Below, one piece after another: positions 1 through 38,001 of a stretch of 38,001 bases of DNA. This DNA is from Polyangiales bacterium (GTDB lineage: Bacteria; Myxococcota_A; Polyangia; Polyangiales; Houyiibacteriaceae), in contig JBLYYU010000263.1 in the NCBI GenBank assembly GCA_048550275.1, positions 1-38,001 of the forward strand, in the 5' to 3' direction. The notes below the pieces were generated by a model. It had not been told where the DNA came from. It searched no databases and was given only the letters and a program-made list of their open reading frames with translations. Each line of letters opens with the position of its first letter. Within the stretch, counting starts at the first letter, position 1. The position numbers and the translations under genes are program-made.

Positions 1-1283
1 GAGATCAACACCGAGCCGTCTTTCGCGTCGATGAACGTGCCAACGAGGAACTCCGTACTTCCCACATCGCTGAGCGACAAGCGCACTCCTGTGAAGAAGT
101 CATTCTCGAACACTATGAAGGTCTGATTGTCGCGCCCATCGTAGTTGTATTCGAGTATGGCTCCGAGATCGACGATGCTCCCGCCCACCTGATAGAACGT
201 GTACTCGAAACCGCCTGTCACCGCTCCGAACGTCGGCCCCTGCCCACCTCGAACGATCGCCTCGGCCTTCAAGAGAAGGCCTTCGTAGGTGTATTGAGCG
301 TCGAGGCCGCCTTGGTGAATGAGCTCGTAGACGGGCTGCAGCACCGGGTTGCCGACAGCGTTCGTCGTCTGGAAGAGCTGCGGCTCGCGCGTCGTCCCGA
401 AGAAGTAGCTCAAGCCCCAGTCGAGGCCGGCCATCGAGTGAGACCAGCGAAACGCCACGTCGATTTGCCCTGCGTTGAGCGGCGACTCGTAGACCCGGAT
501 GTTGTTGTCGACAGGGATCGGAAGCGAGGGGCGCCCGAGGGGCCCCGGAAAGACCAAGGGCCGCGCCCAGCTCATCAAGAAGAGGGTGAAGATGCCGGCC
601 TTGTCGTGCGTGTACGACGTCGTGACCATGGCCTGGCCCAGTTTGATCTGCGTATCGAAGTCTTCGACCAGGTCGCTCTGGTTGATGATGTCGACCAGGT
701 GGCGGGACTCGGTGACGCCCCAGAAGACCTTGTGCATGCCAAAGCCGAGCGACCATTCGTCGAAGAAGAGCTCGAAGAAAGCTTCCCGGATGTCGCCATG
801 CGTCCGGTTCCGATCGTGCTGGTCGACGCGACCGAACAAGACCAGCTCGAAATTCATGTAGTCGGTGACGTTCATGAAGAAGCCGGGCTCCCAGGCCGCC
901 GACGCGTTGAACCAATAGTTGTTCTCTTGCGGGATTCCGAAGGGGTTGCCCGCCTGCTGAGGGAAGAAGCGCGCTTCGGCGTCGAACCAACCAAAAAGGT
1001 CGCCACGACGGAAGCGGTCGCCGAAGGTCTCCCGCTCCTCTTCTTCTTCGCTCGGCGCCGCTTCCGGCTCCTCCGGCGGCTCGTCTACGGCCGTCTCCTC
1101 CGCCCAGTCCGCCTCCTCTTCAGTGGTGGTCGGGCTGTGAAGCTCGAGGTCCACCGCTTCCGAAGCCGGTTCTTGAAGCTCGCGCACCGTCTGATTCGGA
1201 TCGTCCTCCTGGGCGGATGCGGGCACAGCCCCAGCGCTGAGGAGGAGGGCTAGCAGAGACGCGGAGACGATCGAGACGCGCAT
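1..1283 (-). CDS. Outer-membrane (beta-barrel-like) protein accompanying MMPL + LolA-like genes; 3' end runs off the window
   Basis: Missing from the ORF track, so I translated it by hand from the ATG at 1283. It has a signal peptide (MRVSIVSASLLALLLSAGAVPASA-Q), an acidic E/P-rich linker, then the motif KVFWGVTESRHLVDIINQSDLVEDFD...KLGQAM. I recognise this motif from the OM proteins encoded after lipoprotein-sorting genes. Confidence 0.75.
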   Translation of the reverse strand, partial: MRVSIVSASLLALLLSAGAVPASAQEDDPNQTVRELQEPASEAVDLELHSPTTTEEEADWAEETAVDEPPEEPEAAPSEEEEERETFGDRFRRGDLFGWFDAEARFFPQQAGNPFGIPQENNYWFNASAAWEPGFFMNVTDYMNFELVLFGRVDQHDRNRTHGDIREAFFELFFDEWSLGFGMHKVFWGVTESRHLVDIINQSDLVEDFDTQIKLGQAMVTTSYTHDKAGIFTLFLMSWARPLVFPGPLGRPSLPIPVDNNIRVYESPLNAGQIDVAFRWSHSMAGLDWGLSYFFGTTREPQLFQTTNAVGNPVLQPVYELIHQGGLDAQYTYEGLLLKAEAIVRGGQGPTFGAVTGGFEYTFYQVGGSIVDLGAILEYNYDGRDNQTFIVFENDFFTGVRLSLSDVGSTEFLVGTFIDAKDGSVLI

Positions 1284-1309
1284 TTGTTCCCAGCCGGCGG
1301 TAATCGCGC

Positions 1310-2095
1310 TTAGAGAACCTGCTGCAAACGGGTACGGGTGAAGTCGCCTTCCTTGAGACCCGTCTTGAACTTGAAGTCGCTCCAGATGAGCTCGGTGCTC
1401 TTGCCGTTCTGGTGGTTGACCATGTTCATCTTGTGAGCGCGCCAGTGCTTACCGAGGTATTGCTTGTAGCCGCTCGGAGTGAGCGTCTTTAGAAGCTCTC
1501 CCTTTCGATCGTAAAAATCGATTTTGCGCAGGCGGTACTCGTCCTTGTCGATCCAGGCCTGGAGCCTGGTGTAGCCGGAGTCCTTGCTGACCGGGTACTG
1601 CTCGACGAGGAAGCAATCGACGCCGTCGACCTTGTCGTCTTTGAGGTACTTGTACGTGTACTTCTCGACTTCTTGCGACGCGAAGTCCTCGTATGCGAAC
1701 TCCGAGCCCATGAACGGACCGGACTTGTTGTTCGACGCGATACGCTTCACGCGGCGAAGCGCAGGCAGGTAGAGCCACTGCTCGTCAGCGTCCACCGGAT
1801 GCGAGTACGTCAGCAAGGCCGTTCCGCGAACGTCGCGCGGCGTGTGAAACACCGTCATCGACTTGTCCCCGTCGTCTTTGACCTCCAGCGTTCGGATTTC
1901 GAGCTCACGCTTGCTCTCCTGACCGCGCTTGTTGCGAAGGATCATCACCATGTTGGAGCGAGTGTCGCTGAAGCCCTCGTCGCGACGGTCCGCTTCCTCG
2001 GCGATTTCCAAGCCCTTGTCCTCTGCGGGACCAGCCAGAGCCAAAGCTGGAACGAGCATGCTGAGGAGCAGGAACGGTGCAAAGGAACGCTTCAT
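1310..2095 (-). CDS. Outer membrane lipoprotein-sorting protein (LolA-like family)
   Basis: Signal peptide; motifs P.DVRGTALL, QWLYLPALRRVKRI, FMGSEFAYED, KIDFYDRKGELLK. The start overlaps the MMPL stop (ATGA). Confidence 0.9.
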   Translation of the reverse strand: MKRSFAPFLLLSMLVPALALAGPAEDKGLEIAEEADRRDEGFSDTRSNMVMILRNKRGQESKRELEIRTLEVKDDGDKSMTVFHTPRDVRGTALLTYSHPVDADEQWLYLPALRRVKRIASNNKSGPFMGSEFAYEDFASQEVEKYTYKYLKDDKVDGVDCFLVEQYPVSKDSGYTRLQAWIDKDEYRLRKIDFYDRKGELLKTLTPSGYKQYLGKHWRAHKMNMVNHQNGKSTELIWSDFKFKTGLKEGDFTRTRLQQVL

Positions 2096-4419
2096 GGACT
2101 TTCTCCTTCGATCTTCATGAGCAGGGGCGGCAAGAACAAGAGGTCAGCGCCAAGCGCCACCAGCAAGACGATAGCTGTCAGCAGACCCATACCCGCGTTT
2201 AGACCGAACGGCGAGAGGGTCAGCACTAGAAATCCCGCGACCAGGATGAACGAGGTCACCACCAAGGCGGATCCGACCGTGGAAAAAGCGTATCGAACCG
2301 CCCCCTCGGGGCTCATACCGCCCTCGCGGCGCGCGCGAAGGTACTTGCTCAAGAAGTGAACGCTGTCGTCCACGATGATCCCGAGCGCCATGGTGAGGAC
2401 GACCGCATTGCCGACGTCGATTCGACCGTTGATGATACCCCAGATTCCAAACGCCATCAGGGCCGGGGCCAGGTTGGGGATGATGCTGATCGCGCCGAAC
2501 TTCACGCTGCGGAAGGCGACGGCGAGAATGATGGCTATCAGAATGAGGGCAATCACCGCGCCTAGAATGGAGCTCTTGATGTTGCGCTCGGATATGTGTG
2601 AGAACATCAAGTTCGTGGAGGCGGGAACCGTCCACATCGTTTCAGGGGTGTTCGAGTGCAGCCAGTCTTCGCACTCCCGCTGAAGCTCGCGCATTCGAAC
2701 CGCAGTGACGTTCTCGGTCGTGACGATCAAACGCGTCGACGACTTCTGAACGTTGATCGTGTCATTGAGATCGAGCCCGTAGGGAAGCGACATCTCGTAG
2801 AGGAGCAGGTACTGTGCAGCGAGGTCACGCTCCGTCGGGAGGACGTACCAATCCGGGTCATCCCCGTGCATGTTCTTGTTCAGGCGCTTGAAGGTGTCGG
2901 TGATCGTGAATACATGCTCGACGTTCGACTGTTCTCTCAGCCAGTTCGAAAAATCCTCGACGCTTTGCAAATAGTCGGGGTTGGCGATTCCCGATTCCTC
3001 GCCTGAGCTCAGCGAGAACTCCATGGTGTAGATACCGGAGAGGTTCTCGCTGACGAAATCGGTGTCCGTCCGGAACGCGAAGCTCTCGTCGAAGTACTTC
3101 ACGAACTCGTCGTTGAGCTCGTTGCGGGTCACCATCACGCTGAGAACCACGACCAGGCCGACCCCGAGCCAGAGGAGGGGCTTTCGCTGTGCGATCACCA
3201 TCTCTCCGAGCCTCACGACGGCGCGTGACTCCTCGTTGCCAGCTTTGGCCTGGCGAATCGGGAAGATCGCGACGAGGGCCGGAAGGAGGATCACGGTGTA
3301 CAGAAACGCCGCAGTTACGCCCATCGTGGAGATGTTCCCAAGGTCGTTGAAAGGCCGGACGTCGCTCAGGTTCAAGGCCAGAAGGCCGATGCAGGTGGTG
3401 AGGCTCGTGAGAAACACCGGGCTCAGATTGATTCGCATGCTCTCGGTCATCGCCTGCTTCTTGTCCATGCCCTGGCGCATCGATTGGAACAGTGTGACGA
3501 GGAGGTGAATGCTGTCTGCGACCGCAAGCGTCATGATGACGGTCGGTGCACTGGAGCTCGGTGGCGTAATCGGAATCCCCAGCCAGCCCGCAAGCCCCAT
3601 CGCAGTCGATGAGGAGAGCATGATGATCAGCAGCGTGATCACCATACCCCAGAACGAACGCAAAAAGAGCAGCGCAGTGAGAAGCAGAATCACGTACATC
3701 AGCGGCACGAGCGTGGACAGATCCTGGACCGACGCCTCGAAGAACGAGTTCGAGAGCATGACGCCGCCGGTGAGGTAGATGGTGTGCCCCGGATACGCGC
3801 TCTCGATGTCGGCGGCGAGCTCGCGGGCAGCAAGGGCGGCCTGAGTCTGCTCGTCCGAAGCCTTCCTCGGAACCGTGTGGCGAACGAAGATCGCAGTCAC
3901 ATGCGCTTCATCCGAGATGAGACGTCGCCGCAAGAGAGGCTCGGCCAGCGCGGTCTCGCGAAGCTCATCGAGCTCCGCCGCTCCGTAATCGCGCTCCAAG
4001 TCGACGAGGTCGTCGACGATAAGGTCGTCTTCCTCAGCGCGCGTGTGCTGAAAATTGGTGATCGAATCCACGCGCGTCGCGAACGGCAGTTGCCAAGCGC
4101 GCTCGGTGATCTCGCCCACCGCGGCCAGCGTCTCCGGCGTGAAGACCTTGCCTGCATCGGGCGCGAGGACGATCAGCGTGTTGTCGTTCTTGGTGTAGAT
4201 CTCTTGGAGCTCTTCGAAGGCCCGGAGCTGTGGGTTGTCCTCACGAAAGAAGTATTGGTAGTCGTTCTTGAACTCGGTGAAGCGCGCGCCACTCGCTGCC
4301 AGAACGCCGATGCCCAGGGCACCGAACAAGACCAGCCACCGCCACTTGAACAGGAAATCGACGTATGCGCGGGTGCGACTTCCGCTGACCGCCCCGCTGG
4401 GCTCGGACGAGCTTGCCAT
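2092..4419 (-). CDS. MMPL/RND family transporter
   Basis: 775 aa with two repeats of TM + periplasmic domain + TM bundle; motifs LAVADSIH, LTSLTT.IG, GIIVDDSVHF. Confidence 0.9.
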   Translation of the reverse strand: MASSSEPSGAVSGSRTRAYVDFLFKWRWLVLFGALGIGVLAASGARFTEFKNDYQYFFREDNPQLRAFEELQEIYTKNDNTLIVLAPDAGKVFTPETLAAVGEITERAWQLPFATRVDSITNFQHTRAEEDDLIVDDLVDLERDYGAAELDELRETALAEPLLRRRLISDEAHVTAIFVRHTVPRKASDEQTQAALAARELAADIESAYPGHTIYLTGGVMLSNSFFEASVQDLSTLVPLMYVILLLTALLFLRSFWGMVITLLIIMLSSSTAMGLAGWLGIPITPPSSSAPTVIMTLAVADSIHLLVTLFQSMRQGMDKKQAMTESMRINLSPVFLTSLTTCIGLLALNLSDVRPFNDLGNISTMGVTAAFLYTVILLPALVAIFPIRQAKAGNEESRAVVRLGEMVIAQRKPLLWLGVGLVVVLSVMVTRNELNDEFVKYFDESFAFRTDTDFVSENLSGIYTMEFSLSSGEESGIANPDYLQSVEDFSNWLREQSNVEHVFTITDTFKRLNKNMHGDDPDWYVLPTERDLAAQYLLLYEMSLPYGLDLNDTINVQKSSTRLIVTTENVTAVRMRELQRECEDWLHSNTPETMWTVPASTNLMFSHISERNIKSSILGAVIALILIAIILAVAFRSVKFGAISIIPNLAPALMAFGIWGIINGRIDVGNAVVLTMALGIIVDDSVHFLSKYLRARREGGMSPEGAVRYAFSTVGSALVVTSFILVAGFLVLTLSPFGLNAGMGLLTAIVLLVALGADLLFLPPLLMKIEGESP

Positions 4420-4557
4420 GCCCTGTTATTAGATCGTCGCTCCGGGCCGTCAATGGATGCCTCTCCGAACCGATTCGCGGTTTGACTCGTCTGAGCTTGA
4501 CATTCGACCCCGTTCGGCGGGATAGCTGCGGCTTCCCCCTAGAGAACGCGGTCTTGG

Positions 4558-5229
4558 ATGCGCCTGACAACAACCATCTCATCGGTTCTCGTTTTCATGC
4601 TTAGCGCGTGTAGCGATAGCCCATCTGGCGGCGGCTCTTCTGAGCCCCGCGTTTCGTTTTTCGTGACTAGCGTCGGTACCGGAGCAGACGGCGGAAACAT
4701 CGGCGGGCTTGCGGGTGCGGACGAGAGCTGCCGAACCTTGGCCGACGCGGTTGGGGCCGGTGATCGAACCTGGCGAGCCTATCTCAGCACGTCCGACGAA
4801 GACGCACGAGATCGGATCGGAGACGGCCCCTGGTACAACGTGCGTCTTCAAGAGGTTGCGGCGGACGTGGAATCGCTCCACACGGACGGGATTCCCAGGC
4901 TGCTCTGGGGCGCGGACGAAGACCCGGAACAAGAGGGCCTCGTCATCGATGAAAACGGCGACTTGGTCCCGCTCGCCGAGCACGACATCATCACCGGAAG
5001 TACCATGGAGGGCAGAGTATCCGAGGGCCGGACATGTCTCGACTGGACGTCCGCAAGCGAGAACGAGCTGGCTCAAGTCGGGCACAGTGACCTCGCCCCA
5101 CCGGGCGTGACGATCGGCGGGCCCGATACGCGCTCCTGGAACTCCGCGCACGAGACTGTGAGCTGCACCGAAGAAGGCTTGGCTGTGCGGCAAGGAGCCG
5201 GACGCTTCTACTGCTTCGCCGCCGACTGA
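4558..5229 (+). CDS. Lipoprotein with endostatin/collagen-NC10 (lectin-like) domain
   Basis: Lipobox LSAC; SFFVTS..G...GGNIGGLAGAD..C..LA, WRAYLS, ARDRIG.GPW, HDIITGS, C.DWTS, GRFYCFA. Confidence 0.75.
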   Translation: MRLTTTISSVLVFMLSACSDSPSGGGSSEPRVSFFVTSVGTGADGGNIGGLAGADESCRTLADAVGAGDRTWRAYLSTSDEDARDRIGDGPWYNVRLQEVAADVESLHTDGIPRLLWGADEDPEQEGLVIDENGDLVPLAEHDIITGSTMEGRVSEGRTCLDWTSASENELAQVGHSDLAPPGVTIGGPDTRSWNSAHETVSCTEEGLAVRQGAGRFYCFAAD

Positions 5230-5275
5230 CGGGCTGGTTGCCCGGTTCCAAGCGATTTGCCAAGGTGCCGGCGCG

Positions 5276-6316
5276 ATGGAACGAGAACGAGCGATCGATG
5301 GGCTCCGGTGCCTGGTAACAGGTAGCGCCGGCTATGTAGGCAGCAACCTCGTCCGGGCGCTCCTGGCTCGGGGTTGCGAAGTGCACGGCTTCGACCTCGA
5401 ACCGGCGCCATTCGAAGACCCAAACCTTCGCTGGTTTCAGGGCGACATCCGTGATTTGTCGACGCTCCGCGCCGCGTGTGACGGCGTGGACACGGTGTTC
5501 CATACCGCCGCAATGATCGCGACTCTGACGTACACGCCGAAGCGATTCGCCGAGCTCGTTCGAAGCGTCAACGTCGACGGCACGAAAGCGGTGCTCCAGG
5601 CGGCGCAAGATGCCGGTGTCCGGCGCCTCGTCCAGACCAGCTCGATCATCACTGCATCGGGATCCGGCCACCGAGGAACCGAAGAGGCCGTTTCCTACAG
5701 CACAGACCCCGACCTGTACTCCGCGACGAAGGTTGCCGCTGAACGGCTGGTCCTTGCGGCAAACGGCAAGAACGGCTTGCTCACGACTGCGGTTCGCCCT
5801 GGAGGCATTTACGGGCCCGGCGAGCGCAACACCTTGATCGGCCCGCTGATGAGGGCGTTGAAGCAGGGAGCGCCGCTCGTCTTCTTTGGGAGCGACGATA
5901 CTCGAATGGACTACACGTACATCGACAACCTCGTCGATGCCGAAATCAAGGCCGCCGAGCGTTTGGTGGAAGGCTCACCGGTATGCGGTCAGGCCTACTT
6001 CATCACCGATGGCGACCCGATCAACACCGGAGAATTCAGCAGTACGCTAGTGAAGGACATGGGGCTCGATGCGCGTTCGATTCGGATCCCTGGGCTGGTC
6101 GCGCGCGCGCTGGCGACTGCGGGCGAGCGCGTGTTCCAAGTGTTCGGCAAGCCGAAGCCGCTTTTCAGCATGGTGGACGTCGACCTTTGCGTGAACGACA
6201 GCTACTTCTCGATCGAGCGAGCCCGGCAAGAGCTGGGTTACCAGCCGCTCGTCGATACGCGAGAAGGCCTCCGGCGCACAGCGGTAGACGCCAGAGACTA
6301 CTACGACAGCCTCTGA
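5276..6316 (+). CDS. 3-beta-hydroxysteroid dehydrogenase/isomerase-like NAD-dependent epimerase (extended SDR)
   Basis: TGSAGYVG Rossmann motif, YSATK catalytic YxxxK, RPGGIYGPGE, YIDNLV.A, GQAYFITDG. Confidence 0.8.
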   Translation: MERERAIDGLRCLVTGSAGYVGSNLVRALLARGCEVHGFDLEPAPFEDPNLRWFQGDIRDLSTLRAACDGVDTVFHTAAMIATLTYTPKRFAELVRSVNVDGTKAVLQAAQDAGVRRLVQTSSIITASGSGHRGTEEAVSYSTDPDLYSATKVAAERLVLAANGKNGLLTTAVRPGGIYGPGERNTLIGPLMRALKQGAPLVFFGSDDTRMDYTYIDNLVDAEIKAAERLVEGSPVCGQAYFITDGDPINTGEFSSTLVKDMGLDARSIRIPGLVARALATAGERVFQVFGKPKPLFSMVDVDLCVNDSYFSIERARQELGYQPLVDTREGLRRTAVDARDYYDSL

Positions 6317-6375
6317 GCGGATACGATGGGCGTTGCTGAGGCGGAGGAGCGACGCGACGTGACAGAGAGCAGGCC

Positions 6376-7947
6376 ATGACGCTATCGCCGCGTACGCTCC
6401 CCCCGGAACGCGACCATTCCAGGCTCCCAAGGCGAGGCGCTCGTTCGAAGGGACAGCGAATCGGCCTGTTTCTCGGCCCGGCGCTGTTCGCGATCTGCAT
6501 GATGCTCGATCTCGACCCAACTCGACCGCAGGTCACTCGGATGGCGGCGGTCGCGCTGCTCATGGCGACCTGGTGGATCACGGACGCCATTCCCCTGTTC
6601 GCAACCGCCCTCCTGCCGCTGATTCTGTACCCCCTGCTCGGGATCGAGCGCACCGGAGATACGGCGCCGGTCTACTTCAACAGCACCATCGTCCTGTTCC
6701 TGGGCGGCTTCATGATCGCGCTGACGATGGAGAAATGGAATCTCCACCGTCGCATCGCGCTCTGGATCATTCGGGGCGTCGGCGGGGGAGCGGAGCGGAT
6801 CATTCTCGGCTTCATGCTCGCGGGCGCATTCCTCTCGATGTGGATCTCGAACACCGCGACCGCGATCATGATGATCCCCATCGGCCTCGCCATGGTCGTT
6901 CGCATGGAAGAAGACTTCGGCGAGCGGGCGACCCACACGTTCTCGGTCGCGGTGATGCTCGCGATTGCGTACTCCTGCTCGGTCGGAGGAATCGCGACCC
7001 TGGTCGGCACGCCGCCGAACCTCTCGTTGCAGCGAATCTTCCTGATCACGTTTCCGGACGCACCGCCGATCGGTTTTGGCCTCTGGTTCGTCATGGCGCT
7101 GCCGATTACGATCATCCTTCTCCTCATCGCCTGGTTGCTGATCACGCGTGTCTTCTATCGAATCCCCGACGTGGTCACGGTCGACCGCTCGGTGGTCGAG
7201 GAGGAAGCCGAGAAGCTCGGTTCGCTCCGGTACGAGGAGCGAGTCGTCCTGTTCGTTTTCGTCTCGACGGCTCTGCTCTGGCTGTTTCGAGTGCCCGTCG
7301 AGCTAGGCTCGTTGACTGTGCCCGGCTGGTCGCAGCTCCTGCCTCACGGCGAGCTACTCGACGACGCGACGATCGCCATCAGCATGGCCTCGATCCTGTT
7401 TCTGATACCAACTCGCTCGCCCGGCGCCGAATCTGCAACCATCATGGGGCCGGACGTCATCGGCCGGCTGCCCTGGAACATCGTCTTGCTGTTCGGCGGC
7501 GGGTTCGCTCTGGCGCAAGGGTTCCAGGTCACCGGCCTGGCCGAGTTCATCGGCGAGCAGTTCACGGGCCTCGCAGGCGTTCCGACCCTGGTCATCATCC
7601 TTTCGACCTGCCTGGGCCTGACGTTCCTGACCGAGCTGACGTCAAATACGGCGACGACCGAAATGGTCCTTCCGGTGCTCGCGTCGATCGCGGTAGCCAC
7701 CGGAATTCACCCGCTGCTTCTGATGGTGCCGGCAACGCTCTCGGCCTCCTGCGCGTTCATGATGCCGGTGGCCACGCCGCCCAACGCGGTCGTGTTCGGA
7801 AGCCAGCGGGTCACGATTCCCGAGATGGCCCGCGTCGGCCTCGTCTTGAACGTGATCGGCGCCCTGGTGATCACTCTCGTGTTCTATTTCCTGGGAACGA
7901 TTCTGTTCGACATCGAGCCCGGCGTTCTTCCGGAATGGGCCGTCTGA
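6376..7947 (+). CDS. SLC13/DASS family Na+:dicarboxylate/sulfate symporter
   Basis: Polytopic; SMWISNTAT, GTPPN, TELTSNTAT, AFMMPVATPPNA motifs. Confidence 0.92.
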   Translation: MTLSPRTLPPERDHSRLPRRGARSKGQRIGLFLGPALFAICMMLDLDPTRPQVTRMAAVALLMATWWITDAIPLFATALLPLILYPLLGIERTGDTAPVYFNSTIVLFLGGFMIALTMEKWNLHRRIALWIIRGVGGGAERIILGFMLAGAFLSMWISNTATAIMMIPIGLAMVVRMEEDFGERATHTFSVAVMLAIAYSCSVGGIATLVGTPPNLSLQRIFLITFPDAPPIGFGLWFVMALPITIILLLIAWLLITRVFYRIPDVVTVDRSVVEEEAEKLGSLRYEERVVLFVFVSTALLWLFRVPVELGSLTVPGWSQLLPHGELLDDATIAISMASILFLIPTRSPGAESATIMGPDVIGRLPWNIVLLFGGGFALAQGFQVTGLAEFIGEQFTGLAGVPTLVIILSTCLGLTFLTELTSNTATTEMVLPVLASIAVATGIHPLLLMVPATLSASCAFMMPVATPPNAVVFGSQRVTIPEMARVGLVLNVIGALVITLVFYFLGTILFDIEPGVLPEWAV

Positions 7948-8009
7948 CGACGCGTGCCTGACGGTTCGTGTTAGATTCCCTGCGAGCCGAGCCTTGCCCG
8001 GAGTGCGCC

Positions 8010-10166
8010 GTGCGGAACGACAGCCAACTGATCTACACGACATGCCGCTATTGTGAGTCCTGCTGCGGGCTCGCCGTCGAAGTCGACGTGAAGGCGAACC
8101 GCGTCGTCCGCATCAAGGCTGACAAAGAGAATCCCGGTTCGTGGAGAGACGTCTGCAACAAGGGTCTGTCAGCGCACGAAGTGGTCGAGCATCCTCAGCG
8201 GCTTCGGTACCCGATGAAGCGCGTCGGGGATGGGTACGTGCGGGTCGGATACGACGAGGCCGTCGAGGGGGTGGCGTCAGACCTGCGTCGCATCATGGAC
8301 GAGCACGGACCGGACGCGATCGGTTCGTATATCGGCAACCCCGTCGGCTTTGGCTCCGACATCATCTTCGCTCTCGGGCTGATCGACGGAATCGGGACCA
8401 AGAGCCGCTTCAGCGCCTCGTCTCTGGACCAGAACAACCAACACGTGGTTTCACAGGCGCTCTTCGGATACACCTTCGTGCCCTTTTCGCCCGACGTCGA
8501 CGGCTGCGACTACCTTTTGTTGGTCGGAGGCAATCCAGCCACGAGCAAGTTCGGTTGGCTCGGGAGCGCGACCGACGGCTGGAGCCGAATGCGGGCGCGC
8601 CAGAATCAGGGCGCGACGATTGTGGTGGTCGACCCACGCCGGACACGAAGCGCCGAGGACGCCGACCTCCATCTTCCGATCGAACCCGGGACCGACTGGG
8701 CGTTCCTGATTGGCGTTCTTGCCGTCGTTCTACGCGAAGGGCTGGAGAACGCTGACGCCGTTGCCAACTTGCCAGCAGATCACGTCGCCCGGCTTCGCGC
8801 GCTGGTCGAGCAGGTGGATCTCGAGGCGATGAGCTCGTGGACCGGCATTCCAGTCTCGACAGTCGAGGAAGTCGCGCGGGGCTACGCGGGCGCCCGAGGC
8901 GCCATGTGCCTCACGATGACTGGAGTAAGCCAAAACGACACCGGCACCCTGGCGCAGTGGCTCTCGATGGTGCTGGACCTGGTCACCGGGCACTTCGACC
9001 GGCCGGGAGGCCGCCGCTGGGACTCCGGCTTCGTCAACATGACCGACTTCGCATCGCGGAGCCTGAGCGAAGACGGCGTGAGCCGGGTCCGAGGGCTGGA
9101 TACGGTGATGGGTTGCCGGAGCGTGTGCGAGCTTCCTGATGAAATCGAAACGCCCGGCGAAGGCCGGGTTCGCGCCCTGATCATCCAGGCCGGCAATCCC
9201 GTGGTCGCCGGCCCGGATGGAGCTGCGCTCGACCGCGCCCTCGCCTCTCTCGACTGCCTGGTCGTCGTGGATTTGGTTCAACGCGAAAGCCACCGCCACG
9301 CTCATTGGCTCATTCCAGCTCCGCATTGGCTCGAGCGGGAGGAGCTGCCCTTCAACTTGGCAAACGCGCAGGACCGTTCGTTCCTTCAGTACGCGAACCG
9401 TGCCGTGGACCCACCTCCGGACGTGCCCCCCGAATGGAGGTTCTTCACGGACGTCGCTCTGGCGATGGGGGTCCCGATGCTCGGGCGGCCGGGTTTCAAC
9501 AGCGCGATTCGGGCGAGCCGCTGGGTATCGAAGGTTCTGAGGCGGCCAGGTCTCGAAATTTCGCCCGCCCTCCTGGAGCGGGTGGCTGTGACGGCGTCCA
9601 AGCGCGCGACGTACAAGTCGATCAAGGAAGCGCCACACGGGGTCGCGCACGCGGAGAAGCGTTTCGGTCAGTTCGCCGAGTTTCGCAAGGGTGCTCCGAT
9701 TCTAGTCGCGCCGGAGGCGTTCTGCCGGGCGCTCGCAAACAAGCTTTCCGAATCACCAAAGCGGAGCGAAGCGTTCCCGTTCGTCATGACCGGAAGCCGT
9801 AGCTTGCACCTGATGAACTCCTGGCTGACGGAGTTACCCAACGTTCAGAAGCGGCAAAAGGAGAACCGCTGCGAGATCCATCCCGACGACGCGGCAGCGC
9901 TGGGCATTTCGGATGGCGATCGGGTGAACGTTCGCTCGCAGGTCGCTGCAATCGAGCTCCCCGCCGAGGTGACCGACCGAGTGCGACCGGGCATTGTCTG
10001 TATCCCGCACGGATGGGGTTCGCGCGTGTTCAACCCCGCGGGCGGAGGCGAACCAATCGTCTATGGGGCGAACCGGAACCTTCTCGTGGACAACCGGAGC
10101 CTCGACCCGTTCTCCGGCACCCCGAAGCTCAACTCGACCCGCGTCGCGGTGACGCGCGTCGAGTAG
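8010..10166 (+). CDS. Molybdopterin (bis-MGD)-dependent oxidoreductase with N-terminal 4Fe-4S site
   Basis: CRYCESCCG...C.KG cluster motif, VVVDPRRT, PGTD, GNP, C-terminal EIHPDDA...PHGWG domain. GTG at 8010 chosen because GGAG lies 6 nt upstream (the ORF track starts at 7968). Confidence 0.85.
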   Translation: MRNDSQLIYTTCRYCESCCGLAVEVDVKANRVVRIKADKENPGSWRDVCNKGLSAHEVVEHPQRLRYPMKRVGDGYVRVGYDEAVEGVASDLRRIMDEHGPDAIGSYIGNPVGFGSDIIFALGLIDGIGTKSRFSASSLDQNNQHVVSQALFGYTFVPFSPDVDGCDYLLLVGGNPATSKFGWLGSATDGWSRMRARQNQGATIVVVDPRRTRSAEDADLHLPIEPGTDWAFLIGVLAVVLREGLENADAVANLPADHVARLRALVEQVDLEAMSSWTGIPVSTVEEVARGYAGARGAMCLTMTGVSQNDTGTLAQWLSMVLDLVTGHFDRPGGRRWDSGFVNMTDFASRSLSEDGVSRVRGLDTVMGCRSVCELPDEIETPGEGRVRALIIQAGNPVVAGPDGAALDRALASLDCLVVVDLVQRESHRHAHWLIPAPHWLEREELPFNLANAQDRSFLQYANRAVDPPPDVPPEWRFFTDVALAMGVPMLGRPGFNSAIRASRWVSKVLRRPGLEISPALLERVAVTASKRATYKSIKEAPHGVAHAEKRFGQFAEFRKGAPILVAPEAFCRALANKLSESPKRSEAFPFVMTGSRSLHLMNSWLTELPNVQKRQKENRCEIHPDDAAALGISDGDRVNVRSQVAAIELPAEVTDRVRPGIVCIPHGWGSRVFNPAGGGEPIVYGANRNLLVDNRSLDPFSGTPKLNSTRVAVTRVE

Positions 10167-10179
10167 CCCTCTCGGACGT

Positions 10180-12216
10180 CTAGGCGCGCTGGCCCGCGTG
10201 TTTGGAAACCAGGTCCTGGGCGATTCGCTCCGGCACGGCGTCGTAGTGGCTGAGCTCCATCGTGTAGCTGCCGCGCCCCTTCGTCATGCTCGCCAACGCG
10301 GGCTCGTAGTCCATCATGTCTGCGAGTGGTACAGACGCCTTCACCACCGCGGTCCCACTGCTCATCATGTCGGTCGCGAGGACTCGTCCACGACGGCTCG
10401 AAAGGTCACCTGTGATCGAGCCGACGGTGTCGCCTGGGGTGGCGACCTCTACATTCACGATCGGTTCGAGAATCTGCGGCCTCGCTTTCAAGAATGCGTC
10501 CTTGAAGGCGAACTTGCCCGCGGTCTTGAACGCGATCTCCTTGCTGTCGACCGCATGTGTCTTTCCGTCGTAGACCGTCACGCGAACGTCTTCGATCGGA
10601 TAACCCGCGACGATTCCGGTTCGCATGATGTCGCGAACGCCTTTCTCGATCGCCGGCAAGAAGCCCTTGGGGATCACGCCGCCGACGATCTTGTCGACGA
10701 ACTCGAAGCCGCCGCCTCGCTCGAGCGGCTCGACCCGAAGATGGACTTCGCCGAACTGACCTGCGCCACCGCTCTGCTTCTTGTGCCGGTACTGGCCCTC
10801 GGCCTTGCCCATGATGGTTTCGTGGTACGCGATCTTGGGTGGCTTCGTTTCGACCTCGATGCCCTGGTTCTTCATCCGCTCGATGACGAGGTTCAAGTGC
10901 AGCTCCCCGAGCCCGTGCACGACGAGCTCGTGCGTCTCGGAGTCGAAATGCGCCTGGAACGTCGGGTCCTCCTCTCGAATTCGGGCGAGAACTTCGGCGA
11001 TCTTGTTCTCGTCGGACCGGGTCTTCGGAACTACGGCGAGTCCGTGAAGGGGTGACGGGTACGGAAGCGGCTTGTGATGGACGTGGTCGAGCGCGTGATC
11101 GTCGTGCAGGACATCTGCAAGGTGCAACTCGTCGAGCTTCGCAATCGCGCCCATGTCGCCGGCCACGATTTTCTGCGCGGGCTCGCGCTGCTTACCTTGC
11201 AACTTGAACATGTGGCCGACCCGAATCGGCTTCTTTCCGTCTCCGATGAAGAGCTGATCGCCCGCCTTGATGGTGCCCTGATAGACCCGAAATAGGCAGA
11301 GCTTTCCGAGGTACGGGTCCGTCGTGACGTGAAAGACTCGGGCTAGGAGGGTCTTGCTCGAATCATCGGCGTAGAGGAACGGTTTCTCTCCCTCTCCTTC
11401 ACCGATGAAGAACGGGCGTGGGTTGCCCTCGGGAGGGCTGGGGAAGTGCCGAACGATGATATCGAGGAGCTCGTCGATGCCGGCACCGCTCAGGGCATCC
11501 GTGAAGCAGACCGGTACGACGTGCGCCTGGTCCATAGCTCGCTCGAACGGCTCGTGAAGCGCCTCGTAGTTTGGATCCTCGCCTTCGAGGTAGCGCTCCA
11601 TGAGCGCGTCGTCGATCTCGACGACTTGGTCGAGCAACTCGGTGTGAAAGCCGGCAACTGGCCCGAGGTCGCTTTCACCCTTTCCATTCAGTAGGCAATC
11701 GATCACGCCGGTGCCGCCGTTCGCCGGCAGGTTGATCGGGAGGCAGCCTCGTCCGAACGCCTGCTTGAGGTCGTTCAAGAACGGCCCGAGACGCGAGACA
11801 CCTTCACCGATGTGACTCACCACGATGGCGACTGGAAGGTTGAGGCTCTGCGCGAGCTTCACGAAGCGCCTGCTCATGCTGTTGATCCCGGCATCCGGAT
11901 CCATGACGAGCACCATGGTCTCTGCCGCGGGAAGACAGGCAATCGCCTGCCCGATGAAATCGGGAGCGCCCGGGAGGTCGAGAATGTTGATTCGCTTGCC
12001 CTGATGAGTCGCGTGCAAGAGCGTCGAGTACACCGAGTAGTGGTGCGCCTGCTCTTCTTTCTCGAAGTCGCTTAGCGAGGTGCCAGCGTCGACGTCGCCC
12101 TGGCGGGTAGTTTCGCCGGCGTGAAATAGGAGCGCCTCAGCGAGGGTGGTCTTGCCGCTCGAGCGCGCGCCGGCAAAGAGGACGTTGTGAAAGTCGGAGG
12201 TACCGAAGTCGGGCAT
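10180..12216 (-). CDS. Elongation factor G paralogue (EF-G2/FusA2-like) with a degenerate GTPase domain
   Basis: EF-G domains III-V are recognisable (EEDPTF, GLGELHL, HKKQSGGAGQFG, DGKTHAVDS.EIAF, LEPI). G motifs are altered: GARSSGKTT, DLPGAPDF, SHIG in place of NKxD. Confidence 0.88.
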   Translation of the reverse strand: MPDFGTSDFHNVLFAGARSSGKTTLAEALLFHAGETTRQGDVDAGTSLSDFEKEEQAHHYSVYSTLLHATHQGKRINILDLPGAPDFIGQAIACLPAAETMVLVMDPDAGINSMSRRFVKLAQSLNLPVAIVVSHIGEGVSRLGPFLNDLKQAFGRGCLPINLPANGGTGVIDCLLNGKGESDLGPVAGFHTELLDQVVEIDDALMERYLEGEDPNYEALHEPFERAMDQAHVVPVCFTDALSGAGIDELLDIIVRHFPSPPEGNPRPFFIGEGEGEKPFLYADDSSKTLLARVFHVTTDPYLGKLCLFRVYQGTIKAGDQLFIGDGKKPIRVGHMFKLQGKQREPAQKIVAGDMGAIAKLDELHLADVLHDDHALDHVHHKPLPYPSPLHGLAVVPKTRSDENKIAEVLARIREEDPTFQAHFDSETHELVVHGLGELHLNLVIERMKNQGIEVETKPPKIAYHETIMGKAEGQYRHKKQSGGAGQFGEVHLRVEPLERGGGFEFVDKIVGGVIPKGFLPAIEKGVRDIMRTGIVAGYPIEDVRVTVYDGKTHAVDSKEIAFKTAGKFAFKDAFLKARPQILEPIVNVEVATPGDTVGSITGDLSSRRGRVLATDMMSSGTAVVKASVPLADMMDYEPALASMTKGRGSYTMELSHYDAVPERIAQDLVSKHAGQRA

Positions 12217-12384
12217 GGGCCGTGTTGAAGCAAATCTCGGACGGGGCCGCAAGCTGGCACCGAAACCAAGCGCTGGGAGTAGACGTCAGCGCCCATTCCC
12301 GCTCTCCTGTTCGCGGCGCAAAGATTGCGCGAGGGCCCCATCGATGCCGGATCGAGGGCTAAGAACCGAGCCGGCTTTCGCCTC

Positions 12385-12741
12385 TCAGGCCACGGACGGG
12401 CCTTCGTAGGTGTCTCCACCAAAGGCTAGAATGGGATAGAAAACGAAACCGAGGAAGAACAGCCCCAGGGCGAACGCGAGGTCGTGACCAAAGGACCGAG
12501 AGAGGTCGAGGGCGAGGAGGAAGCCGACGACGATGTTCACGATCGGTATGAACAAGAGAACGATCCACCAGATGGGACGCCCTACGATCTCGAGTAAGAC
12601 GATCACGTTGTAGATCGGGATGAGCGCGGCCCAGCCTGGTTTCCCGGCTTTCTCGAAGATCCTCCAGAACACGAATAGGAAGAACGCCAGGAAGACGAGT
12701 TGAATGACTATCCCAAAGAAACTGCCGTCGCCCTGATCCAT
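12385..12741 (-). CDS. DUF5684-like small membrane protein
   Basis: WRIFEKAGKPGWAALIPIYN signature, 3-4 TM segments; GAAGGA lies upstream of the ATG at 12741. Confidence 0.8.
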   Translation of the reverse strand: MDQGDGSFFGIVIQLVFLAFFLFVFWRIFEKAGKPGWAALIPIYNVIVLLEIVGRPIWWIVLLFIPIVNIVVGFLLALDLSRSFGHDLAFALGLFFLGFVFYPILAFGGDTYEGPSVA

Positions 12742-12815
12742 ATCGCCGGTCCTTCCGCTGCTCGCGAGCTCAGCAGAGAGAATACCACGGGGACCGGGAG
12801 TTGGGTGCACAAGCG

Positions 12816-12846
12816 AAACAGGGCGCCCTTTCGAGGGGCGCCCTGT
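12816..12846 (-). terminator. Probable intrinsic terminator downstream of the Cys-rich repeat gene
   Basis: Perfect 11-bp stem ACAGGGCGCCC / GGGCGCCCTGT with a 7-nt loop, followed by a short T run on the minus strand, about 25 nt after the stop at 12872. Confidence 0.7.
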
Positions 12847-12871
12847 CTGCTTTGCTGACTGCGTCGTTCGG

Positions 12872-13573
12872 CTAGTCGAGCGTCGCCTTTTGCTCGCCCT
12901 GCCAGATGGCGCGGACGCCTTGGGTGATGAGGGTCACCCCCTCGAACGAGAAGAAGAACACGTCATCCTCGAATGTCCCTTTGGCATCTAGGACGTGTGA
13001 TCCGCCGTTCAGAATGATCTCGACCTCCCCGTCGACGGCGCCGTCCGCCGCGAGGTCGAGATCGACCGAATAGCTCAACGCGTTGGTGCCCTCGTTGACG
13101 ACGCAGGTTCCGGAACCAGAAACAGTCTCGACGCCAATCGCGAGATCGATGACATCGGCACATGTGCCAACGGCCGGCTCGTCATTCGAAGCAAGATTGT
13201 CGATCAGCACGTCGATCGTGATTTGCCCTCGGGCTTCGACCTCGCACGCGCTCGAGCAGCCGTCTCCGTCTTCCGTGTTTCCGTCGTCGCAACGCTCGAG
13301 GGGATCGACGAACCCGTCACCACAGGCAGCCTCGACGGCGACGACTGGCGGCTTGTCGTCGTTTCCGAGCTCACCACCCTCGCCTGCATCGGGATCGACC
13401 CCGTCGTTCTCGCCGCCGAGCTCCGGGTCCGGATCGACCTCTTCCTGGTTGCCGGCGAGCACGTCGCCAGGGCTGAGATCCTCGTCGAAGGCTGCGTTTC
13501 CTGCATCGCCACAGGCGACGGCGAGCACCGAAAGGAGGCCGATGAGGATTGAGCTAAGGATGTTCTTGGTCAT
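12872..13573 (-). CDS. Lipoprotein with myxococcus cysteine-rich repeat (DUF4215-like)
   Basis: Lipobox AVAC; CGDGFVDPLERCDDGNTEDGDGCSSAC repeat; AGGAGA RBS upstream of ATG 13573. Confidence 0.8.
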   Translation of the reverse strand: MTKNILSSILIGLLSVLAVACGDAGNAAFDEDLSPGDVLAGNQEEVDPDPELGGENDGVDPDAGEGGELGNDDKPPVVAVEAACGDGFVDPLERCDDGNTEDGDGCSSACEVEARGQITIDVLIDNLASNDEPAVGTCADVIDLAIGVETVSGSGTCVVNEGTNALSYSVDLDLAADGAVDGEVEIILNGGSHVLDAKGTFEDDVFFFSFEGVTLITQGVRAIWQGEQKATLD

Positions 13574-13739
13574 GGTGTTCTCTCCTACGCGGGTCACTGT
13601 TGCGTTCGCACCCGGCTTTCGATCTGCCTACGCCGGCAACTCGGGTTTGGATTAACGAAAACACGGGATCACGGCAGAACGCGTTTTGGAATGGGAACCG
13701 CCATTCAGCTGATGTACGCTCGCGAGCAGGAGGTGCCGC

Positions 13740-14096
13740 ATGAGGGCATTGTTCGTGACGCTGGGTTCGTTTTGTCTCTTTGGCTTCGCTGCTTGTGCAG
13801 ACGAAAGCGAGATGTTCACCAGCAACAACCCGGCGAACTGCGCGGAGTTCTGCACCAAGCTCGTCGAGTGCGATCCCGAGGAAACCATAGAAGCATGCGG
13901 GAGCAATTGCGTCGGAATCGCGCAACAGGCCAATGCGGTCTCGAGCGCCTGTCTGAGCGCGTTCGGCGCGGTGAACAGCTGCGTAAGCGGACTGACCTGC
14001 GAGCAGGGCCAGGCTTGGTTCGAGGAGATCCCTCCGGACGCCTACCCCTGCAAAGCCGAGGACGACGCAGCATCAGCAGCATGCAATCCCGGCTGA
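13740..14096 (+). CDS. Small cysteine-rich lipoprotein, unknown function
   Basis: AGGAGG RBS; lipobox FAAC; 10 further Cys in about 90 aa. Confidence 0.75.
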   Translation: MRALFVTLGSFCLFGFAACADESEMFTSNNPANCAEFCTKLVECDPEETIEACGSNCVGIAQQANAVSSACLSAFGAVNSCVSGLTCEQGQAWFEEIPPDAYPCKAEDDAASAACNPG

Positions 14097-14104
14097 ACCG
14101 GAAA

Positions 14105-14809
14105 CTACTGTCGGTAGAATTCCTCCGGGATGCCGATGCGCTCGAACGGCATCGCGAGGTCTCGAGGTACCGCGCTCTCGAACGTGACCCGCTCTCCGTT
14201 TGCGGGGTGCGGAAACGATAGGCGCAGCGCGTGAAGCGCGAGGCGGTAGAGGCCAAGTTCCGCACGGTACCGGCGGTTGTCGGCGCCGTTTCCGTACCGG
14301 ACATCACCGGCCAGTGGATGGTCGATTCGGCGCAAGTGACGGCGAATCTGATGGCGCCGCCCAGTCCGGGGACGGGCTTCGACTAGGGAAAGACGCTGAT
14401 CTGACGAGTAGAGCGTTTGATAGTCGGTCACCGCTTCGACGTCCGGCCCTCCTTCCCGCTTGGCCATCGGACTGTCGATCGAGCCACTCGCTGGCGGCGT
14501 GCCCCGAACGAGCGCCAGGTAGTCCTTGTCTACCAGACGGTCGTGAAACGAGGCGTGGAGTGTGCGCGCGTGCTCGGAGGAAAGCGCGAAGACCAGGACC
14601 CCGCTAGTGGCTCGATCGAGGCGGTGGACCGGATAGACCCATTGACCGATCTCGTTGCGTGTGAGGTTGAGCGCAAAGGTGGAGCCATGGTCGTCACCGC
14701 GATGAACCGAAAGCCCGGACGGCTTGTCCACGACGACGATGGCATCGTCCCGATGGAGCACGTCGATCGAATTCGGAATCGGCGCAGGGCGTGGCGCGCT
14801 GGGGTCCAT
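14105..14809 (-). CDS. RluA-family pseudouridine synthase (TruC-like)
   Basis: VDKPSGL.VH, catalytic HRLDRATSGV, TGRRHQIRRH, HPLAGD.RYG, LHA..L.F.HP; no S4 domain. Confidence 0.88.
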   Translation of the reverse strand: MDPSAPRPAPIPNSIDVLHRDDAIVVVDKPSGLSVHRGDDHGSTFALNLTRNEIGQWVYPVHRLDRATSGVLVFALSSEHARTLHASFHDRLVDKDYLALVRGTPPASGSIDSPMAKREGGPDVEAVTDYQTLYSSDQRLSLVEARPRTGRRHQIRRHLRRIDHPLAGDVRYGNGADNRRYRAELGLYRLALHALRLSFPHPANGERVTFESAVPRDLAMPFERIGIPEEFYRQ

Positions 14810-14987
14810 CGGCAAAACGCGTTAGCCCCAGCCTGCCACCTCGTCCATCAGCCATCGATGGAACGGATCGTCTCGTGGTGCATTTCGAGCTGCTAGCGGC
14901 GGGTTTTGGGAGTTTTCATGACCGAATCGTCCTCTGAATATGGGGTCGGCGGGTGATCTCCAGGGTTTGTGCTACTCCCCCGGCTCC

Positions 14988-16691
14988 ATGTCTGAGCTCC
15001 TTAGCCTCGATCAGGCCCCCGCGGGCCTCGGCGCAGCATTGCGCAACGCCGGATTTGAAACCTTCACTGCGATTCAACGCGCCGTCTTGGAGCCTGAGCT
15101 CGCGGGTCGCGATCTCCGTATTTCTTCGCAGACCGGCTCCGGCAAGACCGTGGCTCTCGGTCTGCTCATCGCCCCCACGGTCGCAATTGCGGCCGCGACC
15201 AAGCCCTCAAAGAAACACCGCAAGTCGGCCCCGGCGGCGCCCGTTGCCCTACTCATCGCTCCGACGCGCGAGCTCGCCGGTCAGCTCGGCCGTGAGCTTC
15301 GCTGGCTGTACGAGCCGCTCGGCGCACGGGTTCTGGTCGTAACCGGCGGGACGAGCGTGATGCAGGAGCGCTATCAGCTCTCCACCTTGCCTCAAGTCGT
15401 CATCGGCACGCCGGGGCGGCTGCTCGATCATCTGCGCGCGGGCGCGATGAACCTCGATCAGATCAAGACCATCGCACTCGACGAAGCCGACGAGATGCTC
15501 GACATGAACTTCGAGGAAGAGCTCGATGGGATTCTGGGGTACGCGCCGAAAGCGCGCCGCACTCATCTGGTGTCGGCGACATTCCCGCGTCAGGTCGTCA
15601 AGCTCGCCGACCGCCTTCAGCAGGACGCGGTTCCGGTGGAGGGGACGGTGCTCGGCAAGGCCAACGCCGACATCGAACATCTAGTGATGCACGTTCGACA
15701 GGCGGACCGGTTCGACGCGGCGGTCAACGTACTGCTCCGTCATCCGGAGGACAAGACGCTGCTCTTCGTCCGTACGCGGACAGAAACAGTTCGGTTGGCG
15801 GATGAGCTCTCGGCGGCGGGGCTCGCTGCACGCGCGCTCAACGGCGAAATGACGCAACGAGAACGAACCGCGACGTTCACTCAGTTTCGAAACGGAAGCA
15901 TTCAGTATCTGGTGGCGACCGACGTTGCGGCTCGCGGGCTCGACGTGCAGGACATCGGCCGGGTGATTCAGGTCGACCTGCCGGACAACGCAGACGTGTT
16001 TACCCACCGTGCGGGCCGTACGGGGCGCGCGGGTCGTAAGGGAACCAACGTGCTCTTTGCGGCTGCACGTGCGGAGTACCGGGTCCAGAACACATTGCGA
16101 GCGGCTGGCGTGCGAGCGCGGCTGGTGCCGATCCCGACGCCCGCGGAGATTTTCGCGGCGACCGACGAACGCCTGGGCGAGAGCTTCTTGCGTGATCTTC
16201 AGGGCCAGGCCGAAGCACCTGATGCGCGAGCTACGGATTTGGCCGAGCGACTGCTCGCCGAACACTCGCCTGCCGAGCTCGTCGCTTGCCTCTTGAAGCG
16301 CGAAGCCGAGCGAAGTCAGGGGTCGCCGAGAAATGTCCGCGATGACGCAAAGGCGGCGCGGCACGAGCGCAAGCCTCGCAAGCCCTCGCCGCGGCTACCC
16401 TCGCGCAAGCGCCCCAAGGGGGACTTCATCACGTATCAGGTGAGCTGGGGCGCACAGGCGGGCGCGGACACGCGGCGTCTGTTGGCGATGGTGTGTCGGC
16501 GCGGCGACGTGTCGAGCGAGCTGGTGGGCAGCATTCGCGTCTCACCCAATAGCTCGACGGTGGACATCGCCGCCAGCGAGGCGCAGCGCTTCGAACGCGC
16601 GGTGGCACGTCCCGACAAACGAAACCCGCGCGCGAAGTTCCGGCGTTGGGATCCGCAAGCCAAGGGCCTCAAGCGGAGAGCAAACGCCTAG
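14988..16691 (+). CDS. DEAD-box RNA helicase with C-terminal DbpA-type RNA-binding domain
   Basis: QTGSGKT, PTRELA, TPGRLLDHL, DEAD, SAT, ARGLD, HRAGRTGRAG; C-terminal ...LLAMVCRRG...VGSIRV. Confidence 0.92.
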   Translation: MSELLSLDQAPAGLGAALRNAGFETFTAIQRAVLEPELAGRDLRISSQTGSGKTVALGLLIAPTVAIAAATKPSKKHRKSAPAAPVALLIAPTRELAGQLGRELRWLYEPLGARVLVVTGGTSVMQERYQLSTLPQVVIGTPGRLLDHLRAGAMNLDQIKTIALDEADEMLDMNFEEELDGILGYAPKARRTHLVSATFPRQVVKLADRLQQDAVPVEGTVLGKANADIEHLVMHVRQADRFDAAVNVLLRHPEDKTLLFVRTRTETVRLADELSAAGLAARALNGEMTQRERTATFTQFRNGSIQYLVATDVAARGLDVQDIGRVIQVDLPDNADVFTHRAGRTGRAGRKGTNVLFAAARAEYRVQNTLRAAGVRARLVPIPTPAEIFAATDERLGESFLRDLQGQAEAPDARATDLAERLLAEHSPAELVACLLKREAERSQGSPRNVRDDAKAARHERKPRKPSPRLPSRKRPKGDFITYQVSWGAQAGADTRRLLAMVCRRGDVSSELVGSIRVSPNSSTVDIAASEAQRFERAVARPDKRNPRAKFRRWDPQAKGLKRRANA

Positions 16692-16801
16692 ACCAACTGG
16701 GCTGGCGTCCAACCGTCATCGACCGCGATGGTTTGGGCGTTGCGAACGCGGCTATTGTCTTTGACTATCCGGGCATTCGTTAGGAGTATGCCCGGCAGAC
16801 G

Positions 16802-18052
16802 ATGATTTCCGCACCGGATCTTCCCGTGGGCGTTCGGGCGCTGAATGGCGCACTGGGCTTGCTCGGCCCGCTCACGCCCCTCGGCCGGAAGCTGTCCGCA
16901 GACGAACTGCACGAGCGCGCCACGAGGCAGACGAGCCTAGCGGATTTTGGCGACGCCTCGTATCGAGAGGGCTTCGACCGTTTGATCACCTCGATCAATG
17001 AGGAGGCGCGGCTCAGCCCGCTCGGCAAACTGATCGCGCGCGAAGAGATCATATTGGCGCTCACCACTCGCCTGCAGCTCGAGGCGCACCACCAACGCCA
17101 CGCTGAAATCGGCGCCGCAGCGATCGTGCGCCCGATCATCATCATCGGGATGGGCCGATCCGGAACGACGATTCTGCACGAGCTGCTCGCGCTGGACCCG
17201 TTGAACCGCACGCCTGCGACTTGGGAAGTCGACATGCCCTTCCCTCCGCCCGAGGCGTCCACGTACGACACCGATCCCCGGATCGAGCAGATCCAGAGCC
17301 GGCTCGACCGAACCGACCAGATCATCCCCAACTTCAAGAAGATGCACCGCATGGGCGCGACACTCCCACAGGAGTGCGTGCGTTGGACCGCAGGCGAGTT
17401 CGCAAGCGTGATATTCGGCACCACCTACGATGTCCCGAGCTATTGCAACTGGCTGATCGAGCAGGCGGACATGACCCCGGCGTATCGATACCACCGGCGT
17501 TTCCTTCAACTCTTGCAGTGGAAGTGTCCGGCGGAACGCTGGGTCTTGAAGTCGCCGGGACATCTCTGGAGCTTGGAGGCAATGCTGGCGGAGTACCCCG
17601 ACGCTCGTCTGATTCAGACTCACCGCGATCCACTCAAGACCACGGCATCGCTGGCGAGCTTGATCACGAACCTTCGCGCGATGTCGAGCAAGCACGTGGA
17701 CCCGATCGCGATCGGCCGAGACTGGGCAAACTGGAACGCGATGGCGCTCGAAGAGTCGGTTCGCGCCAGAGAGTCCGGACTCATTCGAGACGAGCAGGTC
17801 TTGGACATCAGCTTCTACGAGTTCATGAACGCTCCGCTCGATCGGGTGCAATCGATTTACGATTTCTTCGACCTCGAGCTGAAGCCGAGCGTCCGAGATC
17901 GTATGAAAGACTACTTGGCTGTCCACAGCTCAGAACAGCATGGCGCGCACCGGTATCGGCTCAGCGATTTCGGTTTCGATCTCGAAGAAGAGCGTGCACG
18001 GGTGCGTCGCTACCAACAGTACTTCGACGTCCCGACGGAGGCGCAGCGCTAG
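16802..18052 (+). CDS. Sulfotransferase (Sulfotransfer_3 / mycobacterial Stf-like)
   Basis: PAPS loop GMGRSGTT.LH, WVLKSPGH, IQTHRDP. Confidence 0.85.
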   Translation: MISAPDLPVGVRALNGALGLLGPLTPLGRKLSADELHERATRQTSLADFGDASYREGFDRLITSINEEARLSPLGKLIAREEIILALTTRLQLEAHHQRHAEIGAAAIVRPIIIIGMGRSGTTILHELLALDPLNRTPATWEVDMPFPPPEASTYDTDPRIEQIQSRLDRTDQIIPNFKKMHRMGATLPQECVRWTAGEFASVIFGTTYDVPSYCNWLIEQADMTPAYRYHRRFLQLLQWKCPAERWVLKSPGHLWSLEAMLAEYPDARLIQTHRDPLKTTASLASLITNLRAMSSKHVDPIAIGRDWANWNAMALEESVRARESGLIRDEQVLDISFYEFMNAPLDRVQSIYDFFDLELKPSVRDRMKDYLAVHSSEQHGAHRYRLSDFGFDLEEERARVRRYQQYFDVPTEAQR

Positions 18053-18088
18053 TACGCTACGCCTGCGACCAAAAGATCATACTCTCAG

Positions 18089-18517
18089 TTAGTCGTCTCG
18101 CGACACGGGTGCGCGCCGTTGCTTCTTCTCTTTTTGGCGCTGCTTGTCTCGAAGCCGGCGCTTCTTCTGTGCTCGCGACGGTTTGGTCGCGACGCGGCGT
18201 TTCGGGCTGACCAGAGCCTTGCGAATGAGGCGGCGAAGCGTCGCCCGCGCTCTTTCCAGGTTCTGACTTTGTGAGCGCTCGGCTTGAGCGCTCACAAGAA
18301 CGCCGCCGTCGCTGTCGAGCCGACGACCCGCCAGTTTGCGCAAACGATGCTTCTGCGCCGCGGACAGGGCTTCGCTCCCTCGGAGGTCGAAGCGCAAGGT
18401 GACCTTGGTGGCGACCTTGTTCACATTCTGGCCGCCAGGGCCCGAAGAACGAGCCGCCCGCCAGGATAGATCTCGAGCAGGGATGCTGAGGCGATCAGTG
18501 ATGGGCAGCGACTTCAT
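18089..18517 (-). CDS. arfB: Alternative ribosome rescue peptidyl-tRNA hydrolase ArfB (YaeJ)
   Basis: RSSGPGGQNVNKV, RSQ..N, basic C-terminal tail KRRVATKPS...KKRRL. Confidence 0.92.
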   Translation of the reverse strand: MKSLPITDRLSIPARDLSWRAARSSGPGGQNVNKVATKVTLRFDLRGSEALSAAQKHRLRKLAGRRLDSDGGVLVSAQAERSQSQNLERARATLRRLIRKALVSPKRRVATKPSRAQKKRRLRDKQRQKEKKQRRAPVSRDD

Positions 18518-18583
18518 GGGATGGCTCGGCCTAGCGGGGGTGGGGAGTGATCCTGCCGTCGACGCCTCGGTAAACAACAACCC

Positions 18584-19075
18584 CTAGCCGACCGGGTCGC
18601 AGACGAAGACCGGGATGTCGCGATCCGTGCGCGCCTGGTACTCGTCGTAGTCGGCGTAGCTGGCTACGATCACGGGCCAGAGAGCGCCCTTCTCTTCCTC
18701 GTCGACCTGCCGCGCTAGGTACCTGCGCTTCACGCCTTCGGCAAGGATCTCGATCTCCGGGTTCGCCTTGAGGTTGTAGTACCAGGCGGGGTGCATCTCG
18801 AGTCCACCTTGTGAAGCGACGAGGATCTTCTTGTCGTCGATCGGCACGTGCATGAGCGGAACCTCGCGGGCTTTGCCCGACTTCGCCCCCACCATGGTGA
18901 CCAGACAAATCGACTGGCCTTGGAACTTGCTCATGAGCCGGCCGCCACTTGCCTTGTAGACGGCCACGTTTACCCGAGTGAAGAACTTCGTCATGCGCCG
19001 AACGAAGGGAACTATTCTTTGGGGAATGGGCCTGACGTCTTCGCGCCGGGCCGAAACGTACTCGTGCTTGGGCAT
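18584..19075 (-). CDS. F420H2-dependent nitroreductase/quinone reductase (Ddn family)
   Basis: GAKSGK.R.VPL, VASQGG...HPAWYYNLKANP, Y..YQARTDRDIPV. Confidence 0.88.
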   Translation of the reverse strand: MPKHEYVSARREDVRPIPQRIVPFVRRMTKFFTRVNVAVYKASGGRLMSKFQGQSICLVTMVGAKSGKAREVPLMHVPIDDKKILVASQGGLEMHPAWYYNLKANPEIEILAEGVKRRYLARQVDEEEKGALWPVIVASYADYDEYQARTDRDIPVFVCDPVG

Positions 19076-19182
19076 CGCGCGGATCGTCTAGCGTGTTTTC
19101 GGGTACTTGTCGTCCCGGGACGGCACTGGATGGCGCAGCGACCTACTGCTATGACAGCAGCCTTAGAGGATAGACTATAGAT

Positions 19183-20862
19183 ATGTTGAAGAAGCTTATT
19201 TGGATTGCGACTTGTGCAACGCTCGTCGCCGCGTGCGGCAGCGACGAGAGCCACGGGGGCAGCGGGGGCAGCGGTGGAGCCGGCGGCTCAGGCGGAGAAC
19301 CGCGCGGGCTCATCGTCGAGACCTTGCAAGGCTCTGTCGAAGGCTTGGAACAAGATGGTGTTCACGTATTTCGTGGCGTGCCCTACGCAGCGCCGCCCGT
19401 CGGCGAGCTCCGATGGAAGCCGCCACAGCCCGCGATCGAGCGTGATGGCCTTTTCGACGCCACCGCTCGCGGAAACGCCTGCATGCAGAACATCCTGATC
19501 CTCGGAGCGACCGGCGATGAGGATTGCCTCGTGTTGAACATCGCGACACCGGCCGAGGGCGAAAACCTTCCCGTCATGTTCTGGATCCACGGCGGCGCGT
19601 TCACCCTCGGCGAGGGCGCACAAACCGACGGCGGCACCCTCGGCGACGAGATCGCGAGAGAGGCCGGCGTGATCGTTGTCACGGTCAACTATCGCCTCGG
19701 CGCGTTTGGCTTCCTGTCGCACTCTGAGCTGAGCGACGAGTCACCCGAGGGCGCCTCCGGCAACTACGGGCTCATGGACCAGACCGCGGGGCTCGAATGG
19801 GTGCGCGACAACATCGCCGGTTTCGGCGGCGACCCGAACAATGTGACGATCTTCGGCGAGTCGGCAGGCGGCTTCAGCGTCTGCTCGCATCTCACCTCAC
19901 CGATGAGCGCCGGCCTGTTCCACAAAGCGATCACCCAGAGCGGAAATTGTGTGCGCCCCTGGCTGTCCCTCGAAGGAGCGGAGGCACAGGGCGAGACCTT
20001 TGCGGAAAAGATCGGCTGCGACACGGAGGATGACGTGCTCGCTTGCTTGCGCGGGAAGTCCCAGACCGACGTGCTCGCCGCCTTCCCCGCAGGGCCGAAC
20101 TTCGGATTCACGGATCTCGAAGGCGAAGGCGCCACCTGGTGGCCTATCTACGACGGACATTTCTTCACCGAGCAGTCGGCCGTGCGCATGGCCAGCGGTG
20201 AGTTCAACCAAGTGCCGGTGATGCTCGGTTTCACGCGTGACGAAGGTCAGCTCTTCACCTGGATGGCCGAAACGGACGCGGAGAACCCGACGCTGATCAC
20301 CGAGGACAACTACGACGATTTCCTCGCGAAGTACCTCGGCGGCGACCCTGTTCTGACGGCCCAAGCCCAGGCCCAGTACCCGCCCGATGCCTACGCCGCG
20401 CCCGCCGAGGCGCTCGGCGCGTTCACCACGGACGTCGTGTTCCGCTGCCCGGCCAGGAACGAAGCGGCGCTTCTCTCGGAGCACGTGACCACGTACCTCT
20501 ATCAATTCGAGTACACCGGAGCCCAGTTTCAACTCGACGCCTTCATGTCGCGCCCGGAGTATGGGCTCGGAGCGTTTCACTCCGCGGAGATTCAGTACGT
20601 ATTCGGAAGACCGGCCTCGATTTCGATGACCGAGTTTGAACCCGGCACGGATTCAGACCTCTGGATGGCCATGATGGGCTACTGGACCCGCTTCGCGGCG
20701 ACGGGAGATCCCAACGGCGGCGGCGCACCGAGCTGGAGCGCGTGGACGACCGACGGCGACGCTCATCTCGTCTTTGATGAGACGATCCGCCCCGGAACGG
20801 GTGCTGCCGCAACGGAGTGCGCGTTCTGGGAAGACAAAGACTACTTGTCCGCTCTGTTCTAG
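19183..20862 (+). CDS. Type-B carboxylesterase lipoprotein
   Basis: Lipobox VAAC + Gly/Ser linker; GVPYA.PP.G.LRW, EDCL.LN, WIHGG, FGESAGG nucleophile, H..EI.YVFG. Confidence 0.92.
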   Translation: MLKKLIWIATCATLVAACGSDESHGGSGGSGGAGGSGGEPRGLIVETLQGSVEGLEQDGVHVFRGVPYAAPPVGELRWKPPQPAIERDGLFDATARGNACMQNILILGATGDEDCLVLNIATPAEGENLPVMFWIHGGAFTLGEGAQTDGGTLGDEIAREAGVIVVTVNYRLGAFGFLSHSELSDESPEGASGNYGLMDQTAGLEWVRDNIAGFGGDPNNVTIFGESAGGFSVCSHLTSPMSAGLFHKAITQSGNCVRPWLSLEGAEAQGETFAEKIGCDTEDDVLACLRGKSQTDVLAAFPAGPNFGFTDLEGEGATWWPIYDGHFFTEQSAVRMASGEFNQVPVMLGFTRDEGQLFTWMAETDAENPTLITEDNYDDFLAKYLGGDPVLTAQAQAQYPPDAYAAPAEALGAFTTDVVFRCPARNEAALLSEHVTTYLYQFEYTGAQFQLDAFMSRPEYGLGAFHSAEIQYVFGRPASISMTEFEPGTDSDLWMAMMGYWTRFAATGDPNGGGAPSWSAWTTDGDAHLVFDETIRPGTGAAATECAFWEDKDYLSALF

Positions 20863-20883
20863 GGCAGCCTCGCAGCCGGCTCG

Positions 20884-21945
20884 CTATCGCGCCGGCGCGG
20901 TCGGGACGGCCAAGACGGGGCCGCAAGCCGTTTCGTTCATGAAGACACCCTCTTCGTTCGGCCCCATCGCGGTGTTCGGCCCGGAGGTGGCTCCAATGAT
21001 GAGATCCGCATCGGTGTACGCGAGGAAGACGCACATCTCTTTGCCTCCGAGCCCGTATTCGAGACGCTCATCGGTGTCGTTGATGTAGCCGCACTCGACC
21101 CGCAGGCCCCCTGCCCCTTGGGAATGGATCGGCGGGTCCAGGGTGACGCCGAGCGGCTCACCGATCGAGTCTTCGAGCTCGAAGATGGTTCGCTCGGCCC
21201 CGCCGTCTTCGACGAAGCTGAGCCGGAAGTAGTTTCCCCATTCGTGGTAGTGGGCGAGAACGTAATAGATGCTGTAGTCGGGAGATTGGCCGAGCACGTT
21301 CTCGAACTGCTGTCCGAGGTCGCAGGTCATGGCAAAGCGGGACTCGGCTCGAGGCTCGATGTCGAGGGCAGTGTTCGTGAACGCGACCGGACGCAGACGC
21401 ACCTCGACCTCTTCGGCGGGAATCGTTTCGATGTCGAAATGGAGCGACGTTTCCATCGGGCTCGCCGCGACGTTGAGGAGATGGACGCCCCCGACGATCT
21501 TGTGCCGAGGAGGAATCTCCAAGGCGGCACCTTCTTGGAATGCTTGTAGCTCGTCCAAAGTCTGCGTGGACTGCGCAAAGAAAGCGCCGCCTTCGAGGGC
21601 AGCGGTCACATCGTGAAAGCCGCGCCCGTCGCAGTCCCAAGTCCCGTCAGGTCCTGCGTACGTCGTCTCGGGCACGAAGAACCAATTCGAGTGATGCCAG
21701 GCGCCCCCGTTCGTTTGCCGGATCTTCGATACGTAGAGCGTCTCGTCGTTGTCGAGCGACCAGCTCTGGCAGACACCGCTGATCTCCTCGCCGACGCCAA
21801 TCGCAAGCGGCTCGAAAGTGTGCGCGTGGGTCGGAACGAGCTCGGGCACTGTGCTCTCCTCGACGCAGCCGGTAAGCCCGAAACAAGCCACGAAGACGAA
21901 AGCCAGGCGCATCGATTGCCGCTCCGGTTTGGCAGACTCGGTCAC
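20884..21945 (-). CDS. Lipoprotein with copper type II (PHM/DBH-like) monooxygenase-like fold
   Basis: Lipobox LTGC; HH...H (WHHSNW, VHLLN), HxH (AHYH) and EMC ligand spacing. Start is GTG 21945 or ATG 21912. Confidence 0.6.
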   Translation of the reverse strand: MTESAKPERQSMRLAFVFVACFGLTGCVEESTVPELVPTHAHTFEPLAIGVGEEISGVCQSWSLDNDETLYVSKIRQTNGGAWHHSNWFFVPETTYAGPDGTWDCDGRGFHDVTAALEGGAFFAQSTQTLDELQAFQEGAALEIPPRHKIVGGVHLLNVAASPMETSLHFDIETIPAEEVEVRLRPVAFTNTALDIEPRAESRFAMTCDLGQQFENVLGQSPDYSIYYVLAHYHEWGNYFRLSFVEDGGAERTIFELEDSIGEPLGVTLDPPIHSQGAGGLRVECGYINDTDERLEYGLGGKEMCVFLAYTDADLIIGATSGPNTAMGPNEEGVFMNETACGPVLAVPTAPAR

Positions 21946-22115
21946 GGGGCGAGGATAGCCGAGGAAGCCTAGCGGCCACAACGGTGTCGATGCGCGGCGC
22001 CAACTGCGGGCGTGCTTAGGACTCGTCGGCCGCCTGCACTGGTCGAGATCCGGAACGAGGCCTTCCCGAAGTTGCGTGCTGCTGCCTAGGACGCCGCGGG
22101 TGCTAGCTTTTGCTC

Positions 22116-22913
22116 ATGTGTGCGCACCCCGCAGATCCAAATGACTCGGCCGCCACGAGTTGGCCTCAGGACGCGTCGCGGGATCGCTTGATTGGCGACT
22201 GGCACATCTACCAGCGAAGGGGCGGGCACCGGACCAGCACGGATGACCTGATCACGGCCTGGTATGCGGTTCATCGGAATCCGGGCCGACCGGAACGCTA
22301 CCTCGACCTCGGGTGCGGGATCGGCTCCGTTCTGCTGATGGTCTGTCACAAGCTTCGACCGACGTTTGCCGTCGGCGTGGAGGCGCAAGACCAGTCGGTT
22401 CTGATGGCGAGACGCTCGGTAGCCGAGCTGCAAGATCCTCGAAGCGAGATCGAAGTGCGTCACGCAGACTTCCGCGAGGTCGGGGATGAGCGGTTCGACC
22501 TCGTCACTGGCTCACCGCCGTACTTCCCGCTCGGTACCGGCGTATTGCCAGCGGACGCGCAGCGTCGTGCGTGTCGATTCGAGGAACGCGGCGGTGTCGA
22601 GGCCTACGTCGGCGCGGCAGCCCGTGTCCTCGGCGCGCGCGCGCGGCTCTACGTCGTGTTTCAGACGCGCGGAAGCCGGCGGGTCATGGAGGCAGCCGGT
22701 CGCGAGCAACTACATCTGAGCGGGCGCGCGGATTTTGCGATGCGCGCGGACGACCGAGAGCCGTTTCTGAGCGTGTTCGAGCTTTCGCGAGAAGCAGTGG
22801 AATCGCCTCATCGTTTTCGCTGCGCGGTGCGGGACGCGGACGGCGAAGTGAGCGCGGAGTATCAGAAGCTTCGGGTCGAGCTCGGTGTCGCGGCGCCGAT
22901 CACGAACGGCTGA
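22116..22913 (+). CDS. SAM-dependent methyltransferase, tRNA m6A37 (TrmN6/YfiC)-like
   Basis: IYQ...GHR.STDD, LDLGCGIG, GSPPYF motif IV. Confidence 0.75.
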   Translation: MCAHPADPNDSAATSWPQDASRDRLIGDWHIYQRRGGHRTSTDDLITAWYAVHRNPGRPERYLDLGCGIGSVLLMVCHKLRPTFAVGVEAQDQSVLMARRSVAELQDPRSEIEVRHADFREVGDERFDLVTGSPPYFPLGTGVLPADAQRRACRFEERGGVEAYVGAAARVLGARARLYVVFQTRGSRRVMEAAGREQLHLSGRADFAMRADDREPFLSVFELSREAVESPHRFRCAVRDADGEVSAEYQKLRVELGVAAPITNG

Positions 22914-23268
22914 AGATCAGAAGCGCCAGAGCGATCAACGCGGGGAGGCCTTGAATGAACATGATCGACATTTGCGCGGTGAGCCCGCCGTAGAGACCGG
23001 CGAGGGACACGCAGGCGAGGAAGAAGACCTTCAGCGTGAAAGCGGTTTCGGGGTTTGCGACGACGAGGCTCAAGATGAGCCCGGCTGCGAGGAAGCCGTT
23101 GTAGAGGCCTTGATTCGCCGCGAGAGTCTTGGAGGTCTCGGCGTCTTCCTTCGATAGCCCGAAGGTCTTTCGGCCCAGCGGCTTGGTCCAGAGGAACATT
23201 TCGAGGACCATCGCCCAGATATGGAAGACGATGACGTAGATGATCAGGGCGGTGATGGCGATGGTCAT
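22900..23268 (-). CDS. DUF1304 family membrane protein
   Basis: H....LEMFLW, LAANQGLYNGFLAAGL, QGLPAL. Confidence 0.85.
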   Translation of the reverse strand: MTIAITALIIYVIVFHIWAMVLEMFLWTKPLGRKTFGLSKEDAETSKTLAANQGLYNGFLAAGLILSLVVANPETAFTLKVFFLACVSLAGLYGGLTAQMSIMFIQGLPALIALALLIFSRS

Positions 23269-23368
23269 GAGGCGGGAGGTTAGCAAACCTGCCCCTTTTA
23301 CCGAAGCGAGGTCGGACGCCGTCGATGACGCCCTTCCCTCATGCCCGAAATGACGGCACTATGCCCAT

Positions 23369-23644
23369 ATGCCCCGCCAGCGATTGACGGAAGCCCTAAG
23401 CGCCCTTCATCAGCAGCTCGAGTCTAGCGAGCAGATCGAAGCGGACGAGCGAGAGGCGCTGGTCCAAGCAATGCAAGAAATCCAAGAGGCGCTCGAACGC
23501 AGTCGCACCGAAACCGAGGCGCCCGAAGGCGACTCGCTGAGCGGACGGGTGAAGGCGCTGGTCGAAGACTTCGAAACTTCACACCCGAAGCTGGCCGAGA
23601 TATTGAGCAGCGTATCGGAGACGCTAGCCAATTTGGGGATCTAG
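23369..23644 (+). CDS. DUF4404-like small helical protein
   Basis: C-terminal FE.SHP.L...L..V...LANLGI signature. Confidence 0.8.
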   Translation: MPRQRLTEALSALHQQLESSEQIEADEREALVQAMQEIQEALERSRTETEAPEGDSLSGRVKALVEDFETSHPKLAEILSSVSETLANLGI

Positions 23645-23694
23645 AAACTAACGGCGTCTCGCAGAACGAATACAATTCATCAAAGGGGCAAAGG

Positions 23695-24156
23695 ATGAGT
23701 CTCACACGGAAATCATTTCTCACGGGATCCTTGGCGGTTGGGGCGCTTGCGGTTCTCGAAGGCTGCGGGAGCAGCGACGACGGCGCCGCAGGTAGCGGCG
23801 GGTCTGCCGGCACTGGCGGATCGGCCGGAAGCGGCGGGACGGCCGGCTCCGGTGGCGTAGGCGGCAGCGGTGGCGCCGGCGGCGGTGGCGCCGGGGGCGA
23901 CGGCGGTGCTGGCGGTGGCCAGGATCGGTGCACCGTTGGCGGGCAGGGGCCGTCCGACACCCACGGCCACGAAATCGAAATTCCGCAGGCCGACATCGAT
24001 GACCCACAGGACCGGGAATACTCTTCGACCGGCGGGACCCACCCGCACACGGTGGCGGTGACGGCCGCACAGTACGCGGAGCTCGCCGCGAACGGATCGG
24101 TCACGGTCACGTCGAATGACACGCACGCGCACACCTGGGTACTCACCTGCGGGTGA
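23695..24156 (+). CDS. Tat-type lipoprotein with Gly-rich linker and His-rich (3x HxH) putative metal-binding domain
   Basis: TRKSFL twin-arginine variant, lipobox LEGC, HGH/HPH/HAH motifs flanked by two Cys. Confidence 0.75.
   Translation: MSLTRKSFLTGSLAVGALAVLEGCGSSDDGAAGSGGSAGTGGSAGSGGTAGSGGVGGSGGAGGGGAGGDGGAGGGQDRCTVGGQGPSDTHGHEIEIPQADIDDPQDREYSSTGGTHPHTVAVTAAQYAELAANGSVTVTSNDTHAHTWVLTCG
23781..23920 (+). repeat. Low-complexity Gly/Ala/Ser coding repeat (GSGGSAG-like linker)
   Basis: Degenerate GGC/GGT-rich repeats encoding AGSGGSAGTGGSAGSGGTAGSGG.... Confidence 0.7.
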
Positions 24157-24166
24157 GGTGGCGTTG

Positions 24167-24907
24167 ATGAAACCTCGGTCGACCTTGGTTCAGGCCGTCG
24201 TAGTCAGCTGTGTCTTGATCGCGACGGCGTGCGGCTCGGAGAGCGCAATGGAGCGCTCACCGGACGCTCTGGCGACTGCGCTGACGCCGCGGCAATCACC
24301 GGAATACTACGTCGAGCAGGCGCACAAGTACTTCGACACCCTCGACACCAGCGCCGACCCCGATAGCGCTCCGACTTATTCGACGCTCGTCGCGCGCTGG
24401 GAGCTCCCGCCCTGGCTCTGGCTGACCGGGTACGGCCGGGACAACATGGTCCTGACGACGCAACTCGCGCTGGGCCTCGACCCGTCGACCGTGCCGACCC
24501 GTCATTGCCGCGCGTTCGCCGTTCAGCCGTTCGCCCGCTGCTACGTGACGTTCGAGTACGACGGGGGCTCGTGCCCGATTTACGAGGAGTTCGTGTTCAA
24601 CGACCAGGGCGAGATGACGTTCATCGAAGCCTGGTCGGACCAGCCGGGCCTGCTGCCCACGTCAGATCCGAGCGACCGTTGGGCGGAAGGGACCGGCGTA
24701 CAACGACTATCGACGAAGGTGCCCGGGCTCGGAAACGACACGGGCCTGATCGACTTGGACTCCGATGCGATGCAACGCGCGGCGAGCGAAGACGCGGAGC
24801 TTGCCGATTTCGTCAGACGGGCTCGGGACTTCTGGCCGACGTGGCAAGAGGCAGCGGCCGAAGCGGGGCCGGACTATTTCGCCCGTGGCTGCGGCTGGAC
24901 CGAATAG
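24167..24907 (+). CDS. Hypothetical lipoprotein
   Basis: GAGGTG RBS; lipobox ATAC; Trp/Cys-rich globular domain. Starts 10 nt after the His-rich gene. Confidence 0.7.
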   Translation: MKPRSTLVQAVVVSCVLIATACGSESAMERSPDALATALTPRQSPEYYVEQAHKYFDTLDTSADPDSAPTYSTLVARWELPPWLWLTGYGRDNMVLTTQLALGLDPSTVPTRHCRAFAVQPFARCYVTFEYDGGSCPIYEEFVFNDQGEMTFIEAWSDQPGLLPTSDPSDRWAEGTGVQRLSTKVPGLGNDTGLIDLDSDAMQRAASEDAELADFVRRARDFWPTWQEAAAEAGPDYFARGCGWTE

Positions 24908-25003
24908 ACGCGCTCAACCGAGCGCACTCGGGGATTCGAAGGCGGCCCGCTCGACAGCGGCGCGCTGGTCTTTCATTAGGGAGAAGCTGATGGGACCGGA
25001 TCG

Positions 25004-26215
25004 ATGAGCACTGAGATCAAAACGAGCGACAGCCTTCACGACGTTCGCTACGAGATACGCGGGCAGTTGGCTCAGCGCGCGCAGGACATGGAGCGCCGAG
25101 GGCACGAGATCATCTCGATGAACATCGGGAACCCCGGGCTGTTTGGCTTTCGCACCCCAGAGACGATGCGAATGGCGATGATTGAAAATCTGCCGACCAG
25201 CGAAGCCTACTGCCATCAGAAGGGGATCTTTCCCGCGCGCGAAGCAGTGGTCATGCAGCAGCAAGAGCGCGGGGTCATGAACGTGACCGCCGAGCACGTC
25301 TTCATCGGCAATGGCGTGAGCGAGTTGATCGACTTGACCTTGCGCGCCTTGATCAACGACGGCGACGAGGTGCTGATCCCGAGCCCGGACTACCCGCTCT
25401 GGACGGCGGCGGTGACTCTGAACGGTGGTAAGGCGGTTCACTACCCTTGCCCGCCGGAAAGTGATTTCCAGCCTGACCTCGAGGCACTGGCCGGCCTCAT
25501 CACGGATCGGACCCGCGCGATCGTGATCATCAACCCGAACAACCCGACAGGCGCCGTGTACAGCCGCGAGGTCCTCCAGGCGATGGTGGCCCTGGCCGAA
25601 GAGCATGACCTCGTCATCTTCAGCGACGAGATCTACGACGGGATGGTGTACGACGACGCGGAGTTCGTTCCGGTCGCGCCCTTGGTGAAGGATACGCTGT
25701 GCGGTACCTTCAGTGGTTTGTCGAAGGTGTACCGCGCTTGCGGTTTTCGTGTCGGCTGGGTGGTCTTCAACGGAACCAACGAGCTTGCGACGGACTACCT
25801 GAACGGGCTCGACCTCCTCGCGTCGCTACGTTTGTGTAGCAACGTCCCAGGACAGTGGGGCGTACAGACAGCGCTTGGCGGCTATCAGAGCTTGAAGAAG
25901 CTGATTCGGCCGGGAGGGCGGCTATACGAATCGCGGCAGGCGGTGATTCGCGGGGTCGACGCGAGCGACTATCTGAAGCTGGTCGCGCCTGGCGGCGCGA
26001 TGTACGCGTTCGTAGGCGTAGACACGGACAAACTTCCCGATTTCGACGATTTGGATTTCGCGATGGAGCTCCTCGAGAAGCAGCATGTGCTGGTAGCGCC
26101 GGGGTCTAGCTTCAACGTCGAATACCGAAACTATTTCCGGATCACGGTCTTGCCGCACGCGAAGGTAATCGAAGAAGTGTTTCGGCGGATTGAGAAGGTT
26201 CTGAGCAGCGAATAG
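25004..26215 (+). CDS. alaA: PLP-dependent class I aminotransferase, AlaA/AlaT (alanine transaminase) type
   Basis: V.YEIRG, NIGNP, GNGVSELI, PDYPLWTA, NPNNPTG, SDEIY, GLSK.YRACGFR.GW, RLCSNVP.Q. Confidence 0.88.
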   Translation: MSTEIKTSDSLHDVRYEIRGQLAQRAQDMERRGHEIISMNIGNPGLFGFRTPETMRMAMIENLPTSEAYCHQKGIFPAREAVVMQQQERGVMNVTAEHVFIGNGVSELIDLTLRALINDGDEVLIPSPDYPLWTAAVTLNGGKAVHYPCPPESDFQPDLEALAGLITDRTRAIVIINPNNPTGAVYSREVLQAMVALAEEHDLVIFSDEIYDGMVYDDAEFVPVAPLVKDTLCGTFSGLSKVYRACGFRVGWVVFNGTNELATDYLNGLDLLASLRLCSNVPGQWGVQTALGGYQSLKKLIRPGGRLYESRQAVIRGVDASDYLKLVAPGGAMYAFVGVDTDKLPDFDDLDFAMELLEKQHVLVAPGSSFNVEYRNYFRITVLPHAKVIEEVFRRIEKVLSSE

Positions 26216-26240
26216 CGAACCCCTCCGCTACATCCACACA

Positions 26241-27878
26241 ATGACCAGTTCACGCAGTAAGTTACGCCCAGTTCACCTGATTGCACTCGCGTTGACGGCC
26301 GCGACTCTGCTCGGACTCGCCTTCGTCGCCCGCAAGGTGGTGACACACGGTGGGCGCGCTCTTGCTGCACCCGACTTGGTGGGTGAAGTCGCGGATCCAC
26401 CGAACCGCGCGGCTGCGGAGCCTCCTGCGCCCGGAACGACCACGGTCGAGCTCGAAGGCAGCGATGAGGTGCTGACCAACCCGGGAATGGGGTTCACGAG
26501 CTTTCACTTCGGATGGTGGTGCAATCTGCCTCCGATCACGTACCCGCCGAAGGAATGCGCCAAGCGCGTGCGTCAGCATTGGCCTGAGAACTACCCCGCA
26601 GCCGGGACGGCCTATTTCCGTTGGCATTGGCGAGACATCGAGCCCGAACGTGGTCAGTTCGCCTTCGACATGATCGACGCCGCGATTCAATCCGCGAACC
26701 AACTCGGGATGACCCTGTCCTTCCGTGTGATGACCGTCGCCGAAGGGAAGTCCGGCCTTCCAGATTGGTTGATGAACGCGCCGCACAAAGTCTCCGGTGA
26801 CTGGCGCCCGGGAGACGGCGGCAAGACGTTCTGGCCGGACTACCGCGACCCGAAGTACCAGAGCGAGCACGCTCGCATGATCGCCGCGCTCGGGAACCGG
26901 TACAACGGACATCCCGCTGTCGACCATGTCGACATCGGAACGGTGGGTTGCTGGGGTGAGTGGAACACGGCCTGTTTGTCGAACGTCGAGAGCCTCATCG
27001 AGGTCTACGAGCCCTCCAGCCGCAAAGAACGCCGTCAAATCGTGAAGGCACTGACGCAGCTTATCGACCACCACCTCACGGCCTTTTCGAAGACGCCGGT
27101 GATCATGCTGGGGTTGAACGCCGAGGACGTCGAGATGATGGTGCACGCCACTCGGGGCGGCGCAGGCTGGCGCGCAGATTGCTGGGGCGACTGGGGACTG
27201 TGGGGCGGCTCATGGAGCCATCAAGGCAAGCTCTACCCGCCGATGATCGCCGCGGCGACGGCCGCAGACGCCGAGTTCGTCGACGTATGGAAAAGAGCGC
27301 CGATTCAGCTGGAGATCTGCGGGACCCTCGAGAAGTGGAACTCGCTGGGATGGACCGCGTCCAAGCCCGACGGCAAGGTCTACAAGTCGTTCCAGTGGGC
27401 TCTGGCGCAACATGCGTCGGTGCTCAACGCCAAATCGAAGCCGGTGCCAGGCGCCTACACGGACGCGATCGACGAGCTGCTCAAGCGTGTTGGTTATCGC
27501 TTCACCGTCGACCGCTTCAATCATGGCAAGACGGTTCAACCTGGCGCCAACACCACTTTCATTTCGCAATGGCGCAATCTCGGGGTGGCGCCTGCGTATC
27601 TCCCGAGGACGCTTACCTACCGCCTCCGCGGAAAGTCCAAGAGCGTCATCTTTGCTAGCTCAGAGGACATCCGCACCTGGCTGCCAGGTAGCTGGAACGT
27701 CAGCGACACGGTCCGCATTCCTGACGAGCTTCCGACGGGCACGTACCAAGTGGACGTCGCGATATTGGACCGGGATGGCACCGCGCCTGCGACCACGGCG
27801 CTGCCCCCATTGCTCCTTGGCAACGCCGGCCGCAGAGCCGACGGCTGGTATCGGGTCTCGGCGCTCGAAGTGAAATGA
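26241..27878 (+). CDS. Membrane-anchored DUF4832-domain glycoside hydrolase-like protein (beta-galactosidase-like TIM barrel)
   Basis: N-terminal TM; NPGMGF, YFRW.W..IEPE.G.F, G.WGEW, GWRADCWG, VGYRF, N.GVAP.Y, WLPG. Confidence 0.7.
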   Translation: MTSSRSKLRPVHLIALALTAATLLGLAFVARKVVTHGGRALAAPDLVGEVADPPNRAAAEPPAPGTTTVELEGSDEVLTNPGMGFTSFHFGWWCNLPPITYPPKECAKRVRQHWPENYPAAGTAYFRWHWRDIEPERGQFAFDMIDAAIQSANQLGMTLSFRVMTVAEGKSGLPDWLMNAPHKVSGDWRPGDGGKTFWPDYRDPKYQSEHARMIAALGNRYNGHPAVDHVDIGTVGCWGEWNTACLSNVESLIEVYEPSSRKERRQIVKALTQLIDHHLTAFSKTPVIMLGLNAEDVEMMVHATRGGAGWRADCWGDWGLWGGSWSHQGKLYPPMIAAATAADAEFVDVWKRAPIQLEICGTLEKWNSLGWTASKPDGKVYKSFQWALAQHASVLNAKSKPVPGAYTDAIDELLKRVGYRFTVDRFNHGKTVQPGANTTFISQWRNLGVAPAYLPRTLTYRLRGKSKSVIFASSEDIRTWLPGSWNVSDTVRIPDELPTGTYQVDVAILDRDGTAPATTALPPLLLGNAGRRADGWYRVSALEVK

Positions 27879-27914
27879 TGCCGAGCATCGCCGTTTTGGC
27901 TACACTGCGCGTCC

Positions 27915-29753
27915 TTGATTGAGTCTATCCGCCAGTTCTACGACCTGCTCACGCCCCCCGAGAGAAGTGGGGCGATGAAGGTCCTGCTCATGATGTGCGC
28001 CCTTGCGCTGCTCGAGGCGACAGGCGTCGCGTCGATCATGCCTTTCTTGGCCGTACTGTCGTCTCCTGACCTCATCGAGAGTAACTCGGCACTTGCGAAA
28101 CTTTCGGCATGGACCGGCATCACATCCTCAAACGACCTGCTGATCCTAACGGGCTCGTTGGTGTTCTGTTTGGTTTTGTCAGCGCTGCTTCTGCAAGCGC
28201 TGGTCGTTTGGGGTCAGGTTCGGTACGCCGGTGATTTAATGCACTCTTGGAGTTGCCGAATCGTGCAGACGTATCTGCGGCAACCGTACGAGTGGTTCCT
28301 CGGGAGGCATACATCGGAACTCTCGGCAACAACCATCAATGAAGTGAATCAAGCGATCTACCACGCGGTCTTGCCGATCCTCATGATCGTCAGCAACGCG
28401 CTCGTCGTGCTCGCTGTGTTCGCATTCCTAGTCATCGTCGATCCCATGTTGGCCGCGACGACGGTGCTCGTGCTCGGCGGGGCGTACGTGCTCACCTATC
28501 GGTTTCTCCGAGCTCGCATTCTCCGCGCGGGCGAATCGTGGCTCGAATCGAACCAGGCCCGGTACCACGTCTTGGCTGAAGCCTTCACCGGGATCAAAGA
28601 GGTCAAGGTCCTGCACGCCGAGGAGTCGTTCGCTGCGCGTTTCTCGTCGGTGTCCCGGCAGATGTGCGACGCGATGATCCGGTCGAAGGTGGTTGGACAC
28701 GTCCCATCGATCGCGATGCAGGCCGTCATTTTTGGCGGAATGCTCCTCGTGATTCTCTACGTGCTGGCGACGCGGGGAGGCTTCGCTGCCGGCCTACCGG
28801 TGATCGGACTCTACGCCTTCGCCGGCTACAAGATGATGCCAGCCCTTCAGAGGATATACGCCTACCTTGCGGAGATGGAGTTCTCCTCGGTGGCGCTCGT
28901 GTCCCTCGAAGAGCCGCTTCGACTCGCGAAGTTGCCCAAGAACGAGGGAGAGGCGTTTGCGACTGAGACGGCAACGGGGCCACGAGTCCGGTTGACCAAA
29001 GAGCTCGCATTTCGCGATCTCGTGTATCAGTACCCCGGGAGCGACCAGCCCACCCTGAAGCGGATGAACTTTTCGATCGAGGCAGGATCAAAGGTCGGAA
29101 TCGTGGGCACCACCGGGTCTGGTAAGACCACGACCGTCGACATCATCCTGGGGCTGCTTCGCCCGTTGCATGGCGAAGTCCTCGTCGACGGACGAGAGAT
29201 CGCAGACTCAAAGCTTCGCGCTTGGCAGGCGTCGATTGGCTACGTTCCCCAGACGATCTTCCTCGCGGATACCACGCTTGCCGGCAATATCGCCTTTGGG
29301 GTTCCGAAGGACGAGATCGATCATGACAGGGTCGAAACCGTATCGAAGCTCGCGAAGCTTCATGCTTTCGTCGTCGACGAGTTCCCGGACAAGTACGAAA
29401 GCCGGGCAGGTGAACGCGGCGTTCGTCTATCCGGAGGAGAGCGGCAGCGCGTCGGGATCGCGCGGGCGCTCTACCACGACCCCGATGTTCTCATTCTCGA
29501 TGAGGCTACCAGCGCTTTGGACAACGTCACCGAAAAGCTCGTCATGCAAGCGCTCGACGAGCTCACGCCCAGCAAGACGGTGATCATCATCGCCCATCGA
29601 CTGAGCACGGTCCGGAACTGCGACACGATCTTCTTCCTCGAGAACGGCCTGGTCTCCGGAAGTGGAAGCTTCGAAGCGCTCCGCGCGAGCCACCCGCGGT
29701 TCCGGTTGCTGGCTGAAGGCGAGACAGGCGTAGAAGCCGTCTCCGCCTCCTAG
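27915..29753 (+). CDS. ABC exporter, fused TMD-NBD (PglK/HepA/MsbA-like; probable lipid-linked glycan flippase)
   Basis: TM domain; GTTGSGKTT, YVPQ, LSGGERQR, ILDEATSALD, IAHRLST; located in a glycosyltransferase locus. Confidence 0.85.
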   Translation: MIESIRQFYDLLTPPERSGAMKVLLMMCALALLEATGVASIMPFLAVLSSPDLIESNSALAKLSAWTGITSSNDLLILTGSLVFCLVLSALLLQALVVWGQVRYAGDLMHSWSCRIVQTYLRQPYEWFLGRHTSELSATTINEVNQAIYHAVLPILMIVSNALVVLAVFAFLVIVDPMLAATTVLVLGGAYVLTYRFLRARILRAGESWLESNQARYHVLAEAFTGIKEVKVLHAEESFAARFSSVSRQMCDAMIRSKVVGHVPSIAMQAVIFGGMLLVILYVLATRGGFAAGLPVIGLYAFAGYKMMPALQRIYAYLAEMEFSSVALVSLEEPLRLAKLPKNEGEAFATETATGPRVRLTKELAFRDLVYQYPGSDQPTLKRMNFSIEAGSKVGIVGTTGSGKTTTVDIILGLLRPLHGEVLVDGREIADSKLRAWQASIGYVPQTIFLADTTLAGNIAFGVPKDEIDHDRVETVSKLAKLHAFVVDEFPDKYESRAGERGVRLSGGERQRVGIARALYHDPDVLILDEATSALDNVTEKLVMQALDELTPSKTVIIIAHRLSTVRNCDTIFFLENGLVSGSGSFEALRASHPRFRLLAEGETGVEAVSAS

Positions 29754-29858
29754 CCCTGATGCGCCGCCCTGCCGGAGCCGTGCCTACGCAAATCTGGCAA
29801 AAAGGCGCCCAATGGCGGCGTTCAATATGAAACGGTTGCGAGGCGAGACCGGCGGGCT

Positions 29859-29907
29859 CGTCCCCATTCGGTACAGGTTCCGATGAGGGGCGTTCGCTTG
29901 TGAAACG
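29859..29907. promoter_or_regulatory. Pair of 17-bp inverted repeats (putative enhancer-binding protein sites)
   Basis: CGTCCCCATTCGGTACA (29859-29875) and CGTTCGCTTGTGAAACG (29891-29907), 32 bp apart. A weaker third copy lies at 29818-29834. Confidence 0.5.
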
Positions 29908-29926
29908 CAAACGCCGTGTTCCGAGC

Positions 29927-29943
29927 CTGGCCCGGTTTTCGCA
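29927..29943 (+). promoter_or_regulatory. sigma54 -24/-12 promoter of the GlmS-like gene
   Basis: CTGGCCCGGTTTTCGCA has GG-N10-GC spacing and lies about 55 nt before the ATG at 29999. Confidence 0.7.
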
Positions 29944-29998
29944 GGTGTCCTGCACAGGATCCAGGGTTCGCTTCGACCCCTAGACCTGAAGGACGAAC

Positions 29999-31831
29999 AT
30001 GGGTGGGATTTTCTGCGCGACGGCGCACGACAACGTAGTTCCCAGCGTGATGCAAGGCCTGGCCGATTTGGAGGGCTGGGATTGCGATTCTGCGGGCATC
30101 GCGGTCTTGGCGGGCCATCAGATCCAACGGAGAAGGGCGCTGGGGCCCCTATCCTTCTTGAAAACGCTTCTCGTGGATGAGCCGATCGAGGGGGCAACCG
30201 TACTCGGCCACACACGCTCGGCGACCCACGGAGATCCGTCCCGCCACAACGCACATCCTCACGCGAGCTCTAGGGTGGCCGTCGTCCACAGCGGAGTCGT
30301 CGAGAATCATGCAGATCTCCGAGCAGAGCTGGAGCATGAGGGTGTCCAGTTCCGAAGCGAGACGGACAGCGAAGTCATCGTCTGGTTGCTCGACCGGGAA
30401 CTGGCGAATGGCGTCCATGCACTCGCCGCTCTGCAAAGGGTCCTGCCGCGGCTGCGAGGCTCGTTTGCCCTGGGGGTGATCTCCGCGAAACACGAGAATC
30501 ACGTGTTCGCCGCTCGGCGCGGCAGCCCGCTGGCTGCAGCAAGGTCCGATGCGACGTCTTGGTTGGCGTCGGAAACATCGTCTCTAGGCGGGGTCGCAGG
30601 CGAATACGTGCCTCTCGAGGATGGGCAGATCGCCGTGCTCAGCCCGGGCGGGGTTCGGGTCTTCGATTCGCAGCTCGAAGAAGTTCCCGTCAGCTGGGCG
30701 CGAGTTGTGAGCGCCCGAAACAAGAGGGAAAGCGGTCGAATCGTGACCGACGCAGCCCGCAGGAGCATTTTGGAATTGCCGGCGATGATCGAGGGTAAGC
30801 TGAGCGCGCTGCAGGCCGATTTGCTGTCCGGGGAGCTCGAGAGCTGGTGTGGTCCCCTTTGGCACGCTGAACGCATTCTCACTATCGGCGGCGGAACGTC
30901 ATTTGCGGCGGCCTACGTCGGACGGGCTTGGTTGGAGCAGATTGCGGAGATCCCGGTCGACCTGGAGCTCAGCTCGGAGCTCAAGGCCAGGCATGCCGTC
31001 CTGCCGGAGGGAACCATGGCGCTTCTGGTCTCTCGCTCCGAAGAAGACCCGGACGCGATGGACGCGCTGAGGTACCTGAAGCAGCGAAGCGTGCCAACGG
31101 TGTCACTCATCGATGCGCCTTCGAGCACCTTCGCTCGGGAAGCAGACGCAGTACTCGATTGGAGGGTCAGTCCTGGGGCTAGGGCCTCATCCGCCAGCGC
31201 ATTCACCGCGCAGCTCGGCGCGATCGCGGCAGCGGCGATCGCAATACGACAGCTTCGGGACGGGGGTCCCTACGATGGGTCCGCGCATACGTCGGTCTTC
31301 GGCGTGCCTCAGGCGATGAACAGCGCGCTCGAGGTGGAAGCTCAATGCGCTGCAGCCGGCCGCCGCATCGCAGAAGCGAATCATGGTGTCTTCCTCGGTC
31401 GGGGCTCCAGTCATCCGGTCGCGCTCATGGGCGCGCTCAACCTCGAAGAGATCTCCGACATACACGCCGAAGGCCTGGCCGGGGGTGAGCTCAGGCACCG
31501 TCCAGCCCTAGTCGCCGAGATCGGAGCCCCAGTGCTCGTGCTCGCGCCACACGATGAGACTTTCGAAAAGACCCTCGCGGACGCGCGGGAGATCGCCGCG
31601 CGTGGTGGAGACCCCATCCTCCTCGGTGACTCGGACACCGCAGTCGCGGCGAAGCGCGATGGGCTAACCTGCATTGCAGCGAGTCGAGTCGACCCGGCCT
31701 GGTCGCCGCTGGTGCTCGCGGTGCTGCTGCAATTGATCGCCTACCACGCCGCAGGCGCCCAAGAGTTGCAGACTACCCGCGCCCCCGTTCGGGAGGACCG
31801 GGTCTTCAAAGCGCAGGGGAGCGGCACTTAG
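29999..31831 (+). CDS. GlmS (glutamine-fructose-6-P amidotransferase) homologue, predicted catalytically inactive
   Basis: Colinear with GlmS over about 600 aa (DSAG, GHTR.ATHG, NAHPH, SETD.EV, AR.GSPL, FLGRG, EIS.IHAE, LQLIAYH). It begins MGGIF rather than MCGIV and lacks the PRNLAKSVTVE tail. The ORF is intact with a GAAGGA RBS. Confidence 0.85.
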   Translation: MGGIFCATAHDNVVPSVMQGLADLEGWDCDSAGIAVLAGHQIQRRRALGPLSFLKTLLVDEPIEGATVLGHTRSATHGDPSRHNAHPHASSRVAVVHSGVVENHADLRAELEHEGVQFRSETDSEVIVWLLDRELANGVHALAALQRVLPRLRGSFALGVISAKHENHVFAARRGSPLAAARSDATSWLASETSSLGGVAGEYVPLEDGQIAVLSPGGVRVFDSQLEEVPVSWARVVSARNKRESGRIVTDAARRSILELPAMIEGKLSALQADLLSGELESWCGPLWHAERILTIGGGTSFAAAYVGRAWLEQIAEIPVDLELSSELKARHAVLPEGTMALLVSRSEEDPDAMDALRYLKQRSVPTVSLIDAPSSTFAREADAVLDWRVSPGARASSASAFTAQLGAIAAAAIAIRQLRDGGPYDGSAHTSVFGVPQAMNSALEVEAQCAAAGRRIAEANHGVFLGRGSSHPVALMGALNLEEISDIHAEGLAGGELRHRPALVAEIGAPVLVLAPHDETFEKTLADAREIAARGGDPILLGDSDTAVAAKRDGLTCIAASRVDPAWSPLVLAVLLQLIAYHAAGAQELQTTRAPVREDRVFKAQGSGT

Positions 31832-31875
31832 AGAGACCCTAAAGGGCTAATCTTGCAATCTGCGCCTCTCTCCAG

Positions 31876-31922
31876 AGCCCCAAATCGGAACTCTGATGCG
31901 ATAGCTGTTGCAATTCGGCACA
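31876..31922. promoter_or_regulatory. Pair of 17-bp inverted repeats upstream of the sigma54 activator gene
   Basis: AGCCCCAAATCGGAACT (31876-31892) and TGTTGCAATTCGGCACA (31906-31922), 30 bp apart. Confidence 0.4.
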
Positions 31923-31990
31923 TCTCATCGGAGACTGGTCAGCCCCCCTGGCTTCTTCGCATCTACCGGAGAGGCAACCACGAGGAGTGA

Positions 31991-33466
31991 GTGCGAGTGC
32001 CTTCATTTCAAAGTGGCCCGCTGGTCGTGCTCGTTGGCGACGACCCGGACCAGCGCGCCGAAGTTTCTCGATGGCTCGACGAAGCGGGCATGCGCACGAC
32101 CGAATGCGCGGATGCCAAGAGTTTCCTGCGAACCATCGACAGTACGTTTCCCGATGTCGTGTGCCTGGACCTCGCCCTACCCGGCATGAGCGGCGGTGAG
32201 GCTCTCGAGGCAACGCTCCGACAACACCCTGGCGTTCCGGTCCTCACGTTCAACGCCGAGAGCTCCGAGCAGTCCGGCATCGACGCGATGCGGGCAGGCG
32301 CCTACGACTACCTAAGCACACCGATCGACCGCGACGGCGTGATTTCCTCGATTCACCGGGCTCTCCGACCGCCGCGCGAGCATCAACCGGCGGAAGTGGA
32401 CAGCACGATCGAGGAAGCGTCCTACGCGGGAGTGATCGGTCGTTCGTCGCGAATGCGCGACGTGTTTCGTCAGGTCGATCGAATCGCCGGTCGCGACATC
32501 AGCGTCTTGATCCGCGGAGACAGTGGCACAGGCAAGGAGCTGATCGCGCGGGCTATTCATGAGAACAGCCGCCGTGCGGGCGGCCCCTTCGTCGCGATCA
32601 ACTGCGCTGCGATCCCCGAGTCTCTCCAGGACTCCGAGCTCTTCGGGCACGAGCGCGGCTCCTTCACGGGCGCGCACAAGGCCCGGGCCGGCTGCTTCGA
32701 GCGGGCCGACGGTGGAACCATCTTTCTCGACGAGGTAGCGGAGCTGTCCCTCGGTGTGCAGGCCAAGTTGCTGCGCGTGCTGCAAGAACGTCGATTCGAC
32801 CGATTGGGCGGCATTCGCGCGGTGGAGAGCGACTTCAGACTGATCACCGCAACACACCACAGCCTGCGCGATATGGTCGAGGCCAACCGTTTTCGGGAGG
32901 ACCTCTACTTTCGGATCGTCGTATTCGAAATCGAGCTCCCGGCGCTCCGCGAGCGTGAGGGAGACCTCGCTCTGCTGGTTCCGAGGCTGCTCGAGGACGT
33001 CTCTGCGGGTCTCGGAGCAGGGCCGACGCGCCTGAGCTCTCGCGCAATGCGAGCGCTCGAGCGGTACCCATTTCCAGGAAACGTTCGGGAGCTCGAGAAC
33101 ATCCTTCAATGCGCGGCGGTGCTCGCGACGGGCGAGCAAATCGAGCTTCACGACCTGCCTGCTCGAGTTCGGAGCTATGACTCCGGAGCTTCGGTGCCGC
33201 CGGAGTCCGGCGTCGTGCCTGCCGGCGACAACGTGCCAACCACGATTGTCCCGCCAGCCATGAGGGTCCCAGACGGGGAGCCCTCCCGCGACCGTCCGAC
33301 ACCGAAGTCTCTGGATGAGCTTCCTTTGGCGCTCGAAGACGTCGAACGCTGGGCGGTGAAACGCGCGCTCCGCGATAAGAACGGCCGACTCACCGAGGCG
33401 GCGAAGGCCCTGGGAATCGGGCGGACGACGCTCTACCGAAAGCTCGAGAAGTACGGGCTGCGCTGA
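31991..33466 (+). CDS. sigma54-dependent enhancer-binding protein (receiver-AAA+-Fis HTH), atypical receiver
   Basis: GDSGTGKE, ELFGHERGSFTGA, FLDEV, FREDLYFR, FPGNVRELEN, AAKALGIGRTTLYRKL; GAGGAG RBS before the GTG start. Confidence 0.93.
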   Translation: MRVPSFQSGPLVVLVGDDPDQRAEVSRWLDEAGMRTTECADAKSFLRTIDSTFPDVVCLDLALPGMSGGEALEATLRQHPGVPVLTFNAESSEQSGIDAMRAGAYDYLSTPIDRDGVISSIHRALRPPREHQPAEVDSTIEEASYAGVIGRSSRMRDVFRQVDRIAGRDISVLIRGDSGTGKELIARAIHENSRRAGGPFVAINCAAIPESLQDSELFGHERGSFTGAHKARAGCFERADGGTIFLDEVAELSLGVQAKLLRVLQERRFDRLGGIRAVESDFRLITATHHSLRDMVEANRFREDLYFRIVVFEIELPALREREGDLALLVPRLLEDVSAGLGAGPTRLSSRAMRALERYPFPGNVRELENILQCAAVLATGEQIELHDLPARVRSYDSGASVPPESGVVPAGDNVPTTIVPPAMRVPDGEPSRDRPTPKSLDELPLALEDVERWAVKRALRDKNGRLTEAAKALGIGRTTLYRKLEKYGLR

Positions 33467-33470
33467 GCGC

Positions 33471-35282
33471 TCAGTGCGCGCCGCGTCGGTTCACGATCAC
33501 TAGGAGAGTGAGCGCGATGACGCGCAGCTCCATCGCCAGGTAGCTTCGGAGCCCGTAGAGATGAGCGTTGTACGTGAAATCGTAGAGCAGCTTCTCGCGC
33601 ACGCTCTCCACCGAGGTGTCGTACCCGGTGTGGACCTGCGCCCATCCGGTGATGCCCGGCTTGCACGGCGGGTGTCGATCGTCGTAGCCGGGCAGCTCGA
33701 GTGACAACGAATCCGTAATCGATGGGCGCTCCGGGCGCGGGCCGACCAAGGTCATCTCTCCTCGCAGCACCTGGAAGAGCTGAGGCACTTCGTCGAGCCT
33801 GATCTTCCGGAGGAAGGCCCCGACCGGGGTGACGCGAGGATCCTTGGCCTGCGCCCAAACCGCTGCTCCATCGGCCTCCGCGTCGACGGTCATCGTCCGG
33901 AACTTGTAGATGACGAAGCGATACCGGTTGCCGGAGTAGTCCTTCGCAACCCGCTCCTGGCGATACAGGACGGGCCCCGGCGAGTTCAAACGAATGGCCA
34001 CGGCGACCAGCGGTATCAGAGGCAACGCGAACATGATCCCGACCGAGCTACCGACGACGTCCAGCGTTCGCTTAGTGACGCGAACGGAACGCGGCGGCAG
34101 CGCGGGGCGATGGAGCGCGAGCACCTCATGCTCGGGAGGGCGGCGCCAGCGCGTTCCGTTGGCACCGAAGGGAAAGCGAAGGATCCCGGCCGCGCACGCC
34201 GTCTGTGCGACGAGCGCGTGCACTCCGAGGTCGAGGGTTCGAGGTAGCGAGAGGCCAACTCCACGCCAGGCCGTGCACAAGACGAGCACGAGGAGCAAGA
34301 CGTCACCCGCGATGGCCAGCGGGACCATCGCCGGCACGGCCATGGCGCGCAGATTCACCCAAAGCGCGAGCCCGAGGATCCAGACAGGCCCCAGGGTCTT
34401 GAACAGCTTGTGTCCGATCAGACTGAGGGCGATTCGGCCCTCACGCGGACGCAGCAGCGTGCGATAGCGCCAGAGAATCTGCAGGTTGCCGTGCGCCATG
34501 CGCGCGGTTCGCTGAAAGATGGTCGACAGTCGAGTGGGCGCAACGTCCGGTACGACCAAGTCGGTACGATAGGCGATGCGTCCGCCGGCCGCGCGGGCGA
34601 GCAACGGCCAGAGTAGATCATCGTGAATCGTGTCGGCGGGGACATCGGCGATCGCATCGCGGCGAATGAGGTAGCATGCGCCATGCGCACCGAGCAGCAT
34701 GTCGCGTTCCGCTTCGAGCGCCTTCAACCGAGTCTCGCGACTCCAATACGCACCTTCCGCGGTTGCCGTGCCGTCTTGCGCAACAGCAGCGTAGCGGGGC
34801 ATGGCGACCGCGACGCTCGGATCGGCGAGATCTTTCACGAGCTCGGCAAGGGTGTTCTCCGGCAGGTCCGCACCGACATCCGTGAACAAGACGAGCTCGC
34901 CCCGCGCGTGCCCGAGCAAGTGCTTGAGTGCGGCGAGCTTGCCGCCTCGGGCATGGAGCTCGAATAGACGGACCCCTTCGCTCTCGTAGGCGCGCGCGAC
35001 GTCGGCGGTTCGATCGCCCGAGCCGTCCGACGCAACGAGGATCTCGATGAGCTCGGGCGGATAGGAAAGCGCGAGCACATTTCGCAGCTTGCGCCCCAAG
35101 CCCGCCGCCTCGTTGTGTGCGGGGATCAGCACGCTCACCGAGGGCAGAACTGGGGATTTCGGCGTCGCGCTTCGCCTGCTCGGTCGAATCACGTACCGAA
35201 CGAGAAGCGGATAGAGCACGTACGGAGATACGAGCGCCAAGAACAAGGATGTGATGAGGACCAGATCAATCCAAGTGGGCAT
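33471..35282 (-). CDS. Fusion: GT2 glycosyltransferase + bacterial sugar transferase (polyprenyl-phosphate priming phosphoglycosyl transferase)
   Basis: N-half: SVLIPAHNE, SDGS.D.T, GGK..AL, FTD, HDD, R.AR...G..Q. C-half: KR.LD, SPGPVLYRQER, IYKFRTM, DPRVT.VG.FLRK.RLDE.PQ, VGPRPERP, KPGITGWAQV. Confidence 0.88.
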   Translation of the reverse strand: MPTWIDLVLITSLFLALVSPYVLYPLLVRYVIRPSRRSATPKSPVLPSVSVLIPAHNEAAGLGRKLRNVLALSYPPELIEILVASDGSGDRTADVARAYESEGVRLFELHARGGKLAALKHLLGHARGELVLFTDVGADLPENTLAELVKDLADPSVAVAMPRYAAVAQDGTATAEGAYWSRETRLKALEAERDMLLGAHGACYLIRRDAIADVPADTIHDDLLWPLLARAAGGRIAYRTDLVVPDVAPTRLSTIFQRTARMAHGNLQILWRYRTLLRPREGRIALSLIGHKLFKTLGPVWILGLALWVNLRAMAVPAMVPLAIAGDVLLLVLVLCTAWRGVGLSLPRTLDLGVHALVAQTACAAGILRFPFGANGTRWRRPPEHEVLALHRPALPPRSVRVTKRTLDVVGSSVGIMFALPLIPLVAVAIRLNSPGPVLYRQERVAKDYSGNRYRFVIYKFRTMTVDAEADGAAVWAQAKDPRVTPVGAFLRKIRLDEVPQLFQVLRGEMTLVGPRPERPSITDSLSLELPGYDDRHPPCKPGITGWAQVHTGYDTSVESVREKLLYDFTYNAHLYGLRSYLAMELRVIALTLLVIVNRRGAH

Positions 35283-35336
35283 GTAGTTACCTGGGGGTCT
35301 TCGACTTGCTTAGACGAAGGGGGGGGCTGTCGGGTA

Positions 35337-35353
35337 TGCAACCACCAGACCAA
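35337..35353 (-). promoter_or_regulatory. sigma54 -24/-12 promoter of the GT2-priming transferase fusion
   Basis: Minus strand TTGGTCTGGTGGTTGCA has GG-N10-GC spacing and lies about 55 nt upstream of the ATG at 35282. Confidence 0.7.
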
Positions 35354-35413
35354 CCTTAGGGACACCAAGATCGGGGTCCATACCATCAGTTTTTTTCCCG
35401 GTGACCCGATCGA

Positions 35414-35461
35414 CGCCCCCAATTGGAACAGAGCTCGTCCGGGAACTTCCGAAGTGAAACA
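35414..35461. promoter_or_regulatory. Pair of 17-bp inverted repeats (putative enhancer sites)
   Basis: CGCCCCCAATTGGAACA (35414-35430) and ACTTCCGAAGTGAAACA (35445-35461), 31 bp apart, about 60-110 bp upstream of the -24 element. Confidence 0.5.
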
Positions 35462-35514
35462 CCAGTGGGCAGCCCAGGAGATTCTGCGAGCTCGATCCAA
35501 GACCGAAAGGCCGC

Positions 35515-36603
35515 TCATGCATTTGCAACCTCATGGTAATGTTGTGTGGTCAGCGCTGCCCAGGACTCGGGGGAATGCCGAAGGCGGACTTCGGGCCCGC
35601 GGCGGTGGGCGCCCTCGCGGAGCGTTGTCCTTTGCGATGGCAGTGATTCGAGTGCGATCGACCATGCTTCGACGTCGTCAGGCGCGACCAAGATCGCGTT
35701 TTCGCCTTCCCAGACAGCCTCAGGCACCCCGCCTACCCTGCTCGCGACGACTGGAACTTCACTGGCGGCCGCTTCCAATATCACCAAGGGGAGCCCCTCC
35801 CGCCGGGAGGGCAGAACGAGAGCTTCGGCTTTGGACAAGAGCTCAGGAACATCCCGCCGCACGCCGAGCCAGCGCACTCTATTTTCGAGGCCGAGCTCGG
35901 TCGAAAGCGCCTTCCACTGGTCCGCACAGGGTCCATCGCCGGCCACATCGAGACTGAGCTCCTTGGGCGCGCGGGGCGTGGCGAGTGCTCGGAGCAGAAC
36001 ATCCAGGCCCTTTTCTTCGCTCAATCGGCCCAAGAACAGCAGAGCGCCTTCCGATGGCGGAGAGCCGGCTTCGGAACCCGGAGCGGGAAGCGAGACCGGG
36101 TTCGGCACGGTCCGGAGCTTGGAGCGGGGCACCCCAGCGGCGACGAGCGCCTCCGTCGTCGCGTTCGACACCGCGAATACGAGGTCGACCCGCGCGTAGA
36201 GGGAGCGAGCGAGCCCCTCGTAGAGACGGGCCAGACGATCGTGGCCGGTTTCACCGTGATGCGTGACCACGAGGGACGAGCGCTTGCTGCGCGCGAAGAT
36301 CGAATAGACCAGCGCTTTGTAGCCGTGCGCGTGAACGAGCTCCGCGCCCTGCGCTCTCAGTTTCTGACGAAGATGGACGATCGAGCGGACATCGAACCTG
36401 CCTCGGGCGCGCAGGGGCTCGACCGGGACCCCCTTGGCCTGCGCCGCCGCAATGAGCTGCTCGCCATATTGCGGACAGCGATCGTCCACGATGACGAGCA
36501 GGCGAACCTCGTGTCCCTTCGCGACCAGAGCCGCGCAGCCCTGAAGGACGACATTTTCGGCTCCCGCCATGAGGCCCGGGGCGATGATGTGGCTCACGCG
36601 CAC
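35515..36603 (-). CDS. Glycosyltransferase family 4
   Basis: GAE, VHAHG, T.HG, NPV, GRLSEEKG, GDGP, PSRREGLPLVILEAAA (EX7E), SRVGGVPE. Confidence 0.92.
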   Translation of the reverse strand: MRVSHIIAPGLMAGAENVVLQGCAALVAKGHEVRLLVIVDDRCPQYGEQLIAAAQAKGVPVEPLRARGRFDVRSIVHLRQKLRAQGAELVHAHGYKALVYSIFARSKRSSLVVTHHGETGHDRLARLYEGLARSLYARVDLVFAVSNATTEALVAAGVPRSKLRTVPNPVSLPAPGSEAGSPPSEGALLFLGRLSEEKGLDVLLRALATPRAPKELSLDVAGDGPCADQWKALSTELGLENRVRWLGVRRDVPELLSKAEALVLPSRREGLPLVILEAAASEVPVVASRVGGVPEAVWEGENAILVAPDDVEAWSIALESLPSQRTTLREGAHRRGPEVRLRHSPESWAALTTQHYHEVANA

Positions 36604-37742
36604 GGTTCAGGCCCGATAGGAGACCTGAGGAAGGGCCTCTTCGCGATCTCGCTGTAGAGCTCGACGTACCGGTCGACCATGCTGTCGATGCTGTAGCTCT
36701 CCTGTATGCGCGCCCGCCCGCTCATCGCGAGAGCTTGAGCTCGATCGGGCCCTTCCGCGAGGCTCGTCAGGGCGCGGGCCAGAAATTCGGGGGCCTGGGA
36801 CGGCACCAGCAGGCCCGCTCCTCCAGCCAGAAGCTCCCCGACGCCTCCTACGTCGGTCGCAACGACCGGAACACCGAAAGACATCGCTTCGAGCAGGCAA
36901 AGCGGAAGACCCTCTCGCGTGCTGTTGAGAACGCAGGCGTCGAGCGCCGAGTAGAACGGGGCCATGTCCTCGACGGCGCCCAGCCATCGGACCTGCTCGC
37001 TCAGGCCTGCGCGCTCCGCCTGAGCGCGAAGCGTGGGACCAAGCGGGCCTTCACCCGCACAGGCGAGAATCGAACCGGGTTTGTCACGGAGCAGGCGCGC
37101 AAACGCCTCGAGGAGACCTGCGTGGTTCTTCTCGGGCGAAAGCCGGGCGGCGCAGCCAACCACGAAGCTGCCTTCGTCTGCGCCGAGCAGAGCACGCCCC
37201 TGAGCCCGCATTGGCTGCACATCCGCCGGAAGAGGGACGCCGTTGGGGATCACCCGGCATCGGCCCGGCCAGCGCTTTCGGTACTCGGCGACCTCCGGAG
37301 ACACGGCGACAACCTCAGCGAACGGTGACATGAGAGCGCCCAGGACTCGCCTCCGCCGGGTATCGTAGAGCTCGTGCGAGTGCTCGGTGTGGACCTGGGG
37401 ACAGCGCGCGAGAAACGCCGCGGGCGCCCCGTACACGAACGGGCCGACGTGGTGAGTGTGCAAGACGTCGATTCGCTCCCGCCGGAGGACAGACCGCAGC
37501 CGCCATACCAGCCTCGGATTCAGGCCCGGACCGCTCTCGACCAACATCGTCCGAATGCCCTGCTGCTCGAGCGCTGGCCGGATTGGGCCGTCTCCCAGGT
37601 AGCCGATCACCAGGCTTTCGACGCCCCGCGACCTCGAGGCGACGCTCAGCCGCTCGACCATGCGCTCGAGCCCGCCGATCGCGAAGTACTGAATCAGATG
37701 GGCTACGCGCAACGGCCGATGCGGCTTGGTTTGCTCGGTCAA
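36594..37742 (-). CDS. Glycosyltransferase family 4
   Basis: GGLER, LHTHH, TEH, IPNGV, ARLSPEKNH, STREGLPLCLLEAMS (EX7E), TDVGGV.E. TTG at 37742 chosen because GGAG precedes it and it lies downstream of the sigma54 promoter. Confidence 0.9.
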   Translation of the reverse strand: MTEQTKPHRPLRVAHLIQYFAIGGLERMVERLSVASRSRGVESLVIGYLGDGPIRPALEQQGIRTMLVESGPGLNPRLVWRLRSVLRRERIDVLHTHHVGPFVYGAPAAFLARCPQVHTEHSHELYDTRRRRVLGALMSPFAEVVAVSPEVAEYRKRWPGRCRVIPNGVPLPADVQPMRAQGRALLGADEGSFVVGCAARLSPEKNHAGLLEAFARLLRDKPGSILACAGEGPLGPTLRAQAERAGLSEQVRWLGAVEDMAPFYSALDACVLNSTREGLPLCLLEAMSFGVPVVATDVGGVGELLAGGAGLLVPSQAPEFLARALTSLAEGPDRAQALAMSGRARIQESYSIDSMVDRYVELYSEIAKRPFLRSPIGPEPCA

Positions 37743-37792
37743 GCTAGACTCCGGGGAACAGACCAGAATGGGTTCCGAGATGGGACGATGGC

Positions 37793-37809
37793 AGCAAGTA
37801 TCGAGCCAT
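37793..37809 (-). promoter_or_regulatory. sigma54 -24/-12 promoter of the GT4 operon
   Basis: Minus strand ATGGCTCGATACTTGCT, a near-consensus TGGC-N7-TTGC match. Confidence 0.8.
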
Positions 37810-37827
37810 CGGACCAAAGCGCACGCC

Positions 37828-37876
37828 TGTCCCGAACCGGCACGGCAGAACGCTGAAGGTGTTTCGTAGTGAAACG
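37828..37876. promoter_or_regulatory. Pair of 17-bp inverted repeats between divergent sigma54 promoters
   Basis: TGTCCCGAACCGGCACG (37828-37844) and TGTTTCGTAGTGAAACG (37860-37876), 32 bp apart. Confidence 0.55.
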
Positions 37877-37928
37877 ATTCATGTATTCTTGCGGGGCGAG
37901 CGCATCAGTCCGGGACTCCGATCGCCAC

Positions 37929-37963
37929 TTGGCCGTGATCTTGCTGTAGGCTCCGATCTTGCT
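37929..37963 (+). promoter_or_regulatory. Divergent sigma54 promoter (tandem duplicate) for a gene starting at or beyond the window edge
   Basis: TTGGCCGTGATCTTGCT (37929-37945) and TAGGCTCCGATCTTGCT (37947-37963), both GG-N10-GC. Confidence 0.65.
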
Positions 37964-38001
37964 TACGGATAGCTGAGTGACCAGGTCCTCCCAAATGCTC
38001 C

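Follow-up and report, generated by a model that had tools for sequence, protein, structure and literature searches.

A GlmS-like protein without the catalytic cysteine, conserved beside a sigma54 activator in Myxococcota: a possible ligand-binding regulator

Several described systems resemble the locus reported here in gene order, in the reuse of an enzyme or in the protein itself. In NifL-NifA and PspA-PspF, a non-catalytic or enzyme-derived protein is encoded upstream of a sigma54 enhancer-binding protein (bEBP) and behind a sigma54 promoter. A like gene order is found at our locus, where it would allow feedback by protein-protein contact; however, these systems show no homology to the GlmS-like protein analysed below, and the neighbouring activator keeps a receiver domain, like ordinary two-component regulators. 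Furthermore, a metabolic-enzyme paralogue of Lactococcus lactis, DhaQ, is reused as ligand-sensing co-regulator or co-activator in the DhaQ-DhaS system (PMC7590123), and in trypanosomes a dead paralogue, the AdoMetDC prozyme, regulates its active twin (PMC5201418). Folds and partners differ in both cases from those of the GlmS-like protein, and the likeness lies in the reuse of an enzyme paralogue. In its logic, the feedback that we propose is analogous to that of NifL-NifA, or to the action of an enzyme-derived co-regulator as in DhaQ-DhaS.

In length, two-domain architecture and fold, the protein matches the E. coli GlmS (EC 2.6.1.16; PDB 1jxa, 2j6h, 3ooj; TIGR01135), from which it differs in lacking Cys1, R26, W74, N98, Q348, T352, K403, K485, K603 and the conserved C-terminal tail, and in being encoded by a second copy alongside a canonical glmS. 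It also has Cys-bearing sisters, here called GlmS2 (P0016/L037; P0020/L043, L118-L120), 53-58% identical to it. These share its sigma54 promoter and upstream blocks and, in L037, the same activator downstream; unlike the window protein, all seven Cys-bearing rows have the full set of catalytic and binding residues (as do 4/4 canonical GlmS), and directly upstream lies the gene of a hybrid histidine kinase, alone or together with that of H-NOX. No account of a catalytically dead family of GlmS turned up in a literature search.

The window, i.e. the whole stretch of 38,001 nucleotides analysed from a Polyangiales bacterium, carries the features listed in Table 1.

Table 1. Features of the window around the gene of the GlmS-like protein
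Feature	Position	Strand	Remark
Class I/II aminotransferase	25004-26215	+	
DUF4832/GH42-like protein	26241-27878	+	
Fused TMD-NBD ABC exporter	27915-29753	+	
Conserved upstream block GTTCAATATGAAACGG	29820-29835	+	candidate enhancer (UAS) site
Conserved upstream block CGTCCCCATTCGGTACA	29859-29875	+	candidate enhancer (UAS) site
Conserved upstream block GGCGTTCGCTTGTGAAACGC	29889-29908	+	candidate enhancer (UAS) site
Sigma54-type promoter TGGCCCGGTTTTCGCA	29928..29943	+	-24 GG / -12 GC, 10-nt spacing (GG-N10-GC); 56 nt before ATG
Shine-Dalgarno GAAGGA	29988..29993	+	5 nt before ATG
Gene of GlmS-like protein, very probably a pseudoenzyme, 610 aa	29999..31831	+	Pfam domains, alignment to E. coli GlmS, site table, AF2 model
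Conserved block ..CGGAAC..GTTGCAATTCGGCACA..ATCGGAGA..	31880..31937	+	9-locus alignment
NtrC-type sigma54 enhancer-binding response regulator	31991..33466	+	REC - AAA+ sigma54 interaction - Fis-type HTH
Glycosyltransferase (GT) operon	33471..37817	-	transcribed towards the activator gene
GT2 fused to Bac_transf phospho-sugar transferase	33471-35282	-	
GT4	35515-36603	-	
GT4	36594-37817	-	
Sigma54-like promoter TGGCTCGATACTTGCT	37793..37808	-	head of GT operon; equivalent element in 8/8 loci examined

The earlier note on this DNA had described the gene as an intact, full-length GlmS homologue, and this reading was borne out: the ORF is open across all 610 aa, and Pfam matches (GATase_6/7 and two SIS stretches) agree with the alignment to E. 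coli GlmS (1jxa, 4amv; residues 2-585, E about 1e-93, ~33% identity). The order of domains, a class-II GATase followed by two SIS repeats within ~600 aa, is that of GlmS, with the glutaminase-like Ntn domain at residues ~2-240, the SIS repeats at ~287-590 and a diverged tail at 594-610. The predicted fold is intact (AF2 pLDDT 84.4, pTM 0.75), although the tail comes out disordered (pLDDT <50) and SIS loops ~391-396 are poorly modelled; structural counterparts of the domains were 1xff (TMt 0.92) and 3tbf (TMt 0.83). No signal or membrane segment was detected. The ORF was reproduced, with a sole difference at 30161 (A>G, K55E), in contigs of four DNA runs from a single study (two of these runs may be the source of the assembly), so that the Gly codon at position 2 is not an assembly slip.

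That codon (GGT, 30002-30004) replaces the N-terminal nucleophile Cys1 of GlmS (MGGIF). The glutaminase helpers are replaced as well: the oxyanion Asn98 by S98, the gate Trp74 by S74 and Arg26 by W27, the last within the change of LEYRGYD to LEGWDCD. In the SIS half, the sugar-phosphate loops SQSGETAD and VASTK read SRSEEDPD and ASSAS, Q348, T352 and K403 are substituted, and the columns of Lys485 and Lys603 hold N481 and D600; overall, the phosphate-binding loops and K403, K485 and K603 gave way largely to acidic or neutral residues. From the catalytic set Lys485/Glu488/His504/Lys603 only Glu488 and His504 persist, next to R73, T76, H77, H86 and D123 in the N-domain. All substitutions and retentions read by eye in the earlier note recur in our alignment to E. 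coli GlmS, with one amendment: the C-terminal tail, reported there as absent, is of normal length (610 vs 608-610 aa), whereas its sequence is indeed unrelated, with Asp in the Lys603 column. A Lys one residue past that column is missing even from the 87%-identical P0002. Judged from these residues, the window protein is almost certainly unable to run the known GlmS reaction.

The loss extends over a narrow clade of Myxococcota, uncultured soil and sediment bacteria, in which 38 distinct intact members at 45-87% identity lack Cys1; conserved Cys-less orthologues, which the earlier note had proposed to look for, thus exist. Outside this clade, 228/230 full-length GlmS homologues retrieved begin with MCG, and the other two look like truncated gene calls. 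Among the 38 Cys-less members, retention is low at R26 (3), W74 (6), K403 (2), K485 (3), E488 (4) and K603 (8), and N98 is kept in 17. Binding-type residues are kept far more often (T76 in 37/38, D123 in 35/38, R73 and H77 in 31/38 each), G99 and N84 in all 38, and His504 in 29/38. It should be added that the retention of E488 is a peculiarity of the sub-lineage of the window.

A quick IQ-TREE phylogeny with midpoint root groups the Cys-less rows on a single branch (39 rows, SH-aLRT 99), nested inside the Cys-bearing P0016/L037 and P0020-like rows, with canonical GlmS outside them all. Cys1 was lost once, by TGT to GGT, followed by GGT to AGT in one subclade, and the window gene goes back to a second GlmS that was active, GlmS2. 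Extant members represent the active, sigma54-driven GlmS2, forms that have lost no more than Cys1, Glu488 and the VASTK loop, and forms with both sites eroded.

A protein of this descent might still be an enzyme with altered chemistry, an amidase or isomerase using other residues, such as a Ser-nucleophile Ntn hydrolase in the Ser1 subclade or a residual E488/H504 isomerase in the window. All 12 Ser1 rows keep N98 and G99, and E488 and H504 are present in the window protein. Moreover, a small residue after Met leaves the N-terminal amine exposed by the rule of Met excision, which should apply to 37/38 Cys-less members. However, position 1 of the window protein is Gly, not Ser, N98 is Ser, and K485, K603, K403, Q348 and T352 are all replaced; Gly1 is also the earliest dead state on the tree (P0007-P0009), and we know of no Ntn amidotransferase that lacks an N-terminal nucleophile. 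We therefore consider continued catalysis very unlikely.

A neutral relic, a dying gene not yet disrupted and perhaps kept open only by activator transcription across it, would account for the progressive decay of catalytic residues and for an evolution faster than that of the neighbours (48-66% vs 60-80% identity to the same loci). Against it, the five unsaturated pairs of dead members (dS 0.19-0.76) gave a dN/dS of 0.18-0.25 (0.186-0.249), far from 1 and like the 0.13-0.30 of the functional neighbours (activator, GT2-PGT, DUF4832) in the same pairs; three Cys-type pairs gave lower values of 0.10-0.115. No stop or frameshift was found among the 18 full-length loci read, the ribosome-binding site is conserved (GAAGGA or GGAGG at this position in related loci), and the model is confident, which makes a relic hardly credible. 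Constraint is stronger on the glutaminase-like domain, with dN/dS of 0.10-0.15 in 5/6 pairs, than on the SIS half (0.18-0.29).

The canonical glmS anticipated by the earlier note is present in the same genome on contig C46 (792 bits, all motifs), and it supplies GlcN-6-P. With the fold retained without key catalytic residues, orthologues under purifying selection and an active paralogue covering the original function, the window gene is very probably a selected pseudoenzyme that does not synthesise GlcN-6-P. The earlier view of a conserved dead paralogue rather than a decaying pseudogene is thus upheld by the intact ORFs of 38 Cys-less members and by their dN/dS. Since catalytic residues were lost and purifying selection nevertheless kept the gene, ahead of the activator and within a polysaccharide locus under sigma54 control, a new, non-enzymatic role of the dead copy is probable.

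As to what this role may be, our best guess, a tentative one made from sequence, is a glutamine-site, ligand-binding regulator of the adjacent sigma54 regulon. Glutamine or a related amino acid would be held, unhydrolysed, in the retained N-domain site (R73, T76, H77, D123, G99), and the state of occupancy would feed back on the activator next door, hence on the protein's own promoter and on the GT operon, so that polysaccharide synthesis would be coupled to nitrogen or hexosamine supply. Glutamine sensing would be consistent with the frequent retention of R73, T76 and D123 in the clade and with the lower dN/dS of the N-domain. The glutamine site is not uniformly kept in the clade, however, since R73 is lost in the 7/38 most divergent members and H86 is Gln in 20/38; the retained residues could also be structural. 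The sugar-phosphate part of the sensor suggested in the earlier note did not hold: besides the altered loops, K403 is missing from 36/38 members, K485 from 35/38 and K603 from 30/38, and as the pocket turned acidic (T352 to D in 24/38), a sugar-phosphate sensor is unlikely. Complex prediction of residues 1-590 of the GlmS-like protein with residues 1-400 of the activator scored 0.00, in a run without controls that speaks neither for nor against contact. Only S90, S245 and D528 became newly fixed in the dead clade; hence no obvious new interface evolved.

The partner might, alternatively, be the canonical GlmS or another hexosamine enzyme, with which the dead paralogue would hetero-oligomerise as a regulatory subunit, tuning activity upon sigma54 induction in the manner of trypanosomatid 'prozymes' or HisZ-HisG. 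A canonical GlmS occurs in every genome with a dead copy (canonical-type matches in 39/41 genomes searched), the SIS dimerisation domain is intact in the model, and the often retained His504 is in E. coli GlmS presumably supplied across the dimer interface. Dead paralogues that regulate active counterparts are, besides, an established class (PMC5201418). On the other hand, the window protein is only ~33% identical to the GlmS of its own genome, selective constraint is weaker on the SIS half, and the conserved linkage is to the activator, with glmS on another contig. A regulatory subunit is, in our estimate, rather doubtful.

The activator gene lies directly downstream in 16/16 assessable Cys-less loci, and the GT operon is conserved beside the two genes wherever the contig is long enough to show it; the synteny that the earlier note had proposed to test is thus kept. 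The ribosome-binding site and sigma54 promoter claimed there for the gene itself were also recovered. The promoter motif (TGGCCCG-N4-TTCGCA) lies between -66 and -96 relative to the start codon in 21/21 related loci and is an invariant block of a 15-locus upstream alignment; a gene behind such a promoter and next to the activator has a NifL-like context. This adjacency would be explained equally well by plain cis-regulation, with the gene as a target of the activator.

Three further upstream blocks are conserved over the 15 aligned loci, Cys-bearing ones included, and are candidate enhancer sites. The 159-nt spacer between the gene and that of the activator holds another conserved block, which shares ATTCGGnAC with an upstream block and could serve as a further site of regulation or as a promoter. 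In the window alone, a loose sigma54 pattern was not enriched (5 found, 2.35 expected), nor were ATTYGGNAC and TGAAACG, so that support for these sites comes solely from cross-locus conservation. Scans of 29500-32200 returned no promoter-like site for sigma70, and the sole terminator-like site was on the minus strand.

Matching sigma54 promoters, which put the gene and the GT operon under common control, would equally suit a structural or carrier part of the polysaccharide pathway, either a scaffold or a protein that holds an uncharged or cationic amino sugar in its remodelled, acidic SIS pocket. Such a protein would act together with the GTs, the ABC exporter and the DUF4832/GH42-like protein rather than in transcription. 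Upstream of Cys-less members DUF4832 is conserved and the ABC exporter is usual, and the changes of the SIS pocket are directional, not random (next to T352 to D, G505 to R in 27/38 and E488 to A in 26/38). This alternative has no precedent, though, and the protein has no segment for export or membrane attachment; the SIS loops are poorly modelled, and the Cys-bearing ancestor already had the same sigma54 promoter without DUF4832/ABC neighbours. We regard a scaffold or carrier as improbable.

Returning to the regulator model, the ancestral gene order was H-NOX/hybrid kinase - active GlmS2 - activator, H-NOX being often, not always, in front of the kinase. The hybrid kinase lies upstream in all Cys-type loci, whereas the window, L034, L117, L124 and the Ser1 subclade lack it; a search through the remainder of three genomes (G000, G008, G023) gave no orthologue (best 28-31% identity). 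In a more specific form of the model, the pseudoenzyme would be the metabolic input of the sigma54 bEBP, gating the activator via glutamine and taking over where the H-NOX/hybrid kinase was lost, a proposal that we hold to be unlikely. A replacement of the histidine kinase as activator input was weakened by four dead loci (L039, L126, L121/122, L038) in which the hybrid kinase has stayed in its upstream place; the dead protein is thus not a simple substitute for that input.

The gene narrowly passes the NCBIfam TIGR01135 equivalog cut-off (419.9 vs 418.05 bits), and in public records the name 'glutamine--fructose-6-phosphate transaminase' is attached to some members of the clade. Metabolic networks reconstructed automatically would thus list for these genomes a second GlcN-6-P synthase, which almost certainly does not function. 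The clade also offers an unusually clean natural series from enzyme to pseudoenzyme, all stages being extant in one genomic context. If the protein modulates the activator or canonical GlmS, nitrogen or hexosamine status would be linked to sigma54-controlled polysaccharide output in Myxococcota; a GlmS-derived input device gating a bEBP would be a new class of enzyme-derived bEBP co-regulator, with active, glutaminase-dead and fully dead intermediates extant.

It should also be added that in the receiver domain of the window activator Thr stands where Lys is otherwise conserved (DYLSTP). A degenerate receiver throughout the dead clade was considered and rejected: the change is confined to the window copy (1/14 aligned), and the other 13 orthologues keep DYLxKP.

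The GlmS-like gene, in a polysaccharide locus under sigma54 control, encodes without interruption a 610-aa GlmS paralogue that is folded, selected and disabled in catalysis; we infer its role to be non-catalytic. Pfam assigned the protein to class-II glutamine amidotransferase models and, over two stretches, to SIS, the NCBIfam glmS equivalog TIGR01135 scored 419.9 bits (cut-off 418.05), and residues 2-585 aligned to the E. coli GlmS structures 1jxa, 4amv, 2j6h and 3ooj (E ~1e-93). Residue numbers and roles are those of the E. coli enzyme. All catalytic substitutions listed in an earlier note were present in the alignment: Cys1 to Gly, R26 to W (LEGWDCD), W74 to S and N98 to S in the glutaminase half, and SQSGETAD to SRSEEDPD, VASTK to ASSAS and K485 to N in the SIS half. 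R73, T76, H77, H86, D123, E488 and H504 are common to both proteins, as the note had also stated. Its claim of an absent C-tail held for Lys603, the column of which is occupied by Asp (D600), but not for the tail, which is full length and unrelated in sequence to that of GlmS; the adjoining Lys604 is not conserved in the related protein cluster P0002 (87% identity).

The structure model proposed as a check gave a confident fold: the AlphaFold2 prediction from the clade alignment had mean pLDDT 84.4 and pTM 0.75; the only stretches with lower confidence were the interdomain linker (240-247), what used to be the VASTK loop (391-396) and the tail (594-610). Foldseek paired its N-domain with the glutaminase domain of E. 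coli (1xff; TMt 0.92, rmsd 1.8) and its C-half with isomerase domains such as 3tbf (TMt 0.83). Four DNA runs from a single study, two of them possibly the source, yielded contigs with the gene and an identical codon 2; the sole difference was 30161 A>G (K55E), all four reading G. It should be added that P0002 also has Glu at position 55. For comparison, among 230 full-length GlmS homologues from outside the clade, 228 start with MCG, and the other two resemble truncated gene calls.

A canonical glmS, for which the earlier note had suggested looking, is present in the same assembly (553 contigs, 88% complete) as a second TIGR01135 match on contig C46 (792 bits) with intact motifs (MCGIV, LEYRGYD, HTRWATHG, SQSGET, VASTK, LKLKEIS, KHGP, tail ...NLAKTVTVE). 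Canonical-type matches were found in 39/41 genomes searched from the window's genus and other families of the order. With such an enzyme in the same cell, the paralogue could act as its prozyme-like regulator, a rather unlikely reading beside the constant pairing with an activator gene described below; a prozyme is the subject of PMC5201418, and PMC5106787 is an overview of pseudoenzymes.

A search of 5.8 billion proteins returned 35 related clusters (P0002-P0036; 46-87% identity, 461-1155 bits), below which scores fell abruptly to ordinary GlmS (<=393 bits, ~39% identity). The clade profile found two representatives (1038 and 829 bits) in a library clustered at 50% identity, followed by ordinary GlmS at <=513 bits. 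A pattern scan of one genome per species (185,579 species) placed the clade in eight genomes, all of them MAGs under the names Myxococcota, Myxococcales, Polyangiales or 'delta proteobacterium'; ordinary GlmS came next (<=39% identity). Scanning metagenomes gave 15 further loci. In the window's genus, the paralogue is present in five of 24 other species (genomes G008, G023, G007, G017 and G021; the G007 copy is Cys-bearing), and the 16 genomes searched from other families of the order all lack it. Public names are inconsistent: the name is glutamine--fructose-6-phosphate transaminase for P0017 and several JGI entries, and 'SIS domain-containing protein' for P0026 and P0032. The literature searched on GlmS pseudoenzymes, paralogues, the catalytic cysteine and sigma-54/Myxococcus exopolysaccharide yielded no account of a GlmS family that is catalytically dead, and PMC3162934 links sigma54 to GlmS only via GlmY/GlmZ/YhbJ, in enterobacteria. 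The enzyme itself is very well known; this pseudoenzyme variant of it had not been described before, and while its evolution and regulatory setting are unusually clear, its function is so far a prediction.

Sites were tabulated in three groups of aligned rows, namely 38 distinct ones without Cys1, 7 from the clade with Cys1 and 4 of canonical GlmS, after removal of partial sequences, of exact duplicates and of the truncated gene calls P0024 and P0031. All 11 Cys-type rows (clade and canonical) retain every catalytic and binding residue. Among the 38 Cys-less rows, catalytic and coupling sites are mostly gone, being retained in 0 for Cys1 (Gly 24, Ser 12, Ala 1, Asp 1), 3 for R26, 6 for W74, 17 for N98, 18 for H86, 4 for T352, 2 for K403, 3 for K485, 4 for E488 (Ala in 26) and 8 for K603, and binding-type or structural sites are mostly retained (T76 in 37, D123 in 35, R73 and H77 in 31 each, G99 and N84 in 38 each, S303 in 36, H504 in 29).

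In a quick IQ-TREE phylogeny of 51 rows with midpoint root, canonical GlmS lies outermost, followed inwards by P0020-like Cys rows, P0016/L037 (Cys) and a single branch with all Cys-less rows (39 rows, SH-aLRT 99), the orthologues that the earlier note had proposed to seek. First to split within this branch are P0008, P0009 and P0007, which have Gly1 and Ala488, yet retain SQSGETAD, Lys485 and a tail Lys. The Ser1 rows group together in a single subclade (12 rows, support 100; P0011-P0015, P0017, P0019, L035, L036, L042, L112, L115, L116), and all 12 retain Asn98/Gly99, unlike most Gly1 rows. Position-1 codons are compatible with stepwise TGT/TGC -> GGT -> AGT. The Ser1 subclade may have Ser-nucleophile Ntn activity; altered chemistry, the reading with which this would agree, is very unlikely beside the loss of most catalytic sites. 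Dead (Cys-less) members have no more than three newly fixed residues, S90, S245 and D528, and many clade-wide signatures (W129, W188, W233, WCGP 283-286, W568) are older than the Cys1 loss, which suggests that any second function was already in the active ancestor.

Nei-Gojobori estimates from a custom script gave dN/dS of 0.186-0.249 for dead-dead pairs with unsaturated dS (L042-L112, 0.186 at dS 0.25; L042-L036, 0.235; L036-L112, 0.221; L035-L042, 0.249; L034-L117, 0.202 at dS 0.76) and 0.10-0.115 for Cys-type pairs. Neighbouring genes in the same pairs gave 0.13-0.23 (activator), 0.13-0.18 (GT2-PGT) and 0.15-0.30 (DUF4832). The N-domain showed 0.10-0.15 in 5/6 pairs and the SIS half 0.18-0.29; dead members are about two-fold less constrained than their active sisters, and the loosening is chiefly in the isomerase half. 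A neutral relic is hardly credible at such values and with conserved dead orthologues, and the earlier view that the gene is no decaying pseudogene stands.

On the same strand, 5' of the GlmS-like gene, lie genes for a class I/II aminotransferase, a DUF4832/GH42-like protein and a fused ABC exporter, and 159 nt 3' of it that for an NtrC-type response regulator (REC, sigma54-interaction AAA+, HTH_8), towards which two GT4 genes and a GT2-Bac_transf fusion run on the minus strand. The synteny that the earlier note had proposed to test was borne out: the activator follows directly in 16/16 Cys-less loci with long enough contigs (two further contigs stop within the gene), and GT genes and DUF4832 are kept as far as contigs reach. 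A structural part in the polysaccharide machinery would suit these neighbours; it is an unlikely role. For the sulfotransferase, carboxylesterase and methyltransferase genes 5' of the polysaccharide genes, the compared loci, which reach <=~10 kb past the GlmS-like gene, contained no match at E <= 1e-8 and 1e-15.

The sigma54 promoter claimed earlier was recovered as TGGCCCG-N4-TTCGCA at positions -66 to -96 relative to the start codon of 21/21 loci, including Cys-bearing ones, and is an invariant block among 15 aligned 5' regions. Three more conserved blocks lie 5' of it in these regions, GTCCGAAATGAAACGG, CGTCCCCATTCGGnACA and GGCGTTCGnTTGTGAAACGC, which are plausible candidate enhancer sites. 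A separate sigma54-like promoter, likewise conserved, heads the GT operon in 8/8 loci (window, L034, L042, L039, L036, L114, L116, L117), and from its position the TTG start called at 37817 is probably too far upstream. The spacer that separates the GlmS-like and activator genes holds a further conserved block, which may serve as another promoter or as a binding site; given this block, co-transcription of the two genes is only a possibility. In some loci the block shows GG-N10-GC spacing with a TCGCA -12-like element.

Coordinates of features in the window and of kinase matches in related loci
Feature	Sequence	Position (strand)	Remark
Sulfotransferase	window	16802-18052	
Carboxylesterase	window	19183-20862	
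Methyltransferase	window	22110-22913	
5' block	window	29866-29874	ATTCGGnAC, shared with spacer block
GlmS-like gene	window	29999-31831 (+)	
Spacer block	window	31880-31937	contains ATTCGGnAC
Activator gene	window	31991-33466 (+)	
GT operon	window	33471-37817 (-)	
GT2-Bac_transf fusion	window	33471-35282 (-)	603 aa; GT2 + Bac_transf polyprenyl-phosphate sugar-phosphate transferase domain; 69-78% identity across loci
GT-operon promoter	window	37808-37793 (-)	TGGCTCnnnnCTTGCT
TGAAACG copy	window	37870-37876	~60 nt 5' of GT-operon promoter
Hybrid kinase	L043 (Cys-bearing)	4425-7825	HNOBA-PAS-HisKA-HATPase-REC-Hpt
Hybrid kinase	L037 (Cys-bearing)	6221-7897	HNOBA-PAS-HisKA-HATPase-REC-Hpt
Kinase match	L121	1069-2515	two overlapping pieces, different frames
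Kinase match	L122	1647-3093	two overlapping pieces, different frames

Directly 5' of the GlmS gene, every Cys-bearing locus has a hybrid histidine kinase (HisKA-HATPase-REC-Hpt, with HNOBA-PAS in front in L043, L118-L120 and L037), and an H-NOX gene stands ahead of the kinase in L043 and L118-L120; in L037 the activator also lies 3'. This arrangement next to active GlmS2, the Cys-bearing sisters, suggests an ancestral module in which hexosamine supply was tied to NO/haem sensing. Of the dead loci, L039, L126, L121/122 and L038 (partial) still have the kinase, and the window, L034, L117, L124 and the Ser1 subclade lack it. Genomes G000, G008 and G023 gave no orthologue at any other place (best 28-31% identity), and a Pfam scan of 29 window ORFs gave no histidine-kinase domain. 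The L121/L122 kinase is either frameshifted or affected by sequencing error. The history would thus start with an active, sigma54-driven second GlmS inside a two-component module, pass through a single loss of catalysis and end with kinase loss in several lineages, the GlmS-like/activator pair never being separated.

The observation in the earlier note therefore stands, and its interpretation, a glutamine or sugar-phosphate sensor, is supported in part. In this protein three lysines are lost from the sugar-phosphate pocket and acidic residues gained (SRSEEDPD; D600; clade-wide T352 to Asp in 24/38), which argues against the sugar-phosphate half. R73 and D123, the alpha-carboxylate and alpha-amino contacts of glutamine, are kept together with T76; C1, N98, W74 and R26, which serve catalysis or channel coupling, are lost, and the N-domain is more constrained, a pattern compatible with glutamine sensing. 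Our best guess, a tentative one, is a ligand-binding regulatory protein giving feedback on the adjacent activator. Comparison systems for this are NifL-NifA and PspA-PspF, and HisZ for a prozyme-like regulator. For an enzyme-derived co-regulator the comparison is with DhaQ-DhaS (PMC7590123). In the REC domain of the window's activator, residues ~106-111 read DYLSTP versus DYLxKP in the other 13 aligned orthologues, and this Lys to Thr change is confined to the window's genome, which is also without a neighbouring hybrid kinase.

Follow-up and report, generated by a model that had tools for sequence, protein, structure and literature searches.

A dead GlmS paralog and its neighboring sigma54 activator as the probable remnant of a histidine kinase module in a glycan gene cluster of uncultured Myxococcota

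A gene for a catalytically dead GlmS paralog and a gene for a sigma54 activator lie side by side in a sugar-polymer gene cluster from uncultured Myxococcota, and this pair is probably (we would put it at roughly 0.6) the remnant of a module that consisted of a hybrid histidine kinase, a GlmS paralog, and a sigma54 activator. Judging from gene content, conservation, and phylogeny, we propose that the activator would bind palindromes shared by two promoters and so drive both the GlmS paralog gene and a glycosyltransferase (GT) operon. The activator would now work without phosphorylation, and its own abundance, perhaps together with a further input, would determine its output. The dead GlmS would be a non-catalytic protein, most likely a glutamine-binding regulator of the module or of amino-sugar supply. 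On this reading the dead GlmS gene is primarily one of the activator's targets, and its membership in the regulon would explain why the two genes are adjacent.

The pair lies in a 38,001-nucleotide stretch of DNA (hereafter the window). As the first-pass annotation had it, the two genes have the same orientation and are 159 bp apart: one open reading frame spans 29999-31831 (plus strand, 610 aa, P0001) and the other 31991-33466 (plus strand, 491 aa, P0002). The gap is 165 bp if the activator begins at GTG 31997, which aligns with the ATG of its orthologs. Contigs of two further runs in the same study carry the segment from 29700 to 33600 with a single difference, A>G at 30161. The genes are as follows.

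26241..27878, plus strand: DUF4832/GH42-like protein (Pfam DUF4832, Glyco_hydro_42), first gene of the conserved block
27915..29753, plus strand: ABC exporter, PglK/MsbA-like (Pfam ABC_membrane, ABC_tran)
29999..31831, plus strand: catalytically dead GlmS paralog (pseudoenzyme), 610 aa, so called from residue changes, dN/dS, and tree
31991..33466, plus strand: sigma54 enhancer-binding protein, probable start GTG 31997
32024-32350, 32432-32935, and 33332-33454, plus strand: REC, AAA+, and HTH_8 domains of the activator, in nucleotides
33471..35282, minus strand: GT2 fused to a polyprenyl-phosphate sugar-phosphotransferase (Bac_transf), last gene of the convergent GT operon
35515..36603, minus strand: GT4 glycosyltransferase (domain match, orthologs in relatives' loci)
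36594..37742, minus strand: GT4 glycosyltransferase, first gene of the GT operon, probable start TTG 37742

The best explanation of this setting is a small lipid-linked glycan or exopolysaccharide cluster. Orthologs of the DUF4832/GH42-like protein, 68-75% identical, are found upstream of the pair in loci L012-L015, L018, L090-L093, L099, and L102, and partly in L103. The exporter, which scores 308 bits against NCBIfam PglK, under the PglK cut-off, is also present in L012, L015, L099, and L102, and partly in L095/L096, and the GT2-Bac_transf fusion has orthologs 70-78% identical at the same position in relatives' loci. For the first GT4 gene we prefer TTG 37742 to the ORF caller's start at 37817 because the latter overlaps the promoter; most orthologs of this gene can be aligned only from residue 21/22.

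P0001 resembles GlmS (TIGR01135; 4amv, 1jxa, 2j6h) over its full length, with a class-II glutamine amidotransferase domain and two SIS domains. It matches E. coli GlmS (4amv) with 317.8 bits (E 1.5e-93) and marginally passes TIGR01135 (419.9 bits against a cut-off of 418.05), a pass that speaks for homology and not for function. Residue numbers and catalytic roles are those of E. coli GlmS: Cys1, exposed once Met is removed, is the Ntn amidotransferase nucleophile, N98, G99, and W74 the oxyanion and channel residues, and the isomerase site the S347-Q348-S349-T352 phosphate loop, K485, E488, H504, and K603 of the tail. The N-terminus of P0001 reads MGGIF where GlmS has MCGIV, so that Gly replaces Cys1, and the frame has no upstream extension, since a stop precedes 29999 with no start codon in between. 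Elsewhere we found N98S and W74S with G99 kept, a phosphate loop of SRSEED against SQSGET (Q348 and T352 changed), K485N with E488 and H504 kept, and unrelated sequence in place of the lost C-terminal DQPRNLAKSVTVE tail that bears K603. Judged by these residues, P0001 cannot carry out the GlmS reaction by the known mechanism, and the initial call of a dead GlmS copy is borne out. The true GlmS of the same genome (792 bits) is encoded on a different contig and is 32% identical to P0001.

We then asked how the dead protein has been maintained. All 38 dead sequences fall into a single clade (SH-aLRT 99) inside the active paralogs that bear Cys1. Dead GlmS pairs have a dN/dS of 0.17-0.25 at a dS of 0.19-0.30, and in those same pairs the activator has 0.13-0.24 and the GT4 genes have 0.16-0.29; by this measure the dead GlmS is kept by purifying selection much like its neighbors. 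In an alignment of 31 members of the clade, 30 retain T76, 31 G99, 28 D123, and 25 each R73 and H77, whereas 12 retain N98 and 3 K485; Asp replaces T352 in 20, and Ala replaces E488 in 20. The retained glutamine-binding residues were read off this alignment, with residue roles as assigned for E. coli GlmS. Because the glutamine residues are mostly kept and the sugar-phosphate site is not, the dead GlmS is likely a glutamine-binding regulatory protein. For the suggestion, made from the window alone, that amino-sugar/nitrogen precursor status is coupled to transcription through this protein, there is a difficulty: degeneracy of the sugar-phosphate site across the dead clade argues against sensing of an amino-sugar phosphate at the canonical site.

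The linkage of the two genes is conserved, as the gene-neighborhood comparison proposed in the first-pass annotation reveals. The activator gene is directly downstream in 16/16 dead-GlmS loci with enough downstream DNA; these loci represent 11 distinct lineages, and the relatives all belong to one genus in the sampled genomes, so that the counts come from close kin and are not independent. Among 88 genomes of the window's family, 9 encode the paralog, 10 the activator ortholog, and 8 both, and in all 8 the genes are adjacent and on the same strand. An active paralog also adjoins the activator in L016, which places the adjacency before the death of GlmS, and the pair is retained in that locus although all of its other neighbors differ.

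The intergenic regions suggest what the adjacency means. The following elements were found.

29817..29835, no strand: palindrome-like element P1a, CGTTC-N5-GAAACG, a block conserved in the upstream alignment and a putative enhancer
29860..29875, no strand: palindrome P2 (GTCCCCATTCGGTACA), with an exact ATTCGGNACA match
29890..29908, no strand: palindrome P1b, GCGTTC-N6-GAAACGC, conserved in dead and active loci
29928..29943, plus strand: sigma54-type -24/-12 element TGGCCCGGTTTTCGCA, 56 nt before the ATG of the dead GlmS gene
31907..31940, plus strand: conserved intergenic block GTTGCAATTCGGCACA...ATCGGAGACT, from an alignment of 12 intergenic regions
37793..37808, minus strand: sigma54-type -24/-12 element TGGCTCGATACTTGCT before the GT operon, one mismatch to consensus
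37829..37843, minus strand: palindrome P2' (GTGCCGGTTCGGGAC)
37861..37876, minus strand: palindrome P1' (CGTTTCACTACGAAAC)

In 23/23 loci this -24/-12 element is found 66-96 nt ahead of the GlmS paralog, with variable flanks, and the element before the GT operon is present in 8/8 loci holding that region. The P1 and P2 palindromes are common to both promoters (the window has a single exact match to GTTTC-N4-7-GAAAC, namely P1'), and the composite of P2 plus a -24/-12 element occurs, across five genomes, essentially only at these two promoters and otherwise at control level. The P2 motif type precedes the GT operon and also the activator gene, where an exact ATTCGGNACA at 31913-31922 falls within the intergenic block; this block is possibly the activator's own promoter, overlapped by a P2-like operator. 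The case for these promoters rests on conservation: the -24/-12 sequence departs from the consensus (TGGCCC...TCGCA), and a count of such motifs in the window with at most 2 mismatches, 16 against 11.9 expected, shows no enrichment. With a conserved sigma54 promoter and upstream elements shared with the GT operon, the GlmS paralog gene appears to be transcribed under the activator's control. In the enterobacterial GlrK/GlrR-GlmY/GlmZ-RapZ system, sigma54 and an NtrC-type activator likewise stand over the supply of GlcN-6-P synthase (PMC3162934), and small RNAs that act on the housekeeping glmS exert the control there; here, a putative sigma54 promoter lies directly before a second, now dead GlmS gene. 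P0002 has GlrR among its NCBIfam matches, with 288 bits, below the GlrR cut-off.

The third member of the proposed module is preserved in relatives. The claim that the window is without a histidine kinase holds: none of the genome's 42 HATPase_c matches is on the window's contig (all 42 are on other contigs), tblastn of the relatives' kinases against the window gave no match, and the 245 bp between the exporter's end and the dead GlmS gene are too short for a kinase gene. In L015, L016, and L102, a hybrid histidine kinase gene is directly upstream of the GlmS paralog, and the start of L017 carries the C-terminus of one. In the most basal relatives (L019, L098, L100, and L101), H-NOX genes and a kinase gene occupy this position, and in L098 the activator adjoins the H-NOX/kinase genes. 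The kinase is intact beside 5/5 active paralogs with enough upstream DNA. Within the dead clade, lineages on no fewer than three separate branches have no kinase, and on a fourth branch it carries one and the same frameshift in L095 and L096. We found no kinase ortholog in the window's own genome, G000 (88% complete), or in the near-complete relatives G452 and G155; the best matches there are 30-32% identical, whereas the true ortholog in G085 reaches 41%. Kinase-less dead-GlmS lineages have degenerate activator receivers, each in a different way, with the frameshifted-kinase lineage as the exception. Since in L015 GlmS is dead although the kinase is intact and the receiver canonical, the death of GlmS and independence from the kinase are separate events. 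The basal relatives, with their H-NOX genes and a HNOBA-HisKA-HATPase-REC-Hpt kinase upstream of an active paralog, resemble the H-NOX-HqsK-LuxU and HahK-SypF-syp relays, from which the window differs in having neither an H-NOX gene nor a kinase gene. Such relays feed sigma54 activators or polysaccharide loci (PMC8738867), and our literature search found no GlmS paralog as the output gene of an H-NOX/hybrid kinase relay.

The output half of the activator looks functional, as first proposed. P0002 has the Pfam domains Response_reg, Sigma54_activat (PF00158, 229.9 bits), AAA_lid_14, and HTH_8, with Walker A (GDSGTGKE), GSFTGA, Walker B (IFLDEVAE), and RFREDLYFR intact, and the AAA+ motifs (Walker A/B, the GAFTGA-type loop, and the R-finger) are intact across all orthologs. 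The receiver is another matter. Its quintet is D17 D18 D60 N88 T110 against the canonical D D D T/S K, as first read: the acidic pair and phospho-Asp are kept, Thr/Ser has become Asn, and Lys has become Thr. Both substitutions are genuine, as this DDDNT quintet also occurs in P0122 (94% identical) and P0123 (80%), the closest database relatives. The earlier picture of the receiver needs narrowing in one respect: these two changes are limited to a small sub-lineage, with the Lys retained in all 17 other orthologs from the fetched loci. Across the ortholog clade, 24/40 receivers are non-canonical, compared with 0/9 in outgroup activators, and the phospho-Asp itself is changed in sister lineages, to Asn in P0127 and to Glu in P0128/L103. 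A phosphorylation-driven switch needs the conserved receiver Lys and Thr/Ser, and LuxO is in its phosphorylated form at low cell density. D47E of LuxO, the equivalent of the change to Glu, is described as a mimic of the low-cell-density state (PMC8738867). The correlation between kinase loss and receiver decay is imperfect, because L017 has a kinase, yet one acidic residue of its receiver is changed from D to N. Together, the degenerate receiver and a sister-lineage kinase that has no detected ortholog in G000, G452, and G155 favor the earlier idea that the activator may be independent of a kinase.

An alternative that we regard as possible, though doubtful, is that the dead GlmS binds the activator as a co- or anti-activator, replacing the kinase input and reporting glutamine or nitrogen status. 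The constancy of the pair in the 16 dead-GlmS loci and its persistence in L016 among otherwise different neighbors would fit such a partnership, as would the purifying selection on the pseudoenzyme, the largely retained glutamine-site residues, and the loss or frameshift of the kinase in dead branches and its integrity beside active paralogs, which agrees with a dispensable kinase. The conserved sigma54 promoter of the dead GlmS gene would then create a feedback loop of the PspA-PspF kind. Precedents exist: in PspA-PspF, NifL-NifA, and FleN-FleQ, too, an activator without a working phosphorylation input is encoded beside a protein that does not bind DNA, and pspA carries a sigma54 promoter. 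The dead GlmS gene is like pspA in its activator linkage (16/16 dead loci) and in its putative promoter, the -24/-12 element (23/23 loci). NifL-NifA (PMC12998190) and FleN-FleQ (PMC8528422) are described as activators under partner-protein control. The candidate partner here differs in being a dead metabolic enzyme that is unrelated to PspA, NifL, or FleN, and P0002 differs from PspF, NifA, and FleQ in such pairs in that a receiver domain is still present. Against direct binding, the adjacency is ancestral and already accounted for by regulon membership, L015 has its dead GlmS beside an intact kinase and a canonical receiver, and the putative phosphomimetic Asp-to-Glu change in one lineage points to constitutive activity and not to a partner switch. 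A search for a fused GlmS-activator protein found none, which is weak evidence in the same direction.

We consider it unlikely that the dead GlmS acts instead on amino-sugar metabolism, for example by pairing with the housekeeping GlmS or a pathway enzyme and tuning GlcN-6-P when the cluster is induced. Housekeeping GlmS is a dimer, and for some enzymes dead paralogs tune their partner. A housekeeping GlmS was found in 6/6 genomes checked (G000, G452, G155, G085, G432, and G439); the active ancestor of the paralog was evidently an additional, inducible GlmS, and a PGM/PMM (GlmM-like) gene is nearby in L098 and L100. Conservation also extends over the whole length of the dead protein, whose pairwise identity averages 62% in the GATase domain and 52-54% in the SIS domains. 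The AdoMetDC prozyme, a dead paralog that activates its enzyme partner, offers a precedent (PMC6221367). A metabolic role, however, leaves the constant adjacency to the activator unexplained, and an identity of just 32% to the genome's own GlmS speaks against pairing.

It is about as improbable that the activator is an ordinary response regulator in which D60 is phosphorylated by an unlinked kinase, the Thr and Lys changes retune the receiver, and the dead GlmS is irrelevant to signaling. P0002 is like the NtrC-family activators (LuxO 5ep0, NtrC1 1ny5, NtrC) in its REC-AAA+-HTH_8 order, Walker A/B, GSFTGA, and arginine finger. Its acidic pair and D60 are unaltered, which leaves room for an unlinked kinase or acetyl phosphate as phosphate donor and is a caveat to independence; the genome, 88% complete, has 42 HATPase_c matches on other contigs. 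P0002 differs from that family, however, in a receiver that lacks the switch Thr/Ser and Lys (as do those of P0122 and P0123) and in missing here the cognate kinase that sister lineages have, with no ortholog found in G000, G452, or G155. Sister lineages have moreover degraded other residues of the quintet, including the phospho-Asp (P0127, P0128/L103).

That a small ligand such as c-di-GMP controls the activator, with no part for the dead GlmS, strikes us as distinctly unlikely. EpsI/Nla24 of Myxococcus xanthus, which binds c-di-GMP with a KD of 0.53 uM and has the FleQ motifs only in part, is, like P0002, a myxobacterial REC-AAA+-HTH activator inside a polysaccharide locus, a likeness of setting and domain order only; no GlmS-like gene is named beside epsI in the passages on Nla24 and receivers (PMC4877007). 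FleQ and VpsR, further examples of such control, have chains among the structural relatives of P0002 found by sequence. Among the window genes scanned, however, none encodes a diguanylate cyclase.

That the dead GlmS is a functionless, decaying relic kept by transcriptional read-through toward the activator gene is very improbable and already disfavored: it does evolve faster (its copies are 48-66% identical in amino acids to that of the window, those of its neighbors about 60-80%), but its dN/dS is within the range of the neighboring genes, all fetched full-length copies are intact at 601-612 aa and free of stops, the clade has its own conserved motifs such as WCGPLW, and a conserved block of its own precedes the activator gene.

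The genome that holds the window is a metagenome-assembled genome (MAG) of 4.29 Mb in 553 contigs that is 88% complete, and the window is one entire contig of 38,001 bp. The first-pass annotation had described a dead GlmS (P0001, a GlmS paralog lacking the Cys1 nucleophile) followed by a sigma54 activator with an atypical receiver (P0002), and we confirmed both genes as open reading frames. With the neighbors found by domain scans, the locus is laid out as follows.

26241-27878, upstream of the pair: DUF4832/GH42-like gene (domain scan)
27915-29753, upstream of the pair: PglK/MsbA-like ABC exporter (domain scan)
29999-31831, plus strand: P0001, GlmS paralog, 610 aa (ORF)
31991-33466, plus strand: P0002, sigma54 activator, 491 aa (ORF, 159 bp after P0001)
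33471-37817, minus strand: GT2-phosphoglycosyltransferase (GT2-PGT) fusion and two GT4 genes, downstream of the pair and convergent with it (the GT operon)

Two genes, one hypothetical and one for a class I/II aminotransferase (24116-26215), lie upstream of the DUF4832 gene. Because these two have no tblastn matches in related loci, the conserved block seems to begin with the DUF4832 gene; at the corresponding place, the related locus L012 has pyruvate:ferredoxin oxidoreductase genes instead. A sulfotransferase gene (Sulfotransfer_3, 16802-18052) is situated 8 kb upstream of the cluster. Across 29700-33600, the contigs of two other runs of the same study differ from the window only at 30161, which is A in the window and G in those contigs.

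P0001 aligns over its full length with E. coli GlmS (4amv; 317.8 bits), and is barely over the cut-off of the NCBIfam glmS model (419.9 vs 418.05). The housekeeping GlmS of the same genome scores 792 bits and is found on a separate contig, and five relatives likewise encode a housekeeping GlmS at 795-806 bits besides the paralog. The N-terminus of P0001 reads MGGIF, compared to MCGIV in GlmS. It also carries W74S, N98S, SRSEED in place of SQSGET, K485N, and an unrelated C-terminal tail, while E488 and H504 are kept; the roles of these residues are those given in the GlmS literature. We rejected the idea that a mis-called start hides an N-terminal Cys, as the sole Cys nearby, at residue 6, comes after a Phe codon and corresponds to Gly5 of GlmS in the alignment. 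Among 31 sequences lacking Cys1, position 1 is Gly in 22, Ser in seven, Ala in one and Asp in one. The residues of the glutamine pocket are mostly retained in these sequences (T76 in 30, G99 in 31, D123 in 28, R73 in 25, H77 in 25). Their isomerase site has decayed, with T352 replaced by Asp in 20, E488 by Ala in 20, and K485 kept in three.

In a database search, about 34 protein clusters stood out as a discrete set with 46-87% identity, below which ordinary GlmS follows at about 39%. Every full-length copy that we fetched has an intact frame (601-612 aa). For pairs with dS of 0.19-0.30, dN/dS of the GlmS paralog is 0.17-0.25; computed on the same pairs, the ratio is 0.13-0.24 in the activator, 0.10-0.18 in the GT2-PGT gene, and 0.16-0.29 in the GT4 genes. 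By these values, the dead GlmS is under selection, although it diverges faster than its neighbors. In a quick IQ-TREE tree of 38 dead sequences and Cys1-bearing paralogs, the dead sequences formed one clade (SH-aLRT 99), nested among paralogs in which Cys1 and all other catalytic motifs, DRPRNLAKSVTVE among them, are retained. The open-access full-text literature that we searched held nothing relevant on a dead or inactive GlmS paralog or on a GlmS-sigma54-myxobacterial link, nor did we find in it a description of such a full-length, catalytically dead, selected GlmS. One relative, G085, encodes three GlmS-family genes above the glmS cut-off (806, 763 and 657 bits), the third of which is an active paralog, with Cys1 kept, beside the activator (locus L016).

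Across 401 sampled genomes of the phylum, we found the paralog only in the genus of the window, where it occurs in 3 of the 18 other genomes. Among the 88 genomes of the window's family, nine encode the paralog and ten an activator ortholog (E <= 1e-130); in all eight that encode both, the genes are adjacent, with the activator downstream. Three genomes are exceptions. G432 (81% complete) has an active paralog, and no activator ortholog was found there. Genome G428 has an activator ortholog and no dead GlmS match, and we dismissed it as a counter-example since its contig stops seven bases past the activator match. A 58% identical activator-like gene in genome G170, found without the cluster genes, was treated as a more distant relative. 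Additional loci of the clade came from 185,579 species genomes (eight loci) and from JGI metagenomes (16 loci). By tblastn, the activator lies directly downstream in 16/16 dead-GlmS loci with enough DNA, which represent 11 distinct lineages and include several near-duplicates; three more dead loci end too early to judge. The gene-neighborhood linkage is thus conserved. Of the six active-paralog loci, L016 has the activator next to the paralog and L098 has it 4.6 kb upstream on the opposite strand; in L019 there is none within 8 kb, the short contigs of L100 and L101 do not contain it, and L104 is too short to judge.

We found that several loci encode a histidine kinase. In L015, L016 and L102, the gene immediately upstream of the GlmS paralog encodes a hybrid kinase (HisKA-HATPase_c-REC, plus Hpt where Pfam scans detect it), and the C-terminus of one is visible at the start of L017. 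In L019, L098, L100 and L101, H-NOX genes and an HNOBA-(PAS)-HisKA-HATPase-REC-Hpt kinase occupy this position. Overall, the kinase is kept in all five active-paralog loci whose upstream DNA is long enough. The hybrid kinase of L095 and L096 is split by an identical frameshift, and we consider it probably a real pseudogene caught during loss. There is no space for a kinase in the window, L012, L103, L013, L014, L018, L090-L094, or L099. The L015 kinase has generic best matches in G000 (the genome of the window), G452 and G155, with 30-32% identity; its syntenic ortholog in G085 reaches 41%. The quick GlmS tree places the kinase-less lineages in at least three distinct branches of the dead clade.

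The split kinases upstream of dead GlmS (L095:1054-2551, L096:1656-3162) come from separate metagenome assemblies and have the same break point. The most basal active paralogs lie immediately behind one or two H-NOX genes and the kinase (L098:2161-6419, L019:4425-7825, L100:36-3655, L101:67-4101), and a PGM/PMM (GlmM-like) gene is found downstream in L098 and L100. This arrangement looks like an NO-responsive relay with amino-sugar supply as output. The kinases of L015 (6225-7817), L016 (6221-7897) and L102 (5816-7354) begin almost at HisKA (from residue 13-46) and have no recognizable sensor domain. An accessory sensor may be required, and the GlmS paralog, encoded between kinase and activator, is an obvious candidate for it.

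P0002 has all AAA+ motifs, and its receiver quintet (D-D-D-T/S-K when canonical) is D17 D18 D60 N88 T110. Because the Asn and Thr are common to its two nearest relatives (94% and 80% identity) and are also found in the contigs of the two other runs, these substitutions are real. They are lineage-specific, with Lys kept by all 17 other activator orthologs of the fetched loci. Receivers are non-canonical in 24/40 activators of the clade vs 0/9 of the nearest outgroup activators. The acidic pair appears as GD, RD, HD, DN, GN, QN or CD; elsewhere in the quintet, the phospho-Asp is replaced by Asn or Glu, the Thr by Gly, Ala or Asn, and the Lys by Thr or Arg. The presence or loss of the kinase beside the paralog explains this degeneration: canonical receivers are found beside an intact or just-broken kinase (L015, L016, L098, L095/L096), while every receiver without a neighboring kinase is altered. 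An exception is L017, where the kinase is present yet the receiver has D -> N. The earlier label of the activator as kinase-independent is therefore supported, since the kinase was lost in dead-GlmS branches and all kinase-less receivers are altered. Asp-to-Glu at a phospho-site, seen in one lineage, is a type of change used experimentally as a phosphomimic, and LuxO in its low-cell-density state is phosphorylated. The equivalent LuxO D47E is described as a mimic of the low-cell-density state (PMC8738867). The start of P0002 is probably GTG 31997, where the aligned ortholog starts are ATG, and the database relatives are 489 aa long.

We found two conserved sigma54 promoter elements of the -24/-12 type. 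In 23/23 loci, dead and active, TGGCCCGnTTTTCGCA is positioned 66-96 nt ahead of the GlmS paralog gene, within otherwise variable flanks (29928-29943 in the window). TGGCTCGATACTTGCT lies ahead of the GT operon in 8/8 loci (37808-37793, minus strand, in the window). Upstream of the elements, both promoter regions contain two palindromes, P1 (CGTT(T)C-N5/6-GAAACG) and P2 (GTnCC-N5-GGnAC, containing ATTCGGnACA), and a third P2-like motif is situated inside a conserved block ahead of the activator gene. In five genomes, the composite of P2 and -24/-12 element matched at these two promoters; its other matches were no more than control-level noise. Motif counts alone in the window are not above chance, and the promoter case rests on conservation. 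A strict P1 pattern (CGTTYC-N4-7-GAAACG) applied genome-wide misses the window's own imperfect sites, so it is of no use for defining the regulon. Within 29700-33600, we found no sigma70-type promoter-like site, and one terminator-like site, within the activator gene, which is fewer than in shuffles.

The simplest account is a small sigma54 regulon whose activator would drive both the GlmS paralog gene and the GT operon. The ancestral regulon would have supplied extra GlcN-6-P under an NO-sensing H-NOX/kinase relay; GlmS would then have lost catalysis while remaining under selection, and later the kinase would have been lost in several dead-GlmS branches, with degeneration of the receivers. 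Several related systems are known: sigma54 governs GlmS through GlmY/GlmZ (PMC3162934), H-NOX kinases feed LuxU or the syp polysaccharide locus (PMC8738867), and EpsI/Nla24 is a c-di-GMP-binding activator in the M. xanthus eps locus (PMC4877007).

The first-pass annotation had proposed that the pseudo-GlmS regulates the activator directly. Kinase independence and conserved linkage, two parts of that proposal, are supported, but membership of the paralog and the GT operon in one sigma54 regulon would account for the adjacency more plainly than protein-protein control. In its fullest form, the alternative holds that GlmS, after losing catalysis, became a glutamine-binding, non-hydrolyzing sensor that replaced the kinase as activator input, acting directly on the degenerate receiver or the AAA+ domain. 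Its own activator-driven gene would then close a feedback loop, and kinase absence in separate dead branches would be the signature of the takeover. Retention of the dead GlmS in every kinase-less lineage, co-regulation of its gene, and residue conservation in its glutamine pocket are all consistent with this. It is still a live idea, though we consider it unlikely. Complex prediction for the dead GlmS (610 aa) with activator residues 1-385 gave an ipSAE of 0.00 in both runs, which had no controls and weigh neither for nor against the idea. We found no fused GlmS-activator forms among proteins of 1069-3050 aa (E <= 1e-20), which is weak evidence. Anti-activators such as NifL (PMC12998190) and FleN (PMC8528422) are known. 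If the sensor reading is true, a metabolic pseudoenzyme would have come to serve an enhancer-binding protein as its signal-input protein. Should the dead GlmS play no part in signaling, the locus is still a clear example of an inducible gene for amino-sugar supply that became a pseudoenzyme, of modest general interest.

The relatives form a graded natural series, from an H-NOX/kinase/activator module with an active extra GlmS, to the same module with a dead GlmS, to the absence of the kinase in several branches, where receivers are degraded in differing ways, Asp-to-Glu at the phospho-site included. Such a series is useful data on how a two-component activator escapes kinase control. Together with the palindromes they have in common, the two conserved promoters mark out a compact regulon open to reconstruction in E. 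coli, so the partner-switch idea is testable though the organisms are uncultured; because the dead GlmS is small and soluble, its ligand and partner are also directly testable.

The start of the first GT gene (37742-37817, minus strand) is probably mis-called: a gene starting at TTG 37817 overlaps the sigma54 element, the alignments with most orthologs begin only at residue 21/22, and at 37753-37740 there is a conserved GGAG...TTG. The GT operon promoter is preceded, further upstream (about 37935-37970, minus strand), by a pair of direct copies of GCAAGATC roughly 10 nt apart. They are conserved in orthologous loci and may be the site of another regulator or part of a divergent promoter.
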